Source: an uncultured Pseudomonadota bacterium
Lineage (GTDB): Bacteria; Pseudomonadota; Gammaproteobacteria; Burkholderiales; SG8-39
Length of the DNA: 64,000 bases
Assembly (NCBI GenBank): GCA_963739205.1
Contig: CAVTZJ010000003.1
Coordinates: 385,507-449,506, forward strand
Direction of reading: 5' to 3'
Shown: piece by piece, positions 1 through 64,000 of the stretch
Position numbering within the stretch: position 1 is the first letter of the stretch
How the letters are laid out: each line of letters starts with the position of its first letter
Position numbers and translations under genes: made by a program
The notes under the pieces: model-generated
Database searches by the model: none
Seen by the model: only the letters and a program-made list of their open reading frames with translations
What the model was told of the DNA's origin: nothing

Positions 1-871
1 AGGTGCGCTGCTCGTCGTCGACAACGACGAATCCGTCGGACGTCGTACGCACGCCAGCGAGCTCGAGCTCGAGCGTATCCGTGTTGGGCCGCCGCCCCGT
101 GCCCGCCAGCACCCAGTCGACGCGCTCGCGCAGGCCGCCGCGCAGCTGCAGCACCACGCCGTCGCTGTCCGCGTGTACGCGCTCCGGCCGGCTATCCCTG
201 CGCGCACGCATTCCCTGTGCGGCGAGCGCATCGTGCAGCCGCCTTCTCGCGGTGGCGCTGAAACGCGTGCGCGAGAGCGGCTCATGACCCGTCAGCCAAA
301 CCACCTCGAAACCGAGTCGCGGCAAGATGAAGGCCATCTCCGTGCCGACCGTGCCGCTGCCAAGCAGCGCGATGCGCCTTCCTGCGGGCAGCGGCGCTTC
401 GAACAGCTCGTCCGTAGTGAGCACGCGCGGCACCCCGCGCAGCATCTCGGGCAAGTGAGGGCGCGAGCCGGTGGCGAGCACGAAATTGCGCGCTGTGACG
501 ACCTCGTCGTCGAGTGCGACGCGCTCGGGGTCTACGAAGCGCGCGGCGCCCGCGAAGCGCTCCACACCGAGGCGGGCGAGGTAGTCGAGGTAGCTCGCGC
601 GCACGGTTTCGACCACGACGCGCTGGTGACGCCAGGCTGCCTCGGGGTCCGGCTCGAGCGTCGCACGCAAGCCACGCGCCGCGAAGCCTTCGGCCGCTTG
701 CGCGATGCGCGCGGTGTGATACCAGTCCCTTTTCGGCACGCAGCCGCGGTTCAGGCAGGCACCGCCCCAGCTGTCCTTCTCGGCGATCGCGACCGACAGT
801 CCCCGCTGCGCGGCCAGCACCGCGGCGCGGTAGCCGCCGGGGCCTGAGCCGATGACCAGCAGGTCGAACAT
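1..871 (-). CDS. class-I pyridine nucleotide-disulfide oxidoreductase (dihydrolipoamide dehydrogenase / glutathione reductase-like); 3' end outside window
   Basis: Absent from the ORF track because it is truncated by the window edge. My reverse translation from the ATG at 871-869 gives MFDLLVIGSGPGGY...GGACLNRGCVPKR, with an FAD GxGxxG motif and a CxxxxC redox disulfide. A second dinucleotide motif, GSGTVGTE, follows. Confidence 0.75.
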   Translation of the reverse strand, partial: MFDLLVIGSGPGGYRAAVLAAQRGLSVAIAEKDSWGGACLNRGCVPKRDWYHTARIAQAAEGFAARGLRATLEPDPEAAWRHQRVVVETVRASYLDYLARLGVERFAGAARFVDPERVALDDEVVTARNFVLATGSRPHLPEMLRGVPRVLTTDELFEAPLPAGRRIALLGSGTVGTEMAFILPRLGFEVVWLTGHEPLSRTRFSATARRRLHDALAAQGMRARRDSRPERVHADSDGVVLQLRGGLRERVDWVLAGTGRRPNTDTLELELAGVRTTSDGFVVVDDEQRT

Positions 872-919
872 GGGCTGCGAAGTGCGCGTCCTCGCCCGCC
901 CTAGGAGCGCGGGCCTCGG

Positions 920-1555
920 CTAGCGCAGGCCTGCGACGTACTGCGCGAGGCCCTTGATCTCCTCGTCGGTCAGGCGCGCAGCGACTCCCCGCATCATGCC
1001 GTTGGGGTCATTGGCGCGTGTTCCCGCGCGGAACGCCTTGAGCTGAGCGTCGACGTAGTCGGTGTACTGGCCGGCGATGCGGGGGTACTGTATGGGATTT
1101 CCGGCGCCCGTCGGCCCATGACAGCCCGCGCAGGCCGGCACGCCGCTCTGCAGATTTCCGCCCCGGTAGAGCGTCTGCCCGCGCGACGCGAGGTCCTTGT
1201 CATGCACCCAATCGGGGCGCAACGTCTGGCTCGCGAAGTAGGCCGCCACGGAGTGCATGTCGGCATCCGATAGGTTGGCGACCATACCGTTCATGATCGC
1301 GTTCTCGCGCAGCGCCTTTTTGCCGTCCTGTGATTTGAAATTACTCAGCTGCTTGTACAGGTATTCCGGGAACTGCCCCGCGAGCTTCGGGTTGACGGGC
1401 GCAACACTGTTGCCGTCGGGTCCGTGGCACGCCGCGCATACCTGCGTGGCGATCTGCTGGCCCTTGGCGAGATCGGCCTTTGCGCCGTCCTGGGCGAACG
1501 CCGCGCCCGCAGAAAGCACGGCCACGCCAACGCTCGCCGCCAGTACTCGAATCAT
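920..1555 (-). CDS. dihaem cytochrome c4
   Basis: ORF 920..1591 trimmed to the internal Met (MIRVLAASVGVAVLSAGAAFAQDG signal peptide) preceded by GGGAG. Two CxxCH motifs (CAACHG, CAGCHG) in about 210 aa. Confidence 0.85.
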   Translation of the reverse strand: MIRVLAASVGVAVLSAGAAFAQDGAKADLAKGQQIATQVCAACHGPDGNSVAPVNPKLAGQFPEYLYKQLSNFKSQDGKKALRENAIMNGMVANLSDADMHSVAAYFASQTLRPDWVHDKDLASRGQTLYRGGNLQSGVPACAGCHGPTGAGNPIQYPRIAGQYTDYVDAQLKAFRAGTRANDPNGMMRGVAARLTDEEIKGLAQYVAGLR

Positions 1556-1624
1556 TCGGCTACTCCCTCGGTTCCCGGTCAAAGCGGGCAATTTTATTAC
1601 AATTCCCGACTCTTACGCCTGCAT

Positions 1625-2230
1625 ATGAGCGCGTTTTCACAGGCCACGTTCGCCGCATCCGTGGGTAACCCCGACCAGCTCCCGCCGGAGGGTCCGCCCG
1701 AGGTCGTCTTCGCCGGCCGATCCAACGTTGGCAAGTCCAGCGCGATCAACGCGCTTGCGGGACGTCGGCGACTGGCCTTTGTCAGCAAGACCCCAGGCCG
1801 CACGCAGACGATCAATTTCTACGACCTGGGCGCGGTCGGGCGGCTGGTCGACCTGCCCGGTTACGGCTATGCGCGCGTGCCCGAGGCCGTGCGCACGCAG
1901 TGGGACGCGTTGGTCGGCGGTTACTTGAGCAAGCGCGCGTCGCTCGCGGCGGCAGTGGTCGTCATGGACGCGCGCCATCCTTTCACTCCCCAGGATGTCG
2001 CTTTGCTGAAATGGCTCGCACCGCTCGGCCTAAGGCTGCTCGTGTTGCTGTCCAAGTGCGACAAGCTCTCACGGGCCGCGCGCATCGCCGCGCTACGTTC
2101 GGGGCAGCACCAGCTCGCGGCCTGCGCGCCCGAAGGCGAGCTGCGCCTCCTGTCCAGCCTTACCCGCGAAGGCGTCGCCGAAGTACGCGCCCTGCTCGAG
2201 GGCTGGCTGCGCGACGCCTGCCGCGCGGCC

Positions 2231-2239
<9 letters not shown>
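1625..2239 (+). CDS. engB: ribosome-biogenesis GTPase EngB/YihA
   Basis: ORF 1424..2239 trimmed to ATG 1625 (MSAFSQ). P-loop GRSNVGKSS and DLPGYGY motifs. Divergent from cytochrome c4, a common proteobacterial arrangement. Confidence 0.85.
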
Positions 2240-4290
<2,051 letters not shown>

Positions 4291-4291
4291 C

Positions 4292-6115
4292 TCAGGGCGC
4301 CGCCGCGAGGTCCAGCGTCTTGAGGAAGCGTTCGGCGCCCTGGTAGCCGATTACGCGCAGGCCCCGGATCTCGCGGCCCTGCGCATCGAAGAATATGATC
4401 CCGGGCGGACCGAACAGCGAAAAGCGCTTGAGCAACAGCTTGTCCGCCTCGGAGTTCGCCGTGACATCGGCGCGCAGCAGCAGCATGCCGTCCATGCGCG
4501 CACGTACGCGCGAGTCGCGGAAGGTGAAGTTCTCCATCTCCTTGCACGACACGCACCAGTCCGCGTAGAAGTCGAGCATCGCGGGACGACCGGGAGCACG
4601 CAGCGCGCCGTCGAGCTCGCTTAGCGAGCCCACCGGCACCCACCTGAGCGGCGCGGCGGCCGGCGCGCCACCCGCAGCGATGCCGGCCAGCGGACGCAGC
4701 GGGTTGCGGTTGCCGGCGAGCACGCCGACGAGTAACGCGAGACCGGCCACCAGCGCGATCACGCCCAGGCCCTTCCACAGCCGCGCGTAGCCCGACGCAT
4801 CCGCGGGCAGCGGATCGATTGCGCGCAGGAACATCGCCGAGCCGACGAGAAGCGCCGCCCACAGCAGCATCTGTGCCGCGGGCGGGATCACCGGCGAGAC
4901 GATCCAGACGGCGACCGCGAGCAGCAGCACGCCGAAAAACTTCTTGACGCCGTTCATCCATGCGCCGGCTCTGGGCAGGAGCGCGCCTTCGGACACGCCG
5001 ACGGCGATGAGCGGCACGCCCATGCCGAGCGCCATGGCAAAGAGAGCCGTTCCGCCGAGCACCACGTCGCGCGTCTGCGAGATGTAAAGCAGCGCGCCAG
5101 CGAGCGGTGCCGCCACGCAGGGGCTGACGATCAGTGCGGAGAGAACTCCCATTGCCGCGACGGAGGCGATGCGCCCGCCGCGCAGACCCTGGTGCGCGCG
5201 CGACACGTGATGCTGCAGAACGTGCGGCAGTTGCAGATCGTGAAAGCCGAACATCGACAGGGCGAGCCATACGAACACCAGCGCGAAGGCGCCCAGCACC
5301 CAGGGACTCTGCAGCGCCGCGGCGAGCATCGAGCCCGAGTACGCGGCCGCCACGCCCGCGGCCGCGTAAGTCACGGCCATGCCGAGCACGTACGACACGG
5401 AGAGCGCGAGCGCACGTGGCTTGTTAAGGCTCTTGCCTTCGCCCGCGATGATGCCGGAAAGAATCGGCACCATCGGCAGCACGCAGGGCGTGAACGTGAG
5501 CAGCAGGCCGAAGCCGAGGAAACTGGCGATGACCAGCCACAGGCTTCCCTCGAACAGGGCGGCGATGTCGCGGTCGCTTGCGAACAGGGAAAAGCGCGGC
5601 GCCGGCGCGACCGCACGCGCGCCTTGCGAGAGCGCCGGCTTGCCCGCGTCCGCCGCGCCGCCGCCGAGCGCGGCGAGCTGGATCGTCGCCTTGGAGTCCA
5701 TCGGCACGTAGCACACGCCGATATCGGCACAGCCCTGCGACCGGACGCTCAGCTGGAGTGTGCGCGCCGTACCCGCCTGCACCGGGATGCGGATGTCCAC
5801 CTGCCTGCGGTAGGTCTCCACCTCGCCGAAAAACTCGTCTTTCTTGCGGATCGCCGGCGGGAACTCCGGCGTGCCGAGCGTGACGCCTGGTGGTGCGTCT
5901 ACCTTGAAGTTGAACTTGTCGCGATACAGATAGTAGCCGTCGGCGATCGCGAAGCTCACCTCGATCGCCTGCGCGTCGAGCGCGCGCGCCGAGAACTGGA
6001 ACGCCCTTTCTGGCTCGAGCAGATCGTCGGACGAGGGGCCGAGCTTGAGCTGCGCGACCGCGGGCGCGGCCACGAGGCAAAAGACGAGCGGGAACAGGCG
6101 GATCCAGGCTTTCAT
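4292..6115 (-). CDS. dsbD: thiol:disulfide interchange protein DsbD
   Basis: ORF 4292..6343 trimmed to MKAWIRLFPLVFCLVAAPAVAQ (signal peptide). Its ATG overlaps the cutA stop (ATGA). TM-domain Cys motifs FTPCVLPM and SPCVAAP are present, with a C-terminal thioredoxin WCVSCK. Confidence 0.9.
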   Translation of the reverse strand: MKAWIRLFPLVFCLVAAPAVAQLKLGPSSDDLLEPERAFQFSARALDAQAIEVSFAIADGYYLYRDKFNFKVDAPPGVTLGTPEFPPAIRKKDEFFGEVETYRRQVDIRIPVQAGTARTLQLSVRSQGCADIGVCYVPMDSKATIQLAALGGGAADAGKPALSQGARAVAPAPRFSLFASDRDIAALFEGSLWLVIASFLGFGLLLTFTPCVLPMVPILSGIIAGEGKSLNKPRALALSVSYVLGMAVTYAAAGVAAAYSGSMLAAALQSPWVLGAFALVFVWLALSMFGFHDLQLPHVLQHHVSRAHQGLRGGRIASVAAMGVLSALIVSPCVAAPLAGALLYISQTRDVVLGGTALFAMALGMGVPLIAVGVSEGALLPRAGAWMNGVKKFFGVLLLAVAVWIVSPVIPPAAQMLLWAALLVGSAMFLRAIDPLPADASGYARLWKGLGVIALVAGLALLVGVLAGNRNPLRPLAGIAAGGAPAAAPLRWVPVGSLSELDGALRAPGRPAMLDFYADWCVSCKEMENFTFRDSRVRARMDGMLLLRADVTANSEADKLLLKRFSLFGPPGIIFFDAQGREIRGLRVIGYQGAERFLKTLDLAAAP

Positions 6116-6432
6116 GCGGGGCGCGTCTCGCTTTCCACCCAATCGAGGTACGCGGCCAGCCCGCGCTCGATTGGGACCGCGACGACTTCCGGAAGTTCGT
6201 AAGGGTGGGCCGCGCGGATCGCCTGTTCGAGCGCGCCGTAGCGCTCGGCCGTGGTCTTGATGAGCAGCGGATGCTCCTCCGCGCGCTCGAGCGCGCCCTG
6301 CCAGCGGTACACCGAGCGGCACGGCGCCAGGATGTTCACGCACGCGGCGACACGCTCGGCGATCAGGTGCTCGGCGAGCCTCTCCGCGGCCGCCCGGTCC
6401 GGCAGATTGGTCAGCACGAGCAGCGCGCTCAT
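6112..6432 (-). CDS. cutA: divalent-cation tolerance protein CutA
   Basis: 106 aa, MSALLVLTNLPD...AACVNILAPCRSVYRWQG...HPYELPEV, the CutA1 family signature. The cutA-dsbD pairing matches E. coli. Confidence 0.9.
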   Translation of the reverse strand: MSALLVLTNLPDRAAAERLAEHLIAERVAACVNILAPCRSVYRWQGALERAEEHPLLIKTTAERYGALEQAIRAAHPYELPEVVAVPIERGLAAYLDWVESETRPA

Positions 6433-7259
6433 GCGGCTTGCGTGGCGGCGCGCAGGCCGTCGTATACCGTTGGATAGCGCAATCGCACGCCGAGCAGTTC
6501 CTTCATCTTGCGGTTGTCCAGACGCCGCGACTCGCTCATGAACGAGAGCAGCGCAGCCGGAATTCTACCCGCGGCATCGCGCCGCGCGACGCGTGGCGGA
6601 CGCGGCAACCCGAAACGATCGGCGACGAGATCGAGCCATTGCCCCATCTTCAGCCGACTGTCGTCCGAAGCGTTGTACGCGCCCGGCGGTGCATCGCAGC
6701 ACAGGGCGCGCAGCGCGATTGCCGCGAGGTCGTCGGCGTGCACGTGGTTGGTGTAGACGTCGTCCTCGTCGCGCAGCACCGGCGTGCCTGCGCGCAGGCG
6801 CTCGATCGGCAGGCGGTCCGCTGCGTAGATTCCCGGCACGCGCAGCACGATGAGCGCGACCCCGCGCGCGGCGCACCATGCGCCGAGCAGCGCTTCGGCC
6901 GCGGCGCGGCGCCGCGCCCGGTCCGACTGCGGCGCAGGCGCGCGCGTCTCGTCCACCAGTGCGCCGCCGCAGTCGCCATACACGCCGCTGGTGCTGATAT
7001 ACACCAGGCGCGCTGGTAGAATGCCGCGCTCCAGGATCGTGACAAGGTGCGCCGTTCGTGGGTCGTAATCGCCGGTGTTCGGAGGCGGCGCACAGTGCAG
7101 CACGGCGTCGGCCCAGTCGGCGAGACCTGCGAGCGTTTCCGGCCGGTCGAGGTCGTATCCCTCGCTGCGTGACGCGCGGCGCAGCGCCACTCCGGGCGGA
7201 AGCAGCGGCAGCAGACGGCGCGCCACGTCTCCGAAACCGACGATCAGCAAGCGCTTCAT
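6429..7259 (-). CDS. NAD(P)-binding SDR/epimerase-like protein
   Basis: ORF 6429..7358 trimmed to MKRLLIVGFGDVARRL (Rossmann N-terminus). Its stop overlaps the cutA start. Specific function not recognisable. Confidence 0.6.
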   Translation of the reverse strand: MKRLLIVGFGDVARRLLPLLPPGVALRRASRSEGYDLDRPETLAGLADWADAVLHCAPPPNTGDYDPRTAHLVTILERGILPARLVYISTSGVYGDCGGALVDETRAPAPQSDRARRRAAAEALLGAWCAARGVALIVLRVPGIYAADRLPIERLRAGTPVLRDEDDVYTNHVHADDLAAIALRALCCDAPPGAYNASDDSRLKMGQWLDLVADRFGLPRPPRVARRDAAGRIPAALLSFMSESRRLDNRKMKELLGVRLRYPTVYDGLRAATQAA

Positions 7260-7284
7260 GCAGCCATTGTAGCCAGCCTTCACA

Positions 7285-8331
7285 GTGAGCAATTTCAAGG
7301 TCACCCTGCAGCCGAGCGGGCACCAGTTCGAGGTCGAGGAGGGCGAGTCCATCCTCACGGCCGCCTTGCGCCACGGCTTCGTGCTGCCCTATGGCTGCCG
7401 TAACGGCGCCTGCGGAAGCTGCAAGGGCAAGATCCTTTCAGGCAGCGTCGACTACGGCACCTATCAGCTGAAAGCCCTGCCGGAGATGGAGAAAAAGGAT
7501 GGCAAGGCGCTCTTTTGCCAGGCCAGGCCTTTGAGCGACGTCGTACTCGAGGCGCGCACGGTCGGCGCTGTGAAAGACATCCCCATCAAGACGCTGCCCT
7601 GCCGCGTACAGAAGATCGAGCGCCTCGCCGATGACGTGATGGTGCTTTTCCTCAAGCTGCCCGCAAACGAGCGGCTGCTCTTCCTCGCGGGGCAGTACAT
7701 CGAGTTTCTTCTGCGTGACGGGTCGCGCCGCAGCTTTTCGCTGGCCAACGCGCCGCACGACGACGAGCTCATCCAGCTGCACGTGCGGCACGTCCCGGGA
7801 GGACAGTTCACCGATCACGTTTTCGGCAAGATGAAGGAGCGCGACATCCTGCGCTTCGAGGGACCGCACGGTACCTTCTTCCTGCGCGAGGAATCCGCCA
7901 AGCCGATCGTGTTCGTCGCCTCGGGCACGGGCTTCGCGCCGATCAAGTCGGTGATCGAGCACGCCTTCTACGAGGGCATCGAGCGGCCGATGACGCTCTA
8001 CTGGGGCGGGCGCCGGCCCAAGGACCTGTACATGAGCGCGCTGCCCGAGAAGTGGTCCGCCGAACACGCCAACTTCAGGTACATTCCGGTGATCTCGGAT
8101 GCGCTGCCAGAGGATGCGTGGCGGGGGCGAACCGGATTCGTGCATCGCGCCGTGATGCAGGACTTGCCCGACCTCTCCGGCCACCAGGTGTACGCCTGCG
8201 GCGTTCCGGTGATGGTCGACTCGGCCCGGCGCGACTTCGTCCAGCAGTGCGGCCTGCCCGAGGAGGAGTTCTTCGCGGACTCGTTCACCACCCAGGCGGA
8301 CCTGGCTCAGCCGGCGCCTTCGCCCAAGTAG
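7285..8331 (+). CDS. 2Fe-2S ferredoxin::FNR-like NAD(P)H oxidoreductase (CDP-6-deoxy-delta-3,4-glucoseen reductase-like architecture)
   Basis: GTG start. N-terminal plant-type ferredoxin Cys cluster CRNGACGSCKGK, then an FAD/NAD module (RSFSLAN, GTGFAPIKS). Confidence 0.75.
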   Translation: MSNFKVTLQPSGHQFEVEEGESILTAALRHGFVLPYGCRNGACGSCKGKILSGSVDYGTYQLKALPEMEKKDGKALFCQARPLSDVVLEARTVGAVKDIPIKTLPCRVQKIERLADDVMVLFLKLPANERLLFLAGQYIEFLLRDGSRRSFSLANAPHDDELIQLHVRHVPGGQFTDHVFGKMKERDILRFEGPHGTFFLREESAKPIVFVASGTGFAPIKSVIEHAFYEGIERPMTLYWGGRRPKDLYMSALPEKWSAEHANFRYIPVISDALPEDAWRGRTGFVHRAVMQDLPDLSGHQVYACGVPVMVDSARRDFVQQCGLPEEEFFADSFTTQADLAQPAPSPK

Positions 8332-9023
8332 GCCTCGCGCACGCGCGCATCCGCGAGCAGGCTGCGCGCATCGGCTGCGAGCGTGATCGCGCCCGATTCC
8401 ATCACATAGCCTCGGCTAGAGATCTCGAGCGCCAGCCTGGCGTTCTGCTCGACGAGCAGCACGGTGACGCCCTGGCGCGCGATTTCGCGCACCACCTCGA
8501 GGATCTTGGCGACCAGCAGCGGTGCGAGCCCCATCGAGGGCTCGTCGAGCAGCAGCAGCCGCGGCCGGCTCATCAGCGCGCGGGCGATGGCGAGCATCTG
8601 CTGCTCGCCGCCCGAAAGCGTTCCCGCGGTCTGGCTGCGCCGCTCGAGCAGCCGCGGGAACAGGCCGTGCATGCGCTCGAGGTCCTCCGCAACCGCCGTG
8701 TCGCGGCGCGTGTAGGCGCCCATGGCGAGGTTCTCTGCGACGGTGAGCTGAGGAAAGATGCCGCGGCCCTCGGGCACGAGCGCGAGCCCGCGGCGCGGCA
8801 GCTCGTGCACCGGCAGTCCGGAGAGCTCCTCGCCGGCATAGCGCACGCTCCCGAGGCGGGTCGGCACCAGCCCGCAAATCGCTTTCAGGGTGGAGGACTT
8901 GCCGGCGCCATTCGCGCCGATCAGGCAAACCAGCTCGCCTTCGTTCACGTCGAAGTCGATGCCCTTTACGGCGCGGATCCCGCCGTAGCGCACTTCGAGG
9001 GCCGCGACCTCGAGCAGGCTCAT
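8307..9023 (-). CDS. livF: branched-chain amino acid ABC transporter ATP-binding protein LivF
   Basis: ORF 8307..9137 trimmed to MSLLEVAALEVRYGG. The ATG overlaps the livG stop. Walker A GANGAGKSS and signature LSGGEQQ. Confidence 0.9.
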   Translation of the reverse strand: MSLLEVAALEVRYGGIRAVKGIDFDVNEGELVCLIGANGAGKSSTLKAICGLVPTRLGSVRYAGEELSGLPVHELPRRGLALVPEGRGIFPQLTVAENLAMGAYTRRDTAVAEDLERMHGLFPRLLERRSQTAGTLSGGEQQMLAIARALMSRPRLLLLDEPSMGLAPLLVAKILEVVREIARQGVTVLLVEQNARLALEISSRGYVMESGAITLAADARSLLADARVREAYLGEGAG

Positions 9024-9790
9024 GGCGTCGCAGGCGCACCGAGATAGGCCTCGATGACCTTGGGGTCCCGCTGCACCTCGGCCGGGACGCCTTCGGCGAT
9101 GCGCTCGCCGTAATCGAGCACCAGCACGCGATCGCACACCTTCATCACAAGGCGCATGTCGTGCTCGATGAGCAGCACCGTAAGCCCGCCGTCGCGGATG
9201 CGCTCGATCAGTCGGCCGAGCGCGAGCCGCTCCGACGGGTTCATCCCGGCGGCGGGCTCGTCGAGCGCCAGCAGCTTGGGGTCGGTCGCGAGCGCGCGCG
9301 CGATCTCGAGCCGGCGCTGATCGCCGTACGGCAGGCTGCCGGCCTGATCGTTGGCGCGCCCGCGGATTCCGACATAATCGAGCAGCTCGAGCGCGCGCCG
9401 CTCGATGGCGCGCTCCTCGGCCAGCGTACCGGAATCGCGCAGGATTGCGCCGAGCACCCCGGCGCGCGTGCGCACGTGGCGGCCGATCATCACGTTCTCG
9501 AGCGCCGACAGATTGCCGAACAGGCGAATGTTCTGAAAGGTGCGCGCGATGCCGCGCGCGGCCACCTGGTGCGCTTTCAGCCCTGCGAGGGGCGTGCCGT
9601 CGAACGACACCGAACCCGCATCGGGCGCGTAGATGCCGGTGAGCACGTTGAAGAACGTGGTCTTGCCCGCGCCGTTCGGGCCGATCAGGCCGTAGATTTC
9701 GCCGCGGCTAATGGAGAACGAAATCTCCGACAGCGCCTGCACGCCGCCGAAGCGCTTGCCCACGTTGCTCGCAACCAGCTGCTCGCTCAC
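9020..9790 (-). CDS. livG: branched-chain amino acid ABC transporter ATP-binding protein LivG
   Basis: C-terminal 256 aa of ORF 9020..10864. The GTG at 9790 overlaps the livM stop (GTGA). VSEQLVASNVGKRFGG, Walker A GPNGAGKTT, signature LPYGDQRRLE. Confidence 0.85.
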   Translation of the reverse strand: MSEQLVASNVGKRFGGVQALSEISFSISRGEIYGLIGPNGAGKTTFFNVLTGIYAPDAGSVSFDGTPLAGLKAHQVAARGIARTFQNIRLFGNLSALENVMIGRHVRTRAGVLGAILRDSGTLAEERAIERRALELLDYVGIRGRANDQAGSLPYGDQRRLEIARALATDPKLLALDEPAAGMNPSERLALGRLIERIRDGGLTVLLIEHDMRLVMKVCDRVLVLDYGERIAEGVPAEVQRDPKVIEAYLGAPATP

Positions 9791-10854
9791 GTGCGTTCCG
9801 TCAGCTCGCGCTTGCGCACCGCCGAGGGCAGCAGGCCGGCGGGGCGGAACAGCATCACCAACACCATCGCAAAGCCGAACAGCAACATGCGGATCACCTC
9901 GGGCTCGATGAGCATGCGACCGAACAGCGCCTGCTGCACCGGCGCCACCGAGAAGCGCAGGATTTCCGGCACGAACGAGAGCAGCACCGCACCCAGCACC
10001 ACGCCCCAGACGTTGCCCATGCCGCCCAGCACGACCATCGATACCACCAGGATCGACTCGACGAGGACGAAGCTCTCTGGCGAGATGAACTCCTGGATCG
10101 CCGCGAACACGCCGCCGGCAAGCCCGCCGAACGTCGCGCCCATCGCGTAGGCGAGCAGCTTGAGATTCGTGGTGTTGATGCCCATCGCTCGCGCCGCGAT
10201 TTCGTCCTCGCGGATGGCCTCCCAGGCACGGCCGATGCGCGAGTCCTGCAGCCTCAGGTTGAGCCCGATGATCACCGCGACGAACACGATGAGCAGGTAG
10301 TAGTACTTGATCGGCCCGGAGAATTCCAGGCCGAGGATTCTCTGGTTGGTGGCAAAGTTCAGGCCGTCGATGCGGAACGGGTCGATGCGGTACACGCCCT
10401 GCGGACCGTTGGTTATATTCACCGGCTGCGCGAGGTTGTTGAGGAATATCCGGACGATCTCGCCGAAGCCGAGCGTCACGATGGCGAGATAGTCGCCGCG
10501 CAACTTGAGGGTAGGGGCACCGAGCAGGACGCCGAACAGCGCCGCGATCGCTGCACCGATCGGCAGGATGACCCAGAACGGCAGATGCAACCCGAACTGC
10601 GGGCTCGCGAGCAGCGCGTAGGTGTAGGCGCCGACGCCGTAGAAAGCGATGTAGCCGAGATCGAGCAGCCCGGCGAAGCCGACCACGATGTTCAGGCCGA
10701 GCGCAAGCATCACGTAGAGCAGCGCGAGATTGGTGACCCGCACCCAGGCGGTGCCGATCTGCGTCACGGCGAACGGCAAGACGAAGAGGGCGGCAGCGAC
10801 GAGCGCCAATCCACCCCAGAACAGTGCCCGGTTGCGATACGCTGCCGTCCTCAT
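9787..10854 (-). CDS. livM: branched-chain amino acid ABC transporter permease LivM
   Basis: 355 aa, polytopic, with the LGLNIVVGFAGLLDLGYIAFYGVGAY motif typical of LivM. Confidence 0.9.
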   Translation of the reverse strand: MRTAAYRNRALFWGGLALVAAALFVLPFAVTQIGTAWVRVTNLALLYVMLALGLNIVVGFAGLLDLGYIAFYGVGAYTYALLASPQFGLHLPFWVILPIGAAIAALFGVLLGAPTLKLRGDYLAIVTLGFGEIVRIFLNNLAQPVNITNGPQGVYRIDPFRIDGLNFATNQRILGLEFSGPIKYYYLLIVFVAVIIGLNLRLQDSRIGRAWEAIREDEIAARAMGINTTNLKLLAYAMGATFGGLAGGVFAAIQEFISPESFVLVESILVVSMVVLGGMGNVWGVVLGAVLLSFVPEILRFSVAPVQQALFGRMLIEPEVIRMLLFGFAMVLVMLFRPAGLLPSAVRKRELTERT

Positions 10855-11837
10855 GCCCGGTCACCCACGCGCTCGCCGAGCAGCCCGGAAGGCCGCAATA
10901 CGAGCACCAGGATCAGCACCGCGAAGGCGAACACGTCCTGGTAATTTGAGCCGAACAGCACGAAGTGCCCGCCGCTCGCGCAGCGTGCTCCGATCCAGCC
11001 GGAGATCACGGGATAGCTGCAAAGGTCGGTGAGGTAGCCGATGTATCCCGCGCCGAGCGCCTCGACAACGCCGAGCAGCACACCGCCCAGCATCGCGCCG
11101 GGAATGTTTCCGATGCCGCCGAGCACTGCGGCGGAAAAGGCCTTCAGGCCGAGAATCGAGCCCATGGTGTACTGCGCCACTCCGTAATAGGTGCCGACCA
11201 TGACCCCGGCGATCGCGGCGAGTGCGGCACCGATGATGAAGGTCGTCGCGATGACGCGGTTCGCATCAATGCCCATCAAGCCTGCGACCTGGGGATTCTG
11301 CGCCGTAGCGCGCATTGCGGTACCCAGGCGCGTCCGGTAGACGAGCCAGGCCAGCGCGGCCATGAGCGCCACGCAAGAAAGGAGGATCGCGATCTGCACA
11401 TTGGTGATCACCGCGCCCGCGACCGTATAGATCCGCATGTCGATGATCTGGGGGAACGCGAGCACATTGCGGCTCCACACCAGCATGGCCAGATGCTGCA
11501 GGATGATCGACACGCCGATCGCGGTGATCAGGGGCGCAAGGCGCGGAGCGCGGCGCAGCGGCCGGTAAGCCAGACGCTCCATTGCGTAGGCAACGACCAT
11601 GCACACCGGAATGGCGCAGGCCGCGCCCGTCAGCACGACGACGATCGGCGGCAGGCCCGCATCCGCAAGCAGGTTGATCACGCTCAGGGCCACCATCGCT
11701 CCGATCATGACCACTTCGCCGTGCGCGAAGTTGATGAGCTGGATGATCCCGTAGACCATCGTGTAGCCGAGCGCGACGACGGCGTACACGGCACCCAGCG
11801 TCAGGCCGTTGACAACCTGCTGCAGGAAGATGTCCAT
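10851..11837 (-). CDS. livH: branched-chain amino acid ABC transporter permease LivH
   Basis: 328 aa, MDIFLQQVVNGLTLGAVYAVVALGYTMVYGIIQLINFAHGE (LivH N-terminus). Its stop overlaps the livM start. Confidence 0.9.
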   Translation of the reverse strand: MDIFLQQVVNGLTLGAVYAVVALGYTMVYGIIQLINFAHGEVVMIGAMVALSVINLLADAGLPPIVVVLTGAACAIPVCMVVAYAMERLAYRPLRRAPRLAPLITAIGVSIILQHLAMLVWSRNVLAFPQIIDMRIYTVAGAVITNVQIAILLSCVALMAALAWLVYRTRLGTAMRATAQNPQVAGLMGIDANRVIATTFIIGAALAAIAGVMVGTYYGVAQYTMGSILGLKAFSAAVLGGIGNIPGAMLGGVLLGVVEALGAGYIGYLTDLCSYPVISGWIGARCASGGHFVLFGSNYQDVFAFAVLILVLVLRPSGLLGERVGDRA

Positions 11838-11871
11838 TGCGGCCGAAGCCTAGCAAACGCCGCGACCGGCG

Positions 11872-11903
11872 CCAAAAATGCAAACGGCACCCGAAGGTGC
11901 CGT
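11872..11903 (-). terminator. intra-operon rho-independent terminator/attenuator after the binding-protein gene
   Basis: 8-bp stem ACGGCACC-cgaa-GGTGCCGT, followed on the minus strand by TTTGCATTTTTGG. It lies between livK and livH. Confidence 0.55.
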
Positions 11904-11930
11904 CAGCGTCTTCGCAAGGCGCGCAGCGGA

Positions 11931-13163
11931 CTACTTGGCGCCGCCCATGCCCTTCAGGAATTCATCGTAGGTCATGGTCTTGCCGCTCTTCACCACGGCG
12001 ATCGGTGCGATCTTGCCGTTCTTCATGGAAAAGATCGTGATCTCGGCGTCCTTGCGGTCGCCCTTGGCGTCGAACTCGATGCGGCCCGTCGCACCCATGT
12101 AGCTGATCTTGTGCAGCGCCGGCAGATACTTCGCCGGTTCGGCGGAGCCGGCCTCGCGCATCGCGTCGATCAACAGGTTCGCCGCGTCGTAGGTGAACGG
12201 CGCATACAGGATCGGATCGGTGTTGAATTTCGCCTTGTACGCGTCGAGGAAGGACTTCGACGCCGCCTGCGGCGGGATGCCCGCCTGCGAGCACAGCATG
12301 CCCTCCGCGGCCTGTCCCGCGAGCTCGGCCATCTTGTCGGTGCACGCGCCGTCGCCGAAGGCGTACACCGCGTCGAGCCCGAGCTCCTTGCCTTGCTTGA
12401 TCAGCGGGCCGCCCGTTGCGTCCATCCCTCCATAGAACACCGCGTCGGGCTTCTCGCCTTTGATCTTGGTGAGCACCGCCTTCCAGTCCGTGGTCTTGTC
12501 GGTGCCCTTCTCCCGTGCAAGCACCTTGATGCCGGCGGCCTTGAGCGTCTTGGCGACTTCGTCGGCGAGGCCCTGGCCGTAGGCCGTCGCATCGTCGATG
12601 ACGGCGACGACCTTCGGCTTGTCCGTGGCGGCGAGATAGCTGGCGATTGCAGGACCCTGCTGATCGTCGCGCCCGACCACGCGGAACACGTTGTCGAAGC
12701 CCTGCTCGGTGAGCATCGGGTTGGTCGCCGAGCCGGTGATCATCGGAATGCCCGCCTGGTGGTAGATCGCCGAGGCGGGAATCGTCGTGCCCGAGTTCAG
12801 GTGCCCGTCTACGCCCGCGACCTTCGCGTCGACGAGCTTCTGCGCCACGGTCGTGGCGACCTTCGGGTCTGCCTGGTCGTCCTCGGCGAGCAGCTCGAAG
12901 TGCGCAAGCTTGTCGCCGATCATGATCTTCGCCGCGTTCGCCTGATCGATCGCGAGGCGTGCGCCGTTCTCGTTATCCTTGCCGAGGTGCGCGATGCCGC
13001 CGGTGAGCGGCGCGACGTGCCCGATCTTGATCTCGATCGTGGGCACCGCGGGCGCTTGCGCCTGTGTCTTCGCCGGTTCCGGCTTCTTCTCCTCACCGCA
13101 GCCCGCAAGGGACAGCGCGCCGGCCGCTACCAGCAACGAAAGACCGAACTTGGGCTGCCGCAT
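11931..13163 (-). CDS. livK: branched-chain amino acid ABC transporter substrate-binding lipoprotein (LivK/LivJ family)
   Basis: ORF 11931..13202 trimmed to MRQPKFGLSLLVAAGALSLAGC (lipobox). Type-I periplasmic binding fold length. Heads the liv operon. Confidence 0.85.
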   Translation of the reverse strand: MRQPKFGLSLLVAAGALSLAGCGEEKKPEPAKTQAQAPAVPTIEIKIGHVAPLTGGIAHLGKDNENGARLAIDQANAAKIMIGDKLAHFELLAEDDQADPKVATTVAQKLVDAKVAGVDGHLNSGTTIPASAIYHQAGIPMITGSATNPMLTEQGFDNVFRVVGRDDQQGPAIASYLAATDKPKVVAVIDDATAYGQGLADEVAKTLKAAGIKVLAREKGTDKTTDWKAVLTKIKGEKPDAVFYGGMDATGGPLIKQGKELGLDAVYAFGDGACTDKMAELAGQAAEGMLCSQAGIPPQAASKSFLDAYKAKFNTDPILYAPFTYDAANLLIDAMREAGSAEPAKYLPALHKISYMGATGRIEFDAKGDRKDAEITIFSMKNGKIAPIAVVKSGKTMTYDEFLKGMGGAK

Positions 13164-13213
13164 GGAACCTCCGCAAGATTGGGAATCTACGAGGGAAAGC
13201 ATGATAGCACCGG

Positions 13214-13249
13214 CAAAAATGAAGAAGGCCGGGCAAGCCCGGCCTTCTT
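13214..13249 (-). terminator. rho-independent terminator downstream of the cytochrome c gene
   Basis: 12-bp perfect stem AAGAAGGCCGGG-caag-CCCGGCCTTCTT, followed on the minus strand by a T5 run. Confidence 0.7.
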
Positions 13250-13268
13250 GGCAATCCGCTTCGTTCGG

Positions 13269-13580
13269 CTACTTGAGCGACAAGACCCACTCCACCAGCT
13301 TCTTGATGTCCGCGTCGGGCACGGCGGAATTCGGCGGCATGGGGATGTTGCCCCAGACGCCGGAGCCGCCTTTCTTGACCTTCTCGATCAGCTTGGCTTC
13401 GGCATCTTTCTGCCCGGCGTACTTCTTGGCGACGTCCTTGTACGCGGGCCCGACGACTTTATGGTCCACCGCGTGGCAGGCCAGACAGTTGTACTTCCTG
13501 GCCATCGCCTCATCCGCCTTGGCCGGCAGAGCGGCTGCCAGGCCGACGAGCAGTAAGGGAACTGCGATGCGCTTCATCAA
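13269..13580 (-). CDS. monohaem class-I cytochrome c (c551/c552-like)
   Basis: 103 aa with a signal peptide, a single CLACH haem motif and a distal Met region (GNIPMPPN). Confidence 0.85.
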   Translation of the reverse strand: MMKRIAVPLLLVGLAAALPAKADEAMARKYNCLACHAVDHKVVGPAYKDVAKKYAGQKDAEAKLIEKVKKGGSGVWGNIPMPPNSAVPDADIKKLVEWVLSLK

Positions 13581-13610
13581 CGACTCCTCTTGAACGAATG
13601 TGAATTAATC

Positions 13611-15632
<2,022 letters not shown>

Positions 15633-15672
15633 GGCATATGCTCCGGGCGGCGAATTATTGCAGCATTCGACG

Positions 15673-16257
15673 ATGCCACCCACAAAAGACCCTCGCGCCG
15701 TACAGGTCTTGAGCTTCTGGTTCGGCGCCGAGAACGACTACGGCAGTCGGCGCAAGGAATGGTTCCGCAAGGACGCCGCATTCGACGCCGAAATCGAGGC
15801 GCGCTTTCGCGCGCTGCACGAGGAGGCGGCGCGTGGCGATCTGGAGCCCTGGAAGCGCGGCGTCGGCGATTGCCTCGCGCTCATCGTGTTGCTCGACCAG
15901 TTTCCGCGCAACATGTTCCGCGGCAGCGCACGCGCCTTCTCGAGTGATGGTCGCGCGCTCGACGCGGCGCGCCACGCGCTCGCAATGCGCTACGACCTAG
16001 AAATGCTGCCTGTCGAGCGGATGTTCACCTACCTGCCGTTCGAGCACAGCGAGGCGCTGGAGGACCAGTTGCTGTGCCTGGGCCTGATGCGGCCGCTCGA
16101 GGAATTCGAGGAAACGAAGGACGTGTACCCGTACGCAGTGCGGCACCACGAGATCATCGCGCGCTTCGGTCGCTTTCCCCACCGCAACGAAGCGCTCGGT
16201 CGGCCGAGCACGCCCGAAGAGCTGGAGTTCCTGAAGCAGCCCGGCTCGGGGTTCTAG
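15673..16257 (+). CDS. DUF924 family protein
   Basis: ORF 15625..16257 trimmed to MPPTKD. The [11 protein letters not shown] and RFGRFPHRN motifs are characteristic of DUF924. Confidence 0.75.
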
Positions 16258-17394
16258 CTAACGCCCTATCGCCGCGAGCAGCTTCGCGCGGCGCTTCAGC
16301 CACCAGCCGTACTGTTCCGGCCAGCCGCCGAAATCGGCGTCGACGCCGAGCGCGCGCGCCGCGTGATGCGCCCAGAACGGATCGACCAGCGCCTCGCGCG
16401 CCACCGCGACCAGGTCCGCCGCGCCGGATTGCAGGATCGCCTCGGCCTGCGGCCCGTCGAGGATCAGCCCGACCGCCTGCGTGGCGATGCCTGCCGCGCG
16501 GCGCACCGCGGCCGCATACGGCACCTGAAAGCCGAGCTCGCGCGGCACCATGGCCGAAGTCACCGGGCCCGAGATGCCGCCCGAGGAACAGTCGATCAAG
16601 TCGACGCCATGCGCCTTCAGCGCGCGCGCGAGCTCGATCGAGTCCTCGATCTTCCAGCCGGAGCCGCCGACGCCGTCGACCGAGGAGATGCGAAAGAAAA
16701 GGGGCTTATCCGCCGGCCAGGTCGCGCGCACCGCGTCGACCACCTCGAGCGCGAGGCGCATGCGCCCGTCGAGCTCGCCGCCGTAGCCGTCGCTGCGGGT
16801 GTTGGACAGCGGCGAAAGGAAGCTGTGGATGAGGTAACCGTGCGCGCCGTGCAGCTCGACGATTTCGAAGCCCGCTGCGTGCGCGCGCCGCGCCGCGGCG
16901 GCGAAGGCGCCGACCACCTCGTCGATGTCCGCGCGCGTCATGGCGTGCGGTGCGAGCGAGCCTGCCGCCGCGGGCTCCGCAGTCGGGCCGACGATCGGCC
17001 AGGGCCGGTCGCCGCGCGCCGCGTCCCCGGGTCCGAGCGGGCCGTTGCCGTACCACGGGCGCTGCATGCTCGCCTTTCGTCCCGCGTGCGCGAGCTGGAT
17101 CGCGGGCAGCGCGCCGTGCGCCTTGAGAAACTGCGCGATGCGCTCGAGCGCGTGCGCGTGCGCATCGGACCAGATGCCGAGGCAGCCGTGCGTGATGCGG
17201 CCGCGCGCCTCGACTGCGGTCGCCTCGACGAACACGATGCCGGCGCCGCCCAGGGCGAACTTGCCCAGGTGCACCAGGTGCCAGTCCTGCGCCATGCCGT
17301 CCGCCGCCGAATAGGTGCACATCGGTGAGATGACGACCCGGTTGCGCGCGGTGACGCTGCGCAGCGTGATCGGTGCGAAGAGGAGCGGATTCAT
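16258..17394 (-). CDS. NADH:flavin oxidoreductase, Old Yellow Enzyme family
   Basis: 378 aa, MNPLLFAPITLRSVTARNRVVISPMCTYSA...HGAHGYLIHSFLSP. OYE (YqjM/NamA-like) motifs. Confidence 0.85.
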   Translation of the reverse strand: MNPLLFAPITLRSVTARNRVVISPMCTYSAADGMAQDWHLVHLGKFALGGAGIVFVEATAVEARGRITHGCLGIWSDAHAHALERIAQFLKAHGALPAIQLAHAGRKASMQRPWYGNGPLGPGDAARGDRPWPIVGPTAEPAAAGSLAPHAMTRADIDEVVGAFAAAARRAHAAGFEIVELHGAHGYLIHSFLSPLSNTRSDGYGGELDGRMRLALEVVDAVRATWPADKPLFFRISSVDGVGGSGWKIEDSIELARALKAHGVDLIDCSSGGISGPVTSAMVPRELGFQVPYAAAVRRAAGIATQAVGLILDGPQAEAILQSGAADLVAVAREALVDPFWAHHAARALGVDADFGGWPEQYGWWLKRRAKLLAAIGR

Positions 17395-17441
17395 GCCGGA
17401 ATTCTGGCATGCGCGCCGCGGTTGCTACAATTTCGCGCTTC

Positions 17442-18920
<1,479 letters not shown>

Positions 18921-18929
<9 letters not shown>

Positions 18930-20606
18930 GGAATCGTCGGTGATCGCGCCCCTCGAGGCGGGCGACACCAGCTTCATGTACTTCGCAAGCACGCCGCGCG
19001 TGTAGCGCGGCTTGGGCGCCTTCCATTTTTTTCTTCGCGCGGTGAGTTCCTTCGCCGGCACGTTCAGCTGGATGAGGCGCTTCGCGGCATCGATGGTGAT
19101 CGAATCGCCGCTCTTCACCAGCGCGATCGTGCCACCGACGTAGGCCTCCGGCGCCACGTGGCCGACGACCATCCCCCAGGTGCCGCCGGAGAACCGCCCG
19201 TCGGTGAGCAAGCCGACCGACTCGCCCAGCCCCTGGCCGATGAGCGCCGAAGTGGGCGCCAACATCTCCTGCATGCCAGGGCCGCCCTTCGGGCCCTCGT
19301 AGCGGATCACGATCACGTCGCCGGGCTTGATTCTCTTCGCCATGATCGCCTTCATCGCGGCGGGCTCGGAGTCGAACACGCGCGCCGGGCCGGTGATCGA
19401 GGTCTTCTTCAGGCCGGTGATCTTCGCCACGCAACCCTCGGTAGCAAGGTTGCCCTTGAGGATCGCGAGGTGGCCCTGGCGGTACATCGGGTTCGACCAC
19501 GGCCGGATGACTTCCTGATCGGCGCGCGGCTCGGCGGGCACGTCTTTCAGCATCTCCGCCATGGTCTTGCCGTGGATCGTCATGCACTCGCCGTGCAGCA
19601 GGCCATGCTCGAGCAGGATCTTGAGCACCTGCGGCACGCCGCCCGCGGCGTGGAAGTCGGTTGCGACGAAGCGCCCGGACGGCTTGAGCTCGCACAGCAC
19701 CGGCACTTTGCGCCGCACGCGCTCGAAGTCGTCGATCGTCCAGCGCACGCCCGCGGCGGCCGCGATCGCCAGGTAGTGCAGCACCGCGTTGGTCGAGCCG
19801 CCGGTTGCCATCACGAGCGCGATCGCGTTCTCGATCGACTTCCGGGTGATGATGTCGCGCGGGCGCAGGTTCGCGTGCACCGCGCGCGCCAGCACGCGCG
19901 CCGACTCGGCGGCCGAATCGGCCTTTTCCGCGTCCGGCGAAGCCATCTGCGAGGAGCCGAGCAGGCTCATGCCGAGCGCCTCGAAAGACGAGCTCATGGT
20001 ATTTGCCGTGTACTGGCCGCCGCAGGCGCCCACGCTCGGACAGGCGTTGCGCTCGATGCCGTCGAAGTCCTCCTGCGACATCTTGCCCGCGGTGAACGCG
20101 CCCACTGCCTCGAACGGGCTGACAATGGTGAGCTTTTGCCCCTTCCAGAATCCCGGCTTGATGGTGCCCGCGTAGACGAAGATGCCGGGAACGTTGATGC
20201 GCGCCATCGCCATCATGCTGCCCGGCATGTTCTTGTCGCAGCCGCCGACGCACACCACGCCGTCCATGAGCTGGCCATTCACCGCGACCTCGATCGAGTC
20301 GGCGATCACCTCGCGCGATACGAGCGAAAACTTCATCCCCTCGGTGCCCATGCCGATGCCGTCGGTCACCGTCGGGAAGCCGAACACCTGCGGCTTGGCG
20401 CCCGCCTGCTCGAGTGCCGCGATTGCGCGATCGACCAACGGCTGGATGCCTGCGTTGCAGGGATTCATGGTCGAGTGGCCATTTGCGACGCCGACGATCG
20501 GCTTGTCGAAATCGCCGTCCTTGAAGCCGACGGCGCGCAGCATTGCCCGGTTCGGCGAGCGCGCGACGCCCTGCGTGATTAGCCGGCTCCTGCGGTTGTC
20601 AGACAT
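18921..20606 (-). CDS. ilvD: dihydroxy-acid dehydratase
   Basis: 561 aa, [28 protein letters not shown]...GGCDKNMPG. Full-length IlvD. Confidence 0.92.
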
Positions 20607-20640
20607 GACTTTCCTCCCAACGATAGAATTCGATTCTACC

Positions 20641-21417
20641 GTGCTGGTTCATCCCGACATCGATCCGGTCGCCTTCAGGCTCGGCCCGCTGGCCGTGCGT
20701 TGGTACGGCCTCATGTATCTCGCCGGCTTCGCCGCCGGCTGGTGGCTCGGGGTGCGGCGCATCAAGGGCGGATCCGCGCCAGTCACGCGCGCCCAGTTCG
20801 ACGACGTGCTGTTCTACGCGGTGCTCGGTGTGATCCTCGGCGGGCGGCTGGGCTACGTGCTGTTCTACAAGCCGGGGTATTACTTTTCCCACCCGCTGGA
20901 GATCTTTGCCGTATGGCACGGCGGCATGTCGTTCCACGGCGGCTTCCTCGGCGTGCTCTTCGCGATGGCGTTCGCGGCGCGCAAGTACGGCATCAACTGG
21001 TGGTCGCTCATGGACTTCGTCGCGCCGCTGGTGCCGATCGGCCTCGCCGCGGGGCGGCTCGGCAACTTCATCAATGGCGAGCTGTGGGGGCGGGTCACCA
21101 CGCTGCCCTGGGGCATGGTATTTCCCGGCGCGGGCCCCCTGCCGCGGCACCCTTCCGAGCTGTACGAGTTCGCGCTCGAGGGCGTCACCCTGTTCGCGAT
21201 CCTGTGGTGGTTCTCGTCCAAGCCGCGCCCGCGCGGCCAGGTGTCGGCGTTGTTCCTCATCGGCTACGGCACGTTCCGCTTCCTCGCCGAGTTCGCGCGC
21301 GAGCCGGACGACTTTCTCGGCTACCTTGCGCTACACCTCAGCATGGGCCAGTGGCTCAGCCTGCCGATGATCGTCGCGGGCCTCGGGCTGTTCGCCTGGA
21401 CCCGGCGCCGAGGCTAG
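20641..21417 (+). CDS. lgt: prolipoprotein diacylglyceryl transferase
   Basis: ORF 20182..21417 trimmed to the in-frame GTG at 20641 ([27 protein letters not shown]). [14 protein letters not shown] motif. Confidence 0.85.
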
Positions 21418-24245
21418 GCGAGGGCCGCCGCGAGCACGCGCGCGGCGTGCACCGCGCGGCGCCCGGCACCGTCGGCGATCTGGTGCCGGCAGCTCGTCCC
21501 GTCGGCCACCAGCAGGGCGTCCGCGGGCGCCGCGCGCACGGCCGGCAGCAGCCCGGCTTCGCCCATCTTCAGCGACATCTCGTAGTGCTCGGCCTCGTAG
21601 CCGAAAGCGCCTGCCATGCCACAGCAGCTCGACTCGATGGTCGTCACCTTGAGATCGGGCACCAGCGCAAGCGTGCGTAAGGCGGCAGGCATCGCCCCGA
21701 ACGCCTTCTGGTGGCAGTGGCCGTGCAGCAGCGCCGTGCGCGGCACCGAGCGCATCTTCAAGGACAGTTTTCCGGCGTCCGCCTCGCGCGCGATGAACTC
21801 CTCGAATAGCATCGCCTGCGAGGCAAGCTGGCTCGTCTCGTGGCCGGGGATCATCGCCTTGAACTCGTCGCGCAATGTAAACAGGCAAGACGGCTCCAGG
21901 CCGACGATCGGCACGCGGCGCTCGACCCAGGGCGCCAGCGCGTCGAGCATGCGGCGCGCTTCCTCGCGCGCCTCGCCGACCAGCCCCGCAGAGAGAAACG
22001 TCCGGCCGCAGCACAGCGGCCGCTCGCCCGCGGGGGGCTGCGCGACGTGCACGCGGTAGCCCGCCGCATCCAGCACGCGCAGCGCGGCGCGGGCGTTCTC
22101 GGGCTCGAACCAGCGGCTGAACGTGTCGACGAACAGCACCACCTCCCGCCGTCCCGAGACCGTGCGCACGCGGTCGACGAACGAGTCGCGGCGCCATTTC
22201 GGCAGAGAACGCTTCGCCGAGATGCCCGCGATGCGCTCGCGCCCGGGGAGCGACTGCAGCAGATTGACAAGCGGCGCCAGGCGCGCGGCGAGGGGCGCGT
22301 AGCGCGGCAAGTAGGCAAGCATGCGCTCGCGCAGCGCGAGGCCGTGACGCTTGCGGTACTGCGCAAGGTATTCGATTTTCATGCGCGCCATGTCGACGCC
22401 GGTCGGGCACTCGCGCTTGCAGCCCTTGCACGACACGCACAGCTCGAGCGCCTCGCCGACGTCGTCGAAGTCGAGCTGCCCCGCGAGCGCGAGGCGCAGC
22501 GTGTTCGCGCGCCCCCGGGTGAGATGCGCCTCGTCGCGCGTGACGCGGTACGAAGGGCACATGGTGCCCGCGTCGAACTTGCGGCAGTGGCCGTTGTTGT
22601 TGCACATCTCGACGGCCTTGTCCCAGCCGCCCCATTCGTTCCAGTCGAGCTCCGTGTAAGGAACCTTGGCGGCGTAGCCGGGCGGAAAGCGGAACAGGCG
22701 CTTGTCGTCCATGCGCGGCGGCTGGACGATCTTGCCCGGATTCATGAGCCCCTTTGGATCGAGCCACGACTTGATCTCGGCAAGGCAGGCGGTGAGCCGG
22801 GGGCCGAGGAACGGCGCGATCCATTCCGAGCGCACCAGCCCGTCACCGTGCTCGCCCGAGTACGCGCCTTTGTACTGCCTGACCAGCGCGCTGGCTTCTT
22901 CGGCGATGGCGCGCATCTTCTGCGCGCCATCGCGCCGCATGTCGAGCACCGGGCGCACGTGCAGGCAGCCGACCGAAGCATGCGCGTACCAGGTGCCGCG
23001 CGTGCCGTGCTTCGCGAACACCTGCGTCAGCCGGTCGGTGTACTCGGCGAGGTGCTCGAGCGGCACCGCGCAGTCCTCGATGAACGACACCGGCTTGCCG
23101 TCGCCCTTCATCGACATCATGATGTTCAGGCCCGCCTTCCTCACCTCCCAGATATCCTTCTGCGCCTGAGCGTCGGTAACTTCGACCACGCTGCCGGCCA
23201 GACCCAGGTCGGACATGAGCGCGATGAGCTCGCCGAGCTTCGCGCGCTGCGCGGCCTGCTCCTCGCCCGAGAACTCGACCAGCAGGATGGCATCGGGGCC
23301 GCCGCGAATGTACGTGTCGACCGTGGTCTTGAAGGCGCTGATGTCGCGCGCCAGCTCGATCATGGTGCGATCGACGAGCTCGACGGCGGAGGGCGCGAGC
23401 TTGACGATATGCTGGGCGCAGTCCATCGCGACGTAGAACTTCGGGAAGTGCACGACGCCCAGGGCGCGTGCGCGCGGCAGTGGGCTGAGCTTGAGCAGCA
23501 GGCGCTCGAAGAATGCGAGCGTGCCCTCGGATCCGACCAGCAGGTGCGCCGCGTTCGCGTGCGGCGGACCGAGATGGTCTAGGTTGTAGCCGGCGACCCT
23601 GCGCAACACCTTCGGCAGGCGCGCGGCGATTTCGTCCTTTTCACGCTCGTAGAGGGCGCGCAGCTTGCCGACGAAGTCGCGGTAGCCGGCCGGACCGGAG
23701 GCCTCCGCGAGCGGCGCAAAGCGCCAGCGCTGTCCGTCGGCGAGCAGCGCGTCGATTGCGAGCACGTTGTGCACCATATTGCCATAGGCAATCGAGCGCG
23801 AGCCGCAGGAATTGTTGCCCGCCATGCCGCCGAGCGTGGCCTGCGCGCTGGTCGAGACGTCGACCGGGAACCACAGCCCGTGCTTGCGCAACTGCGCATT
23901 GAGCTGGTCGAGCACGATGCCGGGCTGCACGAGCGCGCTGCGCCGCTCGACGTCCAGCTCGACGAGGCCGTTCAGGTATTTGGAATGGTCGAGGACCAGC
24001 GCTGCGCCCACCGTTTGCCCGCATTGCGAGCTGCCGGCGCCACGCGGCAGGATCGGTACGCCTTCCGCAGCGGCAATTCCCAGCGCTGCGCGCGCCGCCT
24101 CTTCATCGCGCGGCACGACCACGCCGATCGGCTCGATCTGATAGATCGAGGCGTCGGACGCGTAGCGTGCGCGGCTCGCGCGGTCGAACAGAATCTCGCC
24201 GTCGACCTCTTTCGCCAGGCGCGCGGCAAGCGCTGCGTGGCTCAT
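21414..24245 (-). CDS. FAD-linked oxidase fused to a 4Fe-4S / CCG-domain Fe-S oxidoreductase (GlcD::GlcF-like, YdiJ-type)
   Basis: C-terminal 943 aa of ORF 21414..24953, starting at [13 protein letters not shown]. The ATG overlaps the GntR stop. FAD-binding PCMH region ([13 protein letters not shown]), ferredoxin-type clusters ([10 protein letters not shown]...[14 protein letters not shown]) and CCG motifs ([14 protein letters not shown]). Confidence 0.8.
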
Positions 24246-24946
24246 GCCGCCTGTCGTTCCGAGAGCGCGCCGAGCGCCGCCCCGAGCTTGCCGTCCAGGT
24301 GGTCGCGCAGCAGCGCCTTGAGGCGCGGCGCGTCTCGCTGGACGAGCGCGCGCAGAATCTCCTCGTGCTCGCGCACGGCGGCGTCCCAGCGCTCTTTGGA
24401 CAGGTTCGCCATGTAGCGCACGCGGCGCGCATAGTCGTTCAGTTGGCGATAGGTGTTCGTCAGCACCGGGTTGCCGGCCGCCTCGACGATTTTCAGGTGA
24501 ATCGCCTGGTTGCACCTGAAGTAGCCGGCCAGGTCGCCGCGCGCGTGCATCGCAAGCATCTCGTAGTGCAGCGCGCGTACCTCGGCAAGCTGCTCGTCGC
24601 TCGCGTGCACGCACGCGAGCTCGCCGGCCAGGCCCTCCAACGCACCTATCACCTGCAGCGTCTGCGTCACGCGTGCGGCATCGAGCGACGCCACGATCGC
24701 GCCGCGGTTCGGCAGCAGCTCGACCAGCCCCTCGGCCGCCAGCAGCTTGATCGCCTCGCGCAGCGGCGTGCGCGAGATCCCGAGCTGGCCGGTAAGCACC
24801 CGCTCGTTCAGGCGCGTGCCCGGCGCCAGCCGCCCTTGCACGATCAGATCGCGCAGCTGGTCGACCACCTCCTCGTGCAGGGGGCGGCGCGAGATTTTCG
24901 GGGCGGATAGCTCTTCGATCGATCCCACGGCTTGCGCCTGTTCCAT
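24242..24946 (-). CDS. GntR family (FadR/FCD subfamily) transcriptional regulator
   Basis: ORF 24242..24985 trimmed to MEQAQAV. wHTH ERVLTGQLGISRTPLREAIKLLAAEGLVE plus an all-helical FCD-like C-terminus. Confidence 0.85.
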   Translation of the reverse strand: MEQAQAVGSIEELSAPKISRRPLHEEVVDQLRDLIVQGRLAPGTRLNERVLTGQLGISRTPLREAIKLLAAEGLVELLPNRGAIVASLDAARVTQTLQVIGALEGLAGELACVHASDEQLAEVRALHYEMLAMHARGDLAGYFRCNQAIHLKIVEAAGNPVLTNTYRQLNDYARRVRYMANLSKERWDAAVREHEEILRALVQRDAPRLKALLRDHLDGKLGAALGALSERQAA

Positions 24947-24996
24947 ATCGCATGCATAATACAAAAAAGCCCGCGCAAAGCGCAAGTGTAAGCCCT

Positions 24997-25012
24997 CATG
25001 TTGCGCAACATG
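24997..25012. promoter_or_regulatory. perfect 16-bp palindrome CATGTTGCGCAACATG, candidate GntR operator
   Basis: Located in the 96-nt divergent spacer between the GntR gene and the aminotransferase gene, about 30 nt upstream of the latter's ATG. It has the GT-N6-AC core typical of GntR/FadR-type operators. Confidence 0.5.
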
Positions 25013-25042
25013 GGCGATTTTGCATTCAATCTAGGAGGCAAT

Positions 25043-26239
25043 ATGGCAAGGACCGCCGGACGCCATTTCCTGCAGATTCCTGGACCGACCAATGTGCCCG
25101 ACCGCATCCTGCGAGCGATCGATCGCCCGACCATAGACCATCGCGGGCCCGAGTTCGCCGAACTCGGCAAGGCGGTGCTCATCGGCATGAAGCGCATCTT
25201 CAAGAGCACCTCCGGAGAGGTGGTCATCTATCCCGCCTCGGGCACCGGAGCCTGGGAAGCAGCCCTGGTGAACACGCTTTCGCCCGGCGACGTCGTGCTC
25301 ATGGCGGAGACGGGTCAGTTCGCCGTGCTGTGGCGCAAGCTCGCCGAGCGTCTCGGCTTGAAGCCCGAGTTCCTGCCGGGCGATTGGCGCCACGGCGCGG
25401 ATCCTGCTGCGATCGAGCAGCGGCTGCGAAGCGACGCCGAGCAGCGCATCAAGGCAGTATGCGTCGTTCACAACGAAACCTCCACCGGGGTCACCTCGCG
25501 CATTGCGGAAGTGCGGCGCGCCATCGATGCTTCCGCGCACCCCGCGCTTTTCATGGTCGATACGATCTCGTCGCTCGCGTCGATCGACTACCGTCATGAC
25601 GAATGGGGCGTCGACGTCACCATCGCAGGGTCGCAGAAAGGGCTGATGCTGCCGCCGGGGCTGTCGTTCAATTGCGTGTCGGCCAAGGCGCTCACCGCCT
25701 CGCGCGGCGCGTCGCTGCCGCGCAGCTACTGGGCGTGGGACGAAATGCTCGCCAGCGGCAAGAACGGCTACTTCCCGTATACGCCGTCGACCAACCTGCT
25801 CTACGGGCTGCGCGAGGCGATCGCGATGCTCGAGGAGGAGGGTCTCGCGAACGTGTTCGCGCGCCACCAGCGCCACGCCGAGGCGACGCGCCGCGCGGTG
25901 CGTGCCTGGGGCCTCGAAGTGCTGGCGCTGGATCCGTCGGAATATTCCGCGTCGCTCACCGCCGCGCTGATGCCGCCCGGGCATGACGCCGACCGCGTGC
26001 GCAAGATGGTGCTCGAGCACTTCGACATGTCCCTCGGCACGGGTCTCGGCAAGCTCGCCGGCAAGGTGTTCCGCATCGGCCACCTGGGCGATTTCAATGA
26101 CCTCACGCTCGTCGGCACGCTCGCCGGGGTCGAGATGGGTCTCGCGCTCGCCGGCTGCCCGGTGAAAAGGGAGGGCGTCCAGGCGGCGATCCAATACCTC
26201 GAGTCGGCACACCGGGACCGGGTGCGCGCCGCCGCATGA
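25043..26239 (+). CDS. class-V aminotransferase (serine/alanine--glyoxylate aminotransferase family)
   Basis: ORF 24998..26239 trimmed to MARTAGRHFLQIPGPTNVPDRIL after GGAGG. PLP-Lys motif GSQKGL. Confidence 0.85.
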   Translation: MARTAGRHFLQIPGPTNVPDRILRAIDRPTIDHRGPEFAELGKAVLIGMKRIFKSTSGEVVIYPASGTGAWEAALVNTLSPGDVVLMAETGQFAVLWRKLAERLGLKPEFLPGDWRHGADPAAIEQRLRSDAEQRIKAVCVVHNETSTGVTSRIAEVRRAIDASAHPALFMVDTISSLASIDYRHDEWGVDVTIAGSQKGLMLPPGLSFNCVSAKALTASRGASLPRSYWAWDEMLASGKNGYFPYTPSTNLLYGLREAIAMLEEEGLANVFARHQRHAEATRRAVRAWGLEVLALDPSEYSASLTAALMPPGHDADRVRKMVLEHFDMSLGTGLGKLAGKVFRIGHLGDFNDLTLVGTLAGVEMGLALAGCPVKREGVQAAIQYLESAHRDRVRAAA

Positions 26240-27429
26240 GCGCGGGTCCGCTCGCCGGCCTCAAAGTACTCGAGCTCGCGCAGATCATGGCTGGGCCGAC
26301 CTGCGGCATGCTGCTCGCCGACCTCGGTGCCGACGTCATCAAGGTCGAGAAAATCCCGGGCGGGGACGATACCCGCGCCATGAACCGGCCGTCGGTGAAC
26401 GGCGAGTCGGCCGCATTCATGGCGATGAACCGCAACAAGCGCGGCATCGCGCTGAATCTCAAGCTGCCCGCAGCGCGCGACGCGCTCAAGCGCATGCTCG
26501 GCCGGGTCGACGTGCTCACCGAGAACTACCGCAAGGGCACGATGGAGAAGCTAGGCCTGGGCTACGACGCGCTGAAGGCGCTCAATCCCGCGCTCATCTA
26601 TTGCTCGATCTCCGGATATGGCCGCACGGGGCCGTACGCCGACAAGGGAGGGTTCGACCTCGTCGCCCAGGGCATGTCCGGCCTGATGGCGATCACGGGG
26701 GAACCGGCTCGCCCGCCCGTCAAGTCGGGCAACCCGATCTGCGACATCAACGGCGGCATCCTCGCGGCGCTCGGCATCGTATCGGCCTATGTGCACCGCC
26801 TGAAGAGCGGCGAGGGTCAGCTGGTGGACACCTCGCTCTACGAGGCCGGCATCCAGCAGACCTACTGGCAATCGGCGATCTTCTTCGCTACCGGGCAATC
26901 GCCCGGCCCGATCGGCTCGGCGCATCTGCTCTCGGCCCCTTACCAGGCATTCCGGGCGCGCGACGGCTGGCTCACCATCGGCGGCGCCAATCAGCCGAAC
27001 TGGGAGCGTCTGGCGCGTGTGCTGGGGGCGCCCGAGTGGCTTGCCGACGAGCGCTTTCGCGCGAACAGCGATCGCATGAAGAATCTCGATGCGCTGGTGC
27101 CGCTCGTCAACGCCAAGCTCGAGCAGCGCACGGTGCGAGAGTGGATCGAGCGGCTCGAGGCAGAGGGCGTGCCTTGCGGCCCGATCAATTCGATCGGCGA
27201 CATGCTCGCCGACCCGCAGACCGGAGCGCGCGATATGGTGGTCGAACTCGAGCACCCGAAAGCGGGTAGGACGCGGGCGCTCGGCCTGCCGATCAAACTC
27301 TCCGCCACGCCGGGACGGGTGACGCGCCCGGCACCGACCTACGGCCAGCACACGCGCGAGGTGCTCGCCGAGTTCGGCTTCTCCGCGGGCGAGATCGAGG
27401 TGCTCGTCGCCTCGGGCGCGGCCGCATAG
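26236..27429 (+). CDS. type-III CoA-transferase (CaiB/BaiF family)
   Basis: 397 aa, LKVLELAQIMAGPTCGMLLADLGADVIKVE N-terminal signature. Its start overlaps the aminotransferase stop. Confidence 0.85.
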   Translation: MSAGPLAGLKVLELAQIMAGPTCGMLLADLGADVIKVEKIPGGDDTRAMNRPSVNGESAAFMAMNRNKRGIALNLKLPAARDALKRMLGRVDVLTENYRKGTMEKLGLGYDALKALNPALIYCSISGYGRTGPYADKGGFDLVAQGMSGLMAITGEPARPPVKSGNPICDINGGILAALGIVSAYVHRLKSGEGQLVDTSLYEAGIQQTYWQSAIFFATGQSPGPIGSAHLLSAPYQAFRARDGWLTIGGANQPNWERLARVLGAPEWLADERFRANSDRMKNLDALVPLVNAKLEQRTVREWIERLEAEGVPCGPINSIGDMLADPQTGARDMVVELEHPKAGRTRALGLPIKLSATPGRVTRPAPTYGQHTREVLAEFGFSAGEIEVLVASGAAA

Positions 27430-27444
27430 GCCTCCGACAGCAGC

Positions 27445-28668
27445 TCAGATCGCGCCGTCGGCCCGCAGCTTCTGTATGTCGACGTCGCTCCTGCGGAGCA
27501 GACCGCGCAGTATTTCGTCGGTGTGCTGCCCCAAAAGGGGCGGTGGGACATTGTGCTCGAGCGGCGTTTCCGAGAAACGCATCGGGCTTCGCACCAGCGT
27601 CACCTTTCCGGCAAGTGGGTGCGGAATCTCGATCCTCAGATCGCGCGCGACGGCCTGCGGCTCGCGGAATACCTGGTCGAGCGTATTGATCGGGCCGTTC
27701 GGCACGCCTGCCATCTCCAGCGCCTCGGTCCAGTCACGGGTCGTACGCCCGCGGAAGACTTCGCTCAGGATCTGCGTCAACGCGGCACGATTCTCGACCC
27801 GCTTGCCATTGGTCGCGAAGCGCTCATCGGTGGCGAGGTGCTGGCACTGCGCCACCTCGCAGAACTTGCGAAACAGATTATCGTTCCCGCAGGCGAGGAT
27901 CACGTCGCCGTCGGCGGTCTTGAAGGTCTGGTAGGGCACGATATTCGGGTGCGCATTTCCCAGCCGCCGCGGTGAGATTCCGGTCGCGAGATAGTTCGCG
28001 CCCTGGTTCGCCAGCACCGCCACCTGCGAGTCAAGCAGGGCCAGGTCGAGGTGCTGGCCAACGCCGGTCTCGGCGCGGTACGCCAGCGCCGCGCACACGG
28101 CGACCGTCGCGTACATCCCGGTCATGATGTCGGCGATCGGGATACCCGCTTTTTGTGGCCCGCCGCCAGGTAGATCGTCACGCTCGCCCGTGACGCTCAT
28201 CAGCCCTCCCATGCCCTGGATCATGAAGTCGTAGCCCGGTCGATCCCGATACGGGCCGGTGTGACCGAAGCCGGTAACCGAGCAGTACACCAGCCGCGGA
28301 TTCACCTGCTTCAAATCGTCGTAGCCCAAGCCGTAGCGCCCCAGGTCGCCGGGCTTGTAGTTCTCCAGCAGCACGTCGCACTTCGCCGCCAGCTCGCGCA
28401 CTATTTGCTGACCGTCCGCAGCAGCCAGATTGACGGTTATCGACTTCTTGCCGCGGTTGGCGCAGGCGAAGTACGCGGACTCCCCGGTGTCCTTGCCGGC
28501 GGCGTCCTTCAGCCACGGCGGGCCGAAAGCGCGTGAATCGTCGCCTTTGTGCGGGCGTTCGACCTTGATGACCTCGGCGCCAAGGTCGGCGAGGTTCTGT
28601 CCCGCCCATGGCGCCGCGAGCACGCGTGAGAGGTCAAGAACACGGATATGCGATAAGGGGCCTGGCAT
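27445..28668 (-). CDS. type-III CoA-transferase (CaiB/BaiF family), paralogue
   Basis: 407 aa, IRVLDLSRVLAAPWAGQNLADLGAEVIKVE. Convergent with the previous gene, with 15 nt between the stops. Confidence 0.85.
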   Translation of the reverse strand: MPGPLSHIRVLDLSRVLAAPWAGQNLADLGAEVIKVERPHKGDDSRAFGPPWLKDAAGKDTGESAYFACANRGKKSITVNLAAADGQQIVRELAAKCDVLLENYKPGDLGRYGLGYDDLKQVNPRLVYCSVTGFGHTGPYRDRPGYDFMIQGMGGLMSVTGERDDLPGGGPQKAGIPIADIMTGMYATVAVCAALAYRAETGVGQHLDLALLDSQVAVLANQGANYLATGISPRRLGNAHPNIVPYQTFKTADGDVILACGNDNLFRKFCEVAQCQHLATDERFATNGKRVENRAALTQILSEVFRGRTTRDWTEALEMAGVPNGPINTLDQVFREPQAVARDLRIEIPHPLAGKVTLVRSPMRFSETPLEHNVPPPLLGQHTDEILRGLLRRSDVDIQKLRADGAI

Positions 28669-28718
28669 TCATTTGTCCTCGAACGGAAGCAGAAATCTTA
28701 TTACGCCAGCGCATCGCC

Positions 28719-29372
28719 TCACCAGAGGCTCAGGAGCATGTGTAGCGCGAGCAGGAACAGCAGCAGCGCGAAGACGATGCGCAGCCTGCGCACCGGCAGA
28801 TGATGCGAGACGCGCGCCCCGAGGGGCGCCGTAAGGATGCTGGTCGCTGCGATGAGCGCGAGCGCCGGGACGTAAACGAAGCCTAGACTGCCGCGCGGCA
28901 GTCCGCCTACGTTCCAGCCTGCGTAGACGTAGCCGATGCTCGAGGCGAGAGACAAGGGGAAGCCGATCGCCGCCGCGGTGCCGATCGCGCGCTTGAGCGG
29001 GACGTTGCACCAGGTCATGAACGGCACGGTCATGAACGCCGCGCCCGCGGCGAGAAAGCTGGCGAGGAAGCTCATGACGCCCCCGGTGACGCCGAGCCCC
29101 AGCCCGCCGCCCGGCAGCATGCCGCGCACGACGCGCCAGTCCACACCGCCACGCACGTGGTGCGCGCGCACGCTGGCAGCCAAGGTGAACGGAATCGTCG
29201 CCATCGCGGTGGCGAGCGACAGGTGCATGAGGTGACTCGCCGGAAAGGCTTTCGCGGTGAACACGAACACCAGCATCGGCACGGTGATCATGCCCCCTCC
29301 GACCCCCAGCAGGCCGGCGAGAAAGCCCACCGCGGCGCCGACTCCCAGGTACGCCGGCCACCATTCGCTCAT
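28719..29372 (-). CDS. TSUP (TauE/SafE) family anion exporter
   Basis: C-terminal 217 aa of ORF 28719..29798 from MSEWWPAYLGVGAAVGFLAGLLGVGGGMITVPML. Polytopic. The ATG overlaps the HAD gene stop (ATGA). Confidence 0.8.
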   Translation of the reverse strand: MSEWWPAYLGVGAAVGFLAGLLGVGGGMITVPMLVFVFTAKAFPASHLMHLSLATAMATIPFTLAASVRAHHVRGGVDWRVVRGMLPGGGLGLGVTGGVMSFLASFLAAGAAFMTVPFMTWCNVPLKRAIGTAAAIGFPLSLASSIGYVYAGWNVGGLPRGSLGFVYVPALALIAATSILTAPLGARVSHHLPVRRLRIVFALLLFLLALHMLLSLW

Positions 29373-30157
29373 TCGTGCCCCAGCAGGTGGGCGACGAGCT
29401 CGACGAACCCTGCGCCGGCCGCGGCGTGCGTGACGAACTTCGGCGCCGCGGCGAGATGCCCGGCGAAGCGGGTCACGTTCGCGACGCCGATCGAATGCTC
29501 GAAGAACGCGAACATCGGCGCGTCGTTGGGCGAGTCGCCCGCAAACGCGAACTCGCGCTGGGCGGCGTCCAGCTGGGTGCCGAAGCGCTCGGCAAACAGC
29601 GTTCGCGTGGTGGCGAGCTTGTCGTAGTCGCCGAACCAGCCGTTCACGTGGATCGAGCTGATCTTGGCGCGCAGGCCCGCCTCGCGCATCAGCGTCGCGA
29701 TGCGTTCGGCGGCTTCGAGCGGCAAGGCGGGCACGTCCTCGCAGAAGTCGATCGCCAGATCCGTATCGCGGTAGTCCTGGTCCGCGGCGAGCGCGCAACC
29801 CGGCACGGCGGAGACGATGCGCCGTGCGATCGCGTCGAAGCGCGCGCGGTTCGCGACGCGCACCTCTTCAGCGTCCCGGTAGCGGCGCCGCAGCTTGCCG
29901 GCCGCGGCGTCGTACCAGAAATAAAACGCGCCGTTCTCTCCGACCACGGCGTCCACCGGCCACATGCGCGCGATGTGATCGCACCAGCCGGCCGGGCGCC
30001 CCGTGATCGGTACGACCACGCGTCCCGCCTGCTTCAGGTCCTGCAGCGCGCCGTAGGCTTCCGCGGTCAGCCGACCTTCCGTGGTCAGCGTATCGTCGAT
30101 ATCGAACAGCAGTCCGCGGATGCGGCGCGGATCGCTAAGCGCGGCGAGCGGTTTCAT
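29369..30157 (-). CDS. HAD-superfamily hydrolase, subfamily IIB-like
   Basis: C-terminal 262 aa of ORF 29369..31765 from MKPLAAL. Motif I is LLFDIDDTLT, and the late motif is GDSPNDAPMF. Confidence 0.75.
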   Translation of the reverse strand: MKPLAALSDPRRIRGLLFDIDDTLTTEGRLTAEAYGALQDLKQAGRVVVPITGRPAGWCDHIARMWPVDAVVGENGAFYFWYDAAAGKLRRRYRDAEEVRVANRARFDAIARRIVSAVPGCALAADQDYRDTDLAIDFCEDVPALPLEAAERIATLMREAGLRAKISSIHVNGWFGDYDKLATTRTLFAERFGTQLDAAQREFAFAGDSPNDAPMFAFFEHSIGVANVTRFAGHLAAAPKFVTHAAAGAGFVELVAHLLGHE

Positions 30158-30183
30158 CGCAGGAATCGGGCAAAGCGCGGATT

Positions 30184-31830
30184 CTAGCGCCACGCAATCG
30201 GCAGGCGCACCGTGATCGCGACGCCGTCGCCGGCGGGCAGGTTGTCCGCCGCGATCGTGCCGCCGTGGAACTCGGCGATCAGGCGTGCCACGTACAGGCC
30301 CAGGCCGAGGTGCGGCACGGCGCCGCGCCGCTCGCCGCGCAGCGAGATCATCGAATCGAACAGCCGGCCCTGCATCTCGGGCGGCAGCAGGGGTCCGCGG
30401 TCGACCACCTTGAGAAGCGCCGTACCGCGTTCCTCTTCCAGCGAGACGCGGATCGGGCTGCCCGGGGTTGCGAAATCCACGGCGTTCTCCACCAGCTTGT
30501 CGAGCAGCTGCGCGGCCAGGTCCGGCGAACCCTCGACGTCCATGCGCCGCTCGGGAAGCTCTAGCGCGAAGCGCGCCTGCGGGTAAGCCAGGCGGTAACC
30601 CTCGACGCAACCGCGTACCACCGGCACCAGGTCGTAGCGCTCGCGCTCGGATGCGCGCAGGCTCTGCTCCAGCCGCGAGGCTTCCATCATTCGTTGCAGG
30701 ATGGTGTTCAGCCGAGCGAGCCCTTCCTCGGCGCGCTCGATGTACAGGCGCCGCTCGGCGGGCTCGGCGGCGAGCTGCAGGTTCTCCAGCGACGAGCGGA
30801 CCACCGCGATCGGCGTGCGCAGCTCGTGCGAAAGACGATCGGCCATGCTCTCCAGATAAGCATGATGCTGCGCGAGGCGCGCCAGCATGGCCGAGAAGCT
30901 GCGCGACAGGTCGCCGATCTCGTCGCCGGCATCGGAGCCGGCCGCGAGACGCGTGATGCGGCCGCGCGCGTCGATCGCCGACTCGGCTTCGTCGCGCAGC
31001 CGGCGGATACGCTGCGACAGTCGCGTCGCGTAGGCGATCAGCAGCGCACCGACGCCCGCGAACGCCGCCAGCGTGAGCGCGAGCAGGCGCTCGAGCGCGG
31101 CGCTGCGCAGCGAGACGATCGGGTTGGTCGTCTCCTCGGCCACCACCGCGCCGGCGACCTCGTCGCCCGACCAGATGGGATAGGCGGAGGAGAGCACCAC
31201 GGCGCGGCCGTCCGGGGTGCGGCGCATGCGCGTGCCCGGCGTTCCCTGCAGGGCGGCCGTGATGTCGCGGCTGGTGGCGAGCACGTCGTCGGGCAAAGCT
31301 TCGGCGAAGTCCTCCGTCGGCCCCGGGATCAGCCAGCCGATTGCCCCGTGCCACCAGGAGCGCAGTAGACCGTCCTGCTCCGGCGGTACCGGCTGCCTCA
31401 GGCTGCCGGCGAGCGCGAGTACCTGGTAGCGCCGGTTCACCACCCAGATGCGCGAGCTGGCACGCTCGACTCCGCGCAGGATGGCGGCGATCTCTTCCCT
31501 TGCAGGGGCCGCCGCAACGGCATCCTCGCGCGCCAGCGGTACGTCCGCCTCTGTGCCGCCAGCGCCCCCGCTTTGCTGCGTCAGCCGCTGCAGCTCGGCC
31601 TCGGCCTCGCGTCGCAGCGTATCGTCGCGCTCCGGAACCGCGGCAAGGAGCTGCGGGCGGTCGTGCAGCGCGGTCGCGACTGCCCGCGCGGTGGCGAGCA
31701 GCGCGCGCTCCTGTCCCTCGAGCAGGAAGCGCTCCATCTCGCCCACGTAGAGCCATCCTGCCCATGGCAGCGCCAGCATGGCGAGCGAGACCAGCGCGAG
31801 CTTGACCCGCAGGGTAATGCGCACGCGCAT
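30184..31830 (-). CDS. sensor histidine kinase (dedicated-sortase-system type)
   Basis: ORF 30184..31896 trimmed to MRVRITLRVKLALVSLAML. H-box LSHELRTPIAVV, N-box LVENAVDF, G-boxes DRGPLLPPE / GLGLYVARLI. It follows the response-regulator gene by 7 nt. Confidence 0.85.
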   Translation of the reverse strand: MRVRITLRVKLALVSLAMLALPWAGWLYVGEMERFLLEGQERALLATARAVATALHDRPQLLAAVPERDDTLRREAEAELQRLTQQSGGAGGTEADVPLAREDAVAAAPAREEIAAILRGVERASSRIWVVNRRYQVLALAGSLRQPVPPEQDGLLRSWWHGAIGWLIPGPTEDFAEALPDDVLATSRDITAALQGTPGTRMRRTPDGRAVVLSSAYPIWSGDEVAGAVVAEETTNPIVSLRSAALERLLALTLAAFAGVGALLIAYATRLSQRIRRLRDEAESAIDARGRITRLAAGSDAGDEIGDLSRSFSAMLARLAQHHAYLESMADRLSHELRTPIAVVRSSLENLQLAAEPAERRLYIERAEEGLARLNTILQRMMEASRLEQSLRASERERYDLVPVVRGCVEGYRLAYPQARFALELPERRMDVEGSPDLAAQLLDKLVENAVDFATPGSPIRVSLEEERGTALLKVVDRGPLLPPEMQGRLFDSMISLRGERRGAVPHLGLGLYVARLIAEFHGGTIAADNLPAGDGVAITVRLPIAWR

Positions 31831-31837
31831 TGCGGCC

Positions 31838-32527
31838 TCAGGCCTTCCAGCGGTAGCCCATGCCGTAGACCGTGTCGATTCGGTCGAACGCGGCATCGAC
31901 GGCGAGGAACTTGTGTCGTATGCGCTTTACGTGCGAAGTGACCGTGGCGTCGTCGACGACCAGGTTTGCTTCGCGCATCAGCTGGTCGCGATTCTTGACG
32001 TGGCCCGGGAACTTGGCGAGCGCGTGCACCATCCAGAACTCCGTCAGCGTGAGCGCGACGGATCGACCCTGCCAGCTTACGCTGAAGCGCTTAAGGTCGA
32101 GCGCGAGCGCGCCGCGCTCGAAGCGCTCCTCGGCCACGGGTGGCTCGCGCGCGAGATCGGCGCGGCGAAACAGCGCCGCGATGCGCGCCGTGAGGTGCGG
32201 CAGGCTCACGTCCTTGGTGAGATAGTCGTCGGCACCCAGACGCAGGCCGGCGACCACGTCGAAGTCGCTGTCGCGCGCGGTCAGGAAGATGATCGGCAGC
32301 GCGGCCGAGAGCGCGCGCAACTCGCGGCACAGCGCGAAGCCGCCGTCCGCGTCCTCCCCCAGGCCGATGTCGATGATGGCGAGGTCGGGCAGACGCGACT
32401 TCATCGCGGCGAGCGCCTCGGCGCGGCCGCCGTAGGCGGCCACCTCGTAGCCGTAGCGGCCGAGCGCGGCGGCGTAGTTGGCGCGTATGGCAGGGTCGTC
32501 CTCGACGATGGCGATGCGGCGCGGCAT
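31838..32527 (-). CDS. OmpR-family response regulator (dedicated-sortase-system type)
   Basis: ORF 31838..32584 trimmed to MPRRIAIVEDDPAIR. Receiver Asp in DLAIIDIGL and a winged-helix C-terminus ending TVYGMGYRW. Confidence 0.85.
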   Translation of the reverse strand: MPRRIAIVEDDPAIRANYAAALGRYGYEVAAYGGRAEALAAMKSRLPDLAIIDIGLGEDADGGFALCRELRALSAALPIIFLTARDSDFDVVAGLRLGADDYLTKDVSLPHLTARIAALFRRADLAREPPVAEERFERGALALDLKRFSVSWQGRSVALTLTEFWMVHALAKFPGHVKNRDQLMREANLVVDDATVTSHVKRIRHKFLAVDAAFDRIDTVYGMGYRWKA

Positions 32528-32567
32528 GACATCGAATATAGCCGATCGCTGCGCGTTCTCCGCCCGC

Positions 32568-32584
32568 TGCCACCGGATTGCCAC
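32568..32584. promoter_or_regulatory. direct repeat TGCCAC-N5-TGCCAC (11-bp period), candidate response-regulator binding site
   Basis: Lies in the 149-nt divergent spacer between the response regulator and the sortase-target gene. Helical-turn spacing is what OmpR-family dimers use. The repeat is short, so chance occurrence is possible. Confidence 0.25.
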
Positions 32585-32676
32585 AATTGCTCAGCGCTGC
32601 GCCCTTTGCGCGCCGCGCGCCCGCCCCGGCGGGCGCCTGTAATCGGCTTCCAGCACGCACCAACGATGGAGGCGCC

Positions 32677-34725
32677 GTGAGCAAGCCCGCAAAAAGAACC
32701 CTGGCCGGACGGATCGCGCTCGATCTCATCGCATCGGTGGCGCTCGCCGCCGCGTTGGGCATCGTGACCGCCATTGCGCTCGCCGGCGTGACGCTTCTGT
32801 TCGCGAGCCAGGCGCGGGCAGCCGATGCGCCGGGCGAGGGCACCCTGCTCCTGCGCCCGCGTGCCGGCGGCAAGACGCTCGAAGCGCCGCTGCAGTCGAC
32901 CGCGGTGGCGTTCCAGGTCTCGGGCATGGTGGTGCGCGCGCGCGTGGTGCAGACCTTCCGCAATCCGGGCGAGGGCTGGTACGAGGGCGTCTACGTGTTC
33001 CCGCTGCCCGAGAATTCGGCCGTCGACCGCCTGCGCCTGCGCGTCGGCGAGCGCACCATAGAAGGAGAGATTCAGGAGCGTGAGGCGGCCCAGAAGACCT
33101 ACGCGGCGGCGCGGGCGCAGGGCAGCCGCGCAGCGCTGCTCGACCAGGACAGGCCCAACATATTCACCACCAGCGTGGCGAACATCGGCCCGCACGAGAC
33201 CATCGTGGTCGAGCTCGAATACCTGGAGACGCTGCGCTACCGGGACGGCCGCTTTTCGCTGCGCTTTCCGATGGTGGTCGGACCGCGCTATATCCCGCAC
33301 GGCGTGACGGACGCGGCGCGCATCACGCCCGTCGTGCTGCGTCCGCAGGAGGGGCGCGCGTCCGTCAACCCGGTTTCGATCCGCGTCGAGCTGGATGCAG
33401 GCGTGCCCCTCGCCGAGGTTTCGAGCCCCTACCACCCAGTGGACGTCAAAACGCTCGGCGAGGGGCAGCGCGAAATCACGCTCGCCGAAGGCAGCACTCC
33501 GGCCAATCGCGATTTCGTGCTGCGCTGGGCGCCGCGCCCCGAAGCGGCGCCTCGGCTCGCCTGGTTTACGCAGTCAGAGGGCGGGCACCACTACGCGCTG
33601 CTGATGCTGATGCCACCGGCAGCGGCGCACGAGGCGCCGCTTCCGCGCGAAGTGATCTTCGTGCTCGACACCTCGGGCTCGATGGCCGGCGCGTCGATCC
33701 GCCAGGCGCGCGAGGCGCTCGCGCTGGCGCTCGAACGCCTGACGCCGCAAGACCGCTTCAACGTCATCGAATTCAACTCGACCGCGAGAGCGCTGTTCGC
33801 GGAAGCTCGCCCTGCCGCGCCCGCGCAGGTGCGGCGCGCGATCGGCTGGGTGCGCGGCCTCGAGGCGCGCGGCGGCACAGAGATGGCCTCCGCCCTGACG
33901 CTCGCATTGAACGGCGGCGATGCGGACTCCGGCGTGAGGCAGGTGGTCTTCCTCACAGACGGCGCAGTCGGCAACGAAGAGCAACTGTTTCGGCTGATCC
34001 AGGCGCGGCTGGGCGACTCGCGCCTCTTTACCGTGGGAATCGGCTCGGCGCCGAACAGCCACTTCATGCGCAAGGCGGCCGAGCTCGGGCGCGGCACGTT
34101 CACCTATATCGGCCGCGTCGACGAAGTCGGCGCGAGGATGTCCGAGCTCTTCGCCAAGCTCGAAGCGCCCGTGCTGAAGGGGATCACGCTGCAATGGCCC
34201 GAGGCGGCGCACGCCGAAGCCTGGCCCGCGCGCGTGCCCGACCTCTATGCCGGCGAACCGCTCGTGGTGAGCGCTTCGCTCGAGCGCCTCGAAGGCGAGC
34301 TGCGCGTGAGCGGAGTGCGCGCGGGGCGGGTGTGGCAAGCGCGTGTGCCGCTTGCCGCGGGCGCGCAGGCCACCGGCATCGATTCGCTCTGGGCACGCTC
34401 GAAGGTGGCCTCGCTCATGGACTCGTTGCGCGACGGCGCACCTCCCGAAGCGGTGCGCGAGCAGGTGATCGCGCTCGCGCGCGCACACCGCCTGGTGACC
34501 CGTTACACCAGCTTCGTCGCGGTCGAGCGTACGCCGGCTCGGCCCGCCGACGCGCCGCTCGCGCGCGCCGATTTGCCGACCAATCTGCCCGAGGGCTGGG
34601 AATACGACAAGGTGTTCGGCGAGCTGCCGCAGACCGGCACCGACAGCCGCTTCGCGCTGTTGAGCGGGATGCTGTCGCTCCTGCTCGCCGCAATTTTGGT
34701 CGGCTGGCGCCGGAGGTTTGCTTGA
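32677..34725 (+). CDS. sortase target protein: VIT domain + von Willebrand factor A domain + C-terminal LPQTG sorting signal
   Basis: ORF 32578..34725 trimmed to GTG 32677, 4 nt after GGAGG. N-terminal hydrophobic signal ending ARA-AD. VIT-like region (FQVSGMVVRARVVQTF...YVFPLPENSAV). vWA MIDAS motif in FVLDTSGSM. The C-terminus is LPQTG (34624..34638), then a hydrophobic stretch and RRRFA. Confidence 0.85.
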   Translation: MSKPAKRTLAGRIALDLIASVALAAALGIVTAIALAGVTLLFASQARAADAPGEGTLLLRPRAGGKTLEAPLQSTAVAFQVSGMVVRARVVQTFRNPGEGWYEGVYVFPLPENSAVDRLRLRVGERTIEGEIQEREAAQKTYAAARAQGSRAALLDQDRPNIFTTSVANIGPHETIVVELEYLETLRYRDGRFSLRFPMVVGPRYIPHGVTDAARITPVVLRPQEGRASVNPVSIRVELDAGVPLAEVSSPYHPVDVKTLGEGQREITLAEGSTPANRDFVLRWAPRPEAAPRLAWFTQSEGGHHYALLMLMPPAAAHEAPLPREVIFVLDTSGSMAGASIRQAREALALALERLTPQDRFNVIEFNSTARALFAEARPAAPAQVRRAIGWVRGLEARGGTEMASALTLALNGGDADSGVRQVVFLTDGAVGNEEQLFRLIQARLGDSRLFTVGIGSAPNSHFMRKAAELGRGTFTYIGRVDEVGARMSELFAKLEAPVLKGITLQWPEAAHAEAWPARVPDLYAGEPLVVSASLERLEGELRVSGVRAGRVWQARVPLAAGAQATGIDSLWARSKVASLMDSLRDGAPPEAVREQVIALARAHRLVTRYTSFVAVERTPARPADAPLARADLPTNLPEGWEYDKVFGELPQTGTDSRFALLSGMLSLLLAAILVGWRRRFA

Positions 34726-35420
34726 AACGCGACCAGGAGCTGTGCCTGGGCGTGGAATGCGCCTGGCCAAAATCGAATGCAGCGGTTCGCAGCAAAGGCG
34801 TCGGGCGCCTGCGTCTCGTCCTCGTCGCGCTCCTCGTCGCAACCGGCGGCTGGCAGTTCGCGCGCGGCGCCTGGATCCAGGCCAAGGCCTGGGTCGCTCA
34901 GGTGCTGATCGCACGCGCCTGGGAGCGCACGCTCGCGGGCGAGACGCATGCGAGGCCCTGGCCCTGGGCCGATACCTGGCCGGTCGCACGCCTGTCGGTA
35001 CCGTCGCTCGGCGTCGAGCGCTACGTCCTCGAGGGTGCCGACGGCGCGGCGATGGCATTCGGCCCGGGCCACCTCGGTAACACCGCGCTGCCTGGGGCGC
35101 CCGGCAACAGCGTGATCAGCGGGCATCGCGACACGCACTTCGCATTCCTGCGCGAGCTCGCGCTTGGAACGACGATCGTCGTCCAAACGCCCGACGGCGC
35201 GCGCCACGCATATACGGTACGCCGGATGCGCGTACTCGACCGAAGCGACGGCTGGGTCGCGGCGCAGGGCGGCCCCGCCGGGCTGACGCTCGTGACCTGT
35301 TTTCCCTTCGACGCGCTGCGCGCGGGCGGCGCCGAGCGCTACGTGGTGTGGGCTTACGCCATCGACGAACACAAGGACCGCGGCGGCGAGCGCGCGGATC
35401 GGACTAGCCACCTCCTCTAG
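34722..35420 (+). CDS. sortase (proteobacterial dedicated type)
   Basis: C-terminal part of ORF 34194..35420. There is no in-frame ATG. I start at TTG 34722, 5 nt after GGAGG and overlapping the target stop (TTGA); the alternative is GTG 34752. One N-terminal TM helix, catalytic His in ISGHRDTHF, Cys in LTLVTC, and downstream Arg in ERYVVWA. Confidence 0.8.
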   Translation: MKRDQELCLGVECAWPKSNAAVRSKGVGRLRLVLVALLVATGGWQFARGAWIQAKAWVAQVLIARAWERTLAGETHARPWPWADTWPVARLSVPSLGVERYVLEGADGAAMAFGPGHLGNTALPGAPGNSVISGHRDTHFAFLRELALGTTIVVQTPDGARHAYTVRRMRVLDRSDGWVAAQGGPAGLTLVTCFPFDALRAGGAERYVVWAYAIDEHKDRGGERADRTSHLL

Positions 35421-35453
35421 GGCCGATCCCCGCTCGCGCGCTTCGGCAGGCGC

Positions 35454-36656
35454 TCAGGCGCCGTAGCTGCCGACGATCGTAACCGATGAAACGTTTTGGC
35501 TCGGGAAGCCGCCGAGGTTGTGTGTCATGCCGAGCACCGGCTCGGGCCGCTGGCGCTCGCCGGCGCGACCTGAGAGCTGCAGGTACATCTCGTAGAGCAT
35601 GCGCAGGCCCGAGGCGCCGATCGGATGGCCGAAGCATTTCAGCCCGCCGTCGATCTGGCACGGGATCTTGCCCGAAGCGTCGTAGAAGCCGTCGAGCACG
35701 TCCTTGATCGCCTTGCCCTCCTCCGAAATGCCGAGGTCTTCCATGGTCACCAGCTCGGTGACCGAGAAGCAGTCGTGCACGTCGAACATCGAAATGCGCT
35801 TTCTCGGGTCGTCGATGCCGGCCTCGCGGTAGGCGCGCTTGGCGGCCACGCGCGTGGTGGCGAAATAGGAGCCGTCCCACTCGTCGTACTGCGCTTCCTG
35901 GCCGTTCGAGACCGCGAGCTGTAGCGCCTTCACCGCAACGAGGTCTTTCTTGCCCAGACCGCGCGCGATGTCGGGCGTGGTGACGATCGCGCAGGCCGAG
36001 CCGTCCGAGACGCCGCAGCAGTCGTACAGCCCGAGCGGATCGGCGATCATCGGCGCGTTCAGCACGTCCTCCTCGGTGATCCGGTTCCTCAGGTGCGCCT
36101 TCGGGTTCTTCGCGCCGTTGTCGTGGCTCTTCACCGAGATGTGTGCCATGGCGCGCTTGAGGTCTTTCGCGTCGACGCGGTGCTTGGCGCGGTAGGCCGC
36201 GGCGAGCTGGGCGAAGGAGCCGGGCGCCGAGATGTTCGCCCAGAAGAAGTTGTTCAGCCCGCCGCGGCCGCGCTGCGGCAGACCACCGTAACCGGTGTCC
36301 TTGAGCTTTTCCACGCCGAGCGCGAGCGCGATATCGACCGCGCCGGAGGCCACCGCATAGACCGCCCCGCGAAAGGCCTCGGTCCCGGTGGCGCAGTAGT
36401 TCTCGACGCGCGTCACCGGGATGTAGGGCAAGCGCAGCGTCATTGCGAGCGGCACGCCCGACTTGCCGACGTGCTGCTCCTCGATCGCGGTGCCGAACCA
36501 CGCCGCCTCGATCTGATGGCGCTCGATGCCGGCGTCCTTGAGGCCTTCCTCGAAGGCCTCGACCATCAGGTCCTCGGCGTTGCGGTCCCAGCGCTCGCCG
36601 AACTTCGAGCAGCCCATGCCGAGGATCACCACCTTGTCGCGGATGCCGGTCGCCAT
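35454..36656 (-). CDS. SCP-x-type thiolase-like protein
   Basis: ORF 35454..36725 trimmed to MATGIRDKVVILGMG. Nucleophile Cys in NYCATG and C-terminal CFGHPIGASG / HNLGG motifs. Confidence 0.8.
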   Translation of the reverse strand: MATGIRDKVVILGMGCSKFGERWDRNAEDLMVEAFEEGLKDAGIERHQIEAAWFGTAIEEQHVGKSGVPLAMTLRLPYIPVTRVENYCATGTEAFRGAVYAVASGAVDIALALGVEKLKDTGYGGLPQRGRGGLNNFFWANISAPGSFAQLAAAYRAKHRVDAKDLKRAMAHISVKSHDNGAKNPKAHLRNRITEEDVLNAPMIADPLGLYDCCGVSDGSACAIVTTPDIARGLGKKDLVAVKALQLAVSNGQEAQYDEWDGSYFATTRVAAKRAYREAGIDDPRKRISMFDVHDCFSVTELVTMEDLGISEEGKAIKDVLDGFYDASGKIPCQIDGGLKCFGHPIGASGLRMLYEMYLQLSGRAGERQRPEPVLGMTHNLGGFPSQNVSSVTIVGSYGA

Positions 36657-36666
36657 TTCGGACCTC

Positions 36667-38115
36667 CTACTGGTTTGCTGCCGGTGCGGCCTTCCAAAAG
36701 TATCGCACGAAGCCGCGCGTGGCATCGTGTTCCTTGACGCGGAACATCATGCGCACCGGCATGCCGACTTCGACCTTGCCGTCGTCCACATCGGCGAAGT
36801 CGGCCATCATGCGCCCGCCGCCGTCGAACTGGATCATGCCGTAGTAAGCGGGCGGGTCCGGGCTGTAGGTGAGCACGTCCGCGGTGTACGACATCACCTT
36901 CGCGCCCACTTCCGAGAACGGGTGCGCGTCCTGCGAATCGAGCGCGTTGCACTTCGGGTTGACGCAGTAGCGCCCGCGCGGGAATTGCGGCGTGCCGCAG
37001 TTGCGGCAGCGCCCGCCCACGAGGCCGGTGACCATGTCGCGGTTACGGTACAGCGTCGAGAGCGGCGTGCCCTGGTCGACCTCGGCGCGCATGCCGCGGT
37101 CGAGCGCGATGTGATCGTTGAAAGCGAGGAAGCGCTCGTAGTTCGTTTCTTCCTTGCGGCGCGCGAGCGCGCCCTTCACGCCGCGGCGCGCCGGCAGCCG
37201 GCGCACGGCATCGGTGACCTCGAACAGCAGCGCATCGCAACCCTGGCCGAACGCGGCCACCAGGATCCGGTCGCCCGGCTTGGATTCCTCGAGCGCATGC
37301 GCGAGCATGAGCAGCGGATGCGCCGCGCCGGTGTCGCCGCACATCGCGGCGAGGTTGTCGCGCAGCGCGCTCTCGACGATGCCGGCGCGCTTGGCCACGC
37401 CGGTGGCGACGCGCGGCAGCGTGCAAGGCAGGCAGAACTGCGTCACGGTCTCGGGTGAAGCGCCGCTCGCCTTGAAGAGCGCCGCGAGCGCCGCGGGCAC
37501 GATCTTCATGTAGCCCTCATCGCGGATCCAGCGCTCTTCCCACGCGTAATCGTGCGCGCGGTCGCGGCCGCGGTACTGGTGCACGAAGTCCACCGTCTCG
37601 CTGTGCGCCGCGACGAGGCGCGCGATCGGCGCCCCGCGCCCGACGAGCAGCGCCGCCGCGCCGTCGCCGTAATGCATTTCCTGCGGGCTCGCCGCCTTGG
37701 CGAGCCGGTGCTCGCCTGCCGCGACGAGGACGTTCGCGCCCGTAGCGAGCGCGGTCATCAGCGCCGAACTGCCGGCGCGCTGGCTGCCGGTCACATCAAG
37801 GGCGCGCAGGGCGGAGCCCAAGTGCAGCGCGGTTGCCACGATCCCGGCGTTCTGCCTGTCGTCGTAGGGATGCGTTGTGGAGGCGAGCATCAGCTGGGCC
37901 GGCGCAACGCCGGCCAGGCCGCTGAGACAGTCGCGGGCCGCTTCGACGGCCATGGTGACCGCGTCCTCGTCCCAGTTGGCCATCGCGCGCTCACCCTTGG
38001 CGAGGCCGCGTAACGCCGGATTGAACCAGGTATTCGCCGCGGCGATTGCCTTGCGTTGCAGCCTTCGCCGTGGGAGAAATGCGCCGTAGGAAAGGATTCC
38101 AATATCGTTCGTCAT
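36667..38115 (-). CDS. HMG-CoA-synthase/KAS-III-like domain fused to a DUF35 Zn-ribbon/OB-fold domain
   Basis: ORF 36667..38205 trimmed to MTNDIGILSYGAFLPRRRL. The N-terminal roughly 370 aa align by eye to archaeal HMG-CoA synthase (WDEDAVTMAVEAARD, THPYDD). The C-terminus has CRNCGTPQFPRGRYCVNPKC plus an OB-fold tail, i.e. DUF35. Confidence 0.7.
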   Translation of the reverse strand: MTNDIGILSYGAFLPRRRLQRKAIAAANTWFNPALRGLAKGERAMANWDEDAVTMAVEAARDCLSGLAGVAPAQLMLASTTHPYDDRQNAGIVATALHLGSALRALDVTGSQRAGSSALMTALATGANVLVAAGEHRLAKAASPQEMHYGDGAAALLVGRGAPIARLVAAHSETVDFVHQYRGRDRAHDYAWEERWIRDEGYMKIVPAALAALFKASGASPETVTQFCLPCTLPRVATGVAKRAGIVESALRDNLAAMCGDTGAAHPLLMLAHALEESKPGDRILVAAFGQGCDALLFEVTDAVRRLPARRGVKGALARRKEETNYERFLAFNDHIALDRGMRAEVDQGTPLSTLYRNRDMVTGLVGGRCRNCGTPQFPRGRYCVNPKCNALDSQDAHPFSEVGAKVMSYTADVLTYSPDPPAYYGMIQFDGGGRMMADFADVDDGKVEVGMPVRMMFRVKEHDATRGFVRYFWKAAPAANQ

Positions 38116-38152
38116 GGTGTCCAGGATTATGCAACACTCGCGGTGCGACGCC

Positions 38153-39709
38153 ATGGACGCAGACCGGCTCCATCCCTGCCACCACGCAGCACGAGCGCCC
38201 GACAAGCCAGCCTACGTCATGGCCCGCTCGGGCGAGACGGTCACCTACCGCCAACTCGAGGAGCGCTCCAACCAGGGTGCGCAACTATTCAGGACTTGCG
38301 GCCTCGCGCGCGGCGATCACGTGGCGCTCATGCTGGACAACAGCGCGCGCTACTTCGAGATCTGTTTTGCCGCGCAGCGTTCGGGCCTGCTCTTCACCGC
38401 GATGAGCACGCGGCTTGCGCTGCAGGAAGCCGAGTACATCCTGCGCGATTGCGGTGCCAAGGCATTCATCGTCTCGGCAAGCCTCGCCGAAGCTGCAGCG
38501 GGGCTCGCCGAGCGTGTGCCGCAGCTCGCACTGCGGTTTGCGGTCGGTGGCGCGCTCCCCGGCTACCGGCGCTGGGAGGATGCGGCGGGCGCGCAGCCGC
38601 GCGCTCGCATCGGAGACGAGAGCGCGGGGCGCGACATGCTTTACTCTTCCGGCACGACGGGCCGCCCCAAAGGCATCAAGACCGAGCTTCTCGACGAGGC
38701 GATCGACGCCCCCACGCCGCTGCTCGCACTCGCCAGGAAGCTGTACGGCCTGGGCCCGGACTCGGTCTACCTCTCGCCCGCGCCCCTTTATCACGCGGCG
38801 CCGCTGCGCTTCAACATGACGGTCATGCGTTGCGGAGGAACCTCGGTATTGATGGAGCACTTCGATGCGGAGGAAGCGCTGGCGCTCATCGAGCGGCACC
38901 GCGTTACGCACAGCCAGTGGGTGCCGACCATGTTCGTGCGCATGTTGAAACTTCCGGCGCAAGTGCGCGCACGCTACGACGTGAGCTCGCTCAAAGTCGC
39001 GATCCACGCCGCTGCGCCATGTCCCGTACCGGTGAAGGAAGAGATGATCCGCTGGTGGGGTCCCGTGCTGTACGAGTACTACGCGGGCACCGAGGGCAAC
39101 GGCTACGTTGCCTGCAATTCGCAGGAGTGGCTCGCGCACAAGGGCACGGTCGGTCGCGCGCTGCTGGGCGAAGTGCGCGTCCTTGACGACGAGGGCAGGC
39201 CGCTACCGCCGGGGGAGACAGGGACCATCTATTTCGCGAACGGTCCCGCGTTCGAGTATCACAACGACCCCAAGAAGACCGCTGCCTCGCGCAGCCAGGA
39301 GGGCTGGTCGACGCTTAGCGACGTCGGGCACCTGGACGGCGAAGGCTACCTCTACCTCTCGGACCGCAAGGACTACATGATCATCAGCGGCGGGGTGAAC
39401 GTCTACCCGCAGGAGGTCGAGAACCTGCTCGTCACCCATCCGAAGGTCGCGGACGTCGCCGTGCTCGGCGTGCCGAACGAAGACTTGGGCGAGGAGGTGA
39501 AGGCGGTCGTGCAGCCGATCGACTGGCGCGAGGCTGGTCCCGCGCTCGCGGCAGAACTGATGGCCTACTGCCGCGACAACCTCTCGCATATCAAGTGCCC
39601 GCGCTCGGTCGATTTCGAGCGCGAGCTGCCGCGCCACCCTACGGGAAAGCTGTACAAGCGCCTGCTGCGCGAGCGCTACCGCGGCGCCGCGGTGCGCGCA
39701 GGCACCTGA
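38153..39709 (+). CDS. AMP-dependent acyl-CoA synthetase
   Basis: ORF 38114..39709. The start is uncertain (ATG at 38114, 38129 or 38153); I prefer 38153 to avoid overlapping the divergent gene's start. Motifs YSSGTTGRPKGI and GKLYKRLLRE. Confidence 0.75.
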   Translation: MDADRLHPCHHAARAPDKPAYVMARSGETVTYRQLEERSNQGAQLFRTCGLARGDHVALMLDNSARYFEICFAAQRSGLLFTAMSTRLALQEAEYILRDCGAKAFIVSASLAEAAAGLAERVPQLALRFAVGGALPGYRRWEDAAGAQPRARIGDESAGRDMLYSSGTTGRPKGIKTELLDEAIDAPTPLLALARKLYGLGPDSVYLSPAPLYHAAPLRFNMTVMRCGGTSVLMEHFDAEEALALIERHRVTHSQWVPTMFVRMLKLPAQVRARYDVSSLKVAIHAAAPCPVPVKEEMIRWWGPVLYEYYAGTEGNGYVACNSQEWLAHKGTVGRALLGEVRVLDDEGRPLPPGETGTIYFANGPAFEYHNDPKKTAASRSQEGWSTLSDVGHLDGEGYLYLSDRKDYMIISGGVNVYPQEVENLLVTHPKVADVAVLGVPNEDLGEEVKAVVQPIDWREAGPALAAELMAYCRDNLSHIKCPRSVDFERELPRHPTGKLYKRLLRERYRGAAVRAGT

Positions 39710-39712
39710 GCG

Positions 39713-40132
39713 TCACTTCCTGCGCAGCTTGCGGATCGCCGCGAGCTGCGCCGCGAGCATCGAAAGCTCCGCTTCGACGGTCGCGACTTCTTCCTTGTCC
39801 TTCGCCTTCGCGCGCGCTTCGGCCGCGCGCTTTTGCGCCTCGAGCGCTTTCGCCTCGTCCAGGTCGTGGCCGCGTATCGCGGTGTCGGCCAGCACCGTCA
39901 CGAGCTGCGGCTGAATCTCGAGGATGCCGCCGGCGACGAAGATCAGCTGCTCCTCGCCGCCGCCCGCCGGAGTGATGCGCACCGTGCCGGGACGGATGCG
40001 GGTGATGAGCGGCGTGTGGCGCGGGTAGACGCCGAGCTCGCCGACCTCGCCCGGCAGCACGACGAACTCCGCCTCGCCAGAGAAGATGGATTCTTCCGCG
40101 CTGACCACGTCGACGTGCATGGTGGTTGCCAT
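39713..40132 (-). CDS. atpC: F1 ATP synthase epsilon subunit
   Basis: 139 aa, [19 protein letters not shown]. Last gene of the atp operon. Confidence 0.92.
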
Positions 40133-40143
40133 GTGGGCTCGCC

Positions 40144-41583
<1,440 letters not shown>

Positions 41584-41599
41584 CTAGACCTAGATTTCG

Positions 41600-42463
41600 T
41601 TATACGGCGGCCGCGCCGCCGACGATTTCCGAGAGTTCCTTCGTGATCCCGGCTTGCCGGTTCTTGTTGTAGATCAGCGTGAGCTCGTCGATCAGAGTGT
41701 CGGCGTTGTCCGACGCGGCCTTCATCGCCACCATGCGTGCCGACTGCTCCGAGGCCATGTTTTCCGCCAGCGCCTGCACGATGATCCACTCGATATAGCG
41801 CGTCAGCACCTGCTCGAGGACGCTCTGCGCCTCCGGCTCGTACAGGTAGTCCCAGGCCCCCTCGGGCGCACCCATGCGCTCGCCGCTTAGCGGCAGGAGC
41901 TGTTCCATGACCGGCTCCTGCTTCATGGTGTTAATGAAGCGCGTGTACGCGATCATGACCCTGTCGAAGCGGTTCTCGACATAGCCTTCGAGCATCACGC
42001 GCACTGCGCCGATCAGCTTGTCCAGCTGCGGACGATCGCCGAGCTGCACCACCTGCGAGACGACGTTGGCGCCCAAGCGCTGCATGAAGCCCAGCCCCTT
42101 GTTCCCGAGGCAGCAGACTTCGATCTGTTCGCCCTGCGCCTGCCACTCCTTGTAGCCGTTCAGCACCATGCGCTGGACGTTAGTGTTCAGTCCCCCGCAG
42201 AGCCCCTTGTCGGTGGTGATCAGGATCAGGCCGACGCCCTTGACCGAATCGCGGTCCACGAGGAACGGGTGCCGGTATTCCGGATTGGCGTGGCTGATAT
42301 GCGCCGCGACATTGCGGATCTTCTCGCCATAGGGCCGCGTCGCGCGCATGCGCTCCTGCGCCTTGCGCATCTTCGAGGCGGAAACCATCTCCATCGCCTT
42401 CGTGATCTTCCGAGTGTTCTGCACACTCTTGATCTTGTTGCGGATCTCTTTGGTGCCCGGCAT
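41600..42463 (-). CDS. atpG: F1 ATP synthase gamma subunit
   Basis: ORF 41600..42538 trimmed to [36 protein letters not shown]. Confidence 0.93.
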
Positions 42464-42479
42464 GGCGCTTACCCCCGGC

Positions 42480-44027
42480 TCAGAACGTGCCGTTCTTCTT
42501 CCAGTCCTCGATCGCGGCCTTGAGTGCCTTCTCGTCATCCGTGGAGAGGTCCTTCTTGTCCTCCATGCGCTTGACTAGATCGGCGTACTTGTCCTTGATG
42601 TAGTCGCGCATCGACTTCTCCGCGGCCAGCGCCTTTTTCACCTCGATATCGTCGAAATACGCGTTGTTCACGGCGAACAGCGTCAGCGCCATCTCCCAGA
42701 CCTGAAGCGGGGAATACTGCGGCTGCTTCATGAGCTCGGTGACCATGCGCCCGCGCTCGAGCTGCTTGCGCGTAGCTTCGTCCAGGTCCGAGGCGAATTG
42801 CGCGAAGGCAGCGAGCTCGCGGTACTGGGCAAGCGCCAGGCGAACGCCGCCGCCGGTGTCGCGGCGCTTCATGATCTTGGTCTGGGCAGCACCGCCCACG
42901 CGCGACACCGAGATGCCGGCGTTGATCGCGGGCCGGATGCCGGCGTTGAACAAATCCGACTCGAGGAAGATCTGGCCGTCGGTGATCGAGATGACGTTCG
43001 TCGGCACGAACGCCGTCACGTCACCCGCTTGCGTCTCGATGATCGGCAGCGCAGTAAGCGAGCCGGTCTTGCCCTTGACCTTGCCCTTGGTGAAGCGCTC
43101 GACATACTCCTCGTTAACGCGCGCGGCGCGCTCGAGCAGGCGGCTGTGCAGATAGAACACGTCGCCGGGGTAGGCTTCGCGCCCTGGCGGGCGGCGCAAC
43201 AGCAGCGACACCTGGCGATACGCCCAAGCCTGCTTGGTCAGGTCGTCGTAGATGATGAGCGCGTCCTGGCCGCGATCGCGGAAGTACTCCCCCATCGTGC
43301 AGCCCGAGTAAGGCGCGATGTATTGCATGGCAGCCGACTCGGAGGCCGACGCCGCCACCACGATGGTGTACTCCATCGCGCCATGCTCTTCCAGCTTTCG
43401 GACTACGTTGGCGATGGTCGAGGCTTTCTGGCCGACTGCGACGTAAACGCAGAACAGGTCCTTGCCCTTCTGGTTGATGATGGTGTCGACCGCGACCGCC
43501 GTCTTGCCCGTCTGGCGGTCACCGATGATCAGCTCGCGCTGCCCGCGGCCGACCGGCACCATGGCGTCGATCGCCTTGAGTCCTGTCTGCACCGGTTGCG
43601 ACACGGACTTCCTCCAGATCACGCCCGGCGCGACCTTCTCTATGACGTCGGTCTCCTTCGCGTTGACCGGGCCTTTGCCGTCGATCGGCTGGCCGAGCGA
43701 GTTCACTACTCGTCCGAGCAGCTCGGGGCCGACCGGCACGGACAGGATGTTGCTCGTGCACTTGACCGTGTCGCCCTCGGTGATGTGCTCGTACTCGCCG
43801 AGAATCACCGCGCCGACAGAGTCGCGTTCCAGGTTGAGCGCCAGGCCGAAGGTGTTTTTCGGGAACGCAAGCATCTCGCCCTGCATGACGTCGGACAGGC
43901 CGTGAACGCGGCAGATGCCATCGGTCACCGACACGACGGTGCCCTCCGTGCGCATCTCCGCGCCGGCATCGAGTTTCTGAATCCGGCTCTTGATCAGTTC
44001 CGATATTTCGGACGGATTGAGTTGCAT
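42480..44027 (-). CDS. atpA: F1 ATP synthase alpha subunit
   Basis: 515 aa, Walker A GDRQTGKT, conserved throughout. Confidence 0.97.
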
Positions 44028-44043
44028 GAGGATTCCTTGGTAG

Positions 44044-44580
44044 CTAAGCCTTCAATGCGCTCTCGAGCGCGCTGAGCTGCGCGCGCACGGAGGCGTCAAT
44101 AACCTTGTCGCCGATCACGACACGTACGCCGCCGATCAGCTCCTTGTCCAGGCCCACGCGGGCGCGGACCTTACGGCCTGTGTGCTTTTCGAGCAGCTTG
44201 GTGAGTTCAGATCGCTGCGCGGCGTCGAGCTCGAACGCAGAAATAATCTCGGCTTCGACCACGCCTTCGCGCTCGTCCTTGAGCGCCTCGAACTGGACCC
44301 TGATCTCGGGGAGCAACTCCAGACGAGTGTTCTCCGCCAGCACGCGCACCAGGTTCTCCGCTTCGCCAGTCAGCTTTCCGGCCAGAATCGAAATGAACAC
44401 GCCCGCCACTTTCGGCGCCAGCATGTTCGGATCGGCAATGGCCGCTTTCACCCTGTCGTTAGCGGCGACCTCCGCCAGCGCGGCGAGCATGGCGGCCCAC
44501 TCAGGGAGCTTGCCCGACGAGTCGGCGATCCTGAACGCCGCTTCCGCGTAGGGCCTTGCGATGGTGCTGCGCTCGGCCAT
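44044..44580 (-). CDS. atpH: F1 ATP synthase delta subunit
   Basis: 178 aa, [16 protein letters not shown] (OSCP/delta N-terminus). Position in operon. Confidence 0.9.
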
Positions 44581-44583
44581 GGA

Positions 44584-45054
44584 TCAGAGTTGCGCCTTGA
44601 TCGACTCGAGCAACTGCGCGTGCGCCTTCGCGTCGACTTCGCGGCGCAGGATCTTCTCGGCGCCTGCGACGGCAAGCGACGCGACCTGCTCGCGCAGCTG
44701 CTCGCGGGCGCGTGAGACTTCCTGCTGGATGTCAGCCTTGGCGGCGGCCTTCTCGCGCGCGCCCTCGTCTCGGGCCGCGAGCTTCGCTTCCTCGACAAGC
44801 TGCGCGGCGCGCTTCTCCGCCTGGGCAACGATGTCGGCCGCGCGTCCACGCGCTTCCTCGATCATCTGCCCGGCTTCCCGCGTCGATATTTCGAGCGACT
44901 TCCTGCCCTCTTCGCCGGCCGCGAGGCCGTCGGCGATCTGCTTCTGCCGATTCTCGATGGCGCGCAGCAGCGGCGGCCACACGAACCTGACCGTGAACCA
45001 GATGAACAGCGCGAAGGCGGCGGCTTGCGTAAACAAGCTCAGATTGATGTTCAT
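44584..45054 (-). CDS. atpF: F0 ATP synthase subunit b
   Basis: 156 aa with one N-terminal TM helix, then a long charged Ala/Glu/Arg-rich helix. Position in operon. Confidence 0.9.
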
Positions 45055-45094
45055 GCCTGCCCCTCACTTCCTGATGAATAGGTCGCGTCGCGCC

Positions 45095-45379
<285 letters not shown>

Positions 45380-45410
45380 TCAAGAGCGAAAATGGGGTAA
45401 CCGATGAAAA

Positions 45411-46220
45411 TCAGTGATGCTCGTGCGCCATCGAGATGTACGCCACGGTGAGCATCATGAAGATGAACGCCTGTATCACGACGATCAGGATATGGAAGAT
45501 CGCCCACCCGAGCCCGAGCACCGTGCCGAAGAAGGTTCCCACCAGCCCGGTGGCGGCCCACACCCAGAGCAGCAAGAAGATGATCTCCCCGGCGAACATG
45601 TTGCCGAACAATCGCAAGGAGTGCGACAGCGGCTTCGATACGTACTCCACCACGTTGAATGCAAAATTCGCCGGCCACAGCAGCGGGTTGGACCCGAAGG
45701 GGGCGCAGAACAGCTCGTGAATCCAGCCACCGAGACCCTTCGATTTGATCGAGAAGTAAATCATCAGCGCCCAGACCGATAGCGCCAGCGCGAACGTCGT
45801 GTTGACGTCGGCAGTCGGGACCGGGCGCCACTCGGGCAAGCCGAGCGCGCCGAGCCCCTTGGAGATGAAATCGACGGGCAACCAGTCCATCGCGTTCATC
45901 AGCAGCACCCACACAAACACCGTTAGCGCGGCGGGCGCGACGAACTTGTTACGGTCGCCATGCGTGAACATGCCCTTCACCTGGTCATCGATGAACCCGA
46001 ACGCGAGTTCGACAAACGCCTGCCGCTTGTTCGGCACGCCGGAAGTCGCGCCGCGCACGATCCACCAGAAGAAGGCCATTCCAAGCACGCCGAGGATCAC
46101 GGAGGTGACCAAGGTATCGACGTGCACCACCCAGAAACTCCCCTCGCCGACGGGCTTGGCGAGGAAGGTCAGATGGTGGCCGATGTACTCGGAGGGGGTT
46201 AGTTCGGCGCCGGCAGACAT
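45411..46220 (-). CDS. atpB: F0 ATP synthase subunit a
   Basis: 269 aa, with [14 protein letters not shown] containing the essential Arg. Confidence 0.93.
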
Positions 46221-46255
46221 GACTTAACCGTGTTCCACTTTCCAGTCGGTGCGAC

Positions 46256-46684
46256 CTAACGGTCGCGTACTACTACTGCCAGGGAGAAGATCAGGGCCGT
46301 CACCATGAACGTCCCGAGAAAGGCGAGCGTTACGACATTCTTGTACGCCGCCAGCACGAGCCACAGGAGGATTACGATCAGGCCGATCTTGATGCCTTCG
46401 GCGCGCAGCGCCCCGATCAGGACTCCCCCTGCAGACTCAGTCTTCCCCAACGAAGCAACGGTTCCGGAGGCGAGCCCCGCGCATACGCTGACCATTCCGC
46501 CGAGGGCGGCCGAGAACGCGCCGTGCGTACCCACCGCGACCGCAGCGACCAGAGTCAGCGCTGCGGTGACCACCAATTGCCAGCGCAGAACCGTACGGAT
46601 CGGCTTGCCCAGGCTGCGAAGCATGGCTTTGAATTCCCCCGCGCCCAGCAAAGCGCGCGGAGTATAGCGTTCAAGGTGTTTCAT
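46256..46684 (-). CDS. atpI: ATP synthase protein I
   Basis: ORF 46256..46714 trimmed to MKHLERY. Small polytopic protein heading the atp operon. Start uncertain. Confidence 0.7.
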   Translation of the reverse strand: MKHLERYTPRALLGAGEFKAMLRSLGKPIRTVLRWQLVVTAALTLVAAVAVGTHGAFSAALGGMVSVCAGLASGTVASLGKTESAGGVLIGALRAEGIKIGLIVILLWLVLAAYKNVVTLAFLGTFMVTALIFSLAVVVRDR

Positions 46685-46725
46685 GGTCAATGTGTTGCGA
46701 CGCACCAACCGCAAGGCCTTGCGCC

Positions 46726-47562
46726 TCAGCGCAGCTTGCGCAGCAGCTGGTCCAAGTGATCGAGGCCGGAGTAGTGCACGATCAGCTTGCCGCTCCCCTT
46801 TCTACCCGGGCGTATCTCCACCGTCGTGCCGAGCCGCTCCGAGACCTCTTCCTCGAGCCGAGCCACATCGCGGTCAGGCTTGCGCCGCTGATGAGAGGCG
46901 TTGCCGCGCAGCATCCTGGCGACGAGCGCTTCGGCCTCGCGCACCGAAAGGCCGCGAGTCGCAATGCGCTTAGCAGCCTCCGCCTGGCGCGCTCCGTCTA
47001 GCGCGAGGATGGCGCGCGCATGACCCATATCCAGCACGCCTTCCATGACCATCGCCTGAACCGGCTTGGTGAGCTTTAGCAGGCGCAAGAGGTTGGTCGT
47101 AGCGCTGCGAGAACGTCCAACGGCATCAGCCGCCTGCTCGTGGGACATCTTGAACTCATCGATGAGCCGCTGCAGTCCCGACGCTTCCTCCATGGGGTTC
47201 AGGTTTTCGCGCTGGATGTTCTCGATCAGTGCCATCGCGAGAGCAGCTTCGTCCGGTACGTCGCGCACCAGTGCCGGGACCTCGTCCAGCCCGGCCATTT
47301 GCGCGGCTCGCCAGCGCCGCTCGCCAGCGATCAGCTCATAGCGGTCGCGCGCTACCGGGCGCACGAGCAGGGGCTGCATCAGCCCCTGAGACTTGATGGA
47401 CGAGGCCAGCTCGGCAAGAGCTTCCTGGTCCATTTTCGTGCGCGGCTGGTATTTTCCGGGGCGGATGCGGCCCACGGGCAGTGTCGCGAGCGCCTCGCGC
47501 GGCGGCTCGTCTTCGCCAAGTAGCGCGTCGAGCCCACGTCCCAGTCCCTTTTGCTTAATCAT
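46726..47562 (-). CDS. parB: chromosome partitioning protein ParB
   Basis: 278 aa, MIKQKGLGRGLDALL N-terminus, ParB box LIAGERRWRAAQMAG, and HTH region. Confidence 0.93.
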   Translation of the reverse strand: MIKQKGLGRGLDALLGEDEPPREALATLPVGRIRPGKYQPRTKMDQEALAELASSIKSQGLMQPLLVRPVARDRYELIAGERRWRAAQMAGLDEVPALVRDVPDEAALAMALIENIQRENLNPMEEASGLQRLIDEFKMSHEQAADAVGRSRSATTNLLRLLKLTKPVQAMVMEGVLDMGHARAILALDGARQAEAAKRIATRGLSVREAEALVARMLRGNASHQRRKPDRDVARLEEEVSERLGTTVEIRPGRKGSGKLIVHYSGLDHLDQLLRKLR

Positions 47563-47578
47563 GGCTATTCCATTCGCC

Positions 47579-48364
47579 CTATGCCGCAGCGGGCAATGCG
47601 CCTTTGCTGCGCGTTATGATTTCCTCTGCCAGCGCGATGTAGGCCTGGGCGCCCTTCGAGGTCTTGTCCCAAACGACGGCCGGCACGCCGTAGCTCGGCG
47701 CCTCGGCGAGTCGCACGTTGCGGGGCACGAGCGTCTGATAGACCTTGTCCCCGAAGTGCGACTCCAGTTGCTGCGATACCTGTAGGGAGAGCGTGTTACG
47801 CGGGTCGTACATGGTGCGCAGCAAACCCGCAATCTCGAGCCTCGGGTTGAGATGGGCGCGTACCCGCTTGATGGTGCCGACCAGGTCGGAAAGTCCCTCG
47901 AGCGCGTAGTACTCGCACTGCATCGGGATCAGCACCGCGTCTGCCGCCACCAGTCCGTTGATGGTAAGCAGGGACAGTGAAGGCGGGCAATCGATCAGGA
48001 TGTAATCGTAATCGGCGCTAACGCCAGCGAGCGCCTCCTTGAGGCGCAACTCGCGCCGTTCGATGCCGACGAGTTCGACCTCGGCGCCGGCGAGATCGCG
48101 GTTAGCCGGCAGCAGATCGTAGCCGCCGTTTTCGGAACGCAGGCGAACTGTGGCGAGTTCGCTCAAGCCGAGCAGCAGGTGATAGACGGTGTGCAGGGCG
48201 CCGCGCTTGTCGATGCCGCTGCCCATGGTGGCATTGCCTTGCGGATCCAGATCGACGAGCAAGACGCGCTGACCTGCCTGCGCAAGACCCGCAGCCAGGT
48301 TGATAGTGGTGGTCGTCTTGCCGACACCACCTTTTTGATTCGCCACCGCGAACACGCGCGCCAT
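47579..48364 (-). CDS. parA: chromosome partitioning ATPase ParA (Soj)
   Basis: ORF 47579..48610 trimmed to MARVFAVANQKGGVGKTTT (deviant Walker A). The alternative ATG at 48370 abuts the rsmG stop. Confidence 0.92.
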   Translation of the reverse strand: MARVFAVANQKGGVGKTTTTINLAAGLAQAGQRVLLVDLDPQGNATMGSGIDKRGALHTVYHLLLGLSELATVRLRSENGGYDLLPANRDLAGAEVELVGIERRELRLKEALAGVSADYDYILIDCPPSLSLLTINGLVAADAVLIPMQCEYYALEGLSDLVGTIKRVRAHLNPRLEIAGLLRTMYDPRNTLSLQVSQQLESHFGDKVYQTLVPRNVRLAEAPSYGVPAVVWDKTSKGAQAYIALAEEIITRSKGALPAAA

Positions 48365-48366
48365 GC

Positions 48367-49005
48367 TCATGTCCTCGCGCGGCACAACACGAGATGACGC
48401 TCGGCATCGAGCAGCGGAACCTCCAGGCGGACCACCTCGCCGCAGCCGGCACTGGCAGGCACGCGCGCCAGCTCCTCGTGCGGGTAGACACCCTTCATCG
48501 CAGCCAGCACGCCTCCCGGAGAGACCAGGTGCCGGCATGCCGCGACGAAGTCGGCGAGCTCGGCGAAACCGCGCGAAATTACCACCACGAACAGGCGGGC
48601 CGGCCGCCAATGCTCGGCGCGTCCTGTATGCACGGTTACGTTGTGCAAAGCGAGTTCGATCGCCGCCTGCCGCAGGAAGGCGGCCTTCTTCTGATTGCTG
48701 TCATTCAGAGCTACCTGCCATTCGGGACGCGCGATGGCGAGTGGAATTCCTGGCATGCCCCCGCCGGAGCCGACATCCGCGAGCGCGGCGTCGGAACCGA
48801 CCATCGGCAGGTGCGGCGCGACGGCCAGCGAGTCGAGCAGATGCTGAGTGACCATCTTCAGGGGATCACGAATCGCCGTCAGGTTGTACGTGCGGTTCCA
48901 CTTTTCGAGCAGACCGAGAAATGCGACCAGCTTGTCGCGCGCGCCTGCCGGCAGGGCCAGCGGCAATAGCACAAGCCCGCGATCCAGCGTGACCTCGGGT
49001 GTCAT
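48367..49005 (-). CDS. rsmG: 16S rRNA (guanine527-N7)-methyltransferase RsmG (GidB)
   Basis: 212 aa, [13 protein letters not shown] and [16 protein letters not shown] motif. Its start overlaps the mnmG stop. Confidence 0.9.
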
Positions 49006-50903
49006 GCGCTCTTCTTCTTCTGCGGCTGGCGCGCGAAACCTCGCTTCAAGTGAACCAGCAGCAGAGAGATTGCTGCCGGCGTAATTCCCGAAATGCGCGC
49101 AGCCTGCCCGATGGTCTCCGGCCGATGCCGTGCGAGCTTTTGGCTCGCTTCAACCGACAGGCCGCGTACCGCCGCGTAGTCGATGTTCTCTGGGAGACGT
49201 AGCGCCTCATACGCTTCACTGCGCGCGACCTCTTCGCGCTGACGCGCGATGTAGCCTTGGTATTTCGCCTGGATCTCGACCTGCTCGGCGACGACGGGGT
49301 CGGCACAACCTTCCCCGGTACCTGGAAGACTCATCAGCGCTACATAGGAGACGCCAGGGCGCTTGAGCAATTCCAGAAGTGAGTGCTCGCGTTCTAACTC
49401 CTGTCCGCAGACCCTGAGGGCGTCCGCGGAGCAGACGGTACGCGGGCCCAGCCGGACGGCGGCGAGGCGTTGCTGCTCACGCGCGATCGCGTCGCGCTTG
49501 CGGTTGAACTGGTCCCAGCGCGCGTCCTCCACTACGCCCAGCTTGCGCCCTGCCTCGGTCAATCGAAGGTCGGCGTTGTCCTCGCGCAGCATCAACCGGT
49601 ACTCCGCGCGGCTGGTGAACATGCGATAGGGCTCCGAGACGCCGCGCGTGATCAGGTCGTCGACAAGCACGCCGAGGTAAGCCTCGTCGCGGCGCGGACA
49701 CCATGACTCTTGCTCCTTTACGCGCAGGGCCGCGTTGATGCCCGCCAGCAATCCCTGCGCAGCGGCCTCTTCGTAACCGGTCGTGCCGTTGATCTGACCA
49801 GCGAAAAACAGCCCCGCGATGGTCTTCGTTTCGAGCGAGGACTTTAGATTCCGCGGATCGAAGTAGTCGTATTCGATAGCGTAGCCGGGGCGCAGGATAT
49901 GCGCGGCCTCGAGCCCGCGAATCGAGCGCACGAGCTCGAGCTGAACGTCGAAGGGTAAGCTCGTCGAAATCCCGTTGGGATAGATCTCGCTCGTCGAGAG
50001 CCCCTCGGGTTCCAGGAAAATCTGGTGACCGCTCCTCGCAGCGAAACGGTGGACCTTGTCTTCGATGGAGGGGCAATAGCGGGGACCGACGCCCTGAATC
50101 ACGCCGGTAAACATCGGCGATCGATCGAGCCCGGCGCGGATGATGTCGTGCGTTCGCGGGTTCGTGTGCGTGATCCAGCACGAGCGCTGCTCCGGGTGCA
50201 TGCCGCGCGCTCCCACGAATGAGAACACCGGCTCCGGAGAGTCGCCTGGCTGCTCTTCCATGACCGAAAAATCAATGGTGCGGCCGTCCAGACGCGGAGG
50301 GGTGCCGGTCTTCAGGCGGCCAACCGGCAACCGCAACTCGCGCAGTTTCGCGGCGAGCGTGATTGAGGCCGGGTCACCGGCGCGTCCCGCCTGATGGCTT
50401 TGCAGACCGACGTGTACCAGCCCCGAGAGAAAGGTTCCGGTCGTCAATACGACCGCGCGTCCCCGAAAGCGGATGCCAAGCTGCGTGACGACCCCGACGG
50501 CGCGCTCGCCCTCGAGCATGATGTCATCGACCGCCTGCTGGAACAGGGTCAGATTCGACTGGGTTTCGAGTCGCTTACGGATCGCCCTGCGGTAGAGCAC
50601 TCGGTCGGCCTGTGCCCGTGTCGCACGCACCGCCGGCCCTTTGGACGAGTTGAGAGTCCGGAACTGGATTCCTGCCTCGTCGGTCGCGAGTGCCATCGCG
50701 CCTCCGAGAGCATCGATCTCCCGCACCAGGTGACCCTTGCCTATTCCTCCGACAGAGGGATTGCACGACATCTGGCCGAGCGTTTCGATGCTGTGCGTAA
50801 GCAGCAGGGTGCGGCAGCCCATGCGCGCAGCCGCAAGAGCCGCCTCTGTACCCGCGTGGCCCCCACCCACCACGACGACGTCAAACTCAGTCGGAAACTG
50901 CAT
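49002..50903 (-). CDS. mnmG: tRNA uridine-5-carboxymethylaminomethyl synthesis enzyme MnmG (GidA)
   Basis: 633 aa, [19 protein letters not shown] motif, conserved throughout. Confidence 0.96.
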
Positions 50904-50997
50904 CTTTCAAGGACGTCCGGGTCTTTCGTACGCGGGGATTCTTGGGGGGAGCGCAATGATACGTGAATGGGGAATACGAGACTAGCCGCCCGCTTGT

Positions 50998-51013
50998 TGT
51001 TCCACGTGAAACC
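50998..51013. promoter_or_regulatory. parS: parS centromere-like site (TGTTCCACGTGAAACc, 15/16 to TGTTNCACGTGAAACA)
   Basis: Read directly from the sequence in the mnmG-MFS divergent spacer. Coordinates are anchored on flanking ORF-track stops and starts. Confidence 0.85.
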
Positions 51014-51026
51014 TTAAGCGCTCGCG

Positions 51027-51042
51027 TGTTTCACGTGGAACA
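51027..51042. promoter_or_regulatory. parS: parS centromere-like site (TGTTTCACGTGGAACA, 16/16 to consensus, opposite orientation)
   Basis: Its reverse complement is TGTTCCACGTGAAACA. It lies 13 nt from the first site, and together they form a 14/15-bp inverted repeat. Confidence 0.9.
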
Positions 51043-51084
51043 TCACCAGAAGCCGCGCGTACGTTGTGCCAGAATCCGGCGCCG

Positions 51085-52272
51085 ATGATTTCCCTCGCGC
51101 GCTATTCCAGGTTGCTCGCAGTGCCCCACCTCAAGGCAACCATCGTTGCGTCCGTGATCGGGCGGCTGCCTGTCGGCATTGCCGGACTCGCAATCCTGCT
51201 GGTCAGCCAAGAGCAATCCGGGTCTTTCGGCCGTGCCGGCGCAACGACAGCCAGCTATTACGTCGGCTTGGCGAGCGTAGCGCCGTTCATCGGCAGACTG
51301 ATCGATCGTCGCGGACCCGGTGCCATTCTGCGCGCCTGCGGTGCTCTCTATCCGACCGCATTGGCGGGACTCACGGTAGCGATCGTCGCGGGATCGTCCC
51401 TTGGGCTCGTTCTGCCGCTGGCTGCCCTCGCGGGCGCCTCCATTCCACCGATCACGGTGTGCATGCGGACCTTTCTCAAGCGACGTTTGGGCGACGACGC
51501 ACTCCTTGCAACGGCGTACTCACTCGAATCGGTGCTGATTGAGTCGTTGTTCATCATTGGTCCGATGCTCGTCAGCGCCTTGGTGGCGCTCGCGTCTGCC
51601 GTTTGGGCGGTCGTCTTCGCCGCGCTGACCGGCGCCGGGGGCACCTTTCTTTTTCTGCGTACGCCGCCAATTCTCGACTGGCGCATCGAGACGCGGCGAG
51701 CTTCTAGCCTGTTCGGGCCGCTGAGTGACCCGCATTTTCTGCGCGTCCTGGGCGTCGTGCTGTGTTATTCGATGGCTTTCGGCCTGGTGGAGATCGGTAC
51801 TACTGCATTCGCATCCGAGGCTGGTATTCCTGCTTTCGCGGGACTGCTGCTCGGATTGATGAGCATCGGCAGCGTGCTCGGCGGGCTCGCCTATGGCAGC
51901 CGCAGCTGGCACAAACCTCTTGAGCGACAATTCGCGATCGTCCTCGCGCTGATGGGACTTGGAATCGCGCCGCTTACCGGAATCACCACCGCATGGCTGT
52001 TCGCACTCTTCGCGGTCATCGCCGGCATCGTCATGGCGCCGGCACTCACGATCCAGTCGATGCTGGTCGCTAAGTCAGCCATGCCAGAGCACGCGACAGA
52101 GGCCTTTACGTGGTCTGCCACGGCCCTGCTCGCCGGCGTTGGGCTTGGTGTCGCCGCGGGCGGCGGACTCCTTGAGAGCGGTAATTCGCGCCTCGTGCTC
52201 GGCACCGCGACTGCATCAGCGCTTGCCGGAGCTCTGGCTGCCGGAATCGGACTAAGACACTTTAGACCGTAG
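51085..52272 (+). CDS. MFS transporter
   Basis: ORF 51064..52272 trimmed to MISLARYSRLL. About 12 predicted TM segments by eye. Substrate unknown. Confidence 0.75.
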   Translation: MISLARYSRLLAVPHLKATIVASVIGRLPVGIAGLAILLVSQEQSGSFGRAGATTASYYVGLASVAPFIGRLIDRRGPGAILRACGALYPTALAGLTVAIVAGSSLGLVLPLAALAGASIPPITVCMRTFLKRRLGDDALLATAYSLESVLIESLFIIGPMLVSALVALASAVWAVVFAALTGAGGTFLFLRTPPILDWRIETRRASSLFGPLSDPHFLRVLGVVLCYSMAFGLVEIGTTAFASEAGIPAFAGLLLGLMSIGSVLGGLAYGSRSWHKPLERQFAIVLALMGLGIAPLTGITTAWLFALFAVIAGIVMAPALTIQSMLVAKSAMPEHATEAFTWSATALLAGVGLGVAAGGGLLESGNSRLVLGTATASALAGALAAGIGLRHFRP

Positions 52273-52290
52273 ATTCAATATCTTATATTG

Positions 52291-52312
52291 CCAAAAAGCG
52301 GTCGGCACCGCT
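52291..52312 (-). terminator. weak rho-independent terminator after pckG
   Basis: 6-bp stem AGCGGT-cggc-ACCGCT overlapping the pckG stop, followed on the minus strand by TTTTTGG. Confidence 0.35.
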
Positions 52313-54149
52313 ACGCGGCCAAGCGTGCGTGCAGCGCCGTTCTGCCACGCTCAAGGTCGCCAGGTAAGTGTGTGCCGAGCTTGCTCAGCAGATCGTCGTG
52401 CGACGAGAGCTCTTCTCGCCACGCGCTTTGCTCGATTCCAGATAGCTCCCGGAATTGATCCTTGGAAAATCTCTCCAACCCTGTCCAAAACAGGTCCTCG
52501 TAGCGCGGCATGACCCCAAGCGGTGTCTGGGCGCCTTGTGCGCGGCCGTGGCAACGCTCGACGATCCAGCTCAGTACTCTCATGTTCTCGGCAAATCCCG
52601 GCCAGATGAATTTCCCACTTGAGTCTCGCCGGAACCAGTTCACGCGGAAGATCCGGGGCGGATGGTGCGCCGCTTTGCCCATTTTGAGCCAGTGCGCGAA
52701 GTAGTCGCCGATGTTGTACCCGCAAAACGCGAGCATGGCCATCGGATCGCGCCGCACCACGCCCACTTTCCCAGTAATCGCGGCGGTGGTCTCGGATCCC
52801 AGCGTCGCGCCCATGTACACCCCATCTTCCCAGCTTGCCGCCTCGACCACCAAAGGTACGGTGGTGGACCGACGGCCACCGAAAATGAACGCCGAGATCG
52901 GCACTCCGCCGGGATCCTCCCATTTGGCGTCCATCGAGGGGCACCGCGAGGCCGCCACCGTAAAGCGCGCATTCGGATGCGCTGCGACACGTCCGCAACC
53001 CGGCGTCCACTCCTTGCCCTGCCAGTCGATGAGCCGCGCAGGCGGCTGATCGGTCATGCCCTCCCACCACACATCGCCTTCGGGCGTCAGTGCGACGTTC
53101 GTGAAGATGACATTCGACTCCAGCATCTTCATCGCATTCGGGTTCGTCGCCTGCGAGGTTCCCGGCGCGACACCAAAGAAGCCTGCCTCCGGATTGATCG
53201 CGTAGAAACGCCCGTCGTGCCCGGGCTTGATCCAAGCGATGTCTTCGCCAATCGTGGTCACCTTCCATCCCTTGAAGGCCGGCGGCGGGATGAGCATCGC
53301 CAGATTCGTCTTGCCGCAGGCGCTGGGAAACGCCGCCGTGATATAGGACTTCTCGCCGGTGGGAGACTCCACACCCAGGATCAACATATGCTCGGCCAGC
53401 CATCCTTCGTCGCGCGCCATCACCGAGGCGATGCGCAGTGCCAGGCATTTCTTTCCGAGCAGCGCGTTTCCGCCGTAGCCTGAGCCGTAGGACCAGATCT
53501 CGCGCGACTCAGGGAAGTGCACGATCCACTTGTCCTTGTCGTTGCACGGCCAGGGTACGTCTTTGGCGCCCGGCGCAAGCGGCGCGCCCACCGAGTGCAT
53601 GCAGGGGACGAAATCTCCGTCCTCGCCGAGCCAATCGGCGACCGCGCGCCCCATGCGCGTCATTAACCGCATGTTCACTGCGACGTACGCGGAGTCGCTC
53701 AGCTGCACGCCGATTTGCGCGATGTGCGAGCCGATCGGACCCATCGAGAACGGCATGACGTACATCGTCCGCCCGCGCATACAGCCATCGAAGAGCCGCT
53801 CGAGTGTGTTGCGCATCTCGCCAGGATCCACCCAGTTGTTGGTTGGCCCCGCGTCCTCCCTCGTCCTACTGCAGATGAAGGTGCGATCCTCCATGCGCGC
53901 CACGTCGTTGGGATGGGAGCGCGCCAGGTAGCTGCCCGGCCGCAGCGTCTCGCTAAGCTTGATGAAGGTTCCCGCGCTGACCAGCTCGCCGCACAGCCGG
54001 TCGTACTCCCCTTGTGATCCGTCACACCAGACAATGCGCTCAGGCTTCGCAAGAAGCGCCATCTCCAAGACCCACTTGCGCAGCCCGTGGTGTCGCACCC
54101 AGGCCGGTGCTGTTGCGCTGTCGGTTCTTGGTTCTTGGGGTCGGTTCAT
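52311..54149 (-). CDS. pckG: phosphoenolpyruvate carboxykinase (GTP)
   Basis: ORF 52311..54215 trimmed to [16 protein letters not shown] kinase-1a motif and [15 protein letters not shown]-type length (about 612 aa). Confidence 0.92.
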
Positions 54150-54235
54150 CGCAGGAACTCCAGAAAAGCAAAACGGCCCTAGGGTTCCGGGCCGGAGATT
54201 TCGATAAAGATTCAAATTTATTGTAGCACTGGCTT

Positions 54236-55015
54236 CTAGCGCACCCGTAGCGTCATGAAGAGCCGCCTGAACGGGTAAAGCGTGCTCCCGTCGCTACGCT
54301 TGTCGTATATCGTCGACACCCTGCGTCGGTATTCCGCCTCGAAAGGCTCGCGCAGCGCGCCCGGCAAACCGTCCAGCAAGGGAACCAGCAGAGTCGAGCG
54401 TGTCCAGTCGGCGACAGGGTTATCGCCCCCGAGAACCTGCAGGTACTCCGTTTCCCAGATATCCACGGAGTCGCCGTGCGGCGCCAACAACTCGTAATAC
54501 TCCTGCGGCCCGAGCACCGGGCGCAGGCGCAGGCTCGCAAGCAGGTGCTCGCGGTAAGGCGACTCCTGGGCGAGCTCCAGCGCCATACGGTGCGAAGCCG
54601 CATCGAAATTGCGCGGCATCTGCACAGCCAATATACCCTGGGCCCCAAGCATCCCGAGCAAGCGCGGAAATAGCTCGGCATGATCGTCTAGCCAGTGCAG
54701 CGCCGCGTTGGAGAACAGTAGATCGAACGGCGACTGCGCCCGCCAGGCGCCGAGCTCCGCCTGCTGCCAGACGATCGACCCGCCGCGACTCCGCGCCGTC
54801 TCGAGCATCTCGGGGGAGGCGTCGATCCCCAGGACGCTTGCCTCCGGCCAGCGCTGCGCAAGGAGCCGGGTGCCATTGCCGCTGCCGCAACCAAGATCCG
54901 CGATGCATCGTGGCGTCCATCCGGACTCTGGTCCCGGAACGCGCGCCAGCAAATCCAGCAACGGCCGCAGGCGTGCGTCCGCGAAGGCTTCGTAACGCTG
55001 CGGATCCCAAGGCAT
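54236..55015 (-). CDS. tam: SAM-dependent methyltransferase, trans-aconitate 2-methyltransferase-like
   Basis: ORF 54236..55150 trimmed to [21 protein letters not shown] motif [11 protein letters not shown] and NAALHWL, as in Tam. Confidence 0.75.
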
Positions 55016-55029
55016 GCTAGGCAGCCCTC

Positions 55030-56406
55030 CTACTTGCCAATGCAAAACCGCGCGAAGATCTCGCCCAGAAGATCGTCCGCCGACACTTCTCCGGTGATCT
55101 CCCCGAGCGCGCCCTGCGCCAAGCGCAATTCCTCGGCGAAGAACTCCCATTGCCCGATCTGGGCACCTGCCACCTGGAGATGATCGCGAGCCCTCGCGAG
55201 CGCGCGCAAATGCCGCTCGCGCGCGAGAAACGCCGACTCGCCCGTGCCCGTCCAGCCGGCCGCTTCAAGTAGCGCGCCGCGAAGGGCATCGATCCCGGCG
55301 CCAGACTTTGCCGAAACCCAGACCTCCTGCCCTCCGTCCCCTCTGCGTCCGGCGCGCTCGGCCGGCGCGAGATCGACCTTGTTGTAGACGAAAAGGCGAG
55401 TGCCCTGCTCAGGGAGCCGCGCCAGCAGGGCGCGATCCTCCTCATTCATGCCCAAAGGGGCTTCCAGCACCATCAGGACGACGTCTGCGCGAGCCATCTC
55501 CCTCCAGCTGCGCTCGATCCCTAAACGCTCGACTTCGTCGCCCGATTCGCGCAAGCCCGCGGTGTCGACGATGACGATCGGCACGCCTTCGACGAGAATC
55601 GATTCACGCAGGGCGTCGCGCGTGGTTCCCGGCACCGCAGTCACGATGGCGCGCTCTTCGCCAGCAAGATGATTGAGCAGGCTCGATTTGCCGACGTTTG
55701 CGCGGCCTGCGAGCACGACATGGATTCCGGTCCGCAGCAGGCTGCCCTGGCGGCTCCTGACCATTACGGTCTCGAGCGAGGCGCGCACGCGATCCAGCCG
55801 TCCGGCCGCGTCTTCGCGATGCGTGTAATCAACCTCTTCCTCCGGAAAATCTAGCATCGCCTCGATAAGCGCACGCAGCTCGGTGAGTTCCTCGACCAGC
55901 GTCCCGATAACCTCAGAAAACTCGCCGCTCAAGGAGCGCATTGCCGAGCGAGCCGCTTCGCGGCTCGCGGCATCGATCAAGTCGGCGACCGCCTCGGCCT
56001 GAGCCAAGTCGAGCTTACCCTCCAGGAATGCACGGCGCGTGAATTCGCCGGGCTCGGCCAGGCGCGCACCGGCGTCCAGGCACGCCCCGAGAAGCAATTG
56101 CAGCACCGCCGGACCGCCATGGCCCTGCAACTCCAGCACGTCCTCCCCGGTGTAGGAATGCGGCGCGGGGAAGTAGAGGGCAATGCCCCGGTCAATTACT
56201 TGGGTGTGGGCATCACGGAACTCGGCGTGCGTCGCGTGCCGTGGCACCGGAAGCGCGCCGAGCACCGCGCGCGCAACGTCTGCGACCAGACCCCCGGATA
56301 TGCGCACCACGCCGATTCCGCCGCGTCCCGTCGGTGTGGCGATGGCCGCTATGGTGGCGCGTGCGAGGTGAAGGGCACGCCCCGGGGGGTCCTCAGCGCT
56401 TTCCAT
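55030..56406 (-). CDS. mnmE: tRNA modification GTPase MnmE (TrmE)
   Basis: 458 aa, [20 protein letters not shown]1 [13 protein letters not shown]-terminal CIGK. Confidence 0.95.
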
Positions 56407-58048
56407 GGGCAGGCTTGTCGCGGTTGAACATCCGCTGAATCTGCCACTGCTGGAGGATGGACAAAATGTTGTTCACCAGCCAGTACAGCACCAAGCCGGC
56501 CGGGAAGAAGAAGAAGAACACGCTGAAGACGAACGGCATGAAAGTCATGACCTTTGCCTGCACGGGATCGGGAGGCGTCGGATTCATGCGCGTCTGGATC
56601 ACCATGCTCACCGTCATCAGGATGGGCAGCACGTAGTACGGATCCTGCGCCGAAAGGTCCTTGATCCAAAGAATAAACGGCGCATGGCGCAGCTCAATCG
56701 CACCGAGAAGCGTCCAGTAAAGAGCGAGGAACACCGGTATCTGCACCACGATGGGGAAGCAGCCGCCGAGCGGATTGATCTTCTCCGTCTTGTACAGCTC
56801 CATCATGGCCTGATTCATCTTGGCCCGGTCGTCGCCGTACATCTCGCGCAGCTTGGTCAGTCTGGGCGCGACAAGCTTCATCTTCGCCATCGACTTGTAG
56901 CTCGCCGCGGAAAGCGGAAAGAACACGAGCTTGACCGTGAGCGTGAGCAGGATGATGGCAAAGCCCCAGTTTCCCGTCAGGCCATGATATTTCTGCAGCA
57001 GCCAAAAGAGCGGCCAGGCGATGATCGTGAGCCACCCGTAATCAACCACCAGATCAAAACCCGGGGCCGCTGCCTTCAGGCGGCGCTGCTCCTGCGGGCC
57101 GGAATATAGGCGAACCTCGACACGGCCGGTGGCCCCTGGGGCCACCTTCGGCGCGGGCACGATAACGCCCGAGGCGAACAGTCCGTCCGGAAGCCGCTTG
57201 GCATAGAACTCGCGGGTCACGCCCTGCGCCGGTAGCCATGCGGAAACAAAGTAATGTTGCACCATGCCGATCCAACCGTCCTTCGCATGCGCGGGCAACT
57301 CGGCTTTGCCCTTTTCGACGTCAGCGAAGGTCAACTTGTGGTACTTCGTTTGCTCGGTGTAGTACGCGGGCCCGAAGAAGGTCTTCATCATCGCCGTCTG
57401 GCCAGGCGGGTCTTTATCGTCACGCACGAGCTGGTAGTACGCGTCGGTGGAAACCGGACTACTTCCGGTATTGCGGAGCTCGAATGCGACGTCGATCTGG
57501 TAATGGTCGCGGCGGAACGTATAGACCTTCTGCACCTCGACGCCGTTTGGTCCCTCCGCCGTGAAGCGCACTTCCAGCTTGTCGCTCCCTGGCGCGAGCT
57601 CGCGCGGCCCGGGCAGGGGCTTCCATAAGGTGCGGTGATTCGGGAAGCCCTCGCCGATGAGGCCGCTCTGCGCGCTGTAGGCATAGCTCGGTCCGAGCAG
57701 CACGAAATCCTTGTTGTCGTCCGCTTGGGCCTTCTGCTTGAGCAGTTCGAGGCGCTGAAGCGTCGCCCCGACTGTGTTGATGTCTGCGACGACGAGGTCC
57801 GTGCGCACACGTACCACTTCTCCCGTGGCGACCGCCTCGCCCGTGCCGGGAACTCCCGGCGCCCGTGTTTGGGTTGCCGGGGCAGCGCCCTCGGCCCCGC
57901 GACTCGGTACCGGCACGCCTTCGTTAGGCGATCGCGCGGCGGGCGCGCTCACCTGCGACGCGGGCCGCTGGGTTCGCTCCCACGACTGCCACAGCATGAC
58001 TACGGAAAAGCTGAAGATCACCAGCAGGATGAGCCGTTGCGTGTCCAT
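56393..58048 (-). CDS. yidC: membrane protein insertase YidC
   Basis: ORF 56393..58123 trimmed to [23 protein letters not shown]. Large periplasmic domain plus a conserved C-terminal 5-TM core. Confidence 0.95.
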
Positions 58049-58062
58049 ATGGATTTTCCTGC

Positions 58063-58287
58063 TTAGTGCCGGGCGCCGGGAACGGGGTCGTGACCGCCAC
58101 GACTCCAGGGTCCGCAGCGGCAAACGCGACGTGCGCTAAGCCAGCCGCCGCGCAGCGCGCCATGGCGGCGCAATGCCTCCTCGGCATACTCGGAGCAACT
58201 GGGATGGAAGCGGCACGACGGCGGGAGCAGCGGGCTGACGAAGAAGCGATAGCCTCGCACCAGGAGGCGTAGGAGCCGGGAAATCAT
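58063..58287 (-). CDS. yidD: membrane protein insertion efficiency factor YidD
   Basis: 74 aa, [23 protein letters not shown]. Its start overlaps the rnpA stop. Confidence 0.9.
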
Positions 58288-58640
58288 CGGTTCAGCCTGC
58301 TCATCAGTTCTCGCAGTCGCACGATCATATCGGCAGTGGGCCTGACCCCGTAAGGCGGGCGCACCAGTACGTCCACCGGACCGAGCGATTTCTGCTCAAG
58401 CCGAAACGCCTCTCGAATGCAGCGCTTGATACGGTTGCGATCCGTAGCCTTTGCAGCGAGCTTGCGGGAGACAAGCATTCCCAGACGGGGCGGTCCTGCG
58501 TCGCGGCGCTCGAAATAGAACGTGTACCCCGCGACGCTCTTTCGCGAACCTTCCTTGAGGAGGTGCTCGAACGCCGCGCTCTGCCTGAGGCGCAGCTCAG
58601 CGCCGAGTCCATACTGTGCCGGCCTGGTTCGCCTGAGCAC
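58284..58640 (-). CDS. rnpA: ribonuclease P protein component
   Basis: ORF 58284..58712. I start at the in-frame GTG at 58640, 13 nt after the rpmH stop, giving 118 aa. The upstream GTGs at 58712/58706 would overlap rpmH by about 55 nt. RNR-like motif [14 protein letters not shown]. Confidence 0.8.
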
Positions 58641-58653
58641 GCCCCGCAGTGGC

Positions 58654-58788
58654 CTAGAGACCGACGCGCTTACGACCCCGCGCGCGCCGCGCGCGCAACA
58701 CCGCACGCCCACCCGGGGTTCGGCTACGGACTAGAAACCCGTGGCGCCGCGCGCGCCGCGTCTTCGACGGTTGGTAAGTACGCTTCAT
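58654..58788 (-). CDS. rpmH: 50S ribosomal protein L34
   Basis: ORF 58654..58845 trimmed to [18 protein letters not shown] (44 aa). Confidence 0.95.
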
Positions 58789-58870
58789 CGCCTTGCTGAT
58801 CGGAAAAAGGGCGGTATTAGAGCGTGCTACCGATCGCGTTGTCAAATCGACAGCATCGATGCGATTGGGC

Positions 58871-58879
58871 TGTGGATAA
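58871..58879. promoter_or_regulatory. perfect DnaA box TGTGGATAA in the rpmH-dnaA spacer
   Basis: A 9/9 match to the reverse complement of TTATCCACA. It lies about 100 nt upstream of the dnaA ATG in a lower-GC spacer. Confidence 0.8.
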
Positions 58880-58979
58880 GTCTTATCGAAGAAGGTAAGA
58901 TTCTGACTTCAGAAACGGGCCCGTCGTGCCTGTTCCCCGCCCCCCCAGCAAGGCGCGCAATTAAGAGGTGCCAGACGCG

Positions 58980-60311
58980 ATGCAAAACCTGTGGGACGCC
59001 TGCCTGCACCGTTTGGAACAGGAACTCCCCGCGCAGCAGTTCAACACCTGGATACGCCCGCTCTCACAGGAGGGAAGCGCAGATTCCGACACGTTGACGC
59101 TCGCCGCACCCAACCGCTTCGTCCTCGAGCTTGTGCGTGAGCGCTTCGCAACCCGGATAGAAAAACTGGTGACGGAAGCTAGCGGGCGCGATTTCGTTTT
59201 GAAATTCGTCCTTGCCCGCGGCGCCGAGGCAGCACCGCGCGTCCCCCCCGCGGCGGCGCGCAGCGATGGTGATGCTCCGGGGATTCTGGAGCGCGCGCGG
59301 TTAAATCGAAGCTTCACGTTCGACAGCTTCGTGACCGGCAAAGCCAACCAGCTCGCTCGGGCAGCAGCGATTCAAGTAGCTGAGAATCCCGGTATTTCCT
59401 ACAACCCTCTATTCATCTACGGTGGCGTGGGACTTGGCAAGACCCATCTGTTGCAGGCCATCGGCAATCATCTGGCGGAGCGACGCGCCCAGGCACGCAT
59501 TCGCTATACCCATGCTGAACAGTACGTTACCGACGTCGTTCGCGCCTACCAGCAGCGTTCGTTCGACGAGTTCAAGCGCTACTACCACTCGCTCGATCTG
59601 CTGCTGATCGACGACATACAATTCTTCTCGAACAAGGGGCGCACGCAGGAGGAGTTCTTCTACGCATTTAACGCCCTGGTCGAGGCGCATAAACAGATCG
59701 TCATCTCCTGCGATACGTATCCGAAGGAAATCTCCGGCATGGAGGAGCGCCTGATATCCCGCTTCGGGTGGGGACTCACCGTCGCGATCGAGCCGCCTGA
59801 GCTGGAGATGCGTGTGGCGATCGTTCTCAAGAAGGCCGAAGCTGAATCGGTCGATCTGTCGGAAGAGATCGCGTTTTTCATTGCCAAGCACATCCGGTCG
59901 AACGTGCGCGAGCTAGAAGGTGCGCTTAAGAAGGTCCTAGCCTTCTCGCGCTTTACCTCGCGAGAACTGTCGCTCGACCTGGCCAAGGAAGCGCTGCGCG
60001 ACATTCTGAACGTCGCTAACCGGCAGATCACCGTGGACGGGATCCAGAAGACGGTTGCGGAGTATTTCAAGATCAAGATCTCCGACATGCACTCGAAAAA
60101 GAGAAGCCGCAATGTCGCCCGTCCGCGCCAGGTCGCGATGGCGCTCGCCAAAGACCTCACGCAAATGAGCTTGCCGGAAATCGGAGAGGCGTTCGGCAAC
60201 CGCGATCACACCACCGTGCTGCATGCCTGCCGGACCATTGCCAGCCTGAGAAAAAAGGACAATGGTATTAATCGCGACTACCTTGTCCTCGAACAGGTCC
60301 TAAAGGGATGA
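58980..60311 (+). CDS. dnaA: chromosomal replication initiator DnaA
   Basis: ORF 58968..60311 trimmed to [28 protein letters not shown]. Walker [11 protein letters not shown] and domain [10 protein letters not shown]. Confidence 0.97.
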
Positions 60312-60357
60312 GCGCTTGCAGTCTACAGAACAAGCTGTGTACGAACTCGGTGTCGAT

Positions 60358-60488
60358 TGTGCATAAGTCGCGTCGCCAAAATTTCGCTTGAAAACTGTCC
60401 ACATTGCTTCACACGCCGTCCACAGCTTTTCCCATGCGCGGAAACTCTCCAACATCCGGCGGCAGAAAGCTATTTTGCGTTATCCAGT
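60358..60488. promoter_or_regulatory. cluster of four degenerate DnaA-box-like 9-mers in the dnaA-dnaN spacer
   Basis: TGTGCATAA (60358, 8/9), CTGTCCACA (60395, 7/9), CCGTCCACA (60416, 6/9) and TTATCCAGT (60480, 7/9). A short AT-rich stretch at about 60500-60527 follows. Confidence 0.4.
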
Positions 60489-60527
60489 GATCTGAAGCTT
60501 CTCTACTAACTATTATTAAGGAAAGAA

Positions 60528-64000
<3,473 letters not shown>

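Follow-up and report, generated by a model that had tools for sequence, protein, structure and literature searches.

The closest described systems are the Shewanella locus SO2192-SO2196, which encodes PghK/PghR, PdsO, an ITI-family target and SrtA, and the S. algae locus with pdsS, pdsR, pdsO, a target and a sortase. Their regulator, target and sortase are orthologous by NCBIfam to those of the cassette described here, and in these loci, as in the cassette, the kinase/regulator pair is divergent from a target-sortase operon whose VIT-VWA target carries a C-terminal sorting signal. The canonical Shewanella system has a fifth gene, pdsO, encoding an OmpA-like protein (PMC11580497; bioRxiv 10.1101/2023.05.05.539549). 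In S. oneidensis, antibiotics that target peptidoglycan switch on PghKR, as does the loss of PBP1a, with the sortase operon induced more than 17-fold, and in S. algae a pdsS G547W mutant raises the operon 126- to 799-fold. Deletion of the sortase operon in S. oneidensis left ampicillin resistance unchanged, and the Shewanella kinase/regulator pair has the sortase-independent outputs blaA and relV. Signalling by PghK needs a CBM9-like module (residues ~75-270) (Yin et al. 2023 preprint), which is also missing in most beta-proteobacterial homologues (Yin et al.). Three PghK residues are essential for signalling, of which R177 and Y178 lie in this module and I289, by published numbering, in subdomain I. 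Relative to the Shewanella loci, the cassette has no pdsO, and its kinase has no CBM9-like module.

The walls to which class D and E sortases anchor proteins are of the diaminopimelate type. Members such as Bacillus anthracis SrtD (2ln7), Clostridium perfringens SrtD (4d70) and Thermobifida fusca SrtE have the same fold and His-Cys-Arg triad as the cassette sortase, which nevertheless scores far under the class D/E cut-offs (140–165 bits) and differs in its diderm host, in the single substrate encoded next to it, and in having a long N-terminal helix and an ECAWP motif on the cytoplasmic side. VIT and VWA domains are also found in the eukaryotic inter-alpha-trypsin-inhibitor heavy chains, from which a C-terminal propeptide is removed and the new C-terminus placed covalently on a glycan; different enzymes and an ester to chondroitin sulphate or hyaluronan are involved there, and the likeness is an analogy only. 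The GlyGly-CTERM proteins handled by rhombosortase are reported to have their C-terminus processed and modified. Homologous VIT-VWA proteins bear interchangeable C-terminal signals (LPXTG, GlyGly-CTERM or PEP-CTERM) served by unrelated enzymes (Haft 2011, PMC3237569). The rhombosortase/GlyGly-CTERM and exosortase/PEP-CTERM systems thus have in common with the cassette the VIT-VWA cargo, a signal made of motif, helix and basic tail, and one enzyme with one adjacent target (PMC3237569), but the enzyme is an intramembrane serine protease or an exosortase rather than a cysteine transpeptidase, and the motif is another.

A four-gene sortase cassette in a Burkholderiales chromosome

We analyzed a 64-kb stretch of DNA (the window) from an uncultured soil Burkholderiales bacterium. 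At positions 30184-35420, it contains four adjacent genes in two divergent pairs, the histidine kinase and response regulator genes on the (-) strand and the target and sortase genes on the (+) strand, as the preliminary description had reported. Its assignment of these genes to the proteobacterial dedicated sortase system also holds; the target, the sortase and the regulator each exceed the curated cut-off of their NCBIfam model, and the kinase falls short of its own. The E-values for the cassette genes (1e-228, 1e-63, 6e-112 and 9e-158) are not those of chance matches, and we regard membership of the class GN, or dedicated, sortase system as practically certain. That system is already catalogued, and the cassette is a further copy in a common stripped-down form with a shortened sensor kinase and no OmpA-like partner. 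The cassette had been called complete, which is not borne out, as a six-frame translation of the window contains no pdsO or other OmpA-like ORF (E. coli OmpA-C, E ≤ 10; four PdsO-like queries, E ≤ 1). With only 149 bp between regulator and target, the locus does not have the five-gene form with PdsO (TIGR03789).

The location is chromosomal, ~24 kb from dnaA, with both dnaA and dnaN inside the window. The same synteny, with the ATP synthase operon adjoining, is seen in three related metagenome contigs, and relatives are Burkholderiales MAGs. A horizontal-transfer island was rejected, given a GC content equal to that of the flanks and the conserved synteny. All four genes are under purifying selection (dN/dS 0.12–0.36). 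Longer versions of three ORFs (570 aa for the kinase, 248 aa for the regulator and 715 aa for the target) and the many overlapping antisense ORFs were dismissed as artefacts of the ~70% GC content; relatives have the shorter genes called.

The target gene (32677-34725, (+) strand) encodes a protein of 682 aa from a GTG start preceded by GGAGG at 32668-32672. It scores 760.9 bits against TIGR03788 (cut-off 551.65) and 23.8 against TIGR01167, the LPXTG anchor model (cut-off 15.9). A long N-terminal signal/anchor (aa ~1–48, ending ARA|AD) is followed by a VIT domain (aa 72–182; Pfam VIT, 114 bits) and a VWA domain (aa 325–475; Pfam VWA_3, 82 bits) with a complete MIDAS made up of DTSGS (aa 331–335; 33667-33681), GGTEM and LTDGA, and then by an uncharacterized C-terminal half. 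The protein ends in a tripartite sorting signal on the (+) strand, with LPQTGT at aa 650–655 (34624-34641), a hydrophobic helix of 19 residues (34651-34707) and the basic tail RRRFA (34708-34722). A target of ~680 aa with VIT and vWA domains and this ending had been noted from the start, and it is the sole ORF in the 64-kb window with a C-terminus resembling a sorting signal. Its dN/dS is 0.17–0.19. Compared with the LPQTGT of the cassette, the gamma-proteobacterial loci L058 and L074 have LPQTAT or YPATAT; the family motif is LPxTAT, with LPxGAT in sister lineages, and positions 4 and 5 vary among loci (T/G and A/G, respectively). The recognition motif of the family is [LFMY]-P-x-[TG]-[AG]-T rather than LPXTG. 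A simple rule of cleavage between the Thr and Gly of LPXTG does not fit LPxGAT, which has a Gly in place of the cleaved Thr.

The sortase gene (34722-35420, (+) strand; 232 aa) begins with a TTG that overlaps the target TGA by 4 nt as TTGA, with GGAGG 5 nt upstream (34712-34716). The ORF contains no in-frame ATG. This start had been proposed from the single sequence, and the comparison now supports both it and the 4-nt overlap, since the NTGA junction is conserved in related loci; ATG or GTG takes the place of the TTG in seven of them, giving eight loci with the cassette included. The ORF is intact in this frame. An in-frame GTG at 34752 was rejected as the start, given that the upstream residues Leu-9 and Gly-10 are conserved and that relatives start at NTGA. 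The protein scores 214 bits against TIGR03784 (cut-off 158.25), covering profile positions 2–174 of 174, and 99 bits against Pfam Sortase. A cytoplasmic N-terminal motif, LGVECAWP (34746-34769, (+) strand), which is conserved across loci with codons that change synonymously, precedes a transmembrane helix (aa ~30–51) and the periplasmic catalytic domain. The predicted catalytic signatures proved to be invariant in 65 homologues, with His-135 in GHRDTH (35124-35126), Cys-193 in TLVTC (35298-35300) and Arg-206 (35337-35339), all on the (+) strand. An AF2 model of the sortase (pLDDT 79.7 overall and >90 in the core, with a helix at residues 24–71) has only sortases as its top PDB matches, including 4d70 (SrtD) at an rmsd of 2.8 Å over 138 columns; the PDB holds no structure of a class GN enzyme. 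Outside class GN, the best HMM scores are those for class D and class E (87 and 63 bits; 2ln7, E 5e-13), and the structural matches to these classes have an rmsd of 2.8–4.2 Å and 28–32% identity. The dN/dS is 0.25–0.36. Within the 64 kb, the sortase is encoded beside a single target in a Gram-negative genome.

A short-sensor kinase, its regulator and a direct-repeat box

The kinase (30184-31830, (-) strand) is a PdsS/PghK-like sensor histidine kinase of 548 aa in a short-sensor form. Its longest ORF extends to 31896, and close relatives have 548–549 aa called. The chain runs from TM1 through a periplasmic PDC/Cache-like domain of ~235 aa to TM2, HAMP, HisKA (with the H-box SHELRTP) and HATPase_c, the last three domains also being found with Pfam. 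TIGR03785 is its top family by about 368 bits over the next, with a match in two stretches, an N-terminal one and the best one at profile positions 259–703. The preliminary description had taken scores below the trusted cut-offs as grounds for giving up the attribution. The target (760.9/551.65), the sortase (214/158.25) and the regulator (372.7/335.7) pass, and the kinase, at 526.6 bits against 612.2, does not. The deficit has a benign cause, in that a CBM9-like periplasmic beta module of ~190 aa is missing; alignment with long orthologues shows a non-conserved linker of ~45 aa instead. Even in long kinases the module escapes Pfam, and its absence here is therefore judged from the alignment. 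Among full-length orthologues, those of L074 (595 bits) and L053 (540 bits) also fall below the cut-off and that of L058 (634 bits) passes. By alignment, the sensor subdomain that is retained is homologous to PghK subdomain I. An AF2 model of the sensor (pLDDT 81) has a single PDC/Cache-like domain, and in the PDB it comes closest to the WalK extracellular domain and other PDC/Cache sensors. The kinase dN/dS is 0.16–0.18.

The regulator (31838-32527, (-) strand) is a PdsR/PghR-like member of the OmpR family with 229 aa, the length also called in relatives, and consists of Response_reg (receiver) and Trans_reg_C domains with Asp-53 as the phospho-acceptor. It scores 372.7 bits against TIGR03787 (cut-off 335.7), and the next family scores 157.8 bits. 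Its gene adjoins that of the kinase, with its stop codon 7 nt upstream of the kinase start, and is divergent from the target gene; its dN/dS is 0.12–0.19. In the 149-bp divergent intergenic region lies a conserved direct repeat, TGCCAC-N5-TGCCAC (32568-32584, (+) strand), in an 11-bp register, ~41–57 bp upstream of the regulator start codon and ~93–109 bp upstream of that of the target. We take this repeat to be a putative PdsR box on the strength of its conservation. It is conserved in five close loci, and a like repeat in the same orientation is present in 22 of 36 divergent regulator/target intergenic regions, including those of Woeseiaceae, Acidobacteriota and Gammaproteobacteria. Against a background of 0.23 hits per kb, the enrichment of this direct repeat in such regions of distant lineages is ~8-fold. 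The copy at this position is the only perfect one within the 64-kb window, and no matching box was seen there at a beta-lactamase gene or relV. Scans of the regulator/target intergenic region gave neither a sigma-70 consensus promoter nor an intrinsic terminator. We consider regulation of the cassette by the adjacent kinase/regulator pair to be very likely.

Reduced loci and a conserved 3' hairpin

With 22 of 47 related loci, the four-gene form outnumbers every other architecture, and at least five of these loci retain the same four genes; 10 of the 47 have an adjacent OmpA-like gene and 36 do not. The minimal form, with neither PdsO nor the CBM9 module, is the commonest near this lineage and is also found in Acidobacteriota, and PdsO and the module are therefore not essential to the core chemistry. 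The architecture of the cassette recurs in the cultured Thauera sp. Sel9 (L024), a possible experimental model. Further afield, the class GN sortase-target pairs of Nitrospira are accompanied by an OmpA-like gene and lack a neighbouring kinase/regulator pair, and a sortase-target pair in a Gemmatimonadota MAG lies on a contig too short to classify. Closer to the cassette, soil lineages have undergone deletions in which the kinase/regulator pair is kept, with loss of the target in L004, L005, L010, L086 and L087 and of both target and sortase domain in L088, L098, L101, L105, L111, L125, L137, L161 and L162. In related lineages without the target the sortase is still under selection, so a strict model of one sortase and one target falls short. 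Several of the reduced loci have, beside the kinase/regulator pair, an ORF of ~60 aa that comprises only the ECAWP motif and a transmembrane helix.

The 3' end of the operon carries a conserved GC-rich hairpin of 72 nt (35376-35447, (+) strand). It spans the sortase stop codon, so that the last ~15 sortase codons run into it, and reaches to within 6 nt of the stop codon of a thiolase gene that converges on the operon. The loop, CCACCUCCUC, looks like an anti-Shine-Dalgarno sequence (CCUCC). The DNA of the hairpin is invariant, although the neighbouring coding sequence has a dS of ~1. A sortase C-terminal KDRGGER was accordingly rejected as a conserved peptide, being the translation of the invariant 5' arm with no wobble variation. 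RNAalifold predicts 23 pairs, with 95.4% of cells paired and compensatory changes in 6 pairs (slid controls, 36–51% paired), and the covariation score was matched by none of 500 shuffles. An invariant G-U pair favours the + strand. Stability alone does not differ significantly from shuffles (z -1.17), and the case for the hairpin therefore rests on covariation. The window contains one copy. Of 45 full metagenome copies, the 35 with detectable Pds-type genes all have an upstream Pds-type regulator on the opposite strand, usually with the kinase, the remaining 10 being on contigs with too little upstream DNA. A dispersed REP-like repeat was rejected on these grounds, namely the single window copy and the position beside Pds-type regulator genes wherever upstream DNA suffices, and a known RNA family was rejected for want of an Rfam match. 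Among more distant loci, the hairpin is absent outside the immediate clade.

The hairpin persists in relatives that have lost the target, the sortase or both, and may serve as a terminator, stabilize the RNA or give rise to a 3'-end-derived RNA. CpxQ is a 3'-UTR-derived envelope-stress small RNA, and the hairpin is like it in being the structured 3' end of an mRNA under what would be, for the cassette, an envelope-stress two-component system, but it may be only a terminator or stabilizer. Because the hairpin, the box and short 5' ORFs outlive the deletion of target and sortase domain in sister lineages, the selected output may include the hairpin RNA or a small protein. That in this clade the kinase/regulator pair has among its outputs a 3'-end-derived regulatory RNA, a small ECAWP-TM membrane protein acting back on the kinase, or both, is a speculative idea to which we assign a low probability.

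Proposed mechanism and alternatives

In the mechanism that we propose, the kinase would detect a periplasmic envelope cue via its single PDC/Cache-like domain, the cue of the Shewanella orthologues being peptidoglycan damage, and would phosphorylate PdsR at Asp-53. Phosphorylated PdsR would bind TGCCAC-N5-TGCCAC and activate the target-sortase operon, and probably its own divergent operon too. Sec would export the target, whose C-terminal helix and RRRFA tail would keep it in the inner membrane, and the TTGA overlap would match production of the sortase to that of the target. Cleavage would follow Thr-653, between LPQT and GT, with a thioacyl intermediate on Cys-193 from which the target is passed to an amine, the likeliest acceptor being the meso-diaminopimelate side chain of a peptidoglycan stem peptide, in lipid II or the mature wall. 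The outcome would be a VIT-VWA module that binds in a metal-dependent manner and is fixed to the wall in the periplasm. On balance we favour the reading of the cassette as an intact, vertically inherited, chromosomal class GN sortase system in minimal four-gene form, this mechanism included. The preliminary description had listed signal, acceptor, anchoring site and role alike as unknown. For the signal this no longer applies, as PghKR senses peptidoglycan damage in Shewanella; for the others, our literature searches returned no report of acceptor, anchoring site, cleavage site, target location or sortase/target role for class GN members.

One alternative concerns the chemistry. In it, the same genes would encode a protease that matures the VIT-VWA protein by freeing it from the inner membrane, or an enzyme that links it to an acceptor other than peptidoglycan, for example a lysine of another envelope protein or an amino-lipid. 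The interchangeable signals on homologous VIT-VWA proteins, served by unrelated enzymes, suggest that release or anchoring in general outweighs wall chemistry, and the variability of motif positions 4 and 5 points in the same direction, as does the OmpA-like partner of many loci, a possible acceptor or dock. The last of these is countered by the cassette itself and by the 36 of 47 loci with no adjacent OmpA-like gene, from which it follows that PdsO is not a general acceptor; moreover, the conserved catalytic Arg and full sortase fold are typical of transpeptidases, and the nearest sequence relatives are the wall-anchoring class D/E enzymes. We therefore consider this alternative unlikely and transpeptidation, rather than simple cleavage, somewhat the better supported mode of action, with peptidoglycan as a tentative choice of acceptor.

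As to the cue, the missing CBM9-like module held R177 and Y178 in PghK, and what the short kinase senses may for this reason differ from the peptidoglycan glycan fragments sensed by the Shewanella kinase. It might respond to another periplasmic signal or to the condition of the sortase or the target itself, with, for example, the ECAWP motif and transmembrane helix as a small-membrane-protein partner. The lack of the module in most beta-proteobacterial homologues (Yin et al.), the conservation of LGVECAWP through synonymous codon changes and the ~60-aa ORFs beside reduced kinase/regulator pairs are all compatible with this. Set against it are the homology of the retained subdomain to PghK subdomain I, which holds the essential I289, and the predicted sensor structure, whose best structural matches are to the wall-sensing domain of WalK, and we regard a changed cue as possible but doubtful. 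Finally, the deletions in close soil lineages that spare kinase and regulator, together with the blaA and relV outputs of the Shewanella pair, could be read as signs that the cassette is a decaying or dispensable relic in which only that pair matters. All ORFs in the window are intact, however, with catalytic and MIDAS residues present, the dN/dS of target and sortase is 0.17–0.36 against two relatives, and the four-gene cassette has been kept in other loci, so that decay is very improbable.

For the question of what sortases do in bacteria with an outer membrane, the cassette narrows the field without giving an answer, and the family motif bears on the design of substrates. If the clade's output does include a 3'-end RNA or a small membrane protein, an envelope-stress module comparable to CpxQ or MgrB would be hidden inside a sortase cassette. 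Through its ties to a regulon for peptidoglycan damage and, in S. algae, to carbapenem heteroresistance, the system may also have clinical relevance.

The four genes of the cassette

Amid the many spurious overlapping open reading frames in the ORF listing, a consequence of the ~70% GC content, the region holds four real genes. On the minus strand, an OmpR-type response regulator of 229 residues (31838–32527) lies 7 bases upstream of a 548-residue histidine kinase with HAMP, HisKA and HATPase_c domains (30184–31830). Divergent from this pair, across an intergenic region of 149 bp, the plus strand encodes a 682-residue target protein with VIT and VWA domains, from a GTG at 32677 to 34725, and a sortase of 232 residues (34722–35420). 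The target's MIDAS motif is complete (DTSGS, T, D), and the protein terminates in LPQTGT, a 19-residue helix and RRRFA. The preliminary description of these genes is correct to within two residues, and its recognition of a known, computationally defined system was sound; the finding is real.

It had also matched the unit to the dedicated sortase system and named NCBIfam models as a check. Against these equivalog models the match was borne out for the target (TIGR03788, 760.9 bits against a cut-off of 551.65), the sortase (TIGR03784, 'class GN sortase', 214 against 158.25) and the regulator (TIGR03787, 372.7 against 335.7), whereas the kinase, at 526.6 bits, fell below the TIGR03785 cut-off of 612.2, yet far above its score for any other family (next best 159 bits). 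That cut-off is strict: full-length orthologues scored 595 and 540 bits, and a single one, with 634, clears it. Alignment with long orthologues (677–711 aa) revealed that the kinase lacks a ~190-residue beta-rich module, which explains its split match to TIGR03785; the module is likewise missing from the kinases of Rhodocyclales and some Acidobacteriota. A non-conserved linker of ~45 residues takes its place in the short kinases, and the flanking N-terminal helix and C-terminal sensor subdomain are kept in the kinase studied here. The remaining sensor is predicted to form a single PDC/Cache-like domain (pLDDT 81); in the PDB this domain best matches, at the level of fold only (E about 1e-5), the extracellular domain of WalK, a kinase of wall metabolism, and next the DcuS, CitA, DctB and Tlp3 sensors.

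The predicted model of the sortase (pLDDT 79.7) matched only sortases in the PDB, with the closest cores in class D, E and C enzymes; we found no class GN sortase structure there. His-135, Cys-193 and Arg-206 are invariant in 65 homologues. The sortase ORF contains no in-frame ATG, and a TTG at 34722 overlaps the TGA of the target, with GGAGG 5 nt upstream, so that CGG AGG, which encodes Arg residues in the basic tail of the target, also supplies the sortase ribosome-binding site. An alignment of eight loci shows NTGA retained at the junction and the start codon at an identical position; it is TTG in this cassette, and three relatives use GTG and four use ATG. All nine of the closest homologues among the matches listed are called at 232 aa, and residues 9–16 (LGVECAWP), upstream of an alternative GTG, are conserved while their codons change synonymously. 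From these sequence comparisons the TTG start and the layout for translational coupling, both anticipated in the preliminary description, are well supported.

Inheritance, architecture and sorting motif

The nearest sortase, at 91% identity, is found in Burkholderiales MAGs, and three related contigs carry the same set of four genes within the same neighbourhood. CoA-transferases, TauE and a HAD hydrolase flank the cassette at one end, thiolase and ChsH2-like genes at the other; an ATP synthase operon lies nearby. The conserved synteny, a GC content equal to that of the flanks and dN/dS ratios of 0.12–0.36 across all four genes (against two relatives) indicate that the cassette is intact, vertically inherited and under selection. 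An origin-proximal set occupies window positions 47500–62000, comprising gidA (49002–50903), mnmE, yidC, dnaA (58968–60311) and dnaN (60528–61634), and the cassette is therefore chromosomal, ~24 kb from dnaA. The replication origin probably lies inside the window; cumulative GC skew is lowest near 58–60 kb, and GC content falls to 0.56 at 60–62 kb. A separate drop in GC content, from ~0.69 to ~0.63, occurs at window position ~40000, at the start of the ATP synthase operon; the lower value persists through the window end.

A scan with one genome per species located relatives of the sortase in at least 593 genomes, and because the carriers include Nitrospira, Acidobacteriota and Gemmatimonadota, as well as Alphaproteobacteria, 'proteobacterial' is a misnomer. 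Architecture was counted in 47 of the best 80 loci, those with at least 6.5 kb of upstream sequence. The form seen here, with kinase, regulator, target and sortase but no OmpA-like gene, accounts for 22 of the 47; target and sortase stand alone in 14, an OmpA-like gene joins them without the kinase/regulator pair in 8 (mostly Nitrospira), two have the full five-gene Shewanella-type set, and one has the pair and sortase without a target. Target and sortase therefore form the invariant core, with the OmpA-like PdsO and the kinase/regulator pair as accessory modules. Among cultured carriers, Thauera sp. Sel9 has the short-sensor form lacking PdsO that is seen here, and S. oneidensis has the canonical one. 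No OmpA-like ORF was found anywhere in the window. The cassette is an ordinary copy of a common subtype, and its novelty is accordingly low.

Class GN sortase–target pairs were seen well outside the Proteobacteria, in Nitrospira (loci L021, L039, L050, L051, L065, L066 and L082), Acidobacteriota (L028, L030, L040, L043, L057, L078, L081 and L085) and Gemmatimonadota (L072); in Nitrospira a Pal-like OmpA gene precedes the two genes, and no kinase/regulator pair adjoins them. Single-ORF fusions of target and sortase, with the sortase domain C-terminal, occur at locus L012 (8069–10648) and in proteins P0213 (860 aa) and P0229 (805 aa), and are either real, through loss of the TGA at the NTGA junction, or the product of assembly indels.

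Across 63 targets the sorting motif is [LFMY]-P-x-[TG]-[AG]-T, with Pro at position 2 in every case (63/63), Thr (50/63) or Gly (12/63) at position 4, Ala (56/63) or Gly (7/63) at position 5 and Thr at position 6 (59/63). The consensus in this set is LPxTAT, with FPATAT in Woeseiaceae, and the LPQTG of this cassette is a minority form limited to its own clade plus a few others. In the closest sister lineages (other Burkholderiales, Rhodocyclaceae, Thauera) the motif is LPQGAT or LPRGAT, placing Gly at the expected scissile Thr (LPxGAT C-termini at L007, L008, L009, L011, L013, L016, L018, L019, L023, L024 and L054), which cautions against assuming Gram-positive rules.

Regulation and a proposed mechanism

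The intergenic region contains a perfect direct repeat, TGCCAC-N5-TGCCAC (32568–32584), conserved in close relatives and the sole perfect copy within the window. Of 36 divergent intergenic regions between regulator and target, 22 (Woeseiaceae, Acidobacteriota, Gammaproteobacteria) contain similar repeats in matching orientation, against a background rate of 0.23 direct repeats per kb. We infer a putative PdsR box; the Shewanella preprint reports no binding motif for the regulator. Directly upstream of the regulator ATG lies an invariant block, CGAATATAGCCGATCG (32533–32548, read on the minus strand), with a -10-like TATATT ~7 nt before the start codon and no Shine-Dalgarno sequence, and the regulator–kinase mRNA may be leaderless.

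At the regulatory level the class GN system has by now been partly characterised. The S. oneidensis orthologues of the kinase and regulator, PghKR (SO2192/SO2193), respond to beta-lactams, vancomycin, D-cycloserine and the loss of PBP1a by inducing blaA, relV and the sortase operon SO2194-96 (>17-fold) (Yin et al. 2023); PghKR was later employed as a biosensor (PMC13488354). In S. algae bacteraemia isolates a recurrent pdsS G547W mutation, which tracks carbapenem heteroresistance, increases the expression of sortase, target and pdsO 126- to 799-fold (PMC11580497).

From orthology and the conserved box, we propose that an envelope cue, probably peptidoglycan-related, would activate the kinase, and that PdsR~P would then bind the box and turn on the coupled target–sortase operon. 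The C-terminal helix would hold the exported target in the inner membrane, and the sortase would cut between Thr and Gly of LPQTGT and transfer the protein to an amine. By analogy with the closest characterised sortase classes, and given the regulon, peptidoglycan diaminopimelate would be the most plausible acceptor, a choice we put forward tentatively.

Other readings bear on separate parts of this scheme. The sortase might act purely as a maturation protease, or the acceptor might be something other than the wall; a literature search found no report of an acceptor or anchoring site for class GN targets. The short sensor, too, might answer a different signal: PghK signalling requires residues of its CBM9-like module, which its authors noted is missing from most beta-proteobacterial homologues. 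That the cassette is in decay is contradicted here by the selection data.

Reduced loci and the 3′ hairpin

An invariant 72-nt hairpin (35376–35447, plus strand) with a CCUCC-rich, anti-SD-like loop closes the sortase operon at its 3′ end. An apparent conserved peptide in the sortase tail ('KDRGGER...') was rejected, as the ORF there reads into the 5′ arm. The element is limited to this clade, with copies at L001, L003, L006, L007, L010, L086 and L087 and full copies at 45 metagenome loci among L088–L167; sizes range from 72 to 84 nt, with (CCU)n loop expansions in some, and no Rfam family matched. The structure is supported by covariation: among 18 distinct copies the paired fraction of cells is 95%, compensatory changes occur in six pairs, and the observed covariation was reached by no shuffle; an invariant G-U pair favours the sortase-sense strand. 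Wherever a metagenome contig extends far enough upstream of a copy, a Pds-type regulator is encoded there on the opposite strand, usually accompanied by its kinase. A divergent copy (45.6 bits) at L015 (687–756) is placed differently: it is found where the target gene ends, ahead of the sortase instead of behind it.

In sister Burkholderiales lineages the target is reduced to a signal-peptide mini-ORF and the sortase is retained. The target is gone at L004/L005 (9870–10004; remnant of 44 aa in L004), L010 (~9800–9995; ~65 aa), L086 (1837–2130; ~73 aa) and L087 (7574–7969), the last with a longer out-of-frame remnant that does not reach the start of the sortase. Purifying selection still acts on the sortases that lack a neighbouring target (dN/dS 0.15–0.27), and a strict model of one sortase and one adjacent target does not explain these orphans. 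Loci L088, L098, L101, L105, L111, L125, L137, L161 and L162 have lost the target together with the sortase catalytic domain; the kinase/regulator pair, box and hairpin remain, with only ~110–520 bp between regulator and hairpin.

LGVECAWP (34746–34769) is a clade-specific cytoplasmic N-terminal motif with a near-invariant Cys, and one lineage (L101, L111, L162) retains a ~60-aa ORF consisting of only the ECAWP motif and a TM helix, the catalytic domain having been lost. The motif may be a partner of the kinase. The reduced loci, orphan sortases and mini-ORF together show that loss of the 'dedicated' cargo leaves the kinase/regulator pair, box, 5′ end and hairpin in place. A mundane reading is possible, in which the promoter region serves the pair itself and the hairpin is a terminator between convergent genes; the invariance at the sequence level makes a regulatory RNA or small protein a candidate that invites testing.
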